Shown here: in pieces, positions 1 to 64,000 of the stretch
Position numbering within the stretch: the stretch's first letter is position 1
Layout of the letters: every line of letters starts with the position of its first letter
DNA from: an uncultured Planctomycetaceae bacterium
GTDB taxonomy: Bacteria > Planctomycetota > Planctomycetia > Planctomycetales > Planctomycetaceae
DNA: 64,000 bases
Assembly (NCBI GenBank): GCA_963815195.1
Contig: CAWFGE010000007.1
Span: 32,001 to 96,000 of the forward strand
Direction: 5' to 3'
The notes under the pieces: model-generated
The model's input: only the letters and a program-made list of their open reading frames with translations
Told to the model about the DNA's origin: nothing
Database searches by the model: none
Translations under genes and position numbers: made by a program

Positions 1-269
1 CAGTAGGCTGAATGTCGAAGATACGATCTCTCAATTCTACAAAATCCTTGTCCCATTATCTTCAGTTTTTCAAATCGAGAGAATGGCGAACGCCCTCTCC
101 AATCCGCACGAGTTCCACTGGAAAGAATGAAGAACGACACGCGTTTCTCGCAAGAAATCGCAATCGAAGAATATATCGAATGGATTCGCATCCGTCATCG
201 ACCTTCAAATTCTTGGGGCGCAGCGGCCTCACGTGGTTCTACCTCTTTTTGACATGAACGGAGTGAGCA

Positions 270-1022
270 ATGTTTACTGAAAATGCTTTTCAAGACATGG
301 GACTCGAACAACAGGCTCAAAAGTTCCACCGGCGAGCAATGTTACACACAGTCGCGGCCGGTGCGGTAGCTCTCGGGCTGGCTGGCGGCACCAGCGCCGC
401 ACGGGCGGAGGATCACACACTAACCAAGCCCAGCGATTCGGATCTGCCTGAAGCTGACTCCTCGCTCCTCAAGGAGAAGTCGAAGTGCCCTGATTTGCTT
501 AAAGTGTCGAAAATCCTCAAAGCACGAGTCTACCTGGGCAACTGTGAGAGATGCCCTTGCAGCGAGGACATCAATTTTATCGTCCCTTACACCGTCAGCG
601 GCTATTTGTACGTCAATGATGCCTGTGACGAGACCGCAAAAATCTGGCCCGATCGAACAAAAGTGGCGGCAGAAGCCGTTATGACGCTGCGCCAGACCAA
701 ATGTGAAAACCAGCTGCACCTGGTGGGATCCAACGAGGGCACCATCAAGATCTATGGAAATGCGGGAGGCATTGTGGCGGACCTCTTCGGCACCCAAGGG
801 TTCGAAACGCACGCATCAGGCGAAAAGCGGTGCTGTGCGCCGGATCATGGCGAGGGCACTTGGAATGGGCGCGGCTACGAAAAACTTGAGGGATGCAGGC
901 TGTGTGTGTCGTATGTCAGCCAGCTCTATAAATTGAACCCGAAAGACCCCTGCGAAATGCGATCAATTTCCATGACGGCCAGTCTGGATGGAGTGCTGAT
1001 CTGTCCCTGCGGAAAACTATAG
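270..1022 (+). CDS. Tat-exported cysteine-rich hypothetical protein
   Basis: RRAML twin-arginine motif, hydrophobic stretch and AARA cleavage-like site; 13 Cys in the mature part. Confidence 0.7.
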   Translation: MFTENAFQDMGLEQQAQKFHRRAMLHTVAAGAVALGLAGGTSAARAEDHTLTKPSDSDLPEADSSLLKEKSKCPDLLKVSKILKARVYLGNCERCPCSEDINFIVPYTVSGYLYVNDACDETAKIWPDRTKVAAEAVMTLRQTKCENQLHLVGSNEGTIKIYGNAGGIVADLFGTQGFETHASGEKRCCAPDHGEGTWNGRGYEKLEGCRLCVSYVSQLYKLNPKDPCEMRSISMTASLDGVLICPCGKL

Positions 1023-1278
1023 CAGCCGGTGGAATTCAAAGTCGCGGGTTGACTTCCGGCCACAACGGACTTGCATCATGGCGTCAGTCCCTTACCCCAT
1101 ACTTTAAGGTTCCAGAAATGAAGCGGTGGATTTCGGCTGCAGTCGCGATTTTATTGACCGCCCAAGAGGCATAGCAGGAGAAATCACTCCTGAAAGCGTT
1201 TTGTGAGAGACTTTTGTAGTGGTCGGCCGTTGTGAAACCAAAACATGATGAGGATTCTTATCAGCGAAGGGGGAAAGC

Positions 1279-1995
1279 ATGGCAATCAGCGAAACTGAAA
1301 ACCTGCAACAAGATGAGGATTACTATCAGGAAGATGAACACCCCGCCCGAACAGGGCCAAGGGAAATTCCAATTTATAACTACTCTCAGCCATTTGCAAA
1401 AGACATCACACGTGGCGAAATTGCAGCTGGAGCGACCATTCTTTTCCTGTGGCTCGTCTTCTTTGGGGCGGGCTTATTCGTCCCGACTTCCGGAATGCGA
1501 GACGCACTCTGGCAAGGCGGTGCGGATTCGGTCTTAAAAACAATCGGCTATGTATTGGCTGTGGGCGCAGGTTATACCTTAACTAACGTCCTATTCCTTT
1601 CGTGCTTTACGGCATATTTGGGCGGGATGGCCCAGCGATGGCAGGTGGGAGACGGACTGGAAAAAATCCCCGAGAACACTCAATGCGTCCCACCGACCAG
1701 AATCTATATTGCCGCTTTGCTTCGCGGCTTCTTTCTCTATCTCATGTTCCTTTCGGGGTTTCTCGTTGTCTCCACAGAACAAACCGTGACTCAGACCGAG
1801 TTCTCCCAATACATCCGCATTGCAGGGATGATCTCCATCGTCGGCTTCATTGTCGGCTACGATCCAAACCTCCTCCTGCGACTGATGCAAAGAATTCTCA
1901 GTATCGCCAGCTTGCCTCCCACAAGGGAGAAGACTGCCACGACAACCAATTCCGCAGAACGCCATTCCCCTCAAAATCCTGCGCCAAAGGGGTAA
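1279..1995 (+). CDS. Hypothetical membrane protein (about 4 TM segments)
   Basis: 238-aa ORF with several hydrophobic segments; GGGGG RBS-like motif upstream. Confidence 0.65.
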   Translation: MAISETENLQQDEDYYQEDEHPARTGPREIPIYNYSQPFAKDITRGEIAAGATILFLWLVFFGAGLFVPTSGMRDALWQGGADSVLKTIGYVLAVGAGYTLTNVLFLSCFTAYLGGMAQRWQVGDGLEKIPENTQCVPPTRIYIAALLRGFFLYLMFLSGFLVVSTEQTVTQTEFSQYIRIAGMISIVGFIVGYDPNLLLRLMQRILSIASLPPTREKTATTTNSAERHSPQNPAPKG

Positions 1996-2065
1996 AGCCG
2001 GGCGTCTATGGAGATTTGCGATTTGTGGAACTCGTTCCAATTCTTCGGCCGAAAGGCGGGATACC

Positions 2066-3512
2066 GTGTACCGAATCAGCTTTCAAAGAACGCTCATCCT
2101 TATCATCTTGTTGCTGGCTCCGGCTCGGTCGGCCTTTCCTCAAGGCGGCTACAACGACGATCGTGTCATGATCCAGGGGTTTCAGTGGGAATCCCACCAG
2201 GATGGGAAGTACACCGCTCCGGGAGGAACCGAATACGAAGTGCACTGGACGGGACGGTGGTACGACCATGTCCGGGATCAGGTCGAGCAGCTTTCGGCGG
2301 CCAAGTTTGACCTGATCTGGCTGCCACCGCCCTCCCAAGGGGAAGGTGCCGGATATCATCCTCAGCAGTTAAACAGTTTCAGCAACAATTACGGGACGGA
2401 AGAGCAACATCGGAAACTGCTGCGAGCTTTGCTCGAAAAGGGCATTGAACCGGTCGCCGACGTGGTCATCAACCATCGCACGGGGACGGGCGGTCTGGGC
2501 GACGTTTAAGAACCCGGAATGGCCGTCGCGTTTTATTTGTTCGACGGATGAGTTCTGGTTCCAGGATTCCAGCCAAGTGACAGAAGCAGATCGGGCGATC
2601 TTGAAGAAGGGCGAGAAAGGAAGCCCGGATTTTCAATTCTCGAACTACCCCAACTGGCCGGGGGCAAGGGATCTCGACCACAGCAATCCGGATCTCCGGG
2701 CCGAGATCAAGAAGTACCTCAAACGGCTTCGGGACTTCGGCTACCGCGGTTGGCGTTACGACATGGTGAAAGGCTTCGCTCCCGGTTATGTCGCGGAATA
2801 TGACTACGATTCTCAGCCGACATTCGCGGTGGGCGAGTTTTGGGACAACAACCCTTATGTGCTGACCCAGTGGGTGGATGGAACAAAAATGTATGGTCAG
2901 CCGGATCCTGCGGAACGGGCCTGTTCGGCGTTCGATTTCGCGACCTACGAACTGTTGAGGGATTTCATCAACGCGGGAAAGTACAACCATCTCCCGGCGG
3001 TTCATTTCAAAGACGGCGTTTATGACGGCCTCATTGCCGTCAACAAGGACAAAGCGGTGACGTTCCTGGAAAACCACGACACGGGATTTCCGCAGAAGCA
3101 GTTCGACTCGTTTCCGAACAACGAGAAACTCCTGCAAGGCTATGCGTACATTCTCACGCACCCCGGCTTGCCGTGCGTTTACTGGAAGCATTACTTCGAG
3201 TGGGGCCGCGACGAGGAAATCCAAGCCTTGGTTCGCGCCCGAAAGTATGCCGGAGTCCACAGTGGGAGCTACATCAAATCGGAGGTGCACGGTAGCGACT
3301 ACGTGGCCATTGTCGGTGACAAACCCGCCGAGAGCAGCACGCTCATCGTCAAGATCGGCCCTGGTTTGGAATTCAAACCCGACGAAAACGTTTGGGGCCT
3401 GGAAACATCGGGAACGGGATACGCCGTCTGGGTGCGAAAGTCCAAAAAGGCGGAGACAAAAGCTGACGTCGAGAGTTCGAAATCTCCTCTACGTATGCCA
3501 GGCGAAAGCTGA
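2066..3512 (+). CDS. Secreted GH13 alpha-amylase (plant AmyA/maltotetraose-forming type), frameshift near 2490
   Basis: Signal peptide, MIQGFQWES, WLPPPS, DVVINHR, GWRYDMVKG, VGEFW and FLENHDT GH13 motifs across two overlapping ORFs. Confidence 0.9.
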
Positions 3513-4343
3513 AACGGTAGATCCCAGAGAACTGCCGAATTCATTGCCTGTGTTTTTGCTGATTGCTGGCTGTTACCGATTAAAAATTAAAACACGAAGG
3601 GACTAGCATGCCGATTCGAACGTGCACAAACCATCTTGCAGAGTTCCAGCAGGCGCTATGCGGTGATTGGTGTAACTTGCCATTCGGAGAAATTGACGGT
3701 AAATCGGTCGGCGGCGAGGATAACCCCCTGTCCTACAACATCATGCCATTGCCCGAAGCCGCCGATCTCGAATGTCTGGGCCGAGTGGAGTTTGTCGGCA
3801 ACGTAAAGCATCGCAAAAACCTCACTGCCATTAGTGCCATTCTTCTTTTCTGGGAACAAATCTAGCTTTTCAAGAAGAAACTCACACGACGGCTCTTCGG
3901 AGTATCCATAAAGAAATAAAGATGGGACGTTTGGAACTGGCGCACTCCCGTGTGATCCCATCGGTGCCGGCGCGGCTAATGAGGCGATCCGACTGACTAG
4001 AAGCATCAACGCCGGTAAAACGAAAACGATTGTGGACACGGAGAATAAGATTCGCCTTGGCAATAGGGGGACCAGGCCATGCTGGTGAATCCCCAAAACA
4101 AGGTCGTGGATCGCGTGTCTAATACTCGCAGTCAGGTTAGGCGCGGTGTGTTTATTGCGTTTTGACACTTCTGACCATCGAGACGTGCATTATTGGTGCG
4201 GTCCCATCACGGGATTCTCGATCCTGATGGCGTAGAAATAGATGGGCCTGATAAGTGATTTTTCACAGTCACGTGTTTCCCTGGCCAGTTCAGGTTAGCT
4301 GAATCGTTCTCCGGTAATCCCTCAAACAGAAAGCGAGTTGCCC

Positions 4344-5859
4344 ATGTCGATTCCATTCAGCGGTAAGGAATTCACATTTACCCAACCCGACGGCACAGCC
4401 CTCCGAGTCCGGGGCTGGGGCGATCAGTACCACGCGGTCTTCGAAACCCTCAATGGCTATACGGTCGTCGAAGATCCGGCCACTGGCTTCTACCAGTACG
4501 CGGACGTCAGCGCAGACGGGGACGATCTGATCCCTACAGGAGCGCGGCCGCGGCTCGTGAACCCCCAGAATTTAGGCCTAAAACCTGGAAACCGTGTGTC
4601 GCGAGCGGCGGCCAAGGCCAAGGCGGTGGAACGCCCAGGCCTGCCGCGCGGCAACTCCCGGTGGGAGCAACGACGTCGGCAATTCAAGCAGATACTACGA
4701 GAGCGCAGCGGCCGCTCCCGGCGTAGTGCCCGCCCCACCTCACCGCGAGACTGTCGGCGACTTCGTGGGTCTCTGCCTTCTGGTGGAGTTCCCTGATGTC
4801 CCCGGAAGCATCACCCGCGACGAGGTAGATGACTTTTGCAATAAGGCCGGCTACACGAGTTTTGGAAACAACGGTTCGGTGTATGACTACTTTTTGGAAA
4901 CCACCGGCGGCCGGCTCAAGTACAAGAACATCGTGGCGCCATACTACATGGCCCAACACCCCCGGAGTTACTACACGAACGAGGCCATCGCTCAGCCGAT
5001 CCGGGCGCGGCAGTTGATTAAAGAGGCTTTGGACTACCACCGCGCCCACGGCTTTGACTTCACCGGCCTGACGACCGACGACCAGGAGTACGTCTATGCG
5101 GCAAACGTATTTTATGCAGGGACGCGGGTGAACAACTGGGCGAAAGGACTTTGGCCCCACTCCTATCACCTCCAGACGCCGTACACACTCGCCCCGGGGA
5201 AGAATGCCTTCGATTATCAAATCACCGACATGAGCAGCGAGTTATCGCTGGGGACGTTTTGCCATGAGAACGGCCACATGATTTGCGACTTCCCCGACCT
5301 TTACGACTACGGATACGAATCGGCCGGGATCGGCGTGTACTGCCTCATGTGTGCCGGGCCGAATGCCGACGAAAAAAATCCGCCTCATGTCGGCGCTTAC
5401 CTCAAGTACAAAGCTGGGTGGGCGCAGTCGCTGACGAAGATCACCGCCGGATTGGCCGGAACCGCGGAGGCCGGATCGAATAAGTTCTTCATACACCGCG
5501 CGGGGCCGACCGAGTACTTCATCATTGAGAACCGTTTCAAGCAGGGACGCGACCAGATTCTGCCGTGTTCCGGCTTGGCTATCTGGCATGTCGACGAGTT
5601 GGGCGACAACCAGAATGAACAGATGACTGCGGTCCTTCACTATGAGTGCTCGCTGGTGCAGGCCGATGGTCGTCACGACCTAGAAGATGATCCGCACAAC
5701 CTCGGCGATGCCACCGACCTTTTTGCACAAGGCGTCAACGCCCATTTCGGCAAATCAACGAATCCCAATAGCAAATGGTGGGATGGATCCGATTCCGGTT
5801 TGGACATTAGCGTCATCGGGCCAGCCGGCCCGCAAATGACGTTCACGGGCAATGCCTGA
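4344..5859 (+). CDS. M6-family (immune inhibitor A-like) zinc metalloprotease, frameshift near 4700
   Basis: N-terminal FTQPDGT..GDQY prodomain, HENGHMICDFPDLYD zinc motif, EYFIIENR and GLAIWHVDE motifs. Confidence 0.9.
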
Positions 5860-5980
5860 TTGCGATGGCCAATGGCTTTGGGCGTTAAGGTTCGTTCGCT
5901 GGGTGGGTGTTTTCGCGATTTCTCCACTTCATTCTGCAGCATTTAGATGACCTGGTAAAATCTTCCAGGGATTCACCACT

Positions 5981-6890
5981 TGCCCCAATCCATCCACAGG
6001 GACTGACCCGCGAACACATTTGCAAGCACTTGCCGACTTGGATACCGGCGCGAACCATCCGTTCGGCCAGCCCACCGGCTACGAATTGGTACACGACGGA
6101 AAGCGTTACGCCCCAAAGGCCGTGATCGGTTTGGCCTGCTGGGGCGGATTTTGGAACCGCAGGAATTTCGCGGCGGTGAGGCCCCGGGCAGGCGAATTAC
6201 GTGCTGCGACATTTGGGATTCGCCGTCGTCCCCAAAGGCGAACAGCCAGACGACGAAGGCCAGGAATCGCGGCAACCCTGGTCCGAAGCCGAGGTCAATC
6301 TGCTGGTTGCGGATTACTTCGACATGCTGCGGGCCGAATTCTTGGGCCAATCCTACAATAAGGCCCAGCACCGAAGGACGCCGAGTCCCCAGCTAAATGG
6401 CCGATCGGACGGTTCCATTGAATTCAAGCACCAAAACGTGAGTGCGGTGCTGGTCGATCGCGGGCTGCCCTATATTGAAGGCTACAAACCGCGGAGCAAC
6501 GACCAGGGCCTTCTGGTCCAGGCCGTGGACGCGTACCTGGAAAATCATCCCGATTTTTCTTGACCAAATTGCCAACAGCCCAACGATCGATCCACCCGGC
6601 GTCCCCAAAATCATCAGCCCAAACCCTGACCAGATCATCGAACCGCCGCCCGAGCAGATTATCGCCCCGCAATTCGACGGCAAACCGTTGCTGTCCCGAC
6701 GTGGTCGGCGGATCGATTTCGCCCAACGGGATGCCGCGAACCGGAGGCTTGGGAAAATGGGTGAGGAATTTGTCGTGCACCTGGAACGCCATCGCCTGCA
6801 GGCAATCGGCCGGGACGATCTGGCCCTGCGGGTCGAATGGGTCGCCCAGACCATTGGCGATGGGCTGGGCTTCGACATATTGTCTTTCAA
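5981..6890 (+). pseudogene. DUF3883 (NO VEIN C-terminal-like) nuclease-domain gene with McrA-like N-terminal head; frameshifted and 3'-truncated at the CRISPR array
   Basis: Fragments HPFGQPTGYELVHDGKRYAPKAVIG, WSEAEVNLLVADYFDML..SIEFKHQNVSAVL and NRRLGKMGEEFV..GDGLGFDILSF; the expected IEVK motif is absent. Confidence 0.75.
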
Positions 6891-7265
6891 CGGGGCCGCG
6901 GTCATTCAACCGCGGAAACGCCATCTGTTGGCCGGCCGCAACACGCCAACCCTCTCCGCTTCAATGGGGCCGCGGTCATTCAACCGCGGAAACGGTACCT
7001 ATGGTCTCGTACCCTTGGACGCTACCGGAGTAGCTTCAATGGGGCCGCGGTCATTCAACCGCGGAAACTGCCTAACGAACAAATCCCAGGAGTCCAGACA
7101 CGCGCTTCAATGGGGCCGCGGTCATTCAACCGCGGAAACCCGGATACTCATAGTCAAAAGCAAGCTCCTGCTCGGTCGCTTCAATGGGGCCGCGGTCATT
7201 CAACCGCGGAAACAAGGAACTGTTGAAATGCCTCCGACGCAAACCGCGGCTTCAATGGGGCCGCG
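6884..7265 (-). CRISPR. Orphan CRISPR array, type I-G (I-U)-like repeat; 5 full repeats plus a truncated 6th, 5 spacers
   Basis: 36-bp repeat GCTTCAATGGGGCCGCGGTCATTCAACCGCGGAAAC at 6884 (3 mismatches), 6958, 7033, 7104, 7178 and 17 bp at 7249; spacers 38, 39, 35, 38, 35 bp; CCGCGG hairpin; reverse complement ends ATTGAAGC; no cas genes in the window. Confidence 0.97.
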
Positions 7266-7390
7266 TGGAGATCGGCGTGCAATTGGGACCCACTTCGGGG
7301 GCAGGATCGGCGCGGAAAATGGACCCACCGTAGAAAACTTCGCATGCTACAGGATTGGAGGAGTCTGGTCCTGTTTCAGCGGAGGAGAGG

Positions 7391-8935
7391 ATGCTCACGG
7401 TGGACGATTATGCACGGATTCGTTGGGCTTATCGCGATGGCATGAGCCTCAGGGAAATTGAGAGAACATTTCATCACTCGCGAAAAAAGATTCGTGAGGT
7501 CTTGCGAGGCGCGGGCGAGCCGACGCCTTACGGCGGCAGCAAGCGGCTCCCCAATTGGGACGGTTTCACGATCGCATCCTGGAGATTCTCAAAGAGGATG
7601 AATCCGCGCCGCCCAAGCAGCGGCATACGCGGATGCGGATCTTCGAGCGGATCCGGGACGAAGACGGATACACGGGCGGCTATGATGCCGTGCGGCGGTT
7701 CGTGAACCGGCATCGGAAAAACCATGCTGAGACGTTCATCCCGTTGGATCATCGGCCCGGCCAGCGAATCGAAGCCGACTTTGGCGAGATTTCGGTGGAC
7801 TTCCCCGACGGTCGCCGGAAGGTCAACGTGCTGATCCTGGTCTGGTCGTACTCCAACCTTCCGTTCGCGGTGGCGCTGCCGACGCAGCGAACCGAAGCGA
7901 TCTTGGAGGGCATGACGCAGGCGTTTGATTTTTTCGGGTGTGTGCCGGAAGAAGTCTGGTGGGACAATCCGAAGACGGTGGCCGAGACGCTGTTGGCGGG
8001 GCGGTCGCGGAAGATCAACCCACGTTATCAAGCGCTCGCCAGTCACTATGTTTTCGATCCGCTGTTCTGCATGCCTGCGCGGGGCAATGAAAAGCCGGTG
8101 GTGGAAAACCGCGTGAAGACGTTGGAGCGGAAATGGTCCACGCCCGTGCCTCGGGTGAAGGATATGGAAGAGTTCAATGCTTATCTTCGCGAGTGCTGTT
8201 TGAAGGAACACGATCGCTGCAGCAGCGGCCAGACGCAAACGATTGGGGAGCGCTTTGCGGAGGAAAAACAGCGATCCGCTCCGCTTCCGGGGCCGCGGTT
8301 TGATCCCTGCATCCGGCAATCGGCGAAGGTCAACAAGTATCAGTTCGCGCGGTTCGACAACGTGAACTACAGCGTGCCTCGCCACGCCGCGTTTCAAACG
8401 GTGACGGTCAAAGGCTATGTGGATCGCGTCGAGATTGTGCTGAACGAAACCGTCATCGCCGTCCATAAACGGAGCTATCAGGCGGGCGAGGATGTGCTGG
8501 ATCCTTTGCACTATTTGACCACATTAACGCGTCGCCCGGCGGCTTTGGATCATGCGAACGTGTATCGCGATTGGAAGCTGCCCGCCGTGTTCGGCGAACT
8601 CCGCGAGCGTTTGGAAAGGCGGCACGGTCCCCACGCGGGCGTGCGGCAATTCGTGCGGGTGCTGCAGTTGCTGGCCGAGCATCCGCTCTCGCGCGTGCAG
8701 GCGGCGATCGAGCAACTTCGCGGCCCCGAAGGAGCCGATGCCGATCGCATCATTCGCCGCGTGGAAGCCTCCGCCCTCCGCCTGTCGGAAACATCGTCCG
8801 AGGGCATTTCCACTCCGATCGAGTGCGAACACCCCGGCGTGTTGTCGGTTCAAGTTCCCTGTCCGAGCTTGAGCCATTTTGACCAGTTCCTGTCCTCCTT
8901 CCAAGGAGATTCCGATTATGTCCCCGAACCCGAAA
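7391..8935 (+). CDS. istA: IS21 transposase IstA (frameshift near 7530-7555; 3' end overlaps istB and is approximate)
   Basis: HTH N-terminus, PGQRIEADFGE, VWWDNPKT, NEKPVVENRV and FDNVNYSVP motifs. Confidence 0.92.
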
Positions 8936-9276
8936 CACGATGCCAACCAGATGCTCCTCAAGGCCAACCTCAAGCAACTCCGGCTGCCGACAATCCTGGC
9001 CGAGTACGAGAAGTTGGCCCGCGAAGCGAGTGCCTCGAACCAGACCTTCGAGCAGTACCTGCTCCGGTTGACCGAACTGGAGGTCGCGGCCCGGCAGACC
9101 AATGCCTTGAACAGCCGGATCCGCAATGCGAACTTTCCGGTGGAGAAGGGACTGGAGGATTACGACTTCCAAGCGGTGCCCGGCCTCCACAAACAAACGA
9201 TTTTGGAGTTGGCCCGCGGGGAGTGGATTGCCCAGCATTTCAATGTGTGTTTTCTCGGCCAACCGGGGACGGGAAA

Positions 9277-9677
9277 GGTCCGACCATCACAAGACACCTC
9301 TGGTCACTCAGTTATCGCGCGGTGAGATCACCGTCATCGATCCGGCCCATCCGCTTTATGGCCGAACATTTGATTTGTTCGGCTTAGCCCGCCTGCCAGG
9401 TTATCGTCAGTATTATCAAGTCGAGATTTTTCCTGACGAGATGACCTACATCGACGTCAGCAGCACGAACCTTTCCACCGCTCCTCCCCAAAAAACTTCC
9501 TGTCTGACCCTGGACGCGCTCCAGGATTTGGTGACTACCTTTCGGGATATTCTTTCTCGGAGGGAAGCCGATGTCACCCATTGCCACGGACCAGGTGTGG
9601 AACCGTCTGACTCTTCCAGAGCAGCAGCGGATCATCCAGCAAATCGTCGTCATTCTAACGGAGGAACTGGAGCATGA
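9277..9677 (+). CDS. Element ORF1 (Y4bD/Y4pK/DUF5372-like), with no ATG of its own in the integrated state
   Basis: Open frame RSDHHKTPLVTQLSRGEITVIDPAHPLYGRTFDL..; its stop overlaps the recombinase start (ATGA); family call from recalled motif only. Confidence 0.65.
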
Positions 9678-9855
9678 ACGGATCGATGAAAGTCAGCACC
9701 AGCCATTTGAATCGCCGCGGGATCGTATATCTTCGTCAGAGCACGACGAAGCAGGTCGAGAAAAACCAAGAGAGTGCCCACAACCAGCGAGCCTTGAAAA
9801 CCCGGTTGTTGGAGTTGGGGTGGAAGCCGGAACAAGTCAGCATCCTGGAGGATGA
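9571..9855 (+). CDS. Element ORF2, small helical protein overlapping ORF1 and the recombinase
   Basis: GGAGGG RBS, then MSPIATDQVWNRLTLPEQQRIIQQIVVIL; identical in copy B (46603-46887). Confidence 0.55.
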   Translation: MSPIATDQVWNRLTLPEQQRIIQQIVVILTEELEHERIDESQHQPFESPRDRISSSEHDEAGREKPRECPQPASLENPVVGVGVEAGTSQHPGG

Positions 9856-11749
9856 TCAAGGGCAATCGGCCACGCAAACGGCGGGACGCGGGGCCTTTCA
9901 ACAGATGGTCGCCGACGTCGGCTTGGGTAAGGTCGGCATCATTCTGGGCTATGAAGTTTCACGGCTTTCCCGCAACGATGTGGATTGGCATCGACTGTTG
10001 GAATTGTGTGCGATCTTTGACACACTCATCGGTGATGTGGATGGGTTGTATCATCCACGGGATTTCAACGACAGGCTCCTCTTAGGCTTGAAGGGCACGA
10101 TGTCTTCGGCAGACTCCATAGCCTCCGATTGCGATTGGACGCGGGTCGATTGTCGAAGGCCGCGCGGGGCGAGTTGGTGCAAAACTTGCCGACGGGCTTG
10201 GTCCGCAATCTGGACAAGACGGTGATGCTCGATCCCGATCTGAGCATTCAAAAGCGATTGCATTTGGTGTTCGACAAGTTCGTGGAGTTGGGCACGATTC
10301 AAAAAGTCTTGACGTTCCTGGCCAAGAAAAATTTGAAGATTCCCCGGCGCCAAGTTTCGGGCCTTTATGCGGGCGAAGTGTTTTGGAGAGAAGCCACGGC
10401 CGCTTCGTTGGGCTCGATCCTGCATAACCCGGCTTATGCAGGCGCGTTTGCTCATGGGCGTCGGCAAGTCGATCCCACGCTACGAATTCCCGGTCGTCCT
10501 GCCACGGGTCGCACGCGCCGGCCCCAAGCGGAATGGTCGGTCTTAATTCCCGGCATCTACCCGGCCTATATCAGTTGGGAGCAGTACGAAGACAACCAAC
10601 GCCGAATCGCTCAAAACAACCTCCGCATCCAACAACGACTCGCCGCCAAGCAAGCCATCCGCAACGGCTGCGCGTTGTTAACGGGCTTATTGCGCTGCGG
10701 AAAATGCGGTCGAACGATGGGAGTGAATTACAAGGAGAACCGCTTTCAATACTCATGCAATTCTGGCTATCGGCATTACGCCCAACGATCCTGCCAGTAC
10801 TTGGGCGGCAACAAGATCGACGAGGCGGTGACGGAAGCTTTCTTTGAAGTGCTGCGGCCTGCCGAGATCGATGTGTTGGAGAAACTCTCCGCCGAAAGGG
10901 CTCGCACGCATGCGGACGTGGTTCGGCATTTGGAGCAAGACGTCGGGCGACTTGCAATACGCCGCCCATCGGGCCGAGCAACAATACGACTGTGTCGATC
11001 CCAAGAACCGTTTGATTGCGGCCAGTCTGGAAGAGAAATGGGAATCGGCTTTGTTGGCGCAAAAGCAAGCCGAAGAAAACCTGGCGGATGCCCGCCGAGA
11101 AATTCCCCAACCGATCCGCGTACCGAAGTCCTTGCGAGACGCCTTCGCGGATGTCGGGCGGCAGCTTCCCGAACTCTGGCCCGAGTTGTCTTGGGAGGCG
11201 AAGAAGTCGTTGTTGCGGACGATGATTACGGGAGTCAATCTTCACCGGCAATCGGATGGGCTGGTGCAAATTCGCATGGTCTGGGCCGGCGGTTCGGTGA
11301 CCGAAACGTCGGCTCTCCTACGGCGTTTTTCAATGAAACACACGGACTTGGAAGAGCACATCGTGGAACGCATCCGGCAAGAAACCAGCGAAGGCCGGTC
11401 GAGTGAAATGATCGCGGCGGATCTCAATCGCGAAGGCCATCATCCCTGTCGTGGCGAACAATTCACCTCGCAAATCGTGAACAAGTTAAGACATCGCTAC
11501 CGGATCAAAAGCCCGCGTGCAAAGAACCTGCCCCATGCCTGGACCGCCGCGGAAATGGCTCAGGAAATCGGGCACAACATATCCTGGATGTATCATAAAA
11601 TTGAGCAAAGACAGATCGTGGTTTCTGTCGATCCAACTTATCGGTGCTATCTGTTTCCCAAAACTGAGGAGGTTAAAGACGCCATGCTAAAACTCAAAAA
11701 TCACGAAACCGAGCAAATCACTATCCCAAGGGGGCACAACAATGGCTGA
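9674..11749 (+). CDS. Large serine recombinase (~690 aa once two indels are corrected from copy B)
   Basis: IVYLRQST catalytic Ser motif, EVSRLSRN, LLGLKGTMS, ILHNPAYAG, zinc ribbon LLTGLLRCGKCG..YSC..C. Confidence 0.93.
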
Positions 11750-12470
11750 GTCAAAACTCATATCAGCATTGGATTGGGCCTGGCCGCGTGCCGAGCGGGT
11801 TATAAGACCAAGTTCTTCACCGCCGCGGCTTTGGTGAATCGCCTGGAAGAAGCTCAGAAACATTACACCTTGGAGCGGTTGTTGAGCCAACTCGACAAGC
11901 TCGATTTGTTGATCGTGGATGAACTGGGTTACTTGTCGTTCAACCGGTCGGGAGCAGAGTTGTTGTTCCAGGTCTTCGCGGATCGCTACGAACGCAAGAG
12001 CCTGCTGATCACGAGCAACCTGGCCTTTAGCGATTGGGGGCAAATCTTCCAAGGCGAACGCATGACCGCGGCATTACTGGACCGCATCACGCACCATTGC
12101 CACATCTTCGAGATGAACGGCGAAAGCTACCGCTTCAAACAGTCGATGAAAGACAAAAAAGCGTCCGAAAACAAGAAGCCGAAAACCCGCTAAGTCGGCT
12201 CCGACGACGCCCGTCTTTCCTTCCCAACCTGCCCCATTCCACATCATTCCCCACCCCAGGTGGGTCCCATTTCCGCGCCGAAGTGGGTCCCAATTGCACG
12301 CCGATCTCCAGGCGTTGGAATGACTTAAAAACAAGGGGATTTGAAGCGGTTACGCTCTCGCTTCGTTCATACTCGCATTGTATTCATGTGGGGGTGATAT
12401 GGCCACGGGTGTTACCAAATTGTTACCAAAGTTTGAGATTCCACCGGACCAATGTCGCCGCTGGCATCCT

Positions 12471-13189
12471 CTAATACTCCCAATTCTCGTGACGCACCGG
12501 CAGGCGGTTTAGCACCTGTCGCCGGTGTTCCCAGTCGGGCATATATTTTTGCATAAGCCCTTGGAATCTTTCGTTATGTGTGGGTTCGAGAATGTGGATC
12601 ATCTCGTGGACGACGATGTACTCAAGGCATTCGCGGGGCTTCTTGGCCAGGTCGGTGTTCAGCCGGATCGTTCGTGCCTGTGAATTACAGCTTCCCCAGC
12701 GCGTCTTCATTCGCTGGACGTAGAAGCCACAAACGGTTACGCCGATCCGTGGCTCCCACTTTTCAATCAGTTCCTGGGTTGCAGTCTTTACCAGTGCGCG
12801 ATACCAGTTCTCGACTACCTGCTGCCGCTTGTGGTCGTCTGCAGCCTGGCCTGAGCGCGCAGAATCATCTGATTATGCTTCAATTCAATGGACGGCGAGG
12901 CATTCTCCTCGATGATGCTGAGTAGGTGTCGCTTGCCCCACACGAAGTGGCTTTCGCGACCGACGAACTCGCGGGGAGTTTCGCGCTCTTGCTCGCGGAG
13001 TTTACGTTGCTGCCGTTTGATCCAGCCCAGTTTGGAAATCGCAAACAGCCGGATCGTATCAACGTTCATTCGCTTCGGAGCCGCAATGCGGACCTTGCCC
13101 TCCGGCGGATGGACGCTCAGGTGGATGTTCTTGATGTCCTTGAGCACCACATCCACGGCAATGTTTCCAAGATCAATCGTCGTGGCCAT
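12471..13189 (-). CDS. M48/YgjP (DUF45) metallopeptidase associated with the type I R-M operon; frameshifted
   Basis: IKNIHLSVHPPEGKVRIAAP; MKTRWGSCN; YIVVHEMIH. Confidence 0.9.
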
Positions 13190-16100
13190 CAGTATTCCGC
13201 CTGTGCTTTGATGATGAGGAAGATTCGTTCGACCTCGGCCTCGTCCTGAAGCACGCCGTAAAGGGCTGCTTTTATGACTTGTTCGCGGGCTTGAACTCCA
13301 CGCCAGCCATCGGGACGGACTTTCTTCACTGCGTCGTCGATCTGCAAGGCAAGCTCTCTCATTTTTGCCAAGGTTGTTGAATAGAGTGCGCGCTTGCCTG
13401 GCGTGTCGAGTTGTGCGGGCGTGTCCTCTGCCTGGCCGGCGTCAACCCTCTTCGCGAGTTCCGCAATGCGTTTCAGGTACTCTTCGTACTCGATGGCTTT
13501 TGCTTTGCGGGCCGCGATGATTTCGTCGAGCAGCGCCGACATGTTCGCGTAGAACGCGGGATCGTTCAGTTGCTCCTTCGTGATCTTTTTGCGGACGTTG
13601 TTTTCGATGGTCTCGGCAATGGCGTTCTTGTTGCCCTTCAGCCCGCCCAGCTTCGTGGCGATGGCATCGGCAATGCCCGTCTTCACGATCAATTCCAGCA
13701 AGCCCATGTTGTCAAACGGCGAAATCTTGCGTGGTTCATCGGCCTCGATGTAGGTGTCGATAAGGTGCCGCATGTCGGCTTCGTAGGGCTTGAGGTCAAG
13801 CGTCTCGCCACTGGCATTGCGGATGATCTCACGCAGCTTCAGGTATCGGTCGAGCAGTTGCTTGATGTGGGCAATGTCGGATGTGCTGTAACCCGCCTGC
13901 TCCAACTCGTCGGCAATGTTGGCGTAGGCACGAACCAGGGCTGACAACGGCCTTGTAGAGCGCTGCCCGTTGCGGCTGGCGTTCCTCCAAATCGCTCGGA
14001 GTCTCGGTGTTACCGCAGAAGTAGTGGATGTGCTCCAGTTCGCCTTGCGGTGGCTCCACCGGCTCGCATAAGAGGGCAAGGGTTTCGATGGCATTGTCGA
14101 GGCGTTCCTTACCTTTTTTCAGCCGATCCTGAAGCAGCACGTCGGGGCTGGCCCCGCCGGAACTGGTATCAAGTTCTGACGTATACACGGCGATGGCGTT
14201 TTCGACCTTCTTGAACAGGTCCTTGTAGTCCACGATGTAGCCGAAATCCTTGTCCTCACCGTCAAGCCTGTTCGTGCGGCAAATGGCCTGAAACAGGCCG
14301 TGGTCCTGCATCGACTTGTCGATGTAGAGATAGGTGCATGGCGGCGCATCGAAGCCGGTGAGCAGCTTGTCCACGACCACGAGCAGCTTCATGTTCGCCG
14401 GCTCTTTGATGAACAGTTCCTTGGCTCGCTCTTCGTAGGTCTCCGTTTTCGTCATGCCGGGCTTGGCGTCAACATTCTTGAGCAGTTCCATGTAAGTGTT
14501 GTAGATGAATTGCTTGTCCGTCTCCGTATTCGCACCGACTTCTTCCTTGGTTACGTTCTGGGCCTGTGGATTGTAGGAGGTGACAATGGCGCATTTGCCC
14601 TTGAAGGGCGTCTTCTGGAACAGCGTGAAATACTTGGAAGCCTCGTAGATGCTTGAGGCAACAAGGATCGCATTGCCTCGCTCGCTGGAAAGGCGGGGCT
14701 TCACGCTGAAATCGAAGACGATGTCCGCGACAACACGGTCCATCCGAGACTTGGAACTGAGCACCGACTGCATCGTGCCCCACTTGTGCTTCAGTTCATC
14801 CTTCTGCCAGTCATTCAGGCCTTTCGTCTTGGCGTCGAACCAGGCATCGATCTTATCCTCGGAGCCGAGCCGTTGGTCGATGTCTCGCGCTTCGTACACG
14901 AGGTCGAGCACGACTTCATCCTCGACGGCCTCGCTGAACTTGTAGGTGTGGATGTACCCGCCGAAAACTTCCCGGCTGGTCTGCTTGTCTTTCTTGAGCA
15001 GCGGCGTGCCGGTGAAGCCAATAAAGACGGCGTTGGGCATCATCGCCTTCATGGCCCGGTTCAGCTTGCCGCTTTGGGTGCGGTGGCATTCATCGACGAA
15101 CACGAACAGTTCGCCTACCGTCTGGCTCGGCTGCGATTCCAATTCCTTGATGAAAGCGTCGAAATCGTCCACACCCCTGCGGCCGAACTTGTGCACCAGG
15201 GAGCAGAGCAATCGGGGTTTTGCCTGAGCCAAGTTGCTTCATCAAGTCCCGGCCGCTGCTGGTGCGTTTGATGGCTTCGCCTGTCTCGGTGAAGACGCGC
15301 TCAATCTGCCCGTCCAAGCTCGTCGCGGTCGGTGATGATCGCGACGCGGGCGTTGGGGTTGTTCTCCAGAATCCATTTGGCGAGCAGCACCATGACGATG
15401 CTTTTCCCGCTGCCCTGGGTGTGCCAGATGATGCCGCCCTTCTTCTGCCGGACATGCTCCTGGGCGGCCTTGATGCCGAAATACTGATGCACGCGGGGCA
15501 GCTTCTTCACGCCGCCGTCAAACAGCACGAAATCGTGCATCAACTCGATGATGCGGTGCTTGTCGCAGAGCTTGAGCAGGTACTTGTCCAGCTTGAAGCG
15601 GGTATTGTCTTCCTCGTCTTCTTTCCATTTGAGGAAATACTTCTCTTCGGTCTTGATCGCTCCATATTGCAGGCCCTGCGAATCGTTGCCGGCGAAGACG
15701 AATTGCACAGTGCTGAAAAACCACTCGTTGAATTCAGGCTGCTGGTTGGACAGATTCTGGCGGATGCCGTCGCCGATGGTGACGCGGCTGTTCTTGAGTT
15801 CGATCACGCCGATGGCAATGCCGTTGACGTAAAGCACGAGATCAATCCGCCGCTCCAGGCCGCCTTTGAGGGTCACTTCCTCGGCAATGGCGAAATCGTT
15901 TTCTTCTGGCTTTTGCCAGTTGATGAGGCGGACGGTCTCGGTCACCTTGCCGGCCTCAATCTTGACGGGCACGCCATAGCGAAGCAGGTTGTAGACGGCC
16001 TGGTTGTTGCCGTAGAGCGTGCGGTTGTGGTTGTCGGCCTCGGTGCGCAGCTTGTAGATCGCCGCGCTGATCTGTGCCGGCGTGTTGCCCTGTTTCGTCA

Positions 16101-16242
16101 GCCAAGCGGAAAGCAGGTCTTCCTCGATGTTGCTGTTGGTGCGGTCCGTCCAGTCGCCGAGATAGCGATACTTGAGTTCGTCCTGAAACAGGGCGAGAAC
16201 CCGGTCCTGCGTGGCGCGTTCAGGTTGGCCGATGTTGCTCAT
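13189..16242 (-). CDS. hsdR: Type I restriction endonuclease subunit R (several frameshifts)
   Basis: IDLVLYVNGI..ELKN, WHTQGSGKS, DECHR, GFTGTP, LLTGFDAP, QAICRTNR. Confidence 0.95.
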
Positions 16243-17599
16243 TGCATAACCTCCCAATGACCGCCCTTGGCTGGACCGACCCGTTGCAGCTTGCCTTCTG
16301 CCGTGAGTTTTGCTGACCGCTCGTTCGACGGCGCTCTGGGATTTGCCAATGCTGGCAGCAACATCCGCCAAGCTGTAGTCAGGATGCTCGGCCAATACTG
16401 CAAGAATTTTCTCCGGCGTTTTTACCCGCGTTTTCACCGGCGTTTTCACCTCAGTTTCCCCCAAATTTTCGGCCGATTCAATCCGTTTCACAATGTCCGA
16501 AGAAAACGGGAAGGAAATCCACAATCCCGCCGGTTCCTGCTCGATGATGGTTCCGGGAAGCGGGCTTCACGGCAGGCGGCAAAAATCCGTTCGACGCCGC
16601 GTCCCCAAGCCTCGATCTCTCCCGCTCGAAAGAAGATGTTGGCAATATCGGGATTAAATGGGAGCGAAGCATGTTTGCGTTTGAGCTTCGCCACCGTCCA
16701 GGCCTGAGGAAGCTGGCCGGGGTTCCAAACCATGAGTTTATCCGCATACACGCTGATTTGCACCGGCGTGCCGCTGGCATAATCCTTATGAATAATCGCA
16801 TTCAGAACGGCTTCGCGGAGAGCCGGTTCGGGCACGGGGAGCGTTTCAACCCGCTGAATGCCCTGATAGGTGATGGCGGCTTTCAGGTATTTGGTCAGAA
16901 GCAGGTCGATCGTGCGGCTGACCTGCGTAAACAGGTCGCCGTGGACTTCATCGTGATAGAGCAGGTCGTCATTCGTGCGGAAATAGCCAATCTTCACGAA
17001 AGCGCCGGTCACGAACTTTTCCGGATCGGGATGAAAGGCCAGCACGGCGGCACGTTTAAGGTAGTTTCCCATCGTTCAGATGCAATTTTTCGATGAGACC
17101 GGCCGTCGATTCTTTCAGGTCAGGCGGCGGTCATCCGCTGGCTTTGCCGCGCCCGCGTGCGAAACGCTTCGATGGCGTCCTTCGACAAGTTTCGTGCCGT
17201 GACTTTGGGCACGGGCACGCCGTCCCAGGTTCTGCCCTGCTTGGCGAGCAGGAATTTGTCGAGGGCGGCTCCTTTGAGTTGCTGTTTGGTGCTGCCGGAA
17301 CGAATGTGGTACTCCCCCTTGTAATTCACCGGGTAGGGGTACGGATCGACGTGAATTTCGATCAGGTCTTTGCGTTTTTCGGAAACGAGCCGCACATTGG
17401 CCATGATGCCCAGCACGTCACGGATTTTGTTCGGCAGGTCCTCAAGCAGCTTTTTGGCGTCCGCAACACCGATGGCTTGCCCCTTGTCGTTTCGGCCGAT
17501 GACCAAAACACCTCCTTCCGCGTTGGCAAAGCCACAGAGCCATTTGAGGTACTCATCCCGCCAGGACTCTTTCCATTCGGTGTGCTGACTTTCCTTCAT
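16239..17599 (-). CDS. AlbA_2 (Schlafen-like) plus HATPase_c_4 plus HTH protein; frameshifted
   Basis: ESQHTEWKES..CGFANAEGGVLVIG; ALREAVLNAIIHKDY; NPDIANIFFRAGEIEAWGRG; C-terminal HTH. Confidence 0.85.
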
Positions 17600-18896
17600 A
17601 CCAGGCGAATCCTCCCGGTCAGCAGTTCCTGCATCATGCCCTGCTTGATCTGGCGGGCCTTGGACAGCTTCGTTTCCAAGTTCGCGATTTCGGCCTCCAT
17701 GTCTGAGAGGATCGGCGGCGATGGCACGTTTGTTCTTCGGTCGTTGGCAAGGGAATGACGATATTCCGAAACGACGCACCGGCGAACTACGATGCTTTGG
17801 ACATGTCGTGCCAGCTGCGACGACTGCAAGTGATTCGGTCACGGCGTGAAATGACTCGAAATGCAGACGTAGTCTGATATCATTCGCAGAAACGCCTTCG
17901 ATGTGCATTGCTGCAAGCCATCGCCGAAGAGCATGTTCACGTCAATTGAGTAGTTGGTGCTTCTTCAATGTCGAGCTTCCACGAACGCATAACAAAAGAT
18001 CACCAGACTTGCAGAAATCGTAGCTCGCGGCTTGATCGCGATAGTCCATGAATCGTAGAATGTGGATCGTCAGTTTCGAGTGAATTTGACGTCAGCCGTA
18101 TGAATCCAGTGGTATTGTTCGCACCTGTCCGATAGTCCGTGGTTCCGCGGCGACTGGTGCCATTCCACCGACTTCACCGCAAGTTCGCCGAGGAGCGTAT
18201 TTCCCACTCCCCGCTGAAACCCGGCAGGCGTTTCTTGCCGGTGAGCAATTCCTGCATGGCCCCTTGCTTGATGTCTCGCTTCTTGGCCAGCAGTTGCTCC
18301 AGTGACTCGATGAGGGCATCGGCATCACTCAATACCTCGGCAATGGCTTCCTGCTCGACCTTGGTCGGAGGCAGAGGAATTGGCATTGCGTTGAGTTTGT
18401 CCCTGCTAAGTTTGCATGCTGCCTGTCGATCCTGCCGCGACACTCATGAAGTAGCCACGACCGGCAAAAACTATTGGCATATCTCCAAAACCACTGAGCA
18501 ACAATCCTATCCCGAAAGCGAAGCCGCATCATCAGGTCGGGATAAAATAACTGTGTGCCAGCGCGGTGAAGATTGCAGTCGTCCCCACTAGATCAATCGT
18601 ATTGGAGCGTTGGACTAAAACGTCGTCTGGCTTAAGAAATAAATCTGACTCTGGAGAAATACTCTGTTCAATATACTTCACGGTGTCCTGATTGAGAATG
18701 AGCTTGCCTGATGTTGTTGCAGAAAGACTGAGTGTGGGTGTGCCGACAGCATCAGCACCGCTACGACCCGAGTATCCATTCTTAGGGCCACTGCGAACCA
18801 ACTCACCGACTCTTCAAGAATATCCCAGTCGAATGGAATTACGCCAACTTCAGTCTGTTTATATCCACTTGGAATGTCGTGCGTCGCCGTGCTCAC
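17596..18896 (-). pseudogene. hsdS: Type I specificity subunit S; heavily indel-damaged, especially the second TRD
   Basis: PSGYKQTEVGVIP; PLPPTKVEQEAIAEVLSDADALI..KQGAMQELLTGKKRL; C-terminal KQGMMQELLTGRIRLV. Confidence 0.85.
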
Positions 18897-18915
18897 GATC
18901 CCACCTCCGCGAGCT

Positions 18916-21324
18916 TCAGCTTGAGGGGCCGAAGCCCATGCGTTCCAAGTCAGCGGTGACTTTGTCCTCCAGTTCCGCGACGCGGTCGGCGATCTGCGGG
19001 AATGTCTTTTCGTAACGCTCGGCAAGTTGCTTCACCCGCTGCGTGAGTTGCTGGCTTACCCGATCCATCTCGCCGTGAATCATGGCATCCAGCGCGGCGA
19101 GCCATTTGTCGTCCACGACCAGCGTCTTGATCTCCGCCTCGGTCAGCTTGGGATAATTGGCGTAGGCTTTGGCATCGAGGTCGGCTTCCGCCTCCTTGAG
19201 CTGCTTCTTCAGGTCGGCCTGCTCGCCGTTCAGCTTCAGCCACTCATTGAGCACGGCGGCTTCGTCGGCTGCTTCCTTGTCGCCCTTGATCTCCTTCAGC
19301 CGCGCGGTGACGTTGCCCTTGTTGATCTTGTCGAGTTCGGCAAATGCACCTTCTTCGCCGCTGTGTTCCTCTTCCAGTTCGGCGAGCTTGGCGGTGACGG
19401 CCTCCAGTTCGGCGGCGAGTTGGTCGATGGCGGCCTGCTCCTTGGCGAAGTAGCGGGCGACGATCAGGGACTTGGGAATCAGGTCGCAGGTCCAGCCCTT
19501 GTCCTTCTCCTTGCCCTTCTTGTCCTTCTCGATGATGCGGTAGGTCTCGGCCTTCCAGCCGTCGGCGGCGATCAGGTAGCAGTCGTCCTGCATGGTCTCG
19601 CGCCCAGTAATCCATCAGGTGCTGGTAGACGTCGTAGGGGTCGATCAGCGGCTTGCCGGCGTAGTGGGCAAGCAGGCTCTCGGAGAGCTCGGCGATCACC
19701 TGCTTCGGGTGGCAGCCGGCTTCGAGCGCCTTGAGCGATTTCGCGCTCTCGTCTCGCCAGTCGGCGAAGTGGGCGTTCATGTCCGTCGATGAAGGCGGCG
19801 AATTCGGGATGCTCGTAGATGGTGGTCTTGATGTCGGCCTTGTCCACGGCAAGGTCGACGTAGCCGGGGCGGTTGTGCTTGAAGAGCGCCTTGCGCAGCT
19901 TCGGGCAGACCTCCCAGTAGCGCTGCAGCGCATCGATGTCGGCGACCGGGATGCCGCCCTGCAGGTGCCCTTCGATGTCCTGGATGTCTTCGGCCTGCTG
20001 GCTGTCGATATAGCGGGGCAGGTTGAGGTTGAAGTCGTTCTTCTCGATCTCCTCGAAGCGGACCATGCGGGAGTAACCGGGAATCTCCAGCTGCTTGTTG
20101 AAGACATCGACGATCTTGTGGATGTCCTGCGAGCGCAGGCGGTTCTTGGGGCCGTCCTTCATGAAGCCCTCGCTGGCGTCGATCATGAAGATGCCCTTGC
20201 GGGCCTGGGCGTCCTCCTTGTCGATCACGACGATGCAGGCGGGGATGCCGGTGCCGTAGAACAGGTTGGCCGGCAGGCCGATGATGCCCTTGATGTAGCC
20301 CTTGCGGATGAGGTTGCGGCGGATGTCCGCCTCGGCGTTGCCGCGGAACAGCACGCCGTGCGGCAGGATGCAGGCGCCCTTGCCGGTGCTCTTGAGCGAG
20401 CGGACGATGTGCAGCAGATAGGCGTAGTCGCCCTGCTTGCCGGGCGGCACGCCGAAGGGCTTGAAGCGCTCGTAGCGGGTCGTTCGAGCGGATCGAGGCC
20501 GGTGCTCCAGCGCTTGTCGGAGAACGGCGGATTGGCGACGACGTAGTCGAAGGTCTTGAGCGCGTCGCCGTCCTTGAACTTCGGGTCGGCCAGCGTGTTG
20601 CCCTGCATGATCAGCGCCGTCGGGTTGTCGTGCAGGATCATGTTCATGCGGGCCAGGCCGCTGGTGGCGGCATCCTTCTCCTGGCCGTAGAGCGTGACCT
20701 TCGGTGCCGGCCTCGTCGCCGACCTTCAGCAGCAGCGAGCCGGAGCCGCAGGTCGGGTCGTAGACGGTGGTGGCGGCTGCTGGTCTTGGCGTCGCGGATG
20801 CCGAGGATCTGCGCCATGATGCGGCTGACCTCGGCCGGGGTGTAGAACTGGCCCTTGCTCTTGCCGCTCTCGGTGGCGAAGTGGCGCATCAGGTATTCGT
20901 AGGCGTCGCCGAGGATGTCGTCGCCGTCGGCCCGGTTCTTCGAGAAGTCGAGGGCCTTGTTCTCGAAGATGGCGATCAGGTTGGTGAGCCGGTCGACCAT
21001 CTCCTTGCCGCTGCCGAGCTTGCCGGCGTCGTTGAAGTCCGGCATGTCGGAGAGCTTGTTGGCGTTGGCGAGCGGCGCGATGATCTTCTTGTTGATCTGG
21101 TCGCCGATGTCGGGCTTGCCCTTGAGCGCGACCATGTCCTTGAAGCTCGCACCCTCGGGGATGGTGATCGGCGCGTAGGGCTGGCCGGCGTACTTGTCGC
21201 TGACGTACTTGATGAACAGCAGCACGAGGACGTAGTCCTTGTACTGGCTGGCATCCATGCCGCCGCGCAGCTCGTCGCAGCTTGACCAGAGGGAGGAGTA
21301 GAGTTCGGATTTCTTGAGTGCCAT
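18916..21324 (-). CDS. hsdM: Type I methyltransferase subunit M (frameshifts)
   Basis: LWSSCDELRGGMDASQYKDY, GQFYTPAEVS, DPTCGSGS (DNA level), VVANPPFS, LPHGVLFRG. Confidence 0.95.
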
Positions 21325-21383
21325 GCGTCAGGATACCGTTCCGATGGGTTGGTGTGATTGAAAGCTGAGTTATTCAGATCGTA

Positions 21384-22222
21384 TCAGTTCTTGCGACCTT
21401 TCTTCTTCCGTTTCGTCGATTTGGTTTCCGCCGGTTTTGGAGTGGCCGACAATTGGGCAACCGGTTGTTGCCCAATGGGTTGGTCCCCTTCCAGTTGCGA
21501 TTGTGATTCCGCCAGTTCGTAAAACTCGTGCAGTTTGGCCTGAAGCAAGTTCTTGTCCGGCAATCGGGTTTGATATTCGGCGACGAGAGCCGGCGAGACG
21601 GCCCGGCTCAAGGCGTACTCGACGACTTCGTGGTTCTTGGTGGCGCAGAGCAGCATGCCGATGGACGGTTGCTCGTGCGGTTTTTTCACGTCCCGGTCGA
21701 GCGACTCCAGGTAGAATTCCAGTTTGCCGAGATATTCCGGCTCGAATTCGTTGATCTTGAGTTCGATGGCGACCAGGCAGTTCGAGCGCCCGATTGAAGA
21801 ACAGGAGGTCGATGGCGAAATCGCGTCCTCCGACCTGCACTGGGTACTGGCTGCCGACGAAACAGAAGTCCCGGCCGAGTTCGATCAGGAATTGCTTGAG
21901 ATTCTCCAGCAGCCGCTTTTTGCAGATCGGCTTCCGAATGTCCAGAGGGAAGCTCCAGAAACTCAACGAGATATGTGTTTTTGAAGGCGTTTGCAGCGTC
22001 AGGAAAATGCTGTTGCAACGGTGGCGACTGCTTCGGAGGCGACAGCACGACCCGCTCGAACAGAGTCGCCGTTCAATTGTCGCTCCAATTCCCGACTGGA
22101 CCATTTTTGCGAAGCGGCGAGCCGCAGGTAGAATTCGCGTTCTTCGTCCCGCTTGCACTTGCCGAGAATGAGCAAGTTGTTGGTCCAACTCAATTCTCTC
22201 AGCAGTGCCGAGAGTTTCGGCT
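21384..22222 (-). pseudogene. YhcG/DUF1016 PD-(D/E)XK nuclease, C-terminal part
   Basis: PKLSALLRELSWTNN..; FLIELGRDFCFVGSQY..IDLLFFNR; PSIGMLLCATKNHEVVEYAL. Confidence 0.9.
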
Positions 22223-22789
22223 CCCGAATGAAAACCAAACGACAGGACGAGTTGCCTCTTGCTATCATCTGCATGGGTTTGCATCACATATCCTATTCTA
22301 AAGGATTCCGAGGCGGGGAAGCGAGGTGTCGTCGAGAAGAAGACGAGCAGGAGAAAACCTCCCCCGCCCACGGTTCGCAAATGCCATCGTTGGTGGCTGC
22401 TCATCCCGGTCTTGTTCGCATTGCTGCTGGTGGCATCCCGAATGGGAATGATTGGAATTGATTGGCAACGAGGTCATTTGATGTCGAATCTTACGAATGC
22501 GTTAGCAACCATCACTGATCGACTCGTGCTTCTGGCGTCAGAAGATGCCACGTTGAGGCAGGAACTTCGATCATTGGCCACGGAACTGCTGACGGCCCTC
22601 GAACAAATGGATGAAAGCCCGCCTGAACAGGTTGAAACGGCGGCGGTTTCCATCAACCCTACTCAGGAAGCCGACTTGGTGGCCACCGCCCCTGCTCCAG
22701 TAAAGCCTGAGCCTGAGCCAGCCATTGAATCTCTGGTTCCGCTCCCAGTGCTGAGATTGGGCCAGTCCACGCCCCTCGTCGAAAGTCCC

Positions 22790-23035
22790 CCACCAAAGGC
22801 TGGGTTCGACTTCCACGAATTGGACCTGCCGAAGCTCGAATGGCGAGTCTGATGGATCGGTGTGCCATGCCCGATAATGAGCTTCGGGTTCCTTCCACCG
22901 CTTGGAAAGGGCGAGGACAAACCCTTTTCCCCAACGGCCCAGGTCATTGCAGCAACGGACAATGAGCCTTGGCCCTTCGCCCTCGGGCCGTGTGGCATCG
23001 CCAGTTTTGTAGTGGATGGGCATGGTTTGGCTCAA
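22790..23035 (-). pseudogene. Macro-domain (Appr-1''-p processing-like) gene, 3'-truncated
   Basis: IHYKTGDAT..CCNDLGRWGKGFVLALSKRW. Confidence 0.7.
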
Positions 23036-23050
23036 TCGCTTGCGGGATCA

Positions 23051-23380
23051 TCACTCCCCAAGTTCCACTTTAATTTCTGCCTGGCGGCGTTCGATTGCTT
23101 TCAGCCGAGTTTTGAGCTTCCTCGCTTCCTGATTGAGATCGGTCAATTCCTTCTTGAGCTTTTTCGTTTGCAGCCCATACGCTCCGCTCTGTTCCTTGAC
23201 CAAGGCTTCGACTTCGTGACTTAAGAGTCTGAGATAAGGATTGCCGTGGATGTGGTTCTCCCGGTACTGCAATTTGCCTTCCCGAATGGCGGCAATGATC
23301 TCCGGTTGTGTCAGCCCAAACTCCTTCCGAGCCGATTTGTCGCTGAGGGTGGCTCCCTTCTGATTCCAGATTGATGCCAT
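23051..23380 (-). CDS. Hypothetical protein with C-terminal coiled coil
   Basis: 109-aa ORF with GGAGG RBS, co-oriented with the macro-domain gene. Confidence 0.6.
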   Translation of the reverse strand: MASIWNQKGATLSDKSARKEFGLTQPEIIAAIREGKLQYRENHIHGNPYLRLLSHEVEALVKEQSGAYGLQTKKLKKELTDLNQEARKLKTRLKAIERRQAEIKVELGE

Positions 23381-24216
23381 CGTTGTTCCTCCCGAATCGG
23401 GATTTCAGTGAGGTCAGGGTTTCGCTCGGACCCGTCAGACTGCCCATCCTGCGGAGCGGCGGTCCTGATCCTCTCTGGGTATAGTATGGATCGGACCAAA
23501 AGTCCTGCAACCCTGCAACATAGGTATTGACAAACAATAGTATTTTACGGACAACTCGCGCCGCTATGAGCGGTGCAAACTCGACATACGAGATTCGATT
23601 GCGTGCGGTACGTGCCGTTCTGGATGAGCATATACCTATTACGACGGTCGCACAAGCCTATGGAGCCGATCGGACAACGATCTATCGATGGGTTGTGCGT
23701 TATCAGGAAGCCGGAGACGACGCAGGTCTGGTACGTCGCCCGGTAACCGGTCGGCCTAAAAGGCTCACGGAGGTTGATGCCGAGGCACTGCGGACTATCG
23801 TCCTTGCGCCGGCATCTGATTATGGCTACGAGACTGACTTTTGGACAACACGACGACTGTTGCAAGTAATTGAGAGTGAATTTCGAGTCAAGCTATCAAA
23901 CCAAACCATCCTTCGCCGACTGCACGCGGCCGGTCTCCGCTACCAGAAACCGGAACGCGAGTATTTTCAAGTTTCCGAGCAGGAGCGGCAAGCCTGGGCT
24001 CGGAGGGAAGTCCCGAGAATTCGTGCCGCGGTCCACAAAAACAGGGCCATTTTGAATTTTCAGGACGAATCGAACATCTCATTGACCGCATTGTTGGGAA
24101 AGACCTGGGCACCCAAAGGCAAGACACCAAAGCAGGCTGTCACTGGAAAACGCGGGGGCGTGGCTGCTATGTCGGCAATCACCGGACGAGGTGGACTCAT
24201 TTTCCGACTTCATCAG

Positions 24217-25995
24217 CCCGGATTATTCATCAGGTCCGTGCGTGGTGAGTATTTCCGTGGCGGAAAGTGCACAGGGTGGTTGGGGAGCGGAGGATGGGCG
24301 GACCGCCCCCTTTCCCCCTGGGGCCTGGCGATCGTTGGGTGAGTGAAGGAAAGAAACAGAAAGGCGGATGCCACGATGGCGAACTGCTCAGTCCCGAAGA
24401 ACCAGTTGCTCATGGGCGTGACGTGGGAGAGGTGTGTAGGGCCGCGGGCCAGCTCCACGCGGACGTGGCCAGAGGTTGGCCAGGCGCAGCGAGCGGATGC
24501 GGGAAGACATCGCTGCCCAAAACGCGCGGACGCTTTCCTCAATGTAAATCACCAGGCGGCGGGAGTGCTTCGCCACCCGCGCTCCTGTCCGCAGCACCGA
24601 CTGCTGGAAACGATGCAAGTCCCAGCAACCGCCCAACTCGTCCTCGAACTCGATCCGCAGCATCGACGCCAGGTTGAACGCCAGCAGGCCCAACAGCAAC
24701 GTCACTTCGTTCTCCGCAAACACCGATGACGAAAGACGGCAGCCAATCACCGCGTTGAATTCGCCCAGCCGGTCCTCGAACGTGCCGCGCTTGCGGTAGT
24801 GCGACAACACCTCATCCGCCGAGCGTTGCTCCTCGGTCCAGTTTGTGATCAGGAAGAAGTAACGCGGAAACAGAGCCAGTTGGCCCGTCTTCGCCTCCGG
24901 CTTGTCGACGATGACCAGAATCACCCGCTGCGGATGACGCCAGCCCTCGGCTTGGTACTTTCCGAGTTCGATCACGTCCTCATATCCCCCTTTGGGCGGC
25001 CGGCCCGCGGGACGTGTCAGATAGGGCGCGGCCATCTCTTCCAGCACGTTGTTCTTCTTGATTCTCCCGCAAAAACGGATGTTTTCGTCGGTCAACTCAT
25101 CCAACACCGGGCCGGCGATGAAACCCGCATCGATCCGGAGGTCGAAGCTCCACGCCAGTTGCCGGGCCTTGCCGACCACGTTGCGAATAAACCGCCGGAT
25201 GCCATTGGCCGTATGCACGCTGCCTTGCCGCAGGATGGCATGAATGAAGCCGTTCCCCAGCCGCTGGCCTTCCCGCGTGCCGTCGTAGTCGCCGCCGACC
25301 GAGAAACTAGCGACCAGCGGATGATAGACGGTCTCCTTGTAGTAACCGTTATAGCGGGCCCCCGGCTGCTGGCCATAAACCTGCATCGGGAAACTGTCGA
25401 TGTCGATGGTGGCGTAGCGGACGCGGCGGTCGCTGTCGCCGGTGCTTTTGATATGCCGATGGATCCAGTCGAACAAGGCGCTCCGCACGGCCTCGAGATT
25501 CGTCTTGCAGTCGGCCAGCCAATCGATGAGCCGGGATTGAGTGGGTTGGCTGGCCAGGCGTTGGTTGAGCACTTCTTCGCCGGGCCGGTCCCAGGCGGCC
25601 ATCTTCATGGCGGGATCATGGGCGAGCCGGTCGAGATCATCCTGATCGGACTCTCCCAGGGCCATGGCGTAGATTCTTTCCCGCAGCAGTTCGACGCCTT
25701 GATAGCGGACGCGGTCTTGCCGGCGAGGATCGATCAGTCGATCGGCAAGGGATTCGGTGAGTCCGAGCCGATGATCGAAGTCCCGCAGCAGAACGGCACC
25801 GGAGTGTGACGTGAGCCGCCCATCGACGGCCTTGACCTTGATGGAACGATTGAAATCGGGCTCGAAAATGTTAGGCTGAGCTTCACCCATCGCGTGATTC
25901 CTCCGTTTGGTTTCGGGATTGCGGTATACCCCTTAAACGCAGAGGGTCACGCGATGGTTCCTTCTTTTTTCATCTTTTTTGGTGAATAATCCGGG
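24217..25995 (-). mobile_element. IS1380-family element, apparently intact
   Basis: IRs CCCGGATTATTCA / TGAATAATCCGGG; 5-bp TSD ATCAG (24212-24216, 25996-26000). Confidence 0.95.
24388..25890 (-). CDS. IS1380 (DDE_Tnp_1_4) transposase
   Basis: LTSHSGAVLL, LASQPTQSR, IDIDS, YHPLV, RIDAGF, HYRKRGTFEDRLGE. Confidence 0.93.
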   Translation of the reverse strand: MGEAQPNIFEPDFNRSIKVKAVDGRLTSHSGAVLLRDFDHRLGLTESLADRLIDPRRQDRVRYQGVELLRERIYAMALGESDQDDLDRLAHDPAMKMAAWDRPGEEVLNQRLASQPTQSRLIDWLADCKTNLEAVRSALFDWIHRHIKSTGDSDRRVRYATIDIDSFPMQVYGQQPGARYNGYYKETVYHPLVASFSVGGDYDGTREGQRLGNGFIHAILRQGSVHTANGIRRFIRNVVGKARQLAWSFDLRIDAGFIAGPVLDELTDENIRFCGRIKKNNVLEEMAAPYLTRPAGRPPKGGYEDVIELGKYQAEGWRHPQRVILVIVDKPEAKTGQLALFPRYFFLITNWTEEQRSADEVLSHYRKRGTFEDRLGEFNAVIGCRLSSSVFAENEVTLLLGLLAFNLASMLRIEFEDELGGCWDLHRFQQSVLRTGARVAKHSRRLVIYIEESVRAFWAAMSSRIRSLRLANLWPRPRGAGPRPYTPLPRHAHEQLVLRD

Positions 25996-26339
25996 ATCAG
26001 AAGCGAATCGCATCCGAGGAGGTCATCGACGTTTTAAGGCAGATGTTAAAACATCATCCAAGGCGTCATTTGGTCGTGGTCATGGATCAGGCACCGCCTC
26101 ACACATCGAAACGGACCAAGGCCTATATGGAAAACCAAAAAAGACTGCATGTATTTTATCTGCCCAAGTACTCTCCTGACTGGAATCCAGATGAAAAGGT
26201 ATGGAATCATTTGAAACATCAGGAGCTAAAGAGCCATCAAGCGAAAACTAAAGACGAACTCCATCAGTTGGCATATGAAAAACTCATGGCGATGTCAAAG
26301 AACAGTTCATCGTTGAGAGGCATATTCTTCCGATGCTCA

Positions 26340-26832
26340 AGACCAGATCGGCACCAGCTATGCGCCGATCGGTCAGACGCCGGTGCTGGAGTTTCCCAAA
26401 ACCCGCATCCAGCAGAATCTGATCTCGAGCGTCACTCCCGATGGTGAAATGACCTATCGTCTGATTCCGGGAACGCTGAATGCGAACAAGTTTATCGACT
26501 ATTTGGAACAACTGATTGCCTCGACTCGGCAGAAAATTTTTCTTGTCATCGACCGCCATCCGGCTCACACGGCCAAGGCCGTCGAGCGTTGGGTTTCGGA
26601 GCACGCCGAAGAAATCGAAATTACTTGGCTGCCGCGTTATAGTCCGGAATACAACCCGGACGAGTTCCTCAACAACGACTTGAAAGCAAACTTAAAAAAC
26701 AAGCCGCTTCCCGACGACACCCCGGCTTTCGCCGAGACCATCCACACAATCCTAGACGAGATCGCCGGCCTACCAGAGCGGATCAAAGGCTACTTCCGAG
26801 AAGCCAAACTTGAACTAACGACTATCAACTAA
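26340..26832 (+). pseudogene. 3' half of a second IS630-family transposase
   Basis: IFLVIDRHPAH..WLPRYSPEYNPDEFLNNDLK. Confidence 0.85.
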
Positions 26833-27211
26833 CGACTATGTTGCAACTACAATTTTATCACTCCAAATTCCTGTGGAAGTAACAAGTCGCTCAAGGCAGG
26901 GATCAAGCAGGTTGAAAAACAGAAGGATGAATTGGTTGCCGCCGCTCGTGCCAAAATCAGCGAAGGGACTGCTTGATTTGGCAGCGCACCGCAACTGCGA
27001 TCCGGGTTGTCACCGGGCAGTTCTACACCGTTCTACACCTGCCACACGAAAACCAATATGATCGTGACGGCACGTCGGAACGGCAGTACCTCGATCTGTC
27101 ACAGGATATCAGCGGTATGTGTAGTATCTCGCACGGCGAGGCAAATTCCGATTCCACTTCACTGTCAAGACGGAATATCAATCAACCGTCCGCTACCTGG
27201 AAATTGCAAGT

Positions 27212-28652
27212 CTAAAAATCGATCTTTGCCCGGAGTCCCAACACGACGGCGTTATTGATCGCATCACGGTTGCGCGGCAGAATCGCCAGTGTTTGTTCGC
27301 GGGCCGGGACGAGAAATTGCAGGTCGGGTGTTATCCGAAACCACGGCGTCACGGCGTAGTTGTAGAACAGTTCCACAACCTGATCGTTTCGGATCGGTAA
27401 CAGGGCCGGCGCGAGGGTTTGCACCGGATCGGAATATCCGGTGTATGCGTAACCGACGCCGAACGTATCAAGCGGCCGCGTGACCAGCGGACTGCTGCCG
27501 CCGAGACCCACGTTGGCAGACCAGCGGATCGGGCTGGGGCCGTTATCGGATAAGCCGATGTTCGTGAACAATCCCCACGAGCGCTTCGGATTGCTGGCGT
27601 CAACGAACAGCGCCTGGTCGGCGGAATAAAGCAACGACCAGGAACCCGTGTCCCTACCCGAGACCAAACTTAGCCCGAGTTCCGGATCAAAATAGGGCGT
27701 CGGAGAGAGGTCGTTGTACGTTCCGCTGCTGTATGTGCCCCAGACGCCTTGATGGCCGGGCAGGTTATTGATGGAGACCGGAAGATCGAGTTTGGCAATG
27801 ATGGTCGCGCCGTTATTGAAAAAGCTTTGAAAGCCGGATGTGGTCGGCGTATTGTTGGTGTCGAGCACCATCATCGAAAAGATCGGCTGCATGTTGTCCA
27901 ACACGGCGAATCCCGCACCCAAGGTGGAATAAGGAACCGAACGGGCGGCTGCGACGGGGAAGGCCAGCCCCGTGTTCATGAAGGCGTCCACACCCCGGCC
28001 GGCGGCATAAGGTTGCACCAGTTCATCGAGCAGATTGATTTTCCCCGCGAACGTGATGAAGTTTTCCGAAAGCGCCTGTGTGAACTTAACAGCTGTCAAT
28101 GCCGTGACGCTGCCGGTGGGAACTGGGAACAGCGATGCAGTGTTGACCGGCATGATCGCGCCGGTGTCTAGGTTGATGCCGTTGCCATAACGCGTCTCGC
28201 CGTGCAACGTGACAAAAAAGCCCTTCCACAAGCCGGCTTTTTCGCCGTCGACGTTGAGGTAGTAGTCATTGCGCCCGACATATTCGAATCCCTGACGCAC
28301 ACCACCGGAAGCGACGCCCTGGTAGATCTGCGTCGAGGCCGAGATTGAACGTATAACCGCGGGCAGCGAGATCGTCGCGAGAACCGCCGAAGTTGCCGAG
28401 CAAGACCGGCCGTTCCCACAGACTGCCGGCATACGGTGAGACGTAGAAAGCCGAAGGTTGCGCGGCGGCAATCTCAGGGGGAGGTGGGTATTCGGCCGGC
28501 GCCGTTTCAACCTGGCTATTGTAAATCGGCGTCGACGAAGGCAGGAAATCTTGAGCCGTCGCCTGTGATGTCGCCAGCGCCCCGATCAGGCTCAGAACCC
28601 GTCCAAAATGCGTTGTCCGCCAAATGGTTCCACACGAAGAATTGTGAGCCAT
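27212..28652 (-). CDS. OprB-family carbohydrate porin (frameshift near 28340)
   Basis: Signal peptide; ELFYNYAVTPWFRITPDLQ; C-terminal GLRAKIDF. Confidence 0.85.
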
Positions 28653-28958
28653 TCTGGTATCCTAACTATATGAACAGAAATGCCATCCAATGAGGGTTCC
28701 TCAAAAGGAATCGGCAAACTGTCGATGGCACTTTTCGGGAACAAACCAGAAATCCCGCGTTCGACCGAAGTCTTGCGTCGCCTGTAGCGATTGGGTAAGC
28801 CAGTCGTTTTTGGACGATACTTTTGGTCGGATGACGAGTAACAATTGGGTGCGATCCCAATTCGTGACGGGTTGAACGTGGATGGTTGATGGGTCAGAAT
28901 GGCGACTTCCCCGACTTGTCGGTCGTTTTGAGGAAGGAGCCTCCCATGCAAATTCGCC

Positions 28959-29688
28959 TTGGTTCCCGTGATGGTCCGGCACGACTTGCAAACCTCCGAT
29001 GCGTTGGGAGCCGCGGCTTCGCAACTGGGGCCGAACCTCCAGGCGGTGATCGCGTTTCTCAATAAACGCTGTGGGCTGTCTCACGGCAAGATCGTGCAAT
29101 TCTTTCGGGAGCTGTTTGACATTCGGCTGTCGCGGGCGGCTCGGTCCAAGCCACGCTGCGGGCGGGACGCCGTTGTCGAGAGGTTTACAACGCGATCGTC
29201 AAGTCGGTGCGGGGATCGCCTTGGGGCGGTGCCGGACGAAACCGGTTGGAAAATCGGCGGCCGACCCGTTTGACGCATGTTTCTTATTTCGTCTTATTTC
29301 GCAGAATCAAAGTAAACTTGTGATTCTGGGTCGTCTGGGAAATCGAGCGTGTTATCAAAACCAGAATCGTTACCGGCGTTGCGCGGCACCTCCCTCTGTG
29401 GGCCACCACACTGACAGGCCAATGATTCGGCAAACCCGGATTATTCACAAGGCACCGAGTGCTAGCACGGTTTCGCCCGCATTTTTCAACGCGAAACGCA
29501 CTTTTCGAGTGCTTGTTTGCCTTCACCAAATTGGTGAAGCGTCTTTTTGAGTGAAAACACGCACTTCCTCAAGGAAAAACAGAGGGGGGTGTAACCGGTC
29601 ACCCCGGTTACACCCAAACAGAGGTTTTTGGACGATCGCAGCGATGGCTCGTGAATAATCCGGGGCAAAAGAGTCGCTATTCAATCAC
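28959..29688 (+). mobile_element. IS66-family remnant with right end, carrying a MITE
   Basis: HDLQTSDALGAAASQLGP and PDETGWKIGG fragments; paralogous to 38410-38666; right end CGCTATTCAATCAC. Confidence 0.75.
29435..29664. mobile_element. 230-bp non-autonomous IS1380-type MITE
   Basis: Ends CCCGGATTATTCAC / GTGAATAATCCGGG; 5-bp TSD GCAAA; homologous empty site at 38631-38655. Confidence 0.9.
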
Positions 29689-29904
29689 TAATATTCACTT
29701 ACTGAATGCTTGACATCTCCCGATTGACGCGTCATAATTACCCTAACGTCCCACTCATTCTTCTTGATCCTGGCCAAAAAGAAGTGGCTTGGAACTCTTA
29801 TTGTGGCCCGCCGTACCGCGGCAACTTTCACTCCGATGCTCGAATGTTTTCTCATGTGGCCGCGTTCATTTACGCATTCTCCTTGACTCGCATGGAGCAT
29901 TCCT

Positions 29905-30620
29905 GAATCGAAAGTGACTTCGTTAAACCTGAACGAGATTTCCGTGGGTACACCTCCCGAAACGCCCCTAGCTGCGCAAGAAGGAATGGTCTGGATTAAA
30001 GGTGGCAAATTCCTAGTGGGAAGCGACGCATCGATCGCCTGAACAGGCTGCTCATCGTGTCGTTGTTGATGGTTTCTCGATGGATTCGACGAAAATCATC
30101 CGGTGGTCCAGGTTTCATGGCATGATGCGGTGGCTTACGCCAGCTGGGCAGGAAAGAGGATTGCTGACGGAAGCCGAGTGTGGGAGTGTGCCGCCCCTGG
30201 AGGACTTCAGGGAAAGCCCTATGCGCCCTATGTATAGGAAAGCGATCCACCGAGCGAAACCTTGCCGCAAGCGAATCTATGGACAGGCTCGTTTCCACGA
30301 AAACACACAGATGTGAGTGTGTGCACACTAGCAGATCCCGTCGGCACCTTCAAAGCCAACGGATATGGGCTCTTCGATATGGCTGGCGACTGGTACGATC
30401 GCGATTTTTACATCAAACGTTCACAGACGAACGTTACCCTCAATCCCACGGGACCGGATCAGAGGTCATGATCCCATGCGCTCGTTCATGGCTTAGCGAA
30501 GTCAACGCGGCGGCTCGTTCCTTTGTAACGACTCACACTGATCTCGCATATACATGTATTCACGCAAGACTGGGATGCATGTAGGGTTTCGTTGTATAAC
30601 GTCCGGGCAAGAGACCGTGC
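29905..30620 (+). pseudogene. Formylglycine-generating enzyme (SUMF1-like) relic
   Basis: Fragments EGMVWIKGGKF, HPVVQVSWHDAVAYASWAGKR, ANLWTG, PVGTFKANGYGLFDMAG, HVGFRC in changing frames. Confidence 0.8.
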
Positions 30621-30628
30621 CCGGCAGC

Positions 30629-30761
30629 CTAGTGTCGCGTCAATCTTGGTTTGACGCGTGCCATTGGCTCCGCCAGTGCGAGATCGAGTTTACCGTTCCT
30701 TTCAAGCACTGGCAGAGCCAAGGGGACACCACCTGTCAATCGAAGAATGACGGAACACTAG
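30629..30761. repeat. Small IR-bounded element containing an inverted REP-like pair
   Basis: CTAGTGTCGCGTCA ... TGACGGAACACTAG ends; internal TGGCTCCGCCAGTGC / GCACTGGCAGAGCCA. Confidence 0.55.
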
Positions 30762-30823
30762 CAGAGATTGCATCATCGAAATGCTGTAATTGATTTTTAC
30801 TTCCTTGATTAAGGAGACTCCAA

Positions 30824-32603
30824 ATGAAGTTGCCTAACTGGTTTTCTAGCTCCCTATTGATGGTGGCAATCGGTGCCGTTTTGGGATACGTCGTCGCACT
30901 GAGCCCAATTGAGCAGCCGGCCTTCTCGGCGAAGCCGCAAAGTTCCCTTGTTGATGACGTGAAAAAAGGCTCCCGTCTTGATGACCTGAAAGAAGTCGAC
31001 ACTGCTGCCTACCGCGATAAAGGTCTAAGCCGAGCAGATGAGCGTCTGCTTGTGAGCCACAATCAGGTGGTTACGACGGCAGTAGCGCAGACGGGCAAAA
31101 AGCCAAATATTGTCGTCATCTGGGGCGACGACATCGGCGTTCACAACATCAGCGCTTACAACCACGGTATCATGGGGTATCAGACTCCAAATATCGATCG
31201 CATCGCCACAGAGGGTGCTTTGTTCACAGATGCCTATGCGCAACAAAGTTGTACTGCGGGCCGGGCGTCGTTCATCCTCGGGCAGCATCCGTTCCGCACC
31301 GGCTTGCTGACCATCGGCATGCCCGGCAGCCCGCACGGTATCCCGGACTGGACTCCGACCACCGCTGATCTCCTCAAGGAACAGGGTTACGCGACGGGAC
31401 AATTCGGCAAGAACCACCTCGGCGATCAGGATAAGCACCTGCCTACGCTGCATGGGTTCGACGAGTTCTTCGGCAACCTGTACCACCTGAACGCCGAGGA
31501 AGAACCGGAGACCTACTACTACCCGAAAGATCCCGAGTTCAAGAAGAAGTACGGTCCCCGCGGCGTGCTCCACTGCAAAGCGGATGGAAAGGGCGGCCAG
31601 ACCATCGAGGACACCGGCCCGCTGACCGCGAAACGCATGGAAACCATTGACGAGGAAGTCCACGCGAAAGCAATGGATTTCGTGGATCGGAACGCTAAAG
31701 CGAAGAAACCCTTCTTCCTGTGGTACAACAGCACCCGCATGCACGTCTGGACGCACCTCAAAAAGGCGTCCGTAGGTAAAACAGGCATAGGCCTTTATCC
31801 CGACGGCATGGTGGAGCACGACGGCTTCGTGGGCGAAGTCCTGAAGAAACTCGACGATCTGGGCATCGCCGACAACACCATCCTCGTCTACGGCACCGAC
31901 AATGGTGCCGAGACGGCTTCGTGGCCTGACGGTGGCATCACACCGTTCCACGGTGAAAAGGGAACCACCTGGGAAGGCGGCTTCCGCGTTCCGATGCTGG
32001 TACGTTGGCCGGGTGTGATCAAGCCCGGTACCAAGATCAACGCGATCTTCTCCCAGGAGGACTGGATGCCAACCTTCCTGGCCGCCGCTGGCGTGCCGGA
32101 TGTGGTCGAGAAACTCAAGCAGGGCTATAAGGCGAATGGCAAGACGTTCAAGGTTCATGCCGACGGTTACAACTTCCTGCCCTTTTTCAAGGGAGAAGTT
32201 GCGAAGGGGCCCCGTGAGGAGATTCTCTACTTCGGCCAGGGAGGCGAACTGAACGCCGTTCGGTGGAAAGACTGGAAAGTCAACTTCGCCGTGGTTGATG
32301 GGAACATCGCGACCGGCACCCGCAAGATCACAGGTTGGCCGTTGATCACCCACCTTAAGGCCGACCCTTACGAAAAGATGGCGCTCGAATCGAGTATGTA
32401 TATGTCGCTGGTATGGGGACAACATCTGGCTGTTCGTGCCTGTGCAAAATCAGATCAAGAACTTTCTTGTCACGATTCCGCAGTTTCCCTTCCAGGAAGG
32501 GAGCAGCTTGAATGCGGCGGGGATTAACTATCAGACGCTCAAGGCTGCCGCGGCGCTCAAGCGATTGACTGACATCGAAACGCTCGGCAATCCGAGTAAT
32601 TGA
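30824..32603 (+). CDS. Arylsulfatase 1 (frameshift near 32405)
   Basis: KPNIVVIWGDD, SCTAGRAS (CxAxR FGly motif), GKNHLGD, TDNG, GEKGTTWEGGFRVP. Confidence 0.95.
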
Positions 32604-32615
32604 CACGTCCTGTTG

Positions 32616-32647
32616 ATGGCGGCCGGTCTACGAGACCGGCCGCCATC
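32616..32647 (+). terminator. Hairpin downstream of arylsulfatase 1
   Basis: GATGGCGGCCGGTCT-AC-GAGACCGGCCGCCATC stem-loop. Confidence 0.55.
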
Positions 32648-32760
32648 AACAAACAGTGGAAGCCTGGTGACTTCAAAAAGTTAAAGTAGGTTCCAAGCAA
32701 CGGCGGCAGTGGTGAGATTGGGAGTGGCCTACTTGCCGTTCCATTTCGGCCGCTACCAGT

Positions 32761-32967
32761 GTGTTTCCCCTCGCTTTCAACGAAGACACGGCAATTGTCT
32801 GTTCGCGTGGCGGACGGGGCTGGGCATCCGGCAGGCTGATTGCCAAACGGAACACGCCGCACGGCAGCGGCCTCGGCAAGACCCGCTGGGTGGTCGAGCG
32901 GGCCTTTGCCTGGATGTCGCATGTCGGCTTTCGTTGCGCCAAATCGGTGAATCCTGCTCATCATTAA
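32761..32967 (+). pseudogene. IS5-family transposase C-terminal fragment
   Basis: IAKRNTPHGSGLGKTRWVVERAFAW. Confidence 0.75.
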
Positions 32968-33025
32968 CGTATTTCCGTCGTATCCGTGTTTTGTCAGTCT
33001 CGTGTCTCCATTGAAAGGACTAGTC

Positions 33026-34767
33026 ATGTCGAGAATTTTGCCGTCATCCGCCTGGGTGACACTCCTACTTGGCGGAGCCCTCGGCTTTGCCGTTGCCACC
33101 CTGGATTTCCGGCCATCCGCCAACGCCGCCGTCGAGACCTCGACGACGAAAAGCGTTCCATCAGCCAGCGGCAGTGTCGACCTGTCGGTGCCGGTGGAAG
33201 CGCCTGCGGAGGTCTGCTGCTCGAAAGACCTGAGTCGGGGCGACCAACTCGCCCTGGCGGGTCACAATGAGCTGGCCATGGCCTCGCTGGCGCAAACCGG
33301 CAAGAAGCCGAACATCTTGATCATTTGGGGTGACGACATCGGGTGGAACAACCCTAGCGCCTACAACCGCGGGATGATGGGCTACAGCACACCGAACATT
33401 GATCGCGTGGCCAATGAAGGCGGATTGTTCACGGATTGGTATGGACAGCAGTCATGCACGGCGGGACGGGCGGCATTCATTACCGGCCAGAGCCCATTCC
33501 GCACCGGGTTGCTTAAAGTCGGCCTCCCCGGCGCAAAGAAGGGCTGTCCGAGAAGGATCCAACAATTCCGGAATTGTTGAAAAATCACGGGTACATGACT
33601 GCCCAGTACGGCAAGAACCACTTGGGCGACCTGGACGAGCACTTGCCTTCGAATCACGGCTTCGACGAATTCTACGGCAACCTTTATCACCTGAATGCAG
33701 AACAGGAGCCCGAGCATCCGGATTACTTCAAACTCCATCCTGAACTGAAAAAAATATTCGGCCCGCGAGGGGTCATCAAGTCGTTCGCCGACGGGAAGAT
33801 AACCGATACCGGGCCGTTGACGATCGAGCGGATGAAGACCATTGATGAGGAGATCACCAAAGGAGCAATGGACTTCGTGGACCGCGCAGTGAAAGCCGAC
33901 AAGCCGTTCTTTCTCTGGTGGAACTCGACTCGCATGCACATCTGGACCCACTTGAAAAAGGAGTCCGAAGGCAAGACGGGATTAGGCGTGTATCCGGACG
34001 GAATGGTCGAACATGACGGGCACGTCGGTCAGTTGCTTGACCAGCTCGACAAGCTGGGCATTGCAGATAACACGATCGTGATGTATTCGACCGACAATGG
34101 TGCTGAGTGCTTTTCCTGGCCGGATGGCGGCAGCACCCCCTTCCGCAACGAAAAGAACTCGAACTGGGAAGGTGGCTACCGCGTTCCCTGCATGATCCGC
34201 TGGCCGGGCGTGATCAAGCCGGGCACGATTTTCAATGGGATTTGTTCGCACGAAGACATGCTCCAGACACTGCTGGCGGCTGTGGGCGAGCCGGACATCA
34301 AAGAGAAGCTGCTCAAGGGCCACAAGGCGAATGGCAGGGATTTCAAAGTGCATCTCGATGGGTACAATCTGATGCCCTATCTCAAAGGCGAGGTGAAAGA
34401 GTCTCCGCGGCGAGAGTTCTTCTACTGGACCGATGATGGCAGTTTGGCCAATCTGCGATACGACCGGTGGAAAGTCGTTTTCATGGAACAGCGAGCGCAC
34501 GGGCTGGATGTTTGGCAGGAGCCCCTGGTCACGCTGCGCTTTCCGAAACTGTTCTGTCTTCGTACCGATCCCTTCGAGCGGGCCGATCACGAGGCAGGGG
34601 ACTACGATCGATGGCGGGTCGACCACGCGTTCGTATTGTTGCCGGCAGTTGCCTTCGTCGGCCAGCACTTGTCGACCTACACCGAGTTCCCTCCGCGTCA
34701 AGAGCCGGGCAGTTTCAATCTGGAGAAAGTCCTTCAGAAGCTCCGACAGGGCGGAGGCGGGAACTGA
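33026..34767 (+). CDS. Arylsulfatase 2 (frameshift near 33545)
   Basis: [38 protein letters not shown]. Confidence 0.95.
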
Positions 34768-35224
34768 TCGGTTCGCACGATCGCGCCGTCGTGCCAGTGT
34801 GCAAATCGCAGCGGCACGACGGGTGTTTTCTCGCAAAGGACATATGACATTCTGTCCCGATTCTGTCACCTCAACTAGGTGAAAGAAGTTCCTGATGACA
34901 CTGCGACAGTTCCCGTTTCAGGATGGTGGAGCCAGCTGGGATCAACCATCAGACGTTCAAGACCGCCGCGGCGCTCAAGCGTTTGAAGGAGATCGAAACG
35001 CTCGGCAATCCGAGTAATTGACACGTCCTGTTGTGGCGGCAGGTCTTCGAGACCGTCTGCCATTCTTAACTCAGGTCGGCGTTGCGAACAACGCTCCTTC
35101 GACGTGTGCGTTCATCTGCATCGTCCGAAGCGCAACAGAGGTCACACATTCAGTAAAGGTGGCTCGATTGCAAAAGAATTAAATCAGACATTTCTTTGCT
35201 CGAACGGTTCGACCCTTTTTCCAA

Positions 35225-35584
35225 TTGACCGGGGCAGGGACGGCGCTGGTGGGGCTCTATGCAGTCCTGCCGTCGTGGGCCATGCCCAATGTCGCCCAGC
35301 TTCCCTACCTGCAGGACTACACGATCATCATCCAGCACTGGGGGATTATGGTCGGGCTCATGGGCATATCCATGATGGCGGCGGCCGTGGTTCCGCAGTG
35401 GCGTGTTCCCATCCTGCTCTATAGTGCGTTAGAAAAGTCCTTCATGGTCTGGCTCGTACTTTCCAACGCCCAGAACTCATTCGTGAGTGGATTCTGGATC
35501 CCCTTCGTGCTCGATTTCACCGTCGTGATTTATACGATCGGCTATTTCGCAGTTTGCGGATTTCGTCCTTCGTCAGTAGATTGA
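35225..35584 (+). CDS. Small membrane protein (start uncertain)
   Basis: Four hydrophobic segments. Confidence 0.5.
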   Translation: MTGAGTALVGLYAVLPSWAMPNVAQLPYLQDYTIIIQHWGIMVGLMGISMMAAAVVPQWRVPILLYSALEKSFMVWLVLSNAQNSFVSGFWIPFVLDFTVVIYTIGYFAVCGFRPSSVD

Positions 35585-36026
35585 AACGATCATCGACTCG
35601 GTCGAATTGACAAAAGCGTTCACGACCATGATCGTCCTGGGCGTGCCACCACACTCGACCCAATCACCCTTCTCGGAGACTTATCGTGCGAATGACATCG
35701 CGAATCGCGGCCATTTCGGCCACCCTGCTGCTCACATTAGTCTCCTCGGGCCACGCCCAGGAAATGCCGTGACACCCGAAGAGGCCCGGGCAATTGCCAA
35801 GGAGGCCACCATCTATGCCCGGCAAGGGGTAGTTCGCCGTTCTCCAGCTCTACGGACCGACCGATTTCACGAAGGTGAAGTGACGCTTCACTGTCAGCGC
35901 AAACCCCGGCGATTCTTCCCGAATGTAGGGGAGTGGCCGGGGTTCAACGAACCGCAGGTCAGACTTGTTGACGCTTGGGAGCAAGATCAACGACGCCATT
36001 GCCCACAACAATTGGCTGCCGCAGTA

Positions 36027-37436
36027 TCATAGAGCCATGTTGACCCGCACGCCATAGACGAATGCATCATTCGCGATCACACCATTCCCCGGATGGATGT
36101 ACTGTAGGTCTGGGCTGATATCCATCCAAGGGTTGACTTGGATCTTGTAGTAAGCCTCGACGCCGGTTCCGTTTCGTGGACCAAAAATCGCTTGCGGCAG
36201 CGGACCAAACTGGTTGCTGGCACCGACAAAGTACCAGCCGACGCCGAACTGATCGCCACGTTGCTTTCCGAGTGGGCTGTAACCTCCGATGCCGGCACTG
36301 AGGAAGTATTGGACGGGGGTCGGATTTCCATCGCTGATGGAGGCCCGCCCAAAGAGTCCGTAGCCGCGCCCAGGTTTGTCCACGTATTGCACCAGGTATT
36401 GGTCGAAGCCATAGTAGATCGTGTAAGAATCGTTGAGGGTCGGAAAACCAGGGACTGTTGGTTCGGGGTAGACGCCCGGAGGAGGCTCGGCAAAACTGAG
36501 ATCGGTCAGTTGGACATGTTTCCAAACCCCGCCCACGTGCTGATCACCTTGCTTGCCGAAGAAGTTGGTTTTCACCTTCACTTCGCCCCCGACAATCACG
36601 CCCTTGGAGTACAGGCTATCCAGATTGTCAAAGAAATTTTTTGTTCGATCCTGGGGATCGAGGACGAATCCGGAAATCATGCCCCACTCTTGCGGCATGG
36701 CCACGCCAGCCATAAATGAGCTGTACGGCAGGCCGAGCAGGAATGCCGGGTTCTGACAAAACGCTTGATTCGTGAACTGTTGGGTGCCATTTCCCCCCGC
36801 AAACTCATCCACATCGGCGGAGCCCGGCACCACCTTTTTGCCAGCAAAGACCACAAAATTTTCCGACAGCGGCTGGGTGAGCACGAAATTGGTGAGGAAA
36901 AGATCGCCGGGATTGTTAGGCGCTGTTGGAAGGAAAGCACCAAACACAGCCGGAGCAAATGCGCCGGTATTGAGTGAAACGTTGCCGTATTGTCCGTACC
37001 AGTGCTCTGCAGTGACCAGCAACTTGCCCTGGGGCAACCCGCCGAACTTCTCCAAGTCAAAGATCGCGTTGTATGTGCCGCGACCGGTGTACTTGAACGT
37101 GTCTCCTTGACCAAGAAGGGGGACCGTGGGGCGGTCAATGCCACCTGCGACCCCAAAGGCGAATTGCGTTGATTGCCCGGTAAACGTAATGCCGGAATTC
37201 TGGAGGTCTGTTCGAAGGCCACCCCAGTCGCTTGTCAGGGTTGGCCGCGTCCAGAGATCACAGCCGCAGTCCGAAAACACAGAGTCGCAGCCGTTCGACT
37301 CCGACAGGCAGGCGGAAACGCTGTCTACAGCCGAATCAGCAGCCTCGCCGACTGAACTCTCCTGCGCCGCTGCCTGATGCCACCACAGAGAGAGCATCGC
37401 GGTGATGGCTATGAATCGAATATTCGCTAAGGGCAT
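36027..37436 (-). CDS. OprB-family carbohydrate porin
   Basis: Signal peptide, LTSDWGGLRTDL, EAYYKIQVNPWMDISPDLQY. Confidence 0.87.
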   Translation of the reverse strand: MPLANIRFIAITAMLSLWWHQAAAQESSVGEAADSAVDSVSACLSESNGCDSVFSDCGCDLWTRPTLTSDWGGLRTDLQNSGITFTGQSTQFAFGVAGGIDRPTVPLLGQGDTFKYTGRGTYNAIFDLEKFGGLPQGKLLVTAEHWYGQYGNVSLNTGAFAPAVFGAFLPTAPNNPGDLFLTNFVLTQPLSENFVVFAGKKVVPGSADVDEFAGGNGTQQFTNQAFCQNPAFLLGLPYSSFMAGVAMPQEWGMISGFVLDPQDRTKNFFDNLDSLYSKGVIVGGEVKVKTNFFGKQGDQHVGGVWKHVQLTDLSFAEPPPGVYPEPTVPGFPTLNDSYTIYYGFDQYLVQYVDKPGRGYGLFGRASISDGNPTPVQYFLSAGIGGYSPLGKQRGDQFGVGWYFVGASNQFGPLPQAIFGPRNGTGVEAYYKIQVNPWMDISPDLQYIHPGNGVIANDAFVYGVRVNMAL

Positions 37437-37915
37437 GAGGACATCCTTTTGATTAGGACTTCGTGGATGACATGATTGGGGGTGCGAAAATACCCGCTTC
37501 ACAAGCCGTATTTCATCCTGCTCACGACACAGTTGTGGGAATAATCGACGCGAGCGGCACATTCGCTTCGCACGATCCGTCCGGTCCACTCGACATCGTC
37601 GAACAGGAATCTGGATTTTCCTCAAGATGATCACAGTCAATACAGATTAACATGGAACATCTTACGCAATCGGAAATGCCGTTTCCGTCTCGAAGACGGT
37701 CGTTCGGCCTCATGCCGACTGAAAAGTGGAAGAAATGCAGTCAAGGCGCGCCCAGCGTTTGGCGGCAGATGACAACCGCCGGAGTAGCTAGAACTTTGAA
37801 CGCTGCCTAAGCAGAGACGAATCCGAGGATGGCCGCCATCTCATTATCTGCAAAAAAGGGGGAAGGCCGTTGGAGCTGTTGCAGATTCGAAACCAACCTG
37901 AACGCGTCGCTCGCC

Positions 37916-38671
37916 GTAATTGATTAGCGTATTGACTCGCTCCATTTTTCCGCGAAAATTCACTTGGGATTGCGGTCATGGAGGTGGTGGAATGAAGCGG
38001 TCTAAATGGCAATCGTTTCAGGCAGAAAATCGGCGGCTCTGTCAGGAGAACCGATCCCTGAAACAACGCGTGGCCCAACTGGAATCCCAAGTGGCCCAAT
38101 GGGTTGCTCGAGTGGCGCAACTTGAATCGCAAGTTGCCCAACAGGAAACGCACATTGCCCAGTTGACCACCCAACTCGAGGCTTCACAGCGGCAGGCCAA
38201 GCGGCAAGCGGCTCCCTTTTCCAAAGGGCCGCCCAAAGCCCACCCGAAAAAACGCCCGGGGGCCGGTATGGGGTCAAGACTCACCACCAACCGCCGCCTC
38301 CCGAAGCGATCGATGAGTTTTTATCAGACGGAAATTCCCTGCCGCGTGATCTATCGCCAATTTCACATCCACATCGGATGCTGCGAGGAGTGCGGCCAGC
38401 GGGTGCAGGGGCGGCACGACTTGCAAACCTCCGATGCGTTGGGAGCGGGCACTTCGCAACTGGGGCTGAACCTCCAGGCGGCGATCGCGTTTCTCAATAA
38501 ACGCTGCGGGCTGTTCCACGGCAAGATCGTGCAGTTCTTTCGAGAACTCGTCACCGTCAAAACGCGATCATGTTTCAGAGCCGCCGCCTCCGCAGCACGC
38601 CACCCCCTCTGTGGGCCACCACCCCGACAGGCCAATGATTCGGCAAAAGAGTCGCAATTCAATCACATCAC
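37916..38671 (+). mobile_element. Internally deleted IS66-family element
   Basis: GTAATTGATTAGCG left end and matching right end; 8-bp TSD CGCTCGCC (37908-37915, 38672-38679); coiled-coil, RQAAPFSKG and CEECG fragments. Confidence 0.85.
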
Positions 38672-38678
38672 CGCTCGC

Positions 38679-40314
38679 CTAGAAGAAGATTTGGAGCTGC
38701 GACCGCACGAGAATGCCGGTCTGGCCCGCCTGATAGTTCGTACGGTTCTGGTCGGCCGGGACATGGTCGAGCCAGGCGGCATCTAACGTGAATCGTAAGT
38801 TCTGCTTGCCCGGCAGGAAGAACCAATTGAAGCCGCCCGCGTATTCCGCTCCTGCTCCAGACGGCCCGGTGACGTACGATGTGCGGGCATATGGTTCAAA
38901 CGTTTGCGGAATTAAGAAATATCCTGCCTGGGCAAAACTTCCGTATTGGTAGATGGAGGATTGGGGGATCGGCCCGCTGGCTCTCAAGTCAAACAGTTCC
39001 TGCAAGTAGAACTCGCCGCTCAGGCTGCCCCCTTGATACTTATATGCAAAGTCGACCGTGGCCAGGCCGATTTTGAACGCGTTCAAGGTCGTGCCAGGTG
39101 CCAACGCGCCGGTTTGGGTAATGAGCGTGCCGTCGGAGAGACGAATCGGAGAGTTTTCCGGTACGTTCGAACCTCCCTGTGGTCCCCGCTCGGGAGCGTA
39201 GGTGAGACTGGTTCCGATCCGAATGGCTGGTTCAGCATGCCATTCAAAGTCGGAATACCCTCGGCCGAAATCGCCTAGTGGTTCGCACCAGACAGACCCC
39301 GAAAAGGCCATCAACGAGCTGAGTTGTTGCGGCGTCGAACCGAGCGTATTAAACCCGTTGGACATCATAACGTGATAGAAGACGCCGTCGGTTGGCTCTC
39401 CAGTGGCCCAGATCCCCTGACTCAAGCTGGGGCGAAAGAATGTGGTGGCCATCGATCGATCGACACCCTGGGTATCGACGAATGACAAAAGCCATTCACG
39501 GCCGCCGGGAACCTTGCTCTGCCCGGCATAAACGGTCATCGCCCGGTTGAACCGCCAGGCCAGCCAATACGCCCGGAAATTGATCTGACTGTTGCTGACG
39601 GTGTTGTAATCAATATTCAGGTTGTACAAGAGCCTCTTTGCGAAACGCGAATCCGGAAAAGATCAGTCGCCCGCGCGGAATCTGAAAACTACTCTGATTG
39701 CTCAACGGCGTCACGATCCCCGCACTGTCGGTCCAAGTGGGCTTGACTCGCTCAAAACCTGTATACCGGATCTGATTTTGTCCATTAATTTTCAATTCAA
39801 ACGGAGACTCATCTGCGTCTGTTGGACGGATCACAAAGCCACGATCGAAATTGGCGTAAAATCTTCCCGGTTGTGCACCACCAGAGACGGAAAGAGAACT
39901 GACCTCATGCGGAAAATCTTCGGCCGTGTCAAAAGTGAGAGATGAAAAGTTCACGGAGGAAGCTCGTCCTGGAGTGTCAAACACCGGGGCTTCGCCCACA
40001 TCGACAGGCGGCCGATCGCTCGATGGCAGCATCGAAGCGTCCCGCGTCGAATCCGACTCCTGCAACCGTTCTCGAAGCTGAAGACGTTCCATCTGCAACG
40101 TCAACCGACGGTTCTGCTCGACAAGTGCAGCTTGGCTTTGTTCGAACTGTTGCAGCCGCTGCTCTAAACCCGCCGCAATTGAGGCGGAAGACTCATCGAA
40201 TTCGGCTGAACCGGGGATCTCATCACTCAGCACCGGGACAGCCATCAGCCACACCAACCCCGCCAGGAACAGGCTCGTCCCCGTTTTCAGACGTTGCTGC
40301 GGATAGAAAATCAT
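38679..40314 (-). CDS. Outer-membrane porin (OprO/OprP-like), frameshift near 39630
   Basis: Signal peptide, coiled coil, FELKINGQNQIRYTGF, C-terminal RSQLQIFF. Confidence 0.75.
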
Positions 40315-40399
40315 CTGCCCAAGCTCCCCGCAGATCCTCTGAGTTTTGACTCGAATGGGGCACTCCGAGCGTATCATTTCGTCCCGAGAAATGGTGACG

Positions 40400-40463
40400 G
40401 TCTGCAAACCGGCGTCTGCAAACTGGCGTCTGCAAACTGGCGTCTGCAAACTGGCGTCTGCAA
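40400..40463. repeat. 14-bp tandem repeat, ~4.6 copies
   Basis: Unit GTCTGCAAACTGGC (first copy has one mismatch). Confidence 0.92.
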
Positions 40464-40513
40464 GTTGAGATTTGAACAATCATTCTGCAACTCTTCCAGG
40501 GCCATTAGGTCGA

Positions 40514-40762
40514 GGGTGTAACCGGTCACCCGCAATCTTCAGAACCCCTAATTTTCCCCTTGATTTGGGCCTTTTAGTGCTTTTTCTTTCGCGATTAACC
40601 CGTTTGCAAAAATCAGGCAAAATCAACGCATTCACTGTAACTATATCAGCTATCTGACAATTTGGTCATTAGCATCCATAAATCCAGGAGTTTTCGGCCC
40701 CACCAGGATTACCTAGCCCATGCTAGACCGCCCATTTTAGTTGCGGGCGACCGGTTACACCC
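40514..40762. mobile_element. 249-bp MITE with ISLre2/ISKra4-like ends
   Basis: IR GGGTGTAACCGGTC(A/G)CCCGCAA (21/22 match); 9-bp TSD TTAGGTCGA / TTAGCTCGA. Confidence 0.85.
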
Positions 40763-40939
40763 TTAGCTCGATTGACTGACCTGCTGACCAAGGCCCTAAT
40801 CCGGATCATGAGGCTCAACCTCCATCGTCCAGATGCTATGCTAAACTTGAGCGATTATTTCGGTTGTGTTCCCGTTCCTGGCTATGGTCTGTGTTTGAAA
40901 TTCAGTCTACCGCTGTCACTCGCCAAATTCTCTGACGGC

Positions 40940-41130
40940 GGTCAGCAGACTTGGCAGCGGGGAATCCCTATTTCTCGGTGGATTCCAAGGCCAAAGAGTT
41001 TCAAGGCCAACTGTTTCGCCAAGTCCGCGTGCGCAGCACAAAAGCCTTTGAAGCCTTCGATCATGATTTTCCGAGTTGGGCCGAAGGCGTAATCATTCCG
41101 CATGGCATCTATGATCTCGTTCGCAATCGG
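40940..41130 (+). pseudogene. ISAzo13-family transposase fragment
   Basis: GNPYFSVDSKAKE..DHDFPSWAEGVIIPHGIYD. Confidence 0.75.
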
Positions 41131-41364
41131 GTGTATGGATCAGTCCAAACGTTCTGCAACACAGCATCGGAAGAATGAGGTGGACCCCATTCTTTGGACA
41201 GCGAACGGGGTTGTTTAGTGGTATGAGTCAGCGGCAGACGAGGCCCTTCATAGGCCTCGTCGTCTGCCGCCGATGACAGGGGGCCAGGTCCGAGACCTCA
41301 CCAGTTCCCCCACCGTTTTGCACGAAACTTTGTTTCATTTTTCGTCCACCGCTTTGTCCAGCCT

Positions 41365-41847
41365 TCAATCTTTTCCCGCGTAGATCCTCGCCGGCGTTTG
41401 ATAGCCCAACGATTGATGGATCCGTTCCTCACAATAGAACTCAAAGTAACGCGATAACTGCTCTTCGGCCTCCCAGCCATCCGCGTAGTCCTTCAAGTAG
41501 ACCTCTTCGTATTTCACGCTTCGCCACAGGCGTTCGATGAACACGTTGTCCAAGCACCGCCCTTTGCCGTCCATGCTGATCGCCACGTTCAAGCGTTCCA
41601 AACGCTTCGTGAATTGGATCGCCGTGAACTGGCTGCCTTGGTCGCTGTTGAACACTTCGGGCCGCGAGATCGACAAGGCTTCGTCCAACGCCTCCAGGCA
41701 AAAACTTCCTTCCAACGTATTCGACAATCGCCAGCTCAAGACGTACCGGCTGAACCAGTCCATCACCGCCACGAGATACAGATATCCGTGCTGAAGCGGG
41801 ATGTATGTGATGTCGGTGGACCACACCTGGTCCGGCCGGACGATCTC
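41365..41847 (-). pseudogene. IS3-family transposase OrfB, 3' part
   Basis: PDQVWSTDITY, FNSDQGSQFT, DNVFIERLWRSVKYE. Confidence 0.9.
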
Positions 41848-42208
41848 GTTTCGGCTGAGAGCGATACGTCTCGAAAAACTGCCGCATTCGCCAGAGATTC
41901 TGCGACGAAAATCCGCGTGCGTTCGGCTGTTGCCGGCGAATGTGGTCGGCCAGGGTGCTGACCGTCCCGTTCCCCCACCCGTCCTCGGCGATTTTGACCG
42001 TGATGAACTCGCCGATGCTCCAGTAAAGCTCGATCAGGGCGGTGTTGACGGTGGCAACGGCCCGGCTTCTGGCGGCATCGATCAGCTCCAGAACCGTGTC
42101 GAAATCCGCCTGGTTGGGCGTCAAGGCTGACGGCGACGCGGATGGTTTTGATTTCGGGCGGGCTTTACCGGCGGCCGGAGTGGGGTTCGTTTTTGAACGC
42201 TTCTTCAT
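41848..42208 (-). pseudogene. YhcG/DUF1016 gene, N-terminal part
   Basis: VNTALIELYWSIG..GWGNGTV..GFSSQNLWRMRQFFETYRSQPK. Confidence 0.9.
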
Positions 42209-42462
42209 GCCTGCTCCTGCACCTGAGAGAGGCTGGGACGATTGGCGTTCGGTTTGAGCAGGACGTAACGCCATCCCTCCGGCCCTTTCTCGGCGCGGAT
42301 GTCGTATCCCCTTTCCCGCAACGCCTCGACGGAACGCGATACGGTGGGAATCGAGACGCCGACTCTCTCGGCCAGGGCGGGCGTCGAATAGTTGCCCGTT
42401 CGGATCAGCCGCAAAACAGCCTCAAGCCGATCTTCGATTTCGCGCGAGCGCTGATAACGCAT
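42205..42462 (-). CDS. Small winged-HTH (HTH_11/BirA-like) DNA-binding protein
   Basis: YSTPALAERVGVSIPTVSRSVEALRERGYDI; stop overlaps the yhcG start. Confidence 0.8.
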   Translation of the reverse strand: MRYQRSREIEDRLEAVLRLIRTGNYSTPALAERVGVSIPTVSRSVEALRERGYDIRAEKGPEGWRYVLLKPNANRPSLSQVQEQA

Positions 42463-42786
42463 TGGGTTTTTCCCTAAGTGTAAGCGATAACAAACGTCTA
42501 TCCAACAGCGATAGGCTTGTCAACCGGAGGGATGTACTTGGTTTTCGGTCTTGGATGTGGACATCCTGCCAGATTGAAATAAACGGCCAATGAATGGCCT
42601 TTGATAATTTTTGGCGCTCGGGGGGGCGGATTGAAGTCCTTCCCCTCTCCTTGGCCCATTTCTGTGCGAATTTGGGCTGGTCCGTCTTGAACATGTCCAA
42701 ACTGGTTTGCACTTCCTCCCTGAATGCCATGCTTCCGATCCCTTCTTGCTCAGCTATCGGCGACAGACCTCTGGCCGTCGATCGAC

Positions 42787-43103
42787 TTATCCACAAGGCG
42801 AGTCCGTTAAGTAAGTTAAGATCTTTGATCTTTAGATCAGTTAAACAGTTAGCTGTCCGGCAACGCTTTGATCGGGCGGACCATTTTGAGGGTTCGTGCG
42901 CCTAATCGCCCGATGATTTGCGCCTAATCGCCCGAGTCAGCGTGCGCCTAATCGCCCGATAGCTTTGCGCCTAATAGCCCGACGGTATCCACAGAGAGCA
43001 AACGGGGGGAGAACAGCGACTCAGAGGCTGGAACTTCACGAAATCTGCCGATTATCGGGATGTGAGCCGTGTCGTTTGACCCACTTTACGCCTAATCGCC
43101 CGA
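42787..43103. promoter_or_regulatory. Iteron-type plasmid replication origin
   Basis: DnaA box TTATCCACA (42787); AT-rich GATC-containing tract (~42806-42852); 17-bp TGCGCCTAATCGCCCGA at 42897, 42919, 42943 and 42966, plus a variant at 43087; GTATCCACA at 42985. Confidence 0.8.
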
Positions 43104-43199
43104 CTCCAAGGTTTCCAAGCTGTTGAGTTGAAACGATTCCGAAAATATGCCCGACGAGGTGCGGCGTCCCGCAAAGCGGGGCCATTCGCGGCGGGGATG

Positions 43200-43699
43200 G
43201 TCATCCGACAGCCGGGTGCGATGGACGAAGTGCCGCGTCCTTCATGTCCTTTGTCAACCGGTAATGCTTGCCGACCATGCTCAGCACGATCACCGCCTTG
43301 GGCTGCCCGTTGCGAATATCTTGAGCTTGTCGCAGCACTTCGGTGGCTTTCGCCAGCGCCGCGCACTTCCAACATACTAGCTTTGCAGGGAACAATGGCG
43401 AGGTTGGCGCGAAGCAATAATGCCCGGCTGGTTTCCGTTTGGCTGCCGGGACCGTCGGCCACGACGAAATCCGCTTCCTGGGCCAGGTTGGGCAATTCGC
43501 TAAGAATTACGTCCGGATTGTCGAGGCGAACGCTTTTGACTTGTGGGACGGCTTCGCGAATCCATTCGGAGGAGGATTGCTGACTGTCGCAATCGGCCAG
43601 GATCACTTGATGGCCCTGCTCGTGCAGCCAGCCCGCCAAATGCACGGCCACCGTGGACTTGCCGACGCCGCCCTTGGAATTTGCGATGGCGATAATCAT
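43200..43699 (-). pseudogene. parA: ParA-family ATPase (plasmid type), frameshifted and 3'-truncated
   Basis: IIAIANSKGGVGKST deviant Walker A, LADCDSQ, VVADGPG. Confidence 0.85.
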
Positions 43700-44705
43700 G
43701 GGGCGAACCTACCAGCAGTCTGGCAGGCTGGCAAGCATTATTTCCTGCAAGCCAGCAAGACAGTTCGCCATCACGACAACATGTCATCCTGATGGCTTGA
43801 TGGAAAGCCAGTCGTCTTTCACCCTTGCAAGATGGATTGCTTGCAAGCTGTCCCATTGTCGTTCCAGATTGCTGGCAAGCTGACATGCATGCAAGCCGGT
43901 TGGATGGCTCGCAAGTTGTCTGGCAAGACAGCATGCGGACCGGCTTGAAAGATGCTTTCCCGGTGAAATCTGCCTTAGCAAAGCTAAGGGAAGATGTCTG
44001 AACACAAATCATTTGGGCCAGCAAGCCAACTGACTCAGGGAAAGCGAGGAAATGGGCGGGCGATCTGGCAGGGAAATGATCGGTTGGAGACGGAGTAAGT
44101 TGGGTGGCTGAGACGCCGCCCGACTGGAGCCGCACCTGCGTCAGGACTTCGGGATGCGGGACGGCGTCCGGGTTGTCCGGGTGTTCGGCGTCAATTAGCT
44201 CTGCTCTTTAGCGTCAATTAGATTGACCGTGCAAGAGGGAGAAATCGACGGGCATCAGCCTTTGGAGCCAGGCTTTGACTCGTCCGAATCGGCCGAGTTT
44301 TTCTTGTTTTTCTTGGCGGTTTCCAAGCGGTAGCTGGGGATGTTCAACTCGATGATGATCGAGTGATGGATCAAACGGTCGATGGCCGCCGCGGTCGTCA
44401 TGGGATCCTTGAAGATTTGCTCCCATTGAGAGAAAGGCAGATTGCTGCTGATCAGAAGGCTGCCCCGTTCGTAGCGTTCGGCCAGGAGCGTGAACAGCAC
44501 TTCCATCTCCTCGCGGCTCTGTTGAACATAGCCCAAGTCGTCGATGATCAGCGCTTCGTAGCGGCTGAGCTTTTTGATCCACTTCTCCAACCGCAGGTCG
44601 CGTTTGGCCCGCAGGAGTTCTTGGACCAGCATCTGGCAGGTTGTGAATAACACCGTGCGGCCTTGACGCGCGAGTTGGTCGCCGAGTGCGGATAACAGAT
44701 TCGTC

Positions 44706-47181
44706 TTGACTCAGCCATTGTTGTGCCCCCTTGGGATAGTGATTTGCTCGGTTTCGTGATTTTTGAGTTTTAGCATGGCGTCTTTAACCTCCTCAGTTTT
44801 GGGAAACAGATAGCACCGATAAATTGGATCGACAGAAACCACGATCTGTCTTTGCTCAATTTTATGATACATCCAGGATATGTTGCGCCGATTTCCTGAG
44901 CCATTTCCGCGGCGGTCCAGGCATGGGGCAGGTTCTTTGCACGCGGGCTTTTGATCCGGTAGCGATGTCTTAACTTGTTCACGATTTGCGAGGTGAATTG
45001 TTCGCCACGACAGGGATGATGGCCTTCGCGATTGAGATCCGCCGCGATCATTTCACTCGACCGGCCTTCGCTGGTTTCTTGCCGGATGCGTTCCACGATG
45101 TGCTCTTCCAAGTCCGTGTGTTTCATTGAAAAACGCCGTAGGAGAGCCGACGTTTCGGTCACCGAACCGCCGGCCCAGACCATGCGAATTTGCACCAGCC
45201 CATCCGATTGCCGGTGAAGATTGACTCCCGTAATCATCGTCCGCAACAACGACTTCTTCGCCTCCCAAGACAACTCGGGCCAGAGTTCGGGAAGCTGCCG
45301 CCCGACATCCGCGAAGGCGTCTCGCAAGGACTTTGGTACGCGGATCGGTTGGGGAATTTCTCGGCGGGCATCCGCCAGGTTTTCTTCGGCTTGCTTTTGC
45401 GCCAACAAAGCCGATTCCCATTTCTCTTCCAGACTGGCCGCAATCAAACGGTTCTTGGGATCGACACAGTCGTATTGTTGCTCGGCCCGATGGGCGGCGT
45501 ATTGCAACGCCCGACGTCTTGCTCCAAATGCCGAACCACGTCCGCATGCGTGCGAGCCCTTTCGGCGGAGAGTTTCTCCAACACATCGATCTCGGCAGGC
45601 CGCAGCACTTCAAAGAAAGCTTCCGTCACCGCCTCGTCGATCTTGTTGCCGCCCAAGTACTGGCAGGATCGTTGGGCGTAATGCCGATAGCCAGAATTGC
45701 ATGAGTATTGAAAGCGGTTCTCCTTGTAATTCACTCCCATCGTTCGACCGCATTTTCCGCAGCGCAATAAGCCCGTTAACAACGCGCAGCCGTTGCGGAT
45801 GGCTTGCTTGGCGGCGAGTCGTTGTTGGATGCGGAGGTTGTTTTGAGCGATTCGGCGTTGGTTGTCTTCGTACTGCTCCCAACTGATATAGGCCGGGTAG
45901 ATGCCGGGAATTAAGACCGACCATTCCGCTTGGGGCCGGCGCGTGCGACCCGTGGCAGGACGACCGGGAATTCGTAGCGTGGGATCGACTTGCCGACGCC
46001 CATGAGCAAACGCGCCTGCATAAGCCGGGTTATGCAGGATCGAGCCCAACGAAGCGGCCGTGGCTTCTCTCCAAAACACTTCGCCCGCATAAAGGCCCGA
46101 AACTTGGCGCCGGGGAATCTTCAAATTTTTCTTGGCCAGGAACGTCAAGACTTTTTGAATCGTGCCCAACTCCACGAACTTGTCGAACACCAAATGCAAT
46201 CGCTTTTGAATGCTCAGATCGGGATCGAGCATCACCGCCTTGTCCAGATTGCGGACCAAGCCCGTCGGCAAGTTTTGCACCAACTCGCCCCGCGCGGCCT
46301 TCGACAATCGACCCGCGTCCAATCGCAATCGGAGGCTATGGAGCTCTGCCGAAGACATCGTGCCCTTCAAGCCTAAGAGGAGCCTGTCGTTGAAATCCCG
46401 TGGATGATACAACCCATCCACATCACCGATGAGTGTGTCAAAGATCGCACACAATTCCAACAGTCGATGCCAATCCACATCGTTGCGGGAAAGCCGTGAA
46501 ACTTCATAGCCCAGAATGATGCCGACCTTACCCAAGCCGACGTCGGCGACCATCTGTTGAAAGGCCCCGCGTCCCGCCGTTTGCGTGGCCGATTGCCCTT
46601 GATCATCCTCCAGGATGCTGACTTGTTCCGGCTTCCACCCCAACTCCAACAACCGGGTTTTCAAGGCTCGCTGGTTGTGGGCACTCTCTTGGTTTTTCTC
46701 GACCTGCTTCGTCGTGCTCTGACGAAGATATACGATCCCGCGGCGATTCAAATGGCTGGTGCTGACTTTCATCGATCCGTTCATGCTCCAGTTCCTCCGT
46801 TAGAATGACGACGATTTGCTGGATGATCCGCTGCTGCTCTGGAAGAGTCAGACGGTTCCACACCTGGTCCGTGGCAATGGGTGACATCGGCTTCCCTCCG
46901 AGAAAGAATATCCCGAAAGGTAGTCACCAAATCCTGGAGCGCGTCCAGGGTCAGACAGGAAGTTTTTTGGGGAGGAGCGGTGGAAAGGTTCGTGCTGCTG
47001 ACGTCGATGTAGGTCATCTCGTCAGGAAAAATCTCGACTTGATAATACTGACGATAACCTGGCAGGCGGGCTAAGCCGAACAAATCAAATGTTCGGCCAT
47101 AAAGCGGATGGGCCGGATCGGTGACGGTGATCTCACCGCGCGATAACTGAGTGACCAGAGGTGTCTTGTGATGGTCGGACC
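44706..47181 (-). mobile_element. Large serine recombinase element, copy B
   Basis: Near-identical to 9277-11754 (a few SNPs and indels); core TT at 47182-47183 and 44706-44707. Confidence 0.95.
44711..46784 (-). CDS. Large serine recombinase, copy B (indels near 45505 and 44885)
   Basis: Same motifs as copy A. Confidence 0.93.
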
Positions 47182-47579
47182 TTCCCCGAGCCGGGCGCCG
47201 AAAATCAGCAAGTTGTCGCGACGGTCCAAGAACGTGCCGCTCTTGAGGGTCTCGAATTGCTGGGTCACATGCAGGGGCAGCCGCGACCATTGGAATTGCT
47301 CCCAGGTTTTGCCTTCCAAGAGCTTCGAGTTCCTGAGCAGCCGATCGATGCGGTTTTGGTGACGGGCCTGGCATTCCTTCTGAGTCAATTCCCAGAGGTA
47401 TTGGGGATGCGTCCAATTCTCCCGCGCCGCCTGTTCGGCCACCATCGGGTATTGTTCCCGAAACGTCGGCAGCTTGAGTTCTTTCAGTTGGTCCGCCAAC
47501 CGGGCGGGATGGATCGCCGGCGAAGGACTCGCGGTCTTCGCCGCCCTGGGGGTCTTCGAGGGAGACGTTTTCTTCTTCA

Positions 47580-48466
47580 TTATGAGAAACCTCCTGTGAG
47601 GGGAGTAAGGAATCGAACACGGACAGATCGGGAGGCTCGACGCGAACCTCCAAGGGACTGGGCAATTGCTGCCGGCGTTTGACGAGGTCCAGGACTTTCT
47701 CCGCCTGGACCGGAATGCCTTCGGAGAGGCACCACCTGAGCACGTCATCCACCAAGTCCAAGCCTTCGTGCTTGGCGGCGTGCAGGATTTTCAGATACTG
47801 CTTGATTGCGGATTTCTCGTCATTTCGGGAGACGAGTTGATCGTAGGCCATCCGAAACCGAGTCGTCGGATACAGATGATTGACGTATTTGTAATTGAGG
47901 AAGGCCCCCGGCTTTCGGATCAAGGAATCGATCACATGCCGAAAGTCGATGTGCTCTTTGCCTTGACCAAACAGCCTCGGGAGGCGTTCCAAGCAGTCCC
48001 CGCGATACCGAAGCTCCAGATGGTCTTGATGAATCAGAATGTCGAGTTCCAAGCCGACGTACTGGCTGCTCACCGAATACAGGTTGCGTTTGATCCTCAA
48101 GATGCAATCGGATTTGACCTGCACCCGCACGCGAGTGGTCGAGGGCAGCCGCTTGAAAGGCAATGGCCGAAGCGCCGCACATTCCTTCTCAAAGGCACTG
48201 GTCCGCCCGGCATTGCGGCGCGTCACCACTTGCTTTAAGAACTCCCGGTATGCCTCGACTGTCTCGAAGTCGCGATGGCCCCGCAGCCGGAGGGTCTGAT
48301 CCAGCCAGGTCTTGAAGTGGCCGTGGGCCGACTCCACATCCCCGTTCTCGTGAGGCTTTCGCACGTTGATCCGATGCCCTTTGAGGCCATAGTGATCCAA
48401 CAGCGCTTGGTACGCTCTCGCGAATTGCTTGTCGCTGGAGAGGTTGTTCACCGCCGCTGACAGGCT
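47580..48466 (-). pseudogene. istA: IstA transposase, 3' half only
   Basis: SLSAAVNN..YQALLDHYGL..PHENGDVESAHGHFK; RNLYSVSS; HVIDSLIRKPGAF. Confidence 0.85.
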
Positions 48467-49651
48467 GCACAGCGTTTCGAAGCTCGGCACGCGGCCGCGT
48501 TCGAGGGCCTGTTTCAGTCCCGTGAGCCGCCAGTTGGTGTAGCCGTGGATGTGGCCGTTTTCGTCGCCGCATTGCTCATAGAGAGATGCCAACCCTTCGT
48601 TGAACCAGGACGGGCAAGCCGGAAAATTGGCGGCCATGAAGGGGTGCACGATTTCATGGACCAGCGTCCCGCCGCCGGTGGAGATATTCATCACCAAGGC
48701 GTTGTGGGCCGCACTGTAATAGCCGTAGGGCGTCGTGGGCCGGTCCCTCAAAAACTCCCAGGCGTGTTTTTCGTAGCTGTCCTTGTCCTGAAACAGCCAG
48801 ACATTGATGATGTCGTCCGGATCGCGCTGGAAAAAATCTTTCTTGAGTCTTTTGACCGCCCACTCGACCGTCTGCCGGCTGCGGCGTTTGACCCTCTCCG
48901 CGTCTTCGTCACCGACGACGACGAAGGGCTTTTCAATGACCATCGTGAAATCCCGGCCGGCGAGTTTCTCCTTCAGCCCCAGGATGTGCTGGGCAAAGTC
49001 GGCATCGGTCATCCGCCGGGTCCTGGAGCCTTCCTTCAAATGATCCGGAACCAGGGGCATGCGGATCAGCGTCCATTTCTTGGGATCGTACTTCAGCGGC
49101 CAGAGCTTCAAAAACAGTTCGCGGTCCATTCGCCGATAGGCCCCGTCCTTCGCCGCCGGCTCGTGGTAGATGACTTCATCGTCCCGCTGGGAATAGCCCA
49201 CGATCAGGCGGAAATGCTCCGTGGTGCGGGGCTGGTCGCTGTAATGCATGCAGACGATGGAAGGCACGCCTCGCTTCAGGTCGCGGTGGAGTTGGCGGAA
49301 TTGGGCGTCCAATTCGGCCTCCGCGCGGTCGGCTTCGATCGCATACCACGCCGGGCCGATGTCGAAGCCGATGGTTTTGAGCGAGTTTACCAAATCCCGC
49401 GTGTAGCAACCTCGGCCCAGGAGCGGATCGAGACCGGATTGATCGAACACCCAATCTTGATCGACCGTCCGCCCCAACCGCTGCATCGCCATCGCCACGC
49501 AGGCTTCGCCGCAGAAGTCGGGCTTTTGCCGAATGTGGGGCATGTTTTCGATCATCACACTGTCGAGCGGGGAATCGACCTGGGCGGTCGAACTCCACAA
49601 AACGCCCAACGAACTCGGCAACAATAGCAAAGGGACCGCAAACTTCCACAT
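48467..49651 (-). pseudogene. Secreted peptidase-C39-like plus HExxH (DUF1570/peptidase MA-like) protein, C-terminus replaced by istA
   Basis: Signal peptide, QKPDFCGEAC, EHFRLIVGY, TLVHEIVHPF..WFNEGLAS. Confidence 0.7.
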
Positions 49652-49697
49652 GGGATTCGCCTTTTTGGAAGATGAACTTGGGTTTGAAAAAAGTAGG

Positions 49698-49975
49698 CCC
49701 GCCCCGTTGGGGCTTTTGCATCTTGTTCGTTCCCGTTTCCCAGGGCTTCGCCCTGGGCTGACATAGAGCCGGACCTTCGGTCCTTTTTCCGTAATTTGGA
49801 ACGACTGAATTGAATATCCGTACTTCAAAAAGCTCAGGAAATTGGTTTGGTTTTCAAGAGCCGCGCACGAAGTAAGCGGTTTTCAGGGACTCAGACAACG
49901 CAAGACCGCTTACTTCGTGCGCGGCTCAGGCCTTTTTGCAAGACCGCTTACTTCGTGCGCGGCTCAGGCCTTTTT
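49698..49975. repeat. Intergenic REP-like palindromes and a 38-bp tandem duplication
   Basis: CCCAGGGCTTCGCCCTGGG hairpin; GAGCCGCGCACGAAGTAAGCGGT (49858) inverted to copies at 49905 and 49943. Confidence 0.7.
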
Positions 49976-50077
49976 GGAATCGCTGAATTCACCAAAGCGA
50001 GCCTCGCCCTTTATGGTAAACGAAAACGCGGAGGGCAGTGTAACGATTCGGTAACGAACGCGGCCGCTCAAAAAAAC

Positions 50078-50107
50078 AACCGGGGCAGATGGCGATCTGC
50101 CCCGGTT
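50078..50107 (-). terminator. Rho-independent terminator
   Basis: AACCGGGGCAGAT-GGCG-ATCTGCCCCGGTT hairpin with an adjacent A-run (U-tract on - strand). Confidence 0.75.
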
Positions 50108-50135
50108 GCGTTGATTCTCTGGTTTCGCAAGCCGT

Positions 50136-51995
50136 CTAGCGAACCAGAACCGTGCGGAGTTCCACGACCTGCGGCGAGATCTGATTCGCCAGCCGGTCGA
50201 GGTGCGGTTTCTCCGCCGTGGTGCAGCGTTGGATGTCGTCGTATAGCCGCCGCCAATCCCGCGTGAGTTGGTCGGCTTGTCGCGCGAGGTCCTGGGCGTT
50301 TGCCTGGCGGGCCAGCATTTCGTGAATCTGCTGGCAGTCCTGCCGGAACGCGCTCGCGTCCTGGATCGCATAATCGCGGAAATCCACGGCCCGCGTGCTG
50401 AGCCATTGGCCGACGTCGTTTTCCAGATGCCGGGCCAGGTTGTCCAAGGACGCGGCGATTTCCACGACGTTCTGATTGTAGCCGCCTGGGCTGGTTCCCG
50501 CTTGTACCTGAAGCGCTTGCCCCAAGGCCTGGATGTTGTTGTCGATTTCCGCCAGCACCTGCTGGGCCGCCTGGCTTTTTAGCGGTCGAAACACGCTGGA
50601 GAACGACCGCCACGAATCCTCGATGTAATGGTAGGCATCGACGATCTGCTGCACGTCTTCCCCGCGCGAGACCACGTCGGTGAAGTTCTGGCAGACGCCG
50701 TAAAACTCATCCGCCACGGTCAAAACTTGATCCGAGTTGGGCAGTTCGATCATGAGTTTCAGCGGGGCTCGCACGAAGAAGTCGTCCACATCCCGCTTGA
50801 GCACGCTGCACAGATACAGCAGCTTTTCGCGGTCCATCTGGTAAGGCAGCCACAACAGTTCGTGGATCGAGCTGTCCACGTCGTTGACCCGGCGAACGCT
50901 CCGCTCGACGTAGCGGTTGTTGAGCGGACGCAAATCCGTCGCATACGGATACCACACCCGCTGGAACTCGCGGTATTGCGCGGCGACTTGCTGATAATCG
51001 CCGGTGTCCCCGACGGTGTTGGCGACCTGGCGGGCTTGCTGTTCGATCCGCCGGCCCCTAAGCAAAAGATCGATCTGCTGCTGCGAACGCGGGACTTCGA
51101 TTTCGATGTCGTCCATCAGGTTGTGCAAATCAGCCGACAGCGCCGCCGTCTTCCGCAAGAGGTCTTGCCGGTCGAGCTGCGGCGAGATTTCAAAGGTTTT
51201 GCCGAGTTCCTTCGCGAAGGAGTTCAACTGTTGAATTTGGGTGACCGTGCGGCTGTCGAGGCCGCGCACTTGGGCCAGGCGGTACGAAAGCAGCCGCCAG
51301 TCGCGGTCGAGGTCTTTGAGGTCCGGGATGATCATTTGATGGTCGTTGTACTGCCGGCTGCGGTCAGCGAGCATCGCCACCCGCGCCCTCAGGCGGAGCA
51401 CATCGTCGAGATACGGACGCAAGCCCGGCACCCGCCGCATGTCGTCGTTGAGAAGCGTCGCCAACTGGTCGGCATCGCGGGAGACCTCCGCCAGCACGCG
51501 CTGGGCTTCCCGCATCTGCGGAGTCGGGGACGTTAAATTGGTCCGAGGGGCCGGAAGCGGGGTGCTTCCCAGCGGATCGTACAAGCGGTTTTGATCGCGG
51601 CGGTCGAATTCATTTTGCATCAACGGCTTCAATAAATCATCCACGTTTTCGCGTCCGCCGTCGTTGCGATAGCGGGGATCGTCGCGGGCGATCCGGTAGC
51701 GGGGATCGTTGCGATCGTACCGCGGATCGGTGTTGTTGTATCGAGGATCGTTGCGATCGTACCGGGGATCGGTGTTGTTGCGGGGATCGGTGTTGTTGCG
51801 GGGATCGGTGTTGTTGCGGGGATCGGTGTTGTTGTATCGGGGATCGTTGCGATCGTACCTCGGATCGCTCGGCGAGCGAAAATTGTCCTGCCCCAACAGC
51901 TTCGCCCCGATGATGGAAACGCCGAGTCCCATCAGCAACGCCCCCAACACCCACCGCGGACTGCGCAAAGCAGCCTTTAACCAGCCAAGACTCAT
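50136..51995 (-). CDS. Exported helical hypothetical protein with an N-terminal DPR repeat tract
   Basis: Signal/TM segment; RYDRNDPRYNNTDPR(NNTDPR)n encoded by tandem DNA repeats at ~51655-51866. Confidence 0.8.
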   Translation of the reverse strand: MSLGWLKAALRSPRWVLGALLMGLGVSIIGAKLLGQDNFRSPSDPRYDRNDPRYNNTDPRNNTDPRNNTDPRNNTDPRYDRNDPRYNNTDPRYDRNDPRYRIARDDPRYRNDGGRENVDDLLKPLMQNEFDRRDQNRLYDPLGSTPLPAPRTNLTSPTPQMREAQRVLAEVSRDADQLATLLNDDMRRVPGLRPYLDDVLRLRARVAMLADRSRQYNDHQMIIPDLKDLDRDWRLLSYRLAQVRGLDSRTVTQIQQLNSFAKELGKTFEISPQLDRQDLLRKTAALSADLHNLMDDIEIEVPRSQQQIDLLLRGRRIEQQARQVANTVGDTGDYQQVAAQYREFQRVWYPYATDLRPLNNRYVERSVRRVNDVDSSIHELLWLPYQMDREKLLYLCSVLKRDVDDFFVRAPLKLMIELPNSDQVLTVADEFYGVCQNFTDVVSRGEDVQQIVDAYHYIEDSWRSFSSVFRPLKSQAAQQVLAEIDNNIQALGQALQVQAGTSPGGYNQNVVEIAASLDNLARHLENDVGQWLSTRAVDFRDYAIQDASAFRQDCQQIHEMLARQANAQDLARQADQLTRDWRRLYDDIQRCTTAEKPHLDRLANQISPQVVELRTVLVR

Positions 51996-52190
51996 CGCGT
52001 GCATCCTTTCGTTCGATCAATCTGGGTCAAAAATGTTCCTGCACAATCCCGCAGATAGGCAAAGGTCGCCTTGCCCCCCATTCGGGAATTGGCGAATTAT
52101 GCTTATCTTTACAGAATTGCCAAGATCAGTTCGTCGAACTTTTCTCGCGGGTCGAACGAGCAAAACGCGAAACGCGGGAAAACCCGGAGG

Positions 52191-52853
52191 TTATTCCGAA
52201 TCGTGGCGAGCCTTTAGAATGAACTCCCGCACCAAATCGGGATCCTTGCGGGGCGGGGACGTTTCGACGCCGCTCGCCACATCGACGCCCCAAGGATGCA
52301 CCGCGGCAATGGCCGGGCGGACGTTCCCGGGCGTCAGCCCGCCCGCGAGAATCAACGGCGGCCAGTCGGCGAAGGGATAGTCGCGGGCCAACACGTCCCA
52401 GGCCACCGTCTTCCCCGACCCGCCGTAAACCCCCTCGACCCGCGCATCCAAAAGACACGCCGACAGCTCGACCCCCAACTCCCGGCAGCGATCCAGATAG
52501 TCCGCCAGTTCCGCCAGGCCTTCGGGGCCCATCCGCCAGGCGCGGATGAGTTTCACATCCGGCAGCGAATCCTGAATGTCCGCAAGGAACTCCGGCGGTT
52601 CATCGCCGTGGAGCTGGGCAAAATCCAACCGGGCCTGATACGCCACCGCCGCAATTTCGCAAAGCGGAACGTTCACGAACACCCCGGCGACCGCAACGGA
52701 TTCGGGAAGCGCTTTCGCGATCTGCTTGGCCGTGTCGAGTTCCACGAACCGGGGCGAAGCCGGGTAAAAGTTCAGCCCGACCGCATCCGGCCCGAAGCCT
52801 GCGACCATTTGAACGGTCGGCACGTCCCCAATCCCGCAAATCTTCACCCACAT
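52191..52853 (-). CDS. trpF: Phosphoribosylanthranilate isomerase
   Basis: VKICGI, QLHGDE, LLDA..GGSG, ILAGGLTPGNV, GVDVASGVE. Confidence 0.97.
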   Translation of the reverse strand: MWVKICGIGDVPTVQMVAGFGPDAVGLNFYPASPRFVELDTAKQIAKALPESVAVAGVFVNVPLCEIAAVAYQARLDFAQLHGDEPPEFLADIQDSLPDVKLIRAWRMGPEGLAELADYLDRCRELGVELSACLLDARVEGVYGGSGKTVAWDVLARDYPFADWPPLILAGGLTPGNVRPAIAAVHPWGVDVASGVETSPPRKDPDLVREFILKARHDSE

Positions 52854-53027
52854 CGTCTTGCCAGATTTCGCCTCGGAAAAAGGTGTCCTAAAGTGTTATT
52901 GTGGAAGTTTGCCGAGCGTCTGAAAAGGGCGGGGTTGACCTTCAAACCAGGGGACCTGGCTGTTAGGATTCCGCCGGCCCTGGAAAATGCCGACGCCCGA
53001 TGTTTTGATTCAACGAGGTAAACCCGC

Positions 53028-54104
53028 ATGTTGCATGCCGTGATTATGGCCGGCGGAAGCGGAACGCGATTCTGGCCGCAAAGCCGCCATCAGCGCCCCA
53101 AGCAATTATTGCCCCTGGCGGGGCCGCGGACAATGATCCAGGACACGGTGGACCGGATCGCCCCGTTTATCGCGGCCGAAAAGACGTGGATCGTCACCAA
53201 CCGCCGGCAAGCCGTGGAAACCGCCCGTCAGCTGCCCCAAGTCCCGGCCGACCAAGTGTTGATCGAACCCTGCGGACGAAACACCGCCCCGTGCATCGGC
53301 CTCGCGGCGATTCGCTTGCTCGACCGCGATCCCGACGCCGTGATGCTCGTAATGCCCGCCGACCATGTCATCGGCACGAAGCCGGAGTTTGAAGCAGCCG
53401 TCCGCGGCGCGGCGGAAATCCTCCAAAACGATCCCGCCGCCTTGGTGTTGTTCGGCGTCACGCCCACCTATCCGGCGACGGGGTTTGGATACATCGAACG
53501 CGGCGAGCCGCTCGCCGGCCATTCGAAGGTGTACAGCGTGGCCAGTTTCCACGAAAAGCCCGACCGCGAAACCGCCGACCGCTTCCTGGCCACGGGAAAA
53601 TTCTATTGGAACTGCGGCATCTTCGTCTGGCGGGCCGATCGCATCCTCGCCGCGATCGAGGAATACGAACCGGAAATCGCGGAAAAACTCGATGCGCTGA
53701 AACCGGCGATCGACACCGACAATTGGGACGATGCACTCGAAAAAACCTTTCCGGAGATGAAGTCCATCTCCATCGACTATGCCGTGCTCGAACGCGCGCC
53801 GGGCGTTTGCGTGGTGGAGGCGCCGTTTGCGTGGGACGATGTGGGGAGTTGGGAAGCCTTGCCCCGGCTGCTCGGCGAAGATGAGAATGGCAACACCGTG
53901 GACGGAATGTTTTGCGGATTAAACTCGAAGCGGTGCATCGTTCGCTCGACGGTCGAAAATCATCTCATCGCCGTTGCGGGCATGGAGGATTGCATCATCG
54001 TGCATACGCCCGATGCGACCTTGGTGGCGAAGAAGGACAACCCCGAAGCCGTGAAACATCTCGTGGCCCTGATCGAAAAGGCCGGCTATGACCAGTTCCT
54101 CTGA
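53028..54104 (+). CDS. manC: Mannose-1-phosphate guanylyltransferase
   Basis: [46 protein letters not shown]. Confidence 0.95.
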
Positions 54105-54600
54105 GCCGCCCCCTTCGGACCAGGCGGATTTGCCCAAGGGCCCCGGCCCCTTTCCGAGCGAAGGGCGGTTGATGGGTGTGGACTTCGGCACGAAGCGCCT
54201 GGGCATCGCCGTCTCCACGCCCGATCAAACCATCGCCAGCCCGCTCGAAAACTACGACCGCAGAAGTCCGGAACTGGATGCGAAACACCTGGGGGAGTGC
54301 GTGCAGGATTACCGCATCAAGGGTTTGGTCGTGGGCTTGCCGGTGCACATGAGCGGCGAGGAAGGCGGCATCGCGGAAAATGCCCGCGCCTTCGGGGAAT
54401 GGGTCGCCGAACAGACCGGCCTGCCAGTGCGGTTTTGGGACGAGCGGTTCACCTCCGCGATGGCCGAGGAGATCCTGCAAGCGGGATCGCTGACCAAAAA
54501 ACAGCGCAAGGCCCGCAAAGACAAACTCGCCGCCCAACTCCTGTTGCAGTCTTTCCTCGACACGCCCGACCGCGACCAGAAGCCGCAAGCGTTCGATTGA
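54088..54600 (+). CDS. ruvX: Pre-16S rRNA nuclease YqgF / RuvX
   Basis: [39 protein letters not shown]. Confidence 0.95.
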
Positions 54601-57204
54601 CTAGCGTTTCGGTTTGTCCACGGTCAGCTTTCGCCGGTAGATCGTTTTGCCGTGCGCGATATACAGCGTGCTGTGATCGCTGCCGGCCAGAATGCAACTC
54701 GTCAGCGGCTGGTCCTCATCGACTTTGGGCAGAACGCCGCAAGGGCGTCCGGTGGGGTCGAAGATCTGAACGCCGAGTTCGCTGGTCACATAGTACCGGC
54801 CTCGTTTGTCAATGGCCATGCCGTCGCCTCGGGACGCGGCCTTGTACGGGGGCGGTTCGTTGAAGCGGAATTCGCCTTTGGGATCGATGGCGGGCCGCAT
54901 CGGCATCGTGGGCATTTTTGCGTCGAGATTTCCGCCGGCATTGACTCGGAACGTCCACGTCTGATCTCCGCCAAAGTCGGAAACGGCCAGAGTTCCCCCG
55001 TCATTGGACAGGGCGATGCCGTTGGGCTTGGTGATGCCCGTGTCGACCGCTTTCACGTCGCCGGTCTTCGGGTCGATCCGCGTCACCTGCTTCGCAGCGG
55101 TCTCCGTGATCAGGATCAAGCCGTCCCTGGTGACGGCCAGGTCGTTGGGTTTGACGCCTTCCGCCAGCGTTTTCACCTCGCCGGTTTTGACGTTGATCGA
55201 AATGACGCGGTTCTTGGATCCCTGGCAGGCATACAGTAGCGAACCGTCCGGACTGAATTCGAGACCGCTCACCGATTCTTTCGCGATCTCGGTTTTCATG
55301 CCGTCGGCGGCGCTGATGCGGTACACCGCCGGGGCTTTCATGTCGCAGAAATACAGGTTGCCCCCGTTGTCCGCGCAAAGGGCATCGGCGAAACCGAGGT
55401 TTTCCGCGACGGGTTCCCACGATTCGCCGCGGATCAACAGGTTTAAGAGCGTCAGGTCGCCTCCCAGGTCGCCGCGGGTGTCGAACACGGGTGTGTACGA
55501 TTCCCTCCGCCACAGCCACTTCATCGCGTCCGGAAATTTAGAACTCCCGAAGTCGGCGTTGTGGGCGTAGCCCTCGGCCCAGTCGAAACGCACGTCATAG
55601 CCCATATATTTGAGTGCGGACGCCATTTGCTGATTGGCCCAAGGCCAGCTTCCAAAGGCGTTGTCGACATCGCCGCTGGTGTCAGCCATGTAAACGCGAA
55701 TCGGCTTCGGTTCCGTCTTTCGCACCAGAGACGGATAGACATTGCCGCCGCGCAGGTTGGTAAAGCTCCCCACGCTCGAATACACCTTGTGGAAGAAATC
55801 CGTCCGTTCCCAGGCGGCCGTGAAGGCACAAATCGCACCGGAACTCGAACCGCCGATGGCGTGCCACTCGGGATCGTCGGAGAGACGATAGCGTTTGCGA
55901 ACTTCTGGAATGATTTCTTCCAAGAGGAACCGCACATAGCGATCGCCCAGGCTGTCGTATTCAAAACCTCGATTGGAATAGCGGCCGTTCCGCCGCGGCC
56001 TCGATGTGTCCTGGCCCGGATTGATGAAGACCGCAATCGTGGGCGGCATGTCTCCGCGGGCAATCAGATTGTCGAACACGACCGGAACCCGCCAGCGGCC
56101 GTTGACATCCCGCATGCGCTGGCCGTCCTGAAACACCATCAAAGCGGCGGGCTGATCGGGCTTGTATTGAGCGGGCACATAGATGGACCAGTCGCGGATC
56201 GTGCCGGGGAAGATTGACGACTCCCACGGCTCCATTTTGATGACCTCGCCCTTCGGCACATCCTCGCGCGCCACCGCGTCCGGATGCGGTTCCCACTTGG
56301 GTTTGGTATTGATGATCGGGATATTGGTGGGCTCGGCGTTTTCGTCCCACAACCACTTGAGCGCCTCGGGCAGCTGTTCTCCGCCCCATTTGCCGCTGTG
56401 TCCGCCCTCCGTCATCACCAGCTTGTACGTGTAGCCCGCGAACTGCAAAGCCGCCGCCAAATCCTGATTCGACAACGGCCAGTTGCCGTGCAGGTTGTTC
56501 AAGTCTTCCCGGCCGTCCTGCAGGTACACCTTGATGGGCTTCGGTTTGTCTTTCGTCTTGCGAACGAGCCCGGGATACACCCAGCCGCCGCGAATGTTGG
56601 TGAAGCTGCCGATGTGGCTCAGCACTTTGCCGAATTGTTCCGGTTTCTCCCACGCGGCGGTGAAGGCACAGATTCCACCGGACGAGATTCCACAAACCGC
56701 ACGATCGGCGGGGTCCTTCGAGACGTTGAGCCCTTTGAGCGCGACGGGCAGGAATTCCTCGACCAGAAAACTGGCGTAGCGATCATCCGGCGAATCGTAT
56801 TCAAACGAGCGATTGCTCCGCGCACTGCCGCCGGGAACCGTCGCCGGAATCGTGCCGGGATTCACGAACACCGCAATGGTGACGGGCATCGCTTTTTGAT
56901 GAATCAGATTGTCGAACACCACGGGAACGCGAAACGCGCCTTTGGGGTTCGCATAACCGGCACCGTCCATGAACACCATCAGCGAGGCGGGCTCTTCGGG
57001 ATCGTACTGGGCCGGCACATAGACGCTGTAATCGCGAACGGTCCCCGGGAAAATTTTGCTGTCTTTGAATTGCCCTGGCGTAAGTTTCCCGTGAGGCACA
57101 CCCGCCTGCACCACGCGATCCGGATTCTCCGCCGCCAAGGTCCGAGCGGCGGGCAATGACAAAACGCAGCACAGCAAGATAAAATGTCGCATGCGAGAAT
57201 TCAT
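54601..57204 (-). CDS. Secreted tandem esterase (two Fes-like alpha/beta hydrolase domains) fused to an SMP-30/gluconolactonase domain
   Basis: GISSGG and GSSSGA nucleophile motifs in duplicated domains; KPNGIALS and GDGMAID propeller motifs. Confidence 0.88.
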   Translation of the reverse strand: MNSRMRHFILLCCVLSLPAARTLAAENPDRVVQAGVPHGKLTPGQFKDSKIFPGTVRDYSVYVPAQYDPEEPASLMVFMDGAGYANPKGAFRVPVVFDNLIHQKAMPVTIAVFVNPGTIPATVPGGSARSNRSFEYDSPDDRYASFLVEEFLPVALKGLNVSKDPADRAVCGISSGGICAFTAAWEKPEQFGKVLSHIGSFTNIRGGWVYPGLVRKTKDKPKPIKVYLQDGREDLNNLHGNWPLSNQDLAAALQFAGYTYKLVMTEGGHSGKWGGEQLPEALKWLWDENAEPTNIPIINTKPKWEPHPDAVAREDVPKGEVIKMEPWESSIFPGTIRDWSIYVPAQYKPDQPAALMVFQDGQRMRDVNGRWRVPVVFDNLIARGDMPPTIAVFINPGQDTSRPRRNGRYSNRGFEYDSLGDRYVRFLLEEIIPEVRKRYRLSDDPEWHAIGGSSSGAICAFTAAWERTDFFHKVYSSVGSFTNLRGGNVYPSLVRKTEPKPIRVYMADTSGDVDNAFGSWPWANQQMASALKYMGYDVRFDWAEGYAHNADFGSSKFPDAMKWLWRRESYTPVFDTRGDLGGDLTLLNLLIRGESWEPVAENLGFADALCADNGGNLYFCDMKAPAVYRISAADGMKTEIAKESVSGLEFSPDGSLLYACQGSKNRVISINVKTGEVKTLAEGVKPNDLAVTRDGLILITETAAKQVTRIDPKTGDVKAVDTGITKPNGIALSNDGGTLAVSDFGGDQTWTFRVNAGGNLDAKMPTMPMRPAIDPKGEFRFNEPPPYKAASRGDGMAIDKRGRYYVTSELGVQIFDPTGRPCGVLPKVDEDQPLTSCILAGSDHSTLYIAHGKTIYRRKLTVDKPKR

Positions 57205-57788
57205 GGGGCAACTCCAAGTTGATAATCTGGCCACAGCATCAGACTTCTGCGATTGTGCATCCGCAAAGTTCCGCAGAGTCGTTTTAGCATTCTAACCGAA
57301 TGGTTTCGCTTCGGCGACCATTCGAGCAGGACATCATCCCAGCAACACCCCGGTCACAATCCCGCGTCCTGGTGCAATCCGATTCATCCCACGGACTCAC
57401 GCTCGCGGCCGGTTACTTGGGCAGGAAATTAAAGACCGGCTCAAATCGCTCGAATCTCCCGTCGGGACGGCCGCCCCAGCGTTTCAAGAAACTTTGGAGA
57501 TTCCGCCACGATCCAAATTGCCCACGATCTTCTTCGCCCTGTCTGTTCCATGGGGAGAACGAGGGAAAGTCGTCAGCGGGTCAGCGGGCTAGGGCTTGTC
57601 AGCAGGGGCGGAATTTGTAGAATGCCACAGGGCTCCACCCCCGCTAAATATTTAGGTGATGTCGGATATGTCTCCCCCCACAAACGGGGAGGTTTCATTT
57701 CATCCCCATGTACAAAATAACGCGGGTATCGTGATGAAAATGAGCCGAGCCAACATACAACACAAAAACCTTTGAAGTAAATCCGTTA

Positions 57789-57861
57789 GCCGCTGTAGCT
57801 CAGTTGGTAGAGCGACGCACTCGTAATGCGTAGGTCAAGAGTTCGAGTCTCTTCAGCGGCT
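57789..57861 (+). tRNA. tRNA-Thr (anticodon CGT)
   Basis: GCCGCTG/CAGCGGC acceptor stem, D-arm, ACGCA-CTCGTAA-TGCGT anticodon arm, TTCGAGT T-loop; CCA not encoded. Confidence 0.97.
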
Positions 57862-57914
57862 CTTGTTCAATCGGCCTCAATGGCCCGCAAGAATCCTCAC
57901 AAGCCCCTGATTTT

Positions 57915-59490
57915 TCAGGGGCTTGCGTCGTTTGGTCCCCATGCGGTTTTGGAGGGGCTTGTCGGCCGATTGACGTTTGATTGAGAATCATTGATATTCG
58001 GTGGTGCGGGTACAAACATCGGTGCAAACAAATGGCGAGGATTCGGTTGCGATTCTCCCCCGGCGGCCATCCCTCCGGCGGATTCTTCCGGTTTCCCGGC
58101 GGCCAAATTCGGGAGCGATTCCACCGCGGCATTCAGATCATGCAACCGAACGTGGGTGTAAGTCTGCATCGTCAAGATTGATGTCGCTATGTCGCATCAA
58201 TTCTTGGGCGGTGCGGGGATGAACCCCACATCGGGCCAGATTCGTTCCGAAGGTGTGCCGTAGGGCGTGGAAGTCGAGAACGTGCCCCTGATCGTCAAAA
58301 TACTGAACGTGTCGGATTCTTCGCGGCGTTTTGCGTTCGGTTCCGTTTTGGCTTCGCCGATCCACGTCTCCCGCGCTGAATCCAAGATCCTGCCGAAGCA
58401 TTTTCGCGGCCTTCTCCGTCCAGGTTCCCGGCCAGAGGGGTTCCGCCGAGGGCTTGCGGATCGGGAGGACGGGCGGATTCTTCATCCGAACGCGTTCCAG
58501 CCGGTTCTTAAGCCATTCGTCGACCACGGCGGCCACATCGGACCGAAGCGGTTGCCGAGTAGTGCGTTTGTTTTTGGCGTGGGCGGCGTCCACGGTGACC
58601 GATGCGGGTTCAACGGAGAAATCAAAACTGCCGGCGGTCAGACTGGCGAGTTCCGAAACCCGAAAGCCCGTATTCACGGCCACCAAATAAAGCACCGTCC
58701 GATCTTCGCCGGGGAGCCCACGAAACGCGGGGCCATCGGCGGCCGCGGCCAGCAACCGGAAAAACTCATCATCTTCGGCAGCGCGGCGGATTCGGCGGCG
58801 GTCGGTTTGGGCGTCCAGCTTCTCCAATCCCCGAAGCGGATTTTCGGGAAGCCGGCGGCGTTTCATCAGCCAATTGCCGAACGTGCCGCATGCGGTGAAA
58901 TAGCCATTGGCGGCGGCATTTGGAAAGCGGGTTTCGGCGGTGCAGTTTTTGCTTCTTCTGCTCTTTCCCGCAACCGGCGGGGCAGGTTTCCCGTTCATCC
59001 AACCAAAAGCGTTGGCACTTCGGGCAATACCAGCGTTCGCGTTCCCGATGTTCGGCCAGATAGTTTTCAATCGCGGCGTGGTCAATGTCGGCCAGCGTTT
59101 CAAACCCGCAATCCGTGGCGATGCGCGACAGATAGCCGATGGTCTTCGTGATGTGCTTTTGACTGCAATTCTTCGATTCCAGATGCCGGCGGAAATCGTC
59201 GATGTGATCGGCCAACGGTTTGGCCTTGTGGGTTTCGTAGGGATCGACGGGGCGGACCACGCCGGCGCGTTCATCCCTCACGCGCTGGATGTGGCCGGCT
59301 AACATGCTCTCAGCGGTTTCCCGGTCGGAATCGAGGGAAACCCGTTCGAGTTGCCTTGGGCGTTCTTGAACTTCGCCCACCATGTCTTCGACTTGATCCG
59401 CTTTCGGATCGCTCCGGGGGTGTTTTTGGAAACACGCCGGCCTTCCGGGTCAACGTATTGAATGACCACGGGGCGATAAAGACTTGCCAT
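57915..59490 (-). CDS. int: Tyrosine integrase (several frameshifts)
   Basis: VNTGFRVSELASL, AKNK, DFHALRHTF, LMRHSDI, TMQTYTH. Confidence 0.92.
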
Positions 59491-59601
59491 ATTGGGGGCC
59501 TTTCTGCAACACGCCGACCACGCGGGGCGGGGTTGCAGTCCCGCACGCCGCGCGGCCAGCAAAGGTAGGGGAATTCTAACACGCCAAAAGAGCAAAACCA
59601 A

Positions 59602-59897
59602 TCAGGTCGAAATGTTTTGGCGGTTCGCGGCCTCAAAAGTCCGGCGGTCGGGACATCGGGCCGCAATCCAGGCTTGAACAGCCGCGCTGCTCCACGCGTG
59701 CATCCGCCCGATAGCCGGATGGGTTCCGGCAATTTTCCGGCCTCATCCATTCGGTGAATCGTGGCCACGGAAACGCTCAGCAACCGGGCCAGAGTTTTGG
59801 CATCGACCAAAAGCGGGAGAGGTTCCGAGGGGCAGTCTTTGGAATCGTCGATCATGGGCAATACCTTTGCTTTGGCGTGTTTTGTAAATTCTTCCAT
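59602..59897 (-). CDS. AlpA-family excisionase/regulator (frameshift)
   Basis: LLVDAKTLARLLSVSVATIHRMDEAGKLPEPIRL. Confidence 0.85.
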
Positions 59898-60020
59898 TCG
59901 GTTTTTGGGTAACTATGATTTAGCGTTTCGCGGCCTCTTGCGTTTGCGTGTTTCTGGATGCCTGACGCCATTGACACTGACAGTTTTCGTTTTCCCACGG
60001 GATTCAAGCAAAACCGTCAA

Positions 60021-61938
60021 TCAGCCGGCTCGCCAGTCCTCAAAATCCAACAGCCGAAACTCGCACCGCGGGCGTCGGCTGGTTTTCACCAACCGCCATT
60101 CCCCGCCCCGCTTCTTTTTCATCCGGTTCAAGGCTTTCTCGGCTTCTTCGCTGGTCCGGTAGCGGCTTCGGCGGCCTGCAGTTCGCGGGGCGTGATGGAT
60201 CCCCCGTTGGATTTGATGACCACTTCCAAATCCCGCAATTCCATCAGTTCTTCATCGGCTCCGCCCGGAACATGGAAGGCGGAATAGATGCGCTTGGTTT
60301 CGCGGCCGAACCATTTCGCCAAACGGATGCCGGCCTGCAAACTCTCCAACCCCACGGATTCGCTCTCGGCGTTCAGCGTCACGAGTTCCACCAAATGCAC
60401 CAGAAGGGCCAGCCGCGCGGCGTAGCTTTCCAGTTTCGACCAGGCCGAAGCCAAAGCGCCGGAGAGTTCGGCCTGTTCCTCCCCGTGCCGATCCATGAAT
60501 GCAATCCATTCGGCCCGGGCGTCGGGAGTCAGCCCCACCAACTTGGGGCGGGGCATGCCCGTTTCATCCTGATCGGGTTCCAGGTCCAAGAGTCCCTGAT
60601 AAACGTCGGCCAGTTGAGCTTGAGCGGTTTCCCCCACTTCGGCATCAATCCAGCGGCGGGGCGTGCGGGGCGGCAGGGCCATCAGAAACCGCGCGGCCAG
60701 TCCGTTCTGAAAATGTTCCCGCCCCAAAACGGATTTCAGGATCTCCGGCTGAATGCCCCCGGTGATCGAAACCGCGGCTCGGCTGATGTGAGTCACGGGA
60801 ACGGAAGTCTTTCGATCCACGGTGATGGAATCCGCATCGAACAGCGAAAGCCATTTCGCCACATCCCCGCCATTCCCCGAACGGTACTGATTGAAACTCT
60901 GAAACCAGCCGCTCAATTCATCGCGCTGCACCAACAGCCCTTTCGGGTTTTCCATCAACCGCACGGGCAGGGCTTCGGTTGTCGTGTCATCGACCAACAG
61001 CCGGCGGGCAGTGGGCGGGGCCGGCGGATCGGGCGGCGGTTCCCCGCGGCGGCGGCCGGCCTGCTTCCATTCAGTCAGGTCCGCATCGAATTGGATTTTG
61101 TCTTGGGTGTGGCGCTCAGGTCTTCACCGAATTGGGCGAACCATCGGCTTTGAATCGTCCGCAGCGGCCGCAAGGCCATTTTCATGGCGGGAGATTTGCC
61201 GGTTCCCGATTCGCCGATGGTGCAAGTCCAAATCACGGGCGGGACGATCCATTCCTCTTTGATCCGAAGCGCCGGGAAATGCCCACGCAACCGCCCAAGG
61301 CGGAGAGAATCGGCAGAGCGATGAAGGCGGGATCGCAGCCGGCGGAGGGCGGCGCGGGTGGTAAACTCCCGCAACGGTTTCGGCAGACAATCCACGGGGA
61401 ACGGCTCGAAGGTTCCCAGCACGCCGGGTTTTTCGGAAGGCGGGCAGGCGTCGAACAGGGCGGCGGGATCATCTTCTCCCAACCAATGCGCTTGGATTTC
61501 TTCCCAAGATTCGGCGGGGTTCATCAATGCCGCTTGCACGGTCTTCGCTCGCGAGAGCAGCCGACGGCGTTTCGCACATTCAGCCACGATGCCCGCGTAA
61601 TACCGCACGTTGGCGGTGCTTTGGGGGGCTTCCATGATTTCCCCAAGAAACAGCGCCGAGGTCGGGGGCGCATCCTTGGGGGGCAACCGTTGCGCCAGAA
61701 TCACCGCATCCACGGGTAGCCCGTCGCGGTCGAGTTCCAGGGCCAAAGCGAATATCGTTTGATGCAGGTCGTTGTAGAAATCGCTTGGCGCAATGATTTC
61801 GCCGGCGGCTTCGATCGCTTCGGGACTGTTGAGAATGACCGAACCCAAAACGGCCCGCTCCGCATCGGGATTGTTGGGGGGCAATTCAATCGCCCGTTGC
61901 CGGCCGTTGTCGAGTTGATTGAAGAGACGATTTATCAT
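60021..61938 (-). CDS. DnaB N-terminal-domain plus DUF3987/YfjI ATPase fusion (frameshifts)
   Basis: PPNNPDAERAVLGSVIL..DFYNDLHQTIF; FPVDCLP; IGESGTGKSPA; DTTTEAL; RDELSGWF; GGIQP; GLAARFL. Confidence 0.82.
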
Positions 61939-62074
61939 CGGACTCACTTGGTTAAAGTCTGGTGAGTCCCGGCAATCGTCGCGGAATCCGCGTTCCCAAA
62001 TGCGGTTCGGGTCCGTAAGATGGTGTTGCGCAGATTCCGGCAAACCGCCGGGGTTCCCACGGCCGGCCCGGTCA

Positions 62075-62350
62075 TCACGGGTTGGCCGTTCCCTTTGCGC
62101 CCATGCAAAAAGCCCGCGGAAGATCCGTGGGCTTCATGTGCGCGCGGCGGTTTGCGTTCCTTGGGCTTCGCGTTCTGAGAAGAATCTCCATGGCGTTTTC
62201 AACGTCGCCAGCGGTCCAATCCCAGGCCTTCGATGAATTGAGCCTGGGGGCGGGGAATTTTCCCGTTTTGAGAGAGTGACGCAATTGCCAATAGCTGATG
62301 GTCGGAAATCCGCGCGATTGGATTTCCGACAATGCTTCTTGAGTCGTCAT
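62075..62350 (-). CDS. Small HTH-like protein
   Basis: GGAGG RBS; MTTQEAL..QLRHSLKTGKFPAP. Confidence 0.55.
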   Translation of the reverse strand: MTTQEALSEIQSRGFPTISYWQLRHSLKTGKFPAPRLNSSKAWDWTAGDVENAMEILLRTRSPRNANRRAHMKPTDLPRAFCMGAKGTANP

Positions 62351-63055
62351 AAAACCTCCACAGAAAAAGTTCTAGCTGGAGGTTCGATTCCGTTCCGCTC
62401 GGCCCCACATGACAGGTTATAGCGGGCCATGACCGCTCGCGAAATCTTCATCAAACATCCTCCAAAACGAAAAGGTTTGGAGGGTGACGCTGGCAAGACA
62501 GGACACCCTCGCGTTTACCGGGATTCCTCCGCGGTTCCGGCCAGGGTGATGCATGCAATAGTTCTAGCAACTTGAGGGTGAATGTCAATCAGCAAACACA
62601 AGATGTGCGGCCCGCATTTTTCCGCGTTGGCGAAATTTTCGGGGATTTCTGAGAAGCCCAATGACAGTATTCGTTTTCCCGCTTGTTTCGCCCAAAACTG
62701 TCAGTGTCAACGGCGTCACCGGCTGGGAAAGAGGGTTCAAAAAATCTTGGCGATTTTTTTCGGCGGTGTGGGTCCTTCCGAGACCCCGCCCCGTCGCGCG
62801 GGTATCCAATGGCGGGGTTTTCGCCCATAAAACGGATTTTTGCGGGGGTTCTTCTTCTTACGCTTTGGAACGGAGCAAGTGCTTCGGCCCGAACATCCCG
62901 AAAACTATTGGGGGGCCGTGACCACAACCGACAAATCGGCCCCGAATGGCCGGTTGCGATCGGCACCCAGTGCACCCAAGATTTTTCGGGCGGTATTTCA
63001 AAACCCCGATATACTATCGCTAACCGGTCTGTGACCCTTAATTCGGAGGAATGAC

Positions 63056-63498
63056 ATGTCCGCTAAACATGAACTTAAAAGACTGATGGCGGAGATTCGC
63101 CGGGCCGTGATGAGCGAGTTTCGACGAATCGGATGCTTTACGGTCGAGGAAGCCCAGACGATTGACGATTTCATTTGTCTGTTTCGCCCGCAGGGAAGTT
63201 TAATCCGCTCCGAACATTCGTGTATTTACTCATCGTGGACGGCAACGTGATGTACGTTGGCGAGACGGGAAAAGGGACGATTCGCTTCAACGCTTACCGC
63301 TATCATGGTCCGCAGGATCGCCATGGGTGCCGCATCAGCGCCCACATCTTTAATGCTCTTCAGGACGGCAAGGTTGAAGTTTTTATCGCGGAGACTCTAG
63401 GCAACGATCACGAGCGGAAAGCGTATGAAAAAAGGTGCATTGGCCTGTTCAATACGGAACGCGGCGGTTGGAACGGTTCCAGGATTCCCGCTTGTTGA
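63056..63498 (+). CDS. GIY-YIG-like nuclease (frameshift near 63190)
   Basis: FVYLLIVDGNVMYVGETG..R..E..N pattern. Confidence 0.6.
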
Positions 63499-63534
63499 AG
63501 AATTTGCGAAGTTCGTCCATGAAAATGGGCACTC

Positions 63535-64000
63535 TCACCCTGCCCAATTCTCACAGAGGGCTTCCGCCTGTTCCAACACGGTTTTGACCGCTTCGGCTTG
63601 CAGGTCCGGCGGGTAGCCGTATTTTCGCAGAATGCGGCGGACCATCACGCGAATTTTGGCTCTCGCGCTTTCGCGAACGGTCCAATCAATGGTGACCGAT
63701 TCGCGAACCTTGGTGACCAGCTCCGCAGCGATCACCTTCAAATCGTCGATGCCCATTGCTTCCACCGCGCTGTTATTCATCGCGAGGGCATCGTAAAACG
63801 CCAACTCGTCATCAGTTAGCCCCAAGTCTTCGCCGCGTTTGCTGGCTTCCCGCAGGTCTTTCGCCAGCTTGATGAGTTCGTTGATGATTTCCTGCGTCGC
63901 GATGGCCCGGTTGTGGTATTTGTTCATCGTGGCTTGGAGCATTTCGGAAAAAGCCCGCGATTGCACCACGTTCGTTTTGGATCGAGTTTTGATTTCAGCC
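63535..64000 (-). CDS. hsdR: Type I HsdR C-terminal (DUF3387) region, partial at the window edge
   Basis: LGLTDDELAFYDAL..TIDWTVRESARAKIRVMVRRILRKYGYPPD. Confidence 0.9.
   Translation of the reverse strand, partial: AEIKTRSKTNVVQSRAFSEMLQATMNKYHNRAIATQEIINELIKLAKDLREASKRGEDLGLTDDELAFYDALAMNNSAVEAMGIDDLKVIAAELVTKVRESVTIDWTVRESARAKIRVMVRRILRKYGYPPDLQAEAVKTVLEQAEALCENWAG

What the first reader, a model, noticed from the sequence alone, without database searches (positions are those of the whole stretch)
9277..11754. Serine-recombinase element that targets the Walker A codon of IS21 istB genes (a parasite of transposons)
Seen: the same ~2.48-kb element (ORF1, ORF2, large serine recombinase; no IRs or TSD) occurs twice, at 9277-11754 (+) and 44706-47181 (-). 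Both copies sit in the Lys codon of GxxGxGK|T, co-oriented with the host gene, in two clearly different istB genes. The reconstructed targets are CCGGGGACGGGA-AA-AACTCATATC and CCGGCTCGGGG-AA-GACGAATCTG, sharing little beyond the motif codons. Known: large serine recombinases exchange at a 2-bp core, which fits the AA core. Inference: the element uses a conserved protein motif as a degenerate attB. This gives it a multi-copy, non-essential, mobile landing pad. Near-identity with a few SNPs suggests recent movement. ORF1 resembles Rhizobium Y4bD/Y4pK proteins (from memory), so relatives may be known even if this targeting is not.
Basis: partly seen in the sequence, partly recalled or inferred. 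Interest (0 to 1): 0.92.

Follow-up and report, generated by a model that had tools for sequence, protein, structure and literature searches.

The report
Serine-recombinase mini-element that homes into istB
A 2.5-kb jumping element driven by a large serine recombinase has inserted itself, at single-base precision and always in the same orientation, into the ATP-binding-loop codon of the helper gene (istB) of several unrelated IS21 insertion sequences, which makes it a parasite of other jumping genes.

Summary
The 2478-nt element lies at 9277-11754 (+) and 44706-47181 (-), 2476/2486 identical. Both copies split Pfam IstB_IS21 at profile position 106, between AA and the third base of the Walker A Lys codon, co-oriented with istB. 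The whole genome holds 9 left and 7 right junctions plus 3 contig ends. All are at this codon, in at least three diverged istB types. An unoccupied paralogue shows a single AA, so there is no target duplication. Three of eight copies keep an intact 691-aa recombinase.

In metagenomes, a clade of relatives (52-67% identity, same gene order) sits at the same codon: 12 of 14 left and 16 of 17 right junctions. More distant relatives (33-44%) are not in istB. Several of them abut truncated IS66 tnpB, IS91 or rve transposase genes, or another recombinase gene.

ORF1 is a DUF5372-like protein whose stop overlaps the recombinase start. It is predicted to bind the recombinase (0.75; best control 0.00). 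Its start codon lies at the element's far end.

Five literature searches found no description. This scan has noted the same kind of element before on other DNA. Recombination itself is untested.

The parts
9277..11754 (+). Element copy 1 (2478 nt; one copy of the AA core counted with the element)
   Evidence: Equals G000:C7:41277-43754.
44706..47181 (-). Element copy 2 (2476 nt)
   Evidence: Equals G000:C7:76706-79181.
9275..9276 (+). AA core at attL of copy 1 (first two bases of the Walker A Lys codon). The matching AA at attR is 11753-11754.
   Evidence: A single AA is present in the empty paralogue.
8879..9276 (+). istB type 1, N-terminal part, ending ..Q-P-G-T-G-K(AA)
   Evidence: Pfam IstB_IS21 positions 2-106 of 238, E 9.5e-20
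11755..12193 (+). istB type 1, C-terminal part: third base of the Lys codon, then T-H-I-S-I-G-L..
   Evidence: Pfam IstB_IS21 positions 106-236 of 238, E 1.6e-48
7555..8890 (+). istA of the host IS21 type 1 (rve + Mu-transpos_C_2). The 3' limit is approximate, because the open frame runs on to 9387.
9279..9677 (+). ORF1 (132 codons within the element). It is a DUF5372-like candidate partner of the recombinase. Its stop overlaps the recombinase start (ATGA). It has no start codon at its 5' end in the integrated state.
   Evidence: Homologues at 36-40% identity in 9 aligned relatives. Predicted complex. Atlas search.
9571..9855 (+). ORF2 (94 codons), overlapping the ORF1 tail and the recombinase start in another frame. 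Its reality is doubtful.
   Evidence: No Pfam family. The tblastn similarity in relatives may come from the overlapping genes.
9674..11749 (+). Large serine recombinase gene, copy 1. It is broken by -1 after 10113 and +1 at 10950. The intact form is 691 aa.
   Evidence: Short-read contigs of other runs carry the intact state at both places.
44711..46784 (-). Large serine recombinase gene, copy 2. The first 446 codons are intact (45444-46784), then it is broken by -1 near 45507 and -1 near 44889.
11728..11744 (+). Shine-Dalgarno-like AAGGGGG and an ATG at the right end. Across a closed circle they read in frame into ORF1.
   Evidence: Read. Conserved in relatives. Earlier scan note e1-7815939.
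47182..47490 (-). istB type 2, N-terminal part, ending ..P-G-S-G-K(AA), with a 2-nt gap just before the motif relative to the C9 paralogue
44255..44705 (-). istB type 2, C-terminal part (T-N-L-L-S-A-L..)
   Evidence: Pfam IstB_IS21 positions 106-236 of 238, E 8.7e-36

Best explanation
This is an autonomous, minimal integrative element of about 2.48 kb. It consists of a DUF5372-like ORF1 translationally coupled to a 691-aa large serine recombinase (LSR), with no cargo. It moves by conservative site-specific recombination between its own joined ends (attP, in an excised circle) and a degenerate attB. That attB is the DNA encoding the Walker A loop G-x-x-G-x-G-K-[T/S] of IS21-family istB genes. 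Strand exchange occurs at the AA of the Lys codon. Because AA is not a palindrome, it fixes one orientation.

Insertion truncates IstB after the P-loop Lys and so disables the host IS. Excision would restore istB exactly. The target is multi-copy, dispensable to the cell, horizontally mobile and conserved across phyla.

Shown here: the anatomy, the junctions, independent insertions into diverged istB genes, and the same site in a clade of relatives.

Inferred: LSR catalysis, the circular intermediate and the 2-bp core.

More speculative: ORF1 binds the zinc-ribbon and C-terminal region of the LSR and acts as its accessory or directionality factor. Because ORF1's ribosome-binding site and start codon lie at the other end of the element, ORF1 (and the coupled LSR) would be fully expressed only from the circle.
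For: In the window, two copies split IstB_IS21 at profile position 106, co-oriented with istB.

In the genome, 9 of 9 left and 7 of 7 right junctions are at the AA. Three further contig ends start exactly with the type-3 right flank. The flanks belong to at least three istB types (T1, T2, T3/T3b), while the elements are about 99.6-100% identical.

Empty paralogues show a single AA and no loss or duplication.

Intact 691-aa LSR frames are present in 3 of 8 copies. S23 in Y-x-R-x-S and the zinc-ribbon cysteines are invariant in 13 aligned LSRs. The Pfam domains are found, and the closest solved structure is SPbeta SprA.

The attP arms show imperfect dyad symmetry: 12/30 in this element (7.5 +/- 2.3 in shuffles; 4% of shuffles reach it) and 14-19/30 in seven relatives.

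In the metagenome clade, 12 of 14 left and 16 of 17 right junctions are at the same codon of istB genes, some only 25-30% identical to this genome's IstB fragments. The clade is monophyletic (SH-aLRT 100, quick tree). The target logo conserves only codon positions 1 and 2.

Independent short-read contigs from other runs show T3-left, T3-right and T2-right junctions as loose ends exactly at 9275 and 11754.

ORF1 and LSR: predicted complex score 0.75, best of 3 controls 0.00. That mark was reached by 116 of 157 solved complexes and 2 of 215 mismatched pairs. The runs agree in at least 64% of contacts and the partner's pLDDT is at least 68. My own alignments were used, so the counts hold only roughly.
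Against: No recombination has been observed. No contig shows an attP joint or a restored site of the same istB allele (contigs drop rare forms).

Both window copies and 5 of 8 genome copies have frameshifted LSR genes.

Two clade members are not in istB. L075 is at an unrelated site with a TA core. L091 is in another serine recombinase gene.

At least 6 istB P-loop sites in the same genome are unoccupied, with no evident sequence reason.

Identical T1/T1 copies could have multiplied with IS21 or by duplication, so the number of independent insertions in this genome is at least 3-4, not 9.

ORF1 has no Pfam hit, and its fold model is poor (mean pLDDT 56.7).

The conserved ATG at the right end overlaps the conserved D-G-stop of the LSR and the attP arm, so its conservation need not reflect ORF1 translation.
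Confidence: 0.85

Rival explanations
1. The recombinase module is a passenger of one IS21 variant. It spread only by IS21 transposition or segmental duplication and has no targeting of its own.
For: Several copies share identical T1 flanks for 0.5-2 kb. Those copies could have been copied together with their IS21.
Against: Near-identical elements lie in istB genes of three or more types that share little beyond the motif. Relatives at 52-67% identity lie at the same codon of still other istB genes. IstB is disrupted, so the carrier IS is disabled.
Confidence: 0.03
2. The element was copied between istB genes by homologous recombination or gene conversion through the flanking istB sequence, not by site-specific recombination.
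For: Three copies have mixed flanks: C15 has T1-left and T2-right, C12 has T3-left and T1-right, C16 has T1b-left and T3b-right. Recombination between copies therefore does occur, or the assembly mis-joined them.
Against: The flanks of different types are too diverged to support homologous exchange. The boundary is the same base pair in all types and in relatives. Mixed flanks are better explained by later homologous recombination between the 2.5-kb element copies themselves.
Confidence: 0.03
3. The element is kept as a reversible genetic switch that turns IS21 transposition off and on, in the manner of gene-interrupting elements excised by serine recombinases. It is not a selfish parasite.
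For: Excision would restore istB exactly. The orientation is fixed.
Against: The element is multi-copy and sits in several IS types, some of them truncated or frameshifted. Related clades target unrelated genes. The pattern is that of a spreading element.
Confidence: 0.06
4. Assembly artefact: a repeat was wrongly placed inside istB genes.
For: The genome appears to carry many split genes in this window (hsdR, DUF3987). One site in the element has four different states among copies, so indel errors are likely.
Against: The same junctions appear in contigs of independent runs and in about 20 independent metagenome contigs of relatives.
Confidence: 0.01

Closest known systems
Tn4451/Tn4453 (TnpX) and Tn5397 (TndX) of clostridia: transposons moved by a large serine recombinase
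   Same: A large serine recombinase acts as the only 'transposase'. Movement is by excision to a circle and reinsertion. There is a 2-bp crossover, no inverted repeats and no target duplication. Gene expression depends on the circular joint (recalled for tnpX).
   Different: Those elements carry cargo (resistance genes) and use loosely defined targets. This element has no cargo, is 2.5 kb, and has a target defined by the codons of a protein motif in another mobile element. Here the gene completed at the joint would be ORF1, not the promoter of the recombinase.
Phage and prophage serine integrases with a recombination directionality factor (SPbeta SprA/SprB, Bxb1 Int/gp47, phiC31 Int/gp3)
   Same: The same domain order (Resolvase, Recombinase, Zn ribbon). 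SPbeta SprA is the best solved-structure match, E 2.6e-8. A small partner is predicted to bind near the zinc ribbon. Integration is precise and inside a gene, and is reversible in principle.
   Different: This is not a phage or island, since the whole element is the recombination module. It has many target copies per genome rather than one attB. Any directionality logic may differ, because ORF1 lacks a start codon in the integrated state.
IS607 family (serine-recombinase insertion sequences; recalled)
   Same: A small element moved by a serine recombinase, without inverted repeats or target duplication.
   Different: IS607 TnpA is a small serine recombinase with an N-terminal DNA-binding domain and low target specificity. 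Here the enzyme is a large serine recombinase with C-terminal Recombinase and Zn-ribbon domains and high specificity.
DUF5372 + LSR modules on rhizobial plasmids (e.g. three copies on pNGR234a; annotated only as 'recombinase family protein')
   Same: LSR 39-44% identical. A small DUF5372 gene comes first and the LSR last. They are compact, repeated, and often sit beside or inside IS genes. In the Bradyrhizobium and Paraburkholderia records opened, the LSR 3' end abuts a truncated IS66 tnpB.
   Different: They carry an extra HTH gene and a further small ORF annotated as 'transposase'. Their targets differ: IS66 tnpB, dctP, another LSR gene. They are not in istB.

Membership tests
Large serine recombinases | N-terminal resolvase catalytic domain with the nucleophilic serine | tested here: met
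   PF00239, E 4e-17. S23 in Y19-x-R21-x-S23 is invariant in 13 sequences. The role of that serine comes from general knowledge of the family.
Large serine recombinases | C-terminal Recombinase domain followed by a zinc ribbon domain | tested here: met
   PF07508, E 4.2e-12. PF13408, E 1.7e-10. C342, C345, C362 and C374 are invariant.
Large serine recombinases | Conservative exchange at a 2-bp core between attP and attB, with no duplication | tested here: inconclusive
   The sequence fits: AA at both junctions and once in the empty paralogue. The chemistry was not observed.
Large serine recombinases | attP with imperfect dyad symmetry around the core | tested here: met
   12/30 matching positions in this element (4% of shuffles reach this). 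14-19/30 in seven relatives. One relative is a perfect 9+2+9 palindrome.
IS21 IstB (the target) | IstB_IS21 family with a Walker A motif, beside an IstA transposase | tested here: met
   The two halves match PF01695 positions 2-106 and 106-236. istA with rve + Mu-transpos_C_2 lies upstream.
DUF5372 (ORF1) | Match to PF17342 | tested here: inconclusive
   No Pfam hit even at E <= 10 and no BLASTP match to the pNGR234a DUF5372 protein. hhalign aligns 20 columns, E 0.002, probability 13.5%. In the ESM Atlas, 29 of 30 nearest clusters are DUF5372; top score 0.94, 225 of 256 features shared.
Recombination directionality factor (ORF1) | Binds the integrase and switches the direction of recombination | not testable with these tools
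   Only a predicted complex is available: 0.75 against a best control of 0.00. Direction cannot be computed.
IS607 family | Small serine recombinase transposase with an N-terminal DNA-binding domain | tested here: not met
   The enzyme is 691 aa with C-terminal Recombinase and Zn-ribbon domains.

The most novel reading that the evidence does not exclude
This would be one clade of a large, undescribed family of DUF5372+LSR mini-elements that behave as 'insertion sequences of insertion sequences'. Each clade would use the codons of a conserved motif in another mobile element's gene as its attB: the istB P-loop here, and IS66 tnpB, the IS91 zinc-binding domain, rve transposases or even other LSR genes elsewhere. 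The elements would sense their own state through a gene (ORF1) that is whole only across the circle joint. Its product would bind the recombinase as a directionality factor of possibly reversed polarity, needed for integration rather than excision.
Probability: 0.4. Interest if true: 0.88.

Novelty: new variant of a known kind. Interest (0 to 1): 0.8.

Why it matters
It would show that a site-specific recombinase can use the DNA shadow of a protein motif as a degenerate, phylum-spanning landing pad. It would also show that mobile elements carry their own specialised parasites that switch them off reversibly.

In practice it offers three things:
- A natural set of compact serine integrases with known, short, related attB/attP pairs and tolerated wobble positions, useful for studying how these enzymes read DNA.
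- A candidate new class of integrase partner (DUF5372).
- A marker that explains many 'broken' istB annotations.

The mixed flanks suggest that the copies also drive genome rearrangement.

Tried and rejected
1. I looked for circle (attP) or empty-site joints in public data. Only Logan contigs of four metagenome runs could be laid, and they gave no joints. Contigs drop rare forms, so this says nothing either way.

2. I searched a sample of 400 other genomes of the same phylum with the LSR. 17 had homologues at 33-40% identity, but none had IstB fragments at the ends or ORF1/ORF2 homologues. These belong to other clades.

3. The genome-contig scan with the N-terminal 446 aa found only two loci, at 44% and 23% identity.

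4. ORF1 against Pfam and against the pNGR234a DUF5372 protein by BLASTP gave nothing.

5. The ORF1 fold model has mean pLDDT 56.7. I judged it too poor for a fold search, so none was run.

6. The first 1.45 kb of contig C6, beside a 90-nt diverged right-end remnant, has no LSR similarity.

7. The careful tree did not finish in 300 s, so only the quick tree is reported.

8. Shared-flank lengths are ungapped estimates. They cannot separate independent insertions from co-duplication with IS21.

9. I considered a frameshift that would fuse IstB to ORF1 in the integrated state. ORF1 is in the +1 frame of istB, and the G-GGA-AAG heptamer at the type-1 junction would lead into the other frame. I dropped the idea.

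10. Literature searches found no description. I saw only listings and abstract starts, and I opened no paper.
Full report
**1. The observation**

The window holds two inverted copies of a 2.48-kb sequence, with arms at 9263-11757 and 44703-47195. They are 2476/2486 identical, with four gap positions and six substitutions.

The identity beyond the element proper (9263-9276, 11755-11757) comes only from the shared P-loop codons of the two host genes. The junctions read as follows:
- Copy 1: ..CAA CCG GGG ACG GGA AA|GGTCCGACC.. on the left and ..GGCTGAGTC AA|A ACT CAT ATC.. on the right.
- Copy 2: ..CCC GGC TCG GGG AA|GGTCCGACC.. on the left and ..GAGTC AA|G ACG AAT CTG.. on the right.

Pfam puts the upstream host fragment at IstB_IS21 positions 2-106 of 238 and both downstream fragments at 106-236. 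Both copies therefore interrupt istB between the second and third base of the Walker A lysine codon, in the same orientation as istB. The two host genes are clearly different.

**2. The element**

Reading both copies in all frames and comparing all genome copies gives the following anatomy.

- ORF1 spans 9279-9677 (132 codons).
- Its stop overlaps the start of a large serine recombinase gene in an ATGA (9674).
- The recombinase is 691 aa when intact and ends 5 nt before the right end (stop at 11747-11749).
- It has Resolvase, Recombinase and Zn_ribbon_recom domains (E 4e-17, 4e-12, 2e-10).
- An invariant Y-x-R-x-S23 and invariant zinc-ribbon cysteines are found in 13 aligned sequences.
- Its best solved relative is SPbeta SprA (E 2.6e-8).

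Both window copies are frameshifted. Copy 1 lacks a base after 10113 and has an extra base at 10950. Copy 2 lacks a base at each of the equivalents of 10950 and 11571.

Three of the eight long copies in the genome (C15, C18, C12) have the uninterrupted 691-codon gene. Short-read contigs of four other public runs carry the intact state at both places that are broken in copy 1 (+G after 10113 in X1 and X3; one base fewer at 10950 in X1, X2 and X4).

One site (10112-10114) has four different states among the copies. Several unrelated genes in the window are split, including hsdR and DUF3987. I therefore suspect that some of these frameshifts are assembly errors, but I cannot show it.

ORF2 (9571-9855) overlaps the ORF1 tail and the recombinase start in a third frame and has no family match. 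Its similarity in relatives may only mirror the overlapping genes. I treat it as doubtful.

**3. The census in the whole genome**

The window is contig C7:32001-96000 of an 8.87-Mb, 25-contig genome.

- A DNA search finds eight full or nearly full copies, one copy truncated after 679 nt and one 90-nt diverged remnant.
- A scan with the element's end sequences finds 9 left and 7 right junctions.
- All 9 left junctions follow ..G-x-G-K(AA) of an IstB N-terminal fragment.
- All 7 right junctions continue with the third base of the Lys codon and T/S-H..
- Three further contig ends (C21 start, C14 end, C19 end) begin exactly with the type-3 right flank. The assembler evidently broke at more copies.

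The flanks fall into at least three types:
- T1: ..QPGTGK|THISIGLG..
- T2: ..APGSGK|TNLLSALG..
- T3/T3b: ..PPGTGK|SHCCQAVG..

The same genome also has unoccupied P-loop sites: C10, C15:309679, C23:241468 (T3-like), two in C14 (T2-like), and a T2-like paralogue in C9. In the C9 paralogue, the T2 left flank, one AA and the T2 right flank are contiguous.

That paralogue is the best evidence that insertion is conservative, with nothing duplicated and nothing lost.

T1 left flanks are shared for 1.1-2.0 kb and T1 right flanks for about 0.52 kb before the contexts diverge. The host IS21 copies therefore lie at different places. Identical T1/T1 copies may still have multiplied together with their IS. 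The safe count of independent insertions in this genome is three to four.

**4. Mixed flanks**

Three copies have a left flank of one istB type and a right flank of another:
- C15: T1 left, T2 right
- C12: T3 left, T1 right
- C16: T1b left, T3b right

Site-specific integration cannot produce this. Homologous recombination between 2.5-kb element copies sitting in different IS21s can. C12 and C16 look like a roughly reciprocal pair. Mis-joins by the assembler across the repeat are the alternative, and I could not exclude them because only contigs, not raw reads, were available.

**5. Relatives**

(a) Same-phylum sample. 17 of 400 other genomes have a homologue at 33-40% identity. None of the 19 loci examined has IstB fragments at the element ends or an ORF1/ORF2 homologue. 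One (L011) has an intact istB 2 kb away.

(b) Plasmids. 483 records match, the best at 40% identity, mostly rhizobia.
- In a Bradyrhizobium plasmid and a Paraburkholderia plasmid, the recombinase's 3' end abuts a truncated IS66 tnpB.
- In Microvirga the element splits a dctP gene.
- pNGR234a has three modules of DUF5372 gene, HTH gene, small ORF and recombinase.

(c) Metagenome contigs. 33 loci were returned. Those with 48-67% recombinase identity also have ORF1 in the same position.

Among these, 14 loci have at least 100 nt upstream of the left end. 12 of them end in an IstB N-terminal fragment exactly at G-x-G-K. This is 10 of 12 if the near-duplicate pairs L079/L080 and L086/L087 are counted once.

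17 loci have at least 50 nt downstream of the right end. 16 of them continue with an IstB-like C-terminal part starting at the residue after the lysine. Of these, 14 were found by tblastn and 2 (L084, L095) were read by eye.

These istB genes are diverse; several are only 25-30% identical to this genome's IstB N-terminal fragments. L081 is 99.5% identical to the present element and is probably the same population.

There are two exceptions. L075 sits at an unrelated site with a TA core, and its joined ends form a perfect palindrome of 9+2+9 bases. L091 sits inside the N-terminal domain of another serine recombinase gene.

In a quick maximum-likelihood tree of 39 recombinases, the istB-associated ones form one clade (15 rows, SH-aLRT 100). 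L075 is nested inside it. Partial or duplicate loci were left out of the tree: L060, L062, L072, L078, L080, L081, L087, L091, L093-L097, L099, L101 and L103-L106. The careful search did not finish.

(d) Right flanks of the distant relatives. 102 flanking ORFs from 19 loci were scanned.
- TnpB_IS66 cut at profile position 66 of 101 at the junction (L054).
- Zn_Tnp_IS91 cut at 52 of 90 (L050).
- HTH+rve transposases ending at the junction (L011, L052).
- A second recombinase gene lacking its catalytic domain (L064).
- An IS630-like HTH (pNGR234a, L068).
- Ordinary genes or nothing recognisable in the rest (for example FGE-sulfatase, RHS, TetR_C).

So a good part of the wider family, though not all of it, also sits in genes of other mobile elements. 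I did not rejoin those targets, so 'abuts' is all that is shown there.

**6. The target**

Aligning 15 left and 17 right half-sites shows which positions are fully or nearly invariant. They are the first and second codon positions of G, G, G, K and T/S, plus the downstream ..A-L-G.. codons at +17 to +24. Third positions are free. The left half is much better conserved than the right.

The element therefore recognises what the protein motif forces the DNA to be. Why six such sites in this genome are empty is not explained.

**7. The ends**

The left arm and the reverse complement of the right arm match at 12 of 30 positions. Shuffles give 7.5 +/- 2.3, and 4% of them reach 12. Seven relatives match at 14-19 of 30, with shared CCA, C-CC and TGG blocks. 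This is the imperfect dyad expected of a serine-integrase attP (general knowledge of the family).

The right end carries AAGGGGG, then six bases, then ATG (11728-11744). Across a closed circle this ATG reads in frame into ORF1 (my reading).

At the equivalent position, 12 of 17 distinct relatives have ATG, 1 has GTG, 3 have CTG and 1 has none. A GGAGGTGCA-N(4-5)-ATG/GTG motif near the recombinase stop recurs in the distant relatives too. However, this stretch also encodes the conserved ..D-G-stop of the recombinase and is part of attP, so its conservation has other possible causes.

**8. ORF1**

Nine relatives give a 133-column alignment with 17 invariant positions, 36-40% identity to this ORF1 and a core ..V-T-V-x-D-P-x-H-P-L-F-G-R... 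In the nine relatives whose ORF1 frame is uninterrupted, the frame ends exactly at the recombinase start.

- Pfam finds nothing.
- hhalign aligns 20 columns to the pNGR234a DUF5372 protein (E 0.002, probability 13.5%).
- 29 of the 30 nearest ESM-Atlas clusters are DUF5372 (top score 0.94).
- The fold model is poor: mean pLDDT 56.7, six short strands and one long helix.

A predicted complex of the full recombinase with ORF1 residues 1-100 scored 0.75 against a best control of 0.00. That mark was reached by 116 of 157 solved complexes and 2 of 215 mismatched pairs. The runs agree in at least 64% of their contacts and the partner's pLDDT is at least 68. My own alignments were used, so the counts hold only roughly. 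The contacts lie on recombinase residues 341-346 (zinc ribbon), 393-408 and 481-544, and on ORF1 residues 22-27, 50-56 and 72-95.

The model supports binding; it does not show it. Solved integrase-RDF complexes exist (SPbeta), so some of this may be likeness to them. I read ORF1 as the recombinase's accessory factor. Which direction it favours cannot be told from sequence.

**9. Mechanism proposed**

The recombinase excises the element as a circle by attL x attR. It then inserts the circle by attP x attB at the AA of an istB P-loop, with the non-palindromic core fixing the orientation.

In the circle, ORF1 gains its start codon and, through the ATGA overlap, may raise recombinase translation. 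After integration the gene is split again and expression drops.

The anatomy, the junctions and the site recurrence are shown. The rest is inference from the known chemistry of serine integrases and, for the expression logic, from analogy with Tn4451 (recalled).

**10. What is known**

Five full-text searches returned no paper that describes such an element or its target:
- istB / serine recombinase / Walker A
- DUF5372, 0 papers
- istB / large serine recombinase / interrupted / integrase
- large serine recombinase / insertion sequence / transposase gene / target site / mobile element
- serine recombinase / IS21 / inserted into / attB

I saw only listings and abstract starts. Subscription journals are not covered.

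Earlier notes of this scan report the same kind of element in at least eight other genomes. Those are AI notes. My own test of their central claim is in section 5.

**11. Verdict**

This is a real, well-delimited, probably active site-specific element. It is a new variant of the serine-recombinase mobile elements, distinguished by minimal size, a DUF5372-like partner and a target defined by the P-loop codons of another transposon's helper gene.

Noticed in passing
G000 contig C6:1454-1545 (locus L010/L020): A 90-nt stretch, 81% identical to the element's right end, abuts a type-1 istB C-terminal part, but the junction is shifted or degraded by about 5 nt. AT-rich sequence upstream has no recombinase similarity. 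It may be a fossil of an older or related element.
   Followed up: partly
window 46781-49828 (-): A single 1015-codon open frame joins a Peptidase_C39_2 domain to a 5'-truncated IstA (rve_3, Mu-transpos_C_2) and runs on into the ORF1 frame of element copy 2. The type-2 IS21 seems truncated or inserted in a C39-peptidase-like gene.
   Followed up: no
window 47195-47200 (-) compared with G000 C9 ~15030-15130: The type-2 istB carrying copy 2 lacks 2 nt just upstream of the Walker A codons relative to its unoccupied paralogue. The host gene was, or became, frameshifted independently of the insertion. The C9 paralogue is itself frameshifted elsewhere.
   Followed up: partly
window 10112-10114 and the equivalent site in 7 other copies: Four different states (GA-, GAA, GAG, AGA) occur at one site among otherwise ~99.8% identical copies. 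This looks like a systematic base-calling or assembly error site, or a hypervariable codon (Glu/Arg/frameshift).
   Followed up: partly
window 13829-16524 (-), 60128-62043 (-): A type I restriction hsdR gene and a DnaB-N/DUF3987 gene are each split into two ORFs in the middle of a domain. The window also holds a truncated hsdM, an IS630-like fragment, a DDE_Tnp_1_4 transposase and a tyrosine integrase. Either the region is rich in decay or the assembly has indel errors.
   Followed up: no
L091:1-272 and L064:5491-7275: Two relatives appear to have landed inside another serine recombinase gene. L091 follows a ..AIYTRKSTEE..IRSQTHE N-terminal catalytic domain. L064 is followed by a Recombinase+Zn-ribbon ORF that lacks the catalytic domain. 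Elements of this family may target each other.
   Followed up: partly
window 28968-29113 and 38403-38548: A 146-nt direct repeat, 89% identical and 9.4 kb apart, lies near the two OprB-type porin genes. It probably reflects a paralogous gene pair.
   Followed up: no
G000 C8:399180-399858 (L009): An element copy is truncated after its first 679 nt, with a normal type-1 left junction. What replaced the rest was not examined.
   Followed up: no

Follow-up and report, generated by a model that had tools for sequence, protein, structure and literature searches.

A DUF5372-like gene of a large serine recombinase element with its Shine-Dalgarno sequence and start codon at the opposite element end

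How is a gene translated when its body lies at one end of a mobile element while its Shine-Dalgarno (SD) sequence and start codon lie at the other? This question is raised by a 2.48-kb unit that is present twice, in inverted orientation, in a 64,000-nucleotide stretch of DNA (the window) from an uncultured Planctomycetaceae bacterium (assembly GCA_963815195.1, contig CAWFGE010000007.1). It belongs to the DUF5372 type of large serine recombinase (LSR) elements (copy A, 9275-11754; copy B, 44706-47183; the repeats themselves extend over 9263-11757 and 44703-47195). It encodes ORF1, a short ORF2 and the LSR. A preliminary description of this DNA suggested that the attachment site attP lies within ORF1 and that joining of the element ends in an excised circle supplies the missing start. 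Comparison of sequences confirmed that ORF1 would be whole only with the ends joined, the SD and start codon being contributed by the right end and the body by the left end.

Copy A resides in the istB gene of an IS21-family element that carries istA and is bounded by 37-nt inverted repeats (7262-7298 and 12278-12314; entire element 7262-12314, plus strand). The flanking istB halves at 8918-9274 and 11755-12193 (plus strand) correspond to positions 2-104 and 105-236, respectively, of the Pfam IstB_IS21 model. Copy comparison and end joining place the crossover core, AA, at 9275-9276 on the left (attL, plus strand), in the Walker A lysine codon of istB, and at 11753-11754 on the right (attR, plus strand), where the copies are alike up to the AA and differ beyond it; the join restores istB. 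Copy B, on the minus strand, interrupts another istB (cores at 47182-47183 and 44706-44707). In this genome, eight copies are near full length, another is partial and a degenerate right end is also present; both ends are found in seven of the nine copies examined. All seven have AA at each end and sit in the Walker A lysine codon of an IS21 istB, and joining their ends in silico puts the Walker A motif back in frame, a pattern that places the element with LSRs that cross over at a 2-bp core and restore the target exactly. The core occupies codon positions 1-2 of istB and positions 3+1 of ORF1; hence, forward insertion gives no ORF1-IstB fusion. Such a fusion is also ruled out by a stop that the istB frame meets 17 codons inside the element, and the right-end ATG, being out of frame with istB, is ruled out as a fusion start.

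Some further observations concern the copies and their surroundings. The left and right flanks belong to different istB types in three of the seven complete copies (contigs C12, C15 and C16; loci L004 and L005), which reflects either inter-copy rearrangement or mis-assembly across the repeat. On contig C6 (locus L007, 1450-1560), a degenerate right end is still attached to the C-terminal half of istB. A second LSR family in this genome (C14, C16, C18, C19 and C21) uses a second site in one istB type, downstream of Walker B, and on C16 and C18 one istB gene carries members of both families. At 46781-49882 (minus strand), a single 1015-aa frame combines a Peptidase_C39-like domain, part of istA and ORF1 of copy B. 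This frame was rejected as a genuine extension of ORF1; it rests on a short istB deletion, in an assembly with scattered indels between the copies, and probably results from an IS21 insertion plus indel errors. Five CRISPR-like repeats of about 37 nt, spaced by 71-75 nt, occupy 6883-7218 and stop just before the left inverted repeat of the IS21 element at 7262. Elsewhere the window has 18/21-nt coding tandem repeats (51679-51867), 14-nt tandem repeats (40400-40469), a 38-nt repeat with an inverted copy (49858-49975) and a pair of 25-nt inverted repeats 2.7 kb apart (59963-62718), the last possibly marking a further IS.

The right end of copy A reads AAGGGGG (11728-11734), an ATG (11742-11744) that overlaps the last LSR codons, the LSR stop TGA (11747-11749), 3 nt short of the core, and then the AA; in copy B the start is at 44718-44716 on the minus strand. 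This layout is as originally proposed, and the 137-aa, in-frame ORF1 expected on joining the ends through AA is found in both window copies and in 7/7 complete genome copies. The body (codons 5-137; 9276-9677, plus strand) encodes a DUF5372-like protein with an HPxxG motif, a predicted SH3-like barrel and C-terminal helix, and an unconserved tail. The SD of the right-end start (SD plus ATG, 11728-11744, plus strand) was described as well spaced; its calculated pairing energy is -10.3 kcal/mol, similar to those for ORF2 (-10.6) and the LSR (-9.5). ORF2 (9559-9690, plus strand; ATG at 9571, frame open to 9855) has its own SD and encodes a short helical peptide with a conserved stretch of about 36-40 residues. 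It has no NCBIfam match; by eye, an ORF2-like peptide precedes the LSR in most of 16 loci inspected. The LSR (9674-11749, plus strand) scores above the Pfam cut-off for the N-terminal resolvase (PF00239), recombinase (PF07508) and zinc ribbon (PF13408) domains, which assigns it to the LSRs. Its frame is shifted in both window copies (in copy A near 10113 and 10950). These lesions are probably assembly errors or private to the copies, since an intact LSR of 691 aa is present in 3/9 genome copies and a Logan contig from a public run disagrees with copy A at both positions. In a circle the genes would follow head to tail, with the ORF1 ATG overlapping the last LSR codons and the ORF1 stop overlapping the LSR ATG. 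No sigma-70-like promoter was found on the plus strand of copy A, scanned in its integrated form.

The preliminary description noted that a chance join would be in frame with odds of about one in three, and that homologous elements should keep the right-end start in frame with ORF1. A frame test is meaningful here, as the split target gene sets the circle length modulo 3 while start codons play no part. Among 186 oriented loci, 105 have the ORF1 motif together with a full-length LSR frame, and in 38 of these the two flanks align in order to a single target protein (the test left out the remaining 67, whose flanks do not). Clustering at 80% LSR identity yields 21 families, that of the window included. 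When the ATG or GTG with the best SD was taken from an interval that begins 30 nt ahead of the LSR stop and reaches 130 nt past it, it is in the ORF1 frame in 19/21 families, out of line with the one-third expectation (binomial p = 8e-8, which is overstated given that the families are related). This rule replaced an earlier one after the latter had given 16/20 families in frame, one split and three out, with one further family lacking a candidate; the earlier rule used estimated boundaries, and those from weak target alignments were visibly off. In one of the two misses, overlapping GTGs tie (-13.0 off frame and -12.6 in frame) and empty sites favor the in-frame reading; the other, L195, has a target match with a 23-residue gap. 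Moreover, an SD-backed ATG or GTG near the LSR stop is present in 88/103 loci vs 24/93 host control windows (the loci are not independent). The 18 codons ahead of the HP motif are stop-free in 48/48 families, while the other two frames have stops in 25 and 34, a result that is partly built in, as the families were picked through the ORF1 profile.

The position of the start relative to the core is also maintained. In 12 multi-copy families, the ends could be defined purely by comparing copies. For eight of them, the distance from the start to the end of the shared right-end sequence is 13 or 16 nt; in another, SNPs led to a wrongly set left limit. The start falls at 13 or 16 nt also in the NGR234, G351 and Microvirga families after the core had been placed by eye (for G351 via empty sites, which confirmed an AC core in a G351 family). 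For the second LSR family in the genome, the core is CC, and the ATG lies 16 nt ahead of its end and is in frame once istB is restored. A start at 13 or 16 nt before the core end implies that the core occupies codon positions 3+1. By eye, the end dinucleotides are not identical in every copy of three families, which suggests that their LSRs tolerate core mismatch; the 3+1 phase would then buffer the ORF1 protein against it. The right-end sequences diverge widely among families, yet SD, start, frame and codon phase are kept. Collectively, the seven complete copies and the conservation across distant families support the proposal that attP lies within ORF1 and that the right end would provide its SD and start, and we consider it very probable that this split arrangement is real and under selection.

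How widespread are such elements, and what is ORF1? Relatives of the LSR were found in 470 plasmid records and in 17/401 genomes of Planctomycetota, and records from NGR234, Burkholderia, Streptomyces and Rhodococcus label the left-end gene DUF5372. ORF1 itself falls below the Pfam gathering cut-off for DUF5372 (PF17342); among relatives, the long form scores 79-90 bits, one short form 25.7 and two others 14-15. However, the H, P and G of HPxxG are invariant in a 28-sequence alignment that includes true DUF5372 members, and the gene occupies the same left-end position upstream of the same LSR family. Judged by motif and position, ORF1 is a distant DUF5372 relative and not a scored member. A single ORF1 sequence as query gave zero matches, a scan of genome contigs gave three loci, and a profile built from 11 ORF1 sequences collected 3724 representatives at E<=0.001. 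The N-termini that gene callers assign to these proteins vary strongly, as expected if the true start is located at the other element end.

Among the closest known settings is the DUF5372 plus recombinase cassette on pNGR234a of Sinorhizobium fredii NGR234, whose genes we take to be y4bA-y4bD. Its LSR is 39% identical to that of the window and its DUF5372 gene is likewise at the left end; both copies have a right-end SD and ATG in frame across a TT core, and the annotation places the DUF5372 start at an internal GTG. It represents a long form (DUF5372, HTH, small ORF and LSR; 3.3 kb) inserted in DDE transposase genes, whereas the window element is a short form in istB. Other relatives differ in their sites. 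One family on a Mesorhizobium plasmid has inserted into related elements, within their recombinase gene, so that copies are nested (L046, L049, L052 and L057). In a G351 family (L070-L075 and L106-L125) the target is not a transposase gene but a non-coding hairpin repeat, which has about 40 matches in that genome. At L083 (NZ_CP023072.1; oriented 3573-3700), a single IS66-like target contains two different members separated by about 40 bp, and the right-end SD and ATG of the first read in frame into ORF1 of the second, a possible chromosomal route to a complete gene.

The AlphaFold2 model of the ORF1 residues from the left end (83-row alignment; pLDDT 89.7, pTM 0.63) has four strands and a C-terminal helix, a predicted SH3-like barrel plus helix. 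Foldseek returned no match at E<=0.001; the best fold match (Z 6.2, rmsd 3.2, 60 aligned residues) belongs with generic SH3, SH3b and KOW barrels, none of them distinct. In the preliminary description an integration cofactor or directionality factor was suggested as an example of what ORF1 might be, an idea that gains from predicted binding: the model of ORF1 with the intact LSR scores 0.74, the best of three controls 0.01, and that mark is reached by 116/157 solved pairs and 2/215 mismatched pairs. The runs have at least 63% of contacts in common and a partner pLDDT of at least 68. No sequence relative of ORF1 was found among the sequences of solved structures; LSR structures with a recombination directionality factor (RDF) are present in the PDB, and the score may partly reflect likeness to them. 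In the models the HP motif (residues 23-28) and a helix (70-92) of ORF1 contact LSR residues 341-346, 393-420 and 481-544, assigned by reading of the sequence to the zinc ribbon and the two feet of the coiled coil. The four residues from the right end are dispensable for both the fold and the complex model. ORF1 is thus predicted to grip the LSR at the base of the coiled coil, where directionality factors bind; the available part of PMC11722253 places known RDFs near this base and DBD2.

These data can be arranged in the following model. The element would be an IS-like unit that its own LSR moves through a circular intermediate. In the integrated state, ORF2 and the LSR each have an SD and start of their own, but the SD and first four codons of ORF1 lie at the far end, as read from the sequence. 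LSR chemistry suggests excision at the 2-bp core. In the resulting circle the SD-ATG would be united in frame with the ORF1 body, as in the in silico join, and translationally coupled to the LSR stop. The ORF1 protein, predicted to bind the LSR at the coiled-coil base and the zinc-ribbon domain, would tilt it toward inserting the circle at a new site, which for this element is the Walker A codon of istB; integration would then cut ORF1 again and turn the factor off. The element could thereby sense whether it is free or inserted. We lean toward the reading that ORF1, made whole after excision, licenses LSR-driven integration of the circle. The proposed direction is a matter of logic, in that a factor that appears only once excision has occurred cannot be required to start it; the RDFs known to bind this site favor excision and prevent integration.

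Alternatively, ORF1 may have the opposite role. If it were a classical RDF, expressed once a rare first circle had formed, it would block prompt re-integration or trigger excision of other copies in trans, a positive feedback. The predicted ORF1 site coincides with the RDF-binding site, and RDFs, in the part of PMC11722253 at hand, activate attL x attR recombination and inhibit attP x attB. Many copies per genome offer targets in trans, and the unlike istB flanks noted above in 3/7 complete copies are as inter-copy recombination would yield, although homologous recombination or mis-assembly could equally account for them. However, the first excision would have to happen without the factor, and a 2.5-kb circle that does not replicate would not persist if it prevented its own integration. 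We regard this role as the main alternative, although a less likely one, and continue to favor integration.

Is the integrated ORF1 silent? According to the preliminary description it has no nearby ATG. This stands inside the element, where the first in-frame ATG is codon 60, and fails for the host flank of copy A. There, an ATG at 9243 lies 11 codons upstream of the junction, without an SD (-0.7), and a TTG at 9228 lies 16 codons upstream behind an SD-like stretch (-6.7), so that 9228-9245 (plus strand) may allow some host-derived leak in the integrated state; a further ATG is at 9126. Copy B has an in-frame ATG 36 codons upstream of the junction (SD -6.5). These starts in front of copies A and B invite the proposal of a quantitative switch, in which host or internal starts also allow translation of the integrated gene, with the circle raising the level or altering the N-terminus; the dispensability of the four right-end residues in both models fits this. 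So does one protein cluster in which most listed members start equally far upstream with varying, probably host-derived, residues. Nevertheless, host starts vary with the target and mostly lack an SD, and three of the nine copies, with a third flank type, have no in-frame upstream start at all. As for internal starts, the ATC at 9336 follows an SD-like stretch (-7.6), while a product initiated at M60 would lack the HP motif and the greater part of the barrel. In the 18 codons ahead of the HP motif, any in-frame ATG, GTG or TTG occurs in 19/48 families and an ATG in 1/48; an SD-backed internal GTG or TTG is found in 7/48, leaving 41/48 without an SD-backed internal start. A quantitative switch thus appears improbable, and translation of ORF1 from the circle is the reading that we retain.

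A circle would leave an end-to-end junction. None of the 25 contigs in the genome assembly contains it, and it was not seen in four public runs, all of them assembled contigs, which drop rare forms. The listing of public data named no RNA holder. A two-motif junction pattern for the long form had zero matches in viral contigs and in 211 loci, and in 0/105 loci is the right end repeated upstream of ORF1. Four downstream ORF1 matches among the 186 loci proved to be neighboring elements. Four proteins with junction-like N-termini (P0044, P0221, P0306 and P0316) were not accepted either, as their cluster mates obtain similar starts from host DNA; P0306 as a query had no match in viral contigs. The absence of the junction neither supports nor refutes the circle, since these data are assemblies that lose rare circles. 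That the frame is a by-product, with the right-end motif kept as recombinase-binding DNA and ORF1 vestigial, or with no free circle at all, would suit the missing junction and the overlap of this motif with the expected att arm, but is very improbable given that widely varying right ends retain SD, start, frame and codon phase and that ORF1, a member of the large family described above, is stop-free up to the junction.

Switching by end joining has precedents. As Lyras and Rood reportedly described in 2000, the circle joint of Tn4451/Tn4453 provides a promoter for the gene of the recombinase TnpX, itself an LSR. In ICEKp1 and ICEclc, end joining in the circle creates a promoter that switches on an element gene (PMC13023037, in its available part). 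The likeness is that end joining activates an element gene; these joints give a promoter for the recombinase gene, whereas the ORF1 joint would give the SD, start and first codons of an accessory gene. In the 'suicidal' integrases of SSV1, pTN3 and pT26-2, as covered by the accessible text of PMC8371274, attP is likewise inside an element coding sequence and the gene is whole only in the circle. Those are archaeal tyrosine recombinases that split their own gene in two large parts; here the recombinase is a bacterial serine enzyme whose gene ends before the core and stays intact, while its partner gene loses only the start. Integration-dependent immunity of mycobacteriophage BPs similarly places attP in an accessory gene and ties the protein to the recombination state. 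There, however, integration removes a C-terminal degradation tag and turns the repressor on, whereas for ORF1 it would remove the N-terminal start and turn the gene off (for BPs, the portion available of PMC4557955).

With the RDFs of serine integrases, e.g., SprB of SPbeta, ORF1 would share the small size and the predicted site at the coiled-coil base and DBD2. Those RDFs must come from the integrated element to excise it, while ORF1 is encoded whole only after excision (PMC11722253, as far as its available part goes). In this context, relatives of the window LSR hit conserved codons of several transposase genes and so resemble multi-targeting LSRs; that clade, according to the accessible part of PMC10083194, mostly carries DUF4368, which Pfam did not assign to the pieces of the window LSR. 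The literature searched has no description of this arrangement and no paper that mentions DUF5372 (ISfinder and most subscription journals lay outside its scope, and the tables of PMC10083194 may list these LSRs or att sites); the part of bioRxiv 10.64898/2026.09.08.750204 available holds nothing relevant to it. The known precedents involve a promoter at the joint, a split integrase or a clipped C-terminal tag, and we found none that relocates the SD and start of a recombinase partner. The ORF1 case is a form of attP-inside-a-gene switching in an apparently undescribed element family. Going further, we tentatively propose a widespread, undescribed family of LSR insertion elements with an 'inverse RDF', i.e., an LSR-binding protein that would be translated only from the circle and drive integration, with the crossover placed on a wobble position and the first position of the following codon, which would let the gene tolerate core changes acquired from varied targets.

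What does this arrangement mean for these elements? DUF5372 gains a testable function, and its variable annotated starts are explained by a true start at the other end of the element. A state switch at the level of translation would join those at the level of the promoter (TnpX and ICEKp1) and of split genes (SSV1 and BPs). If ORF1 favors integration, the usual directionality logic of serine integrases would be reversed, which would matter for LSR tools, as assays with the LSR only would miss the cofactor. The element family is common, and it preys on the transposase genes of other mobile elements.
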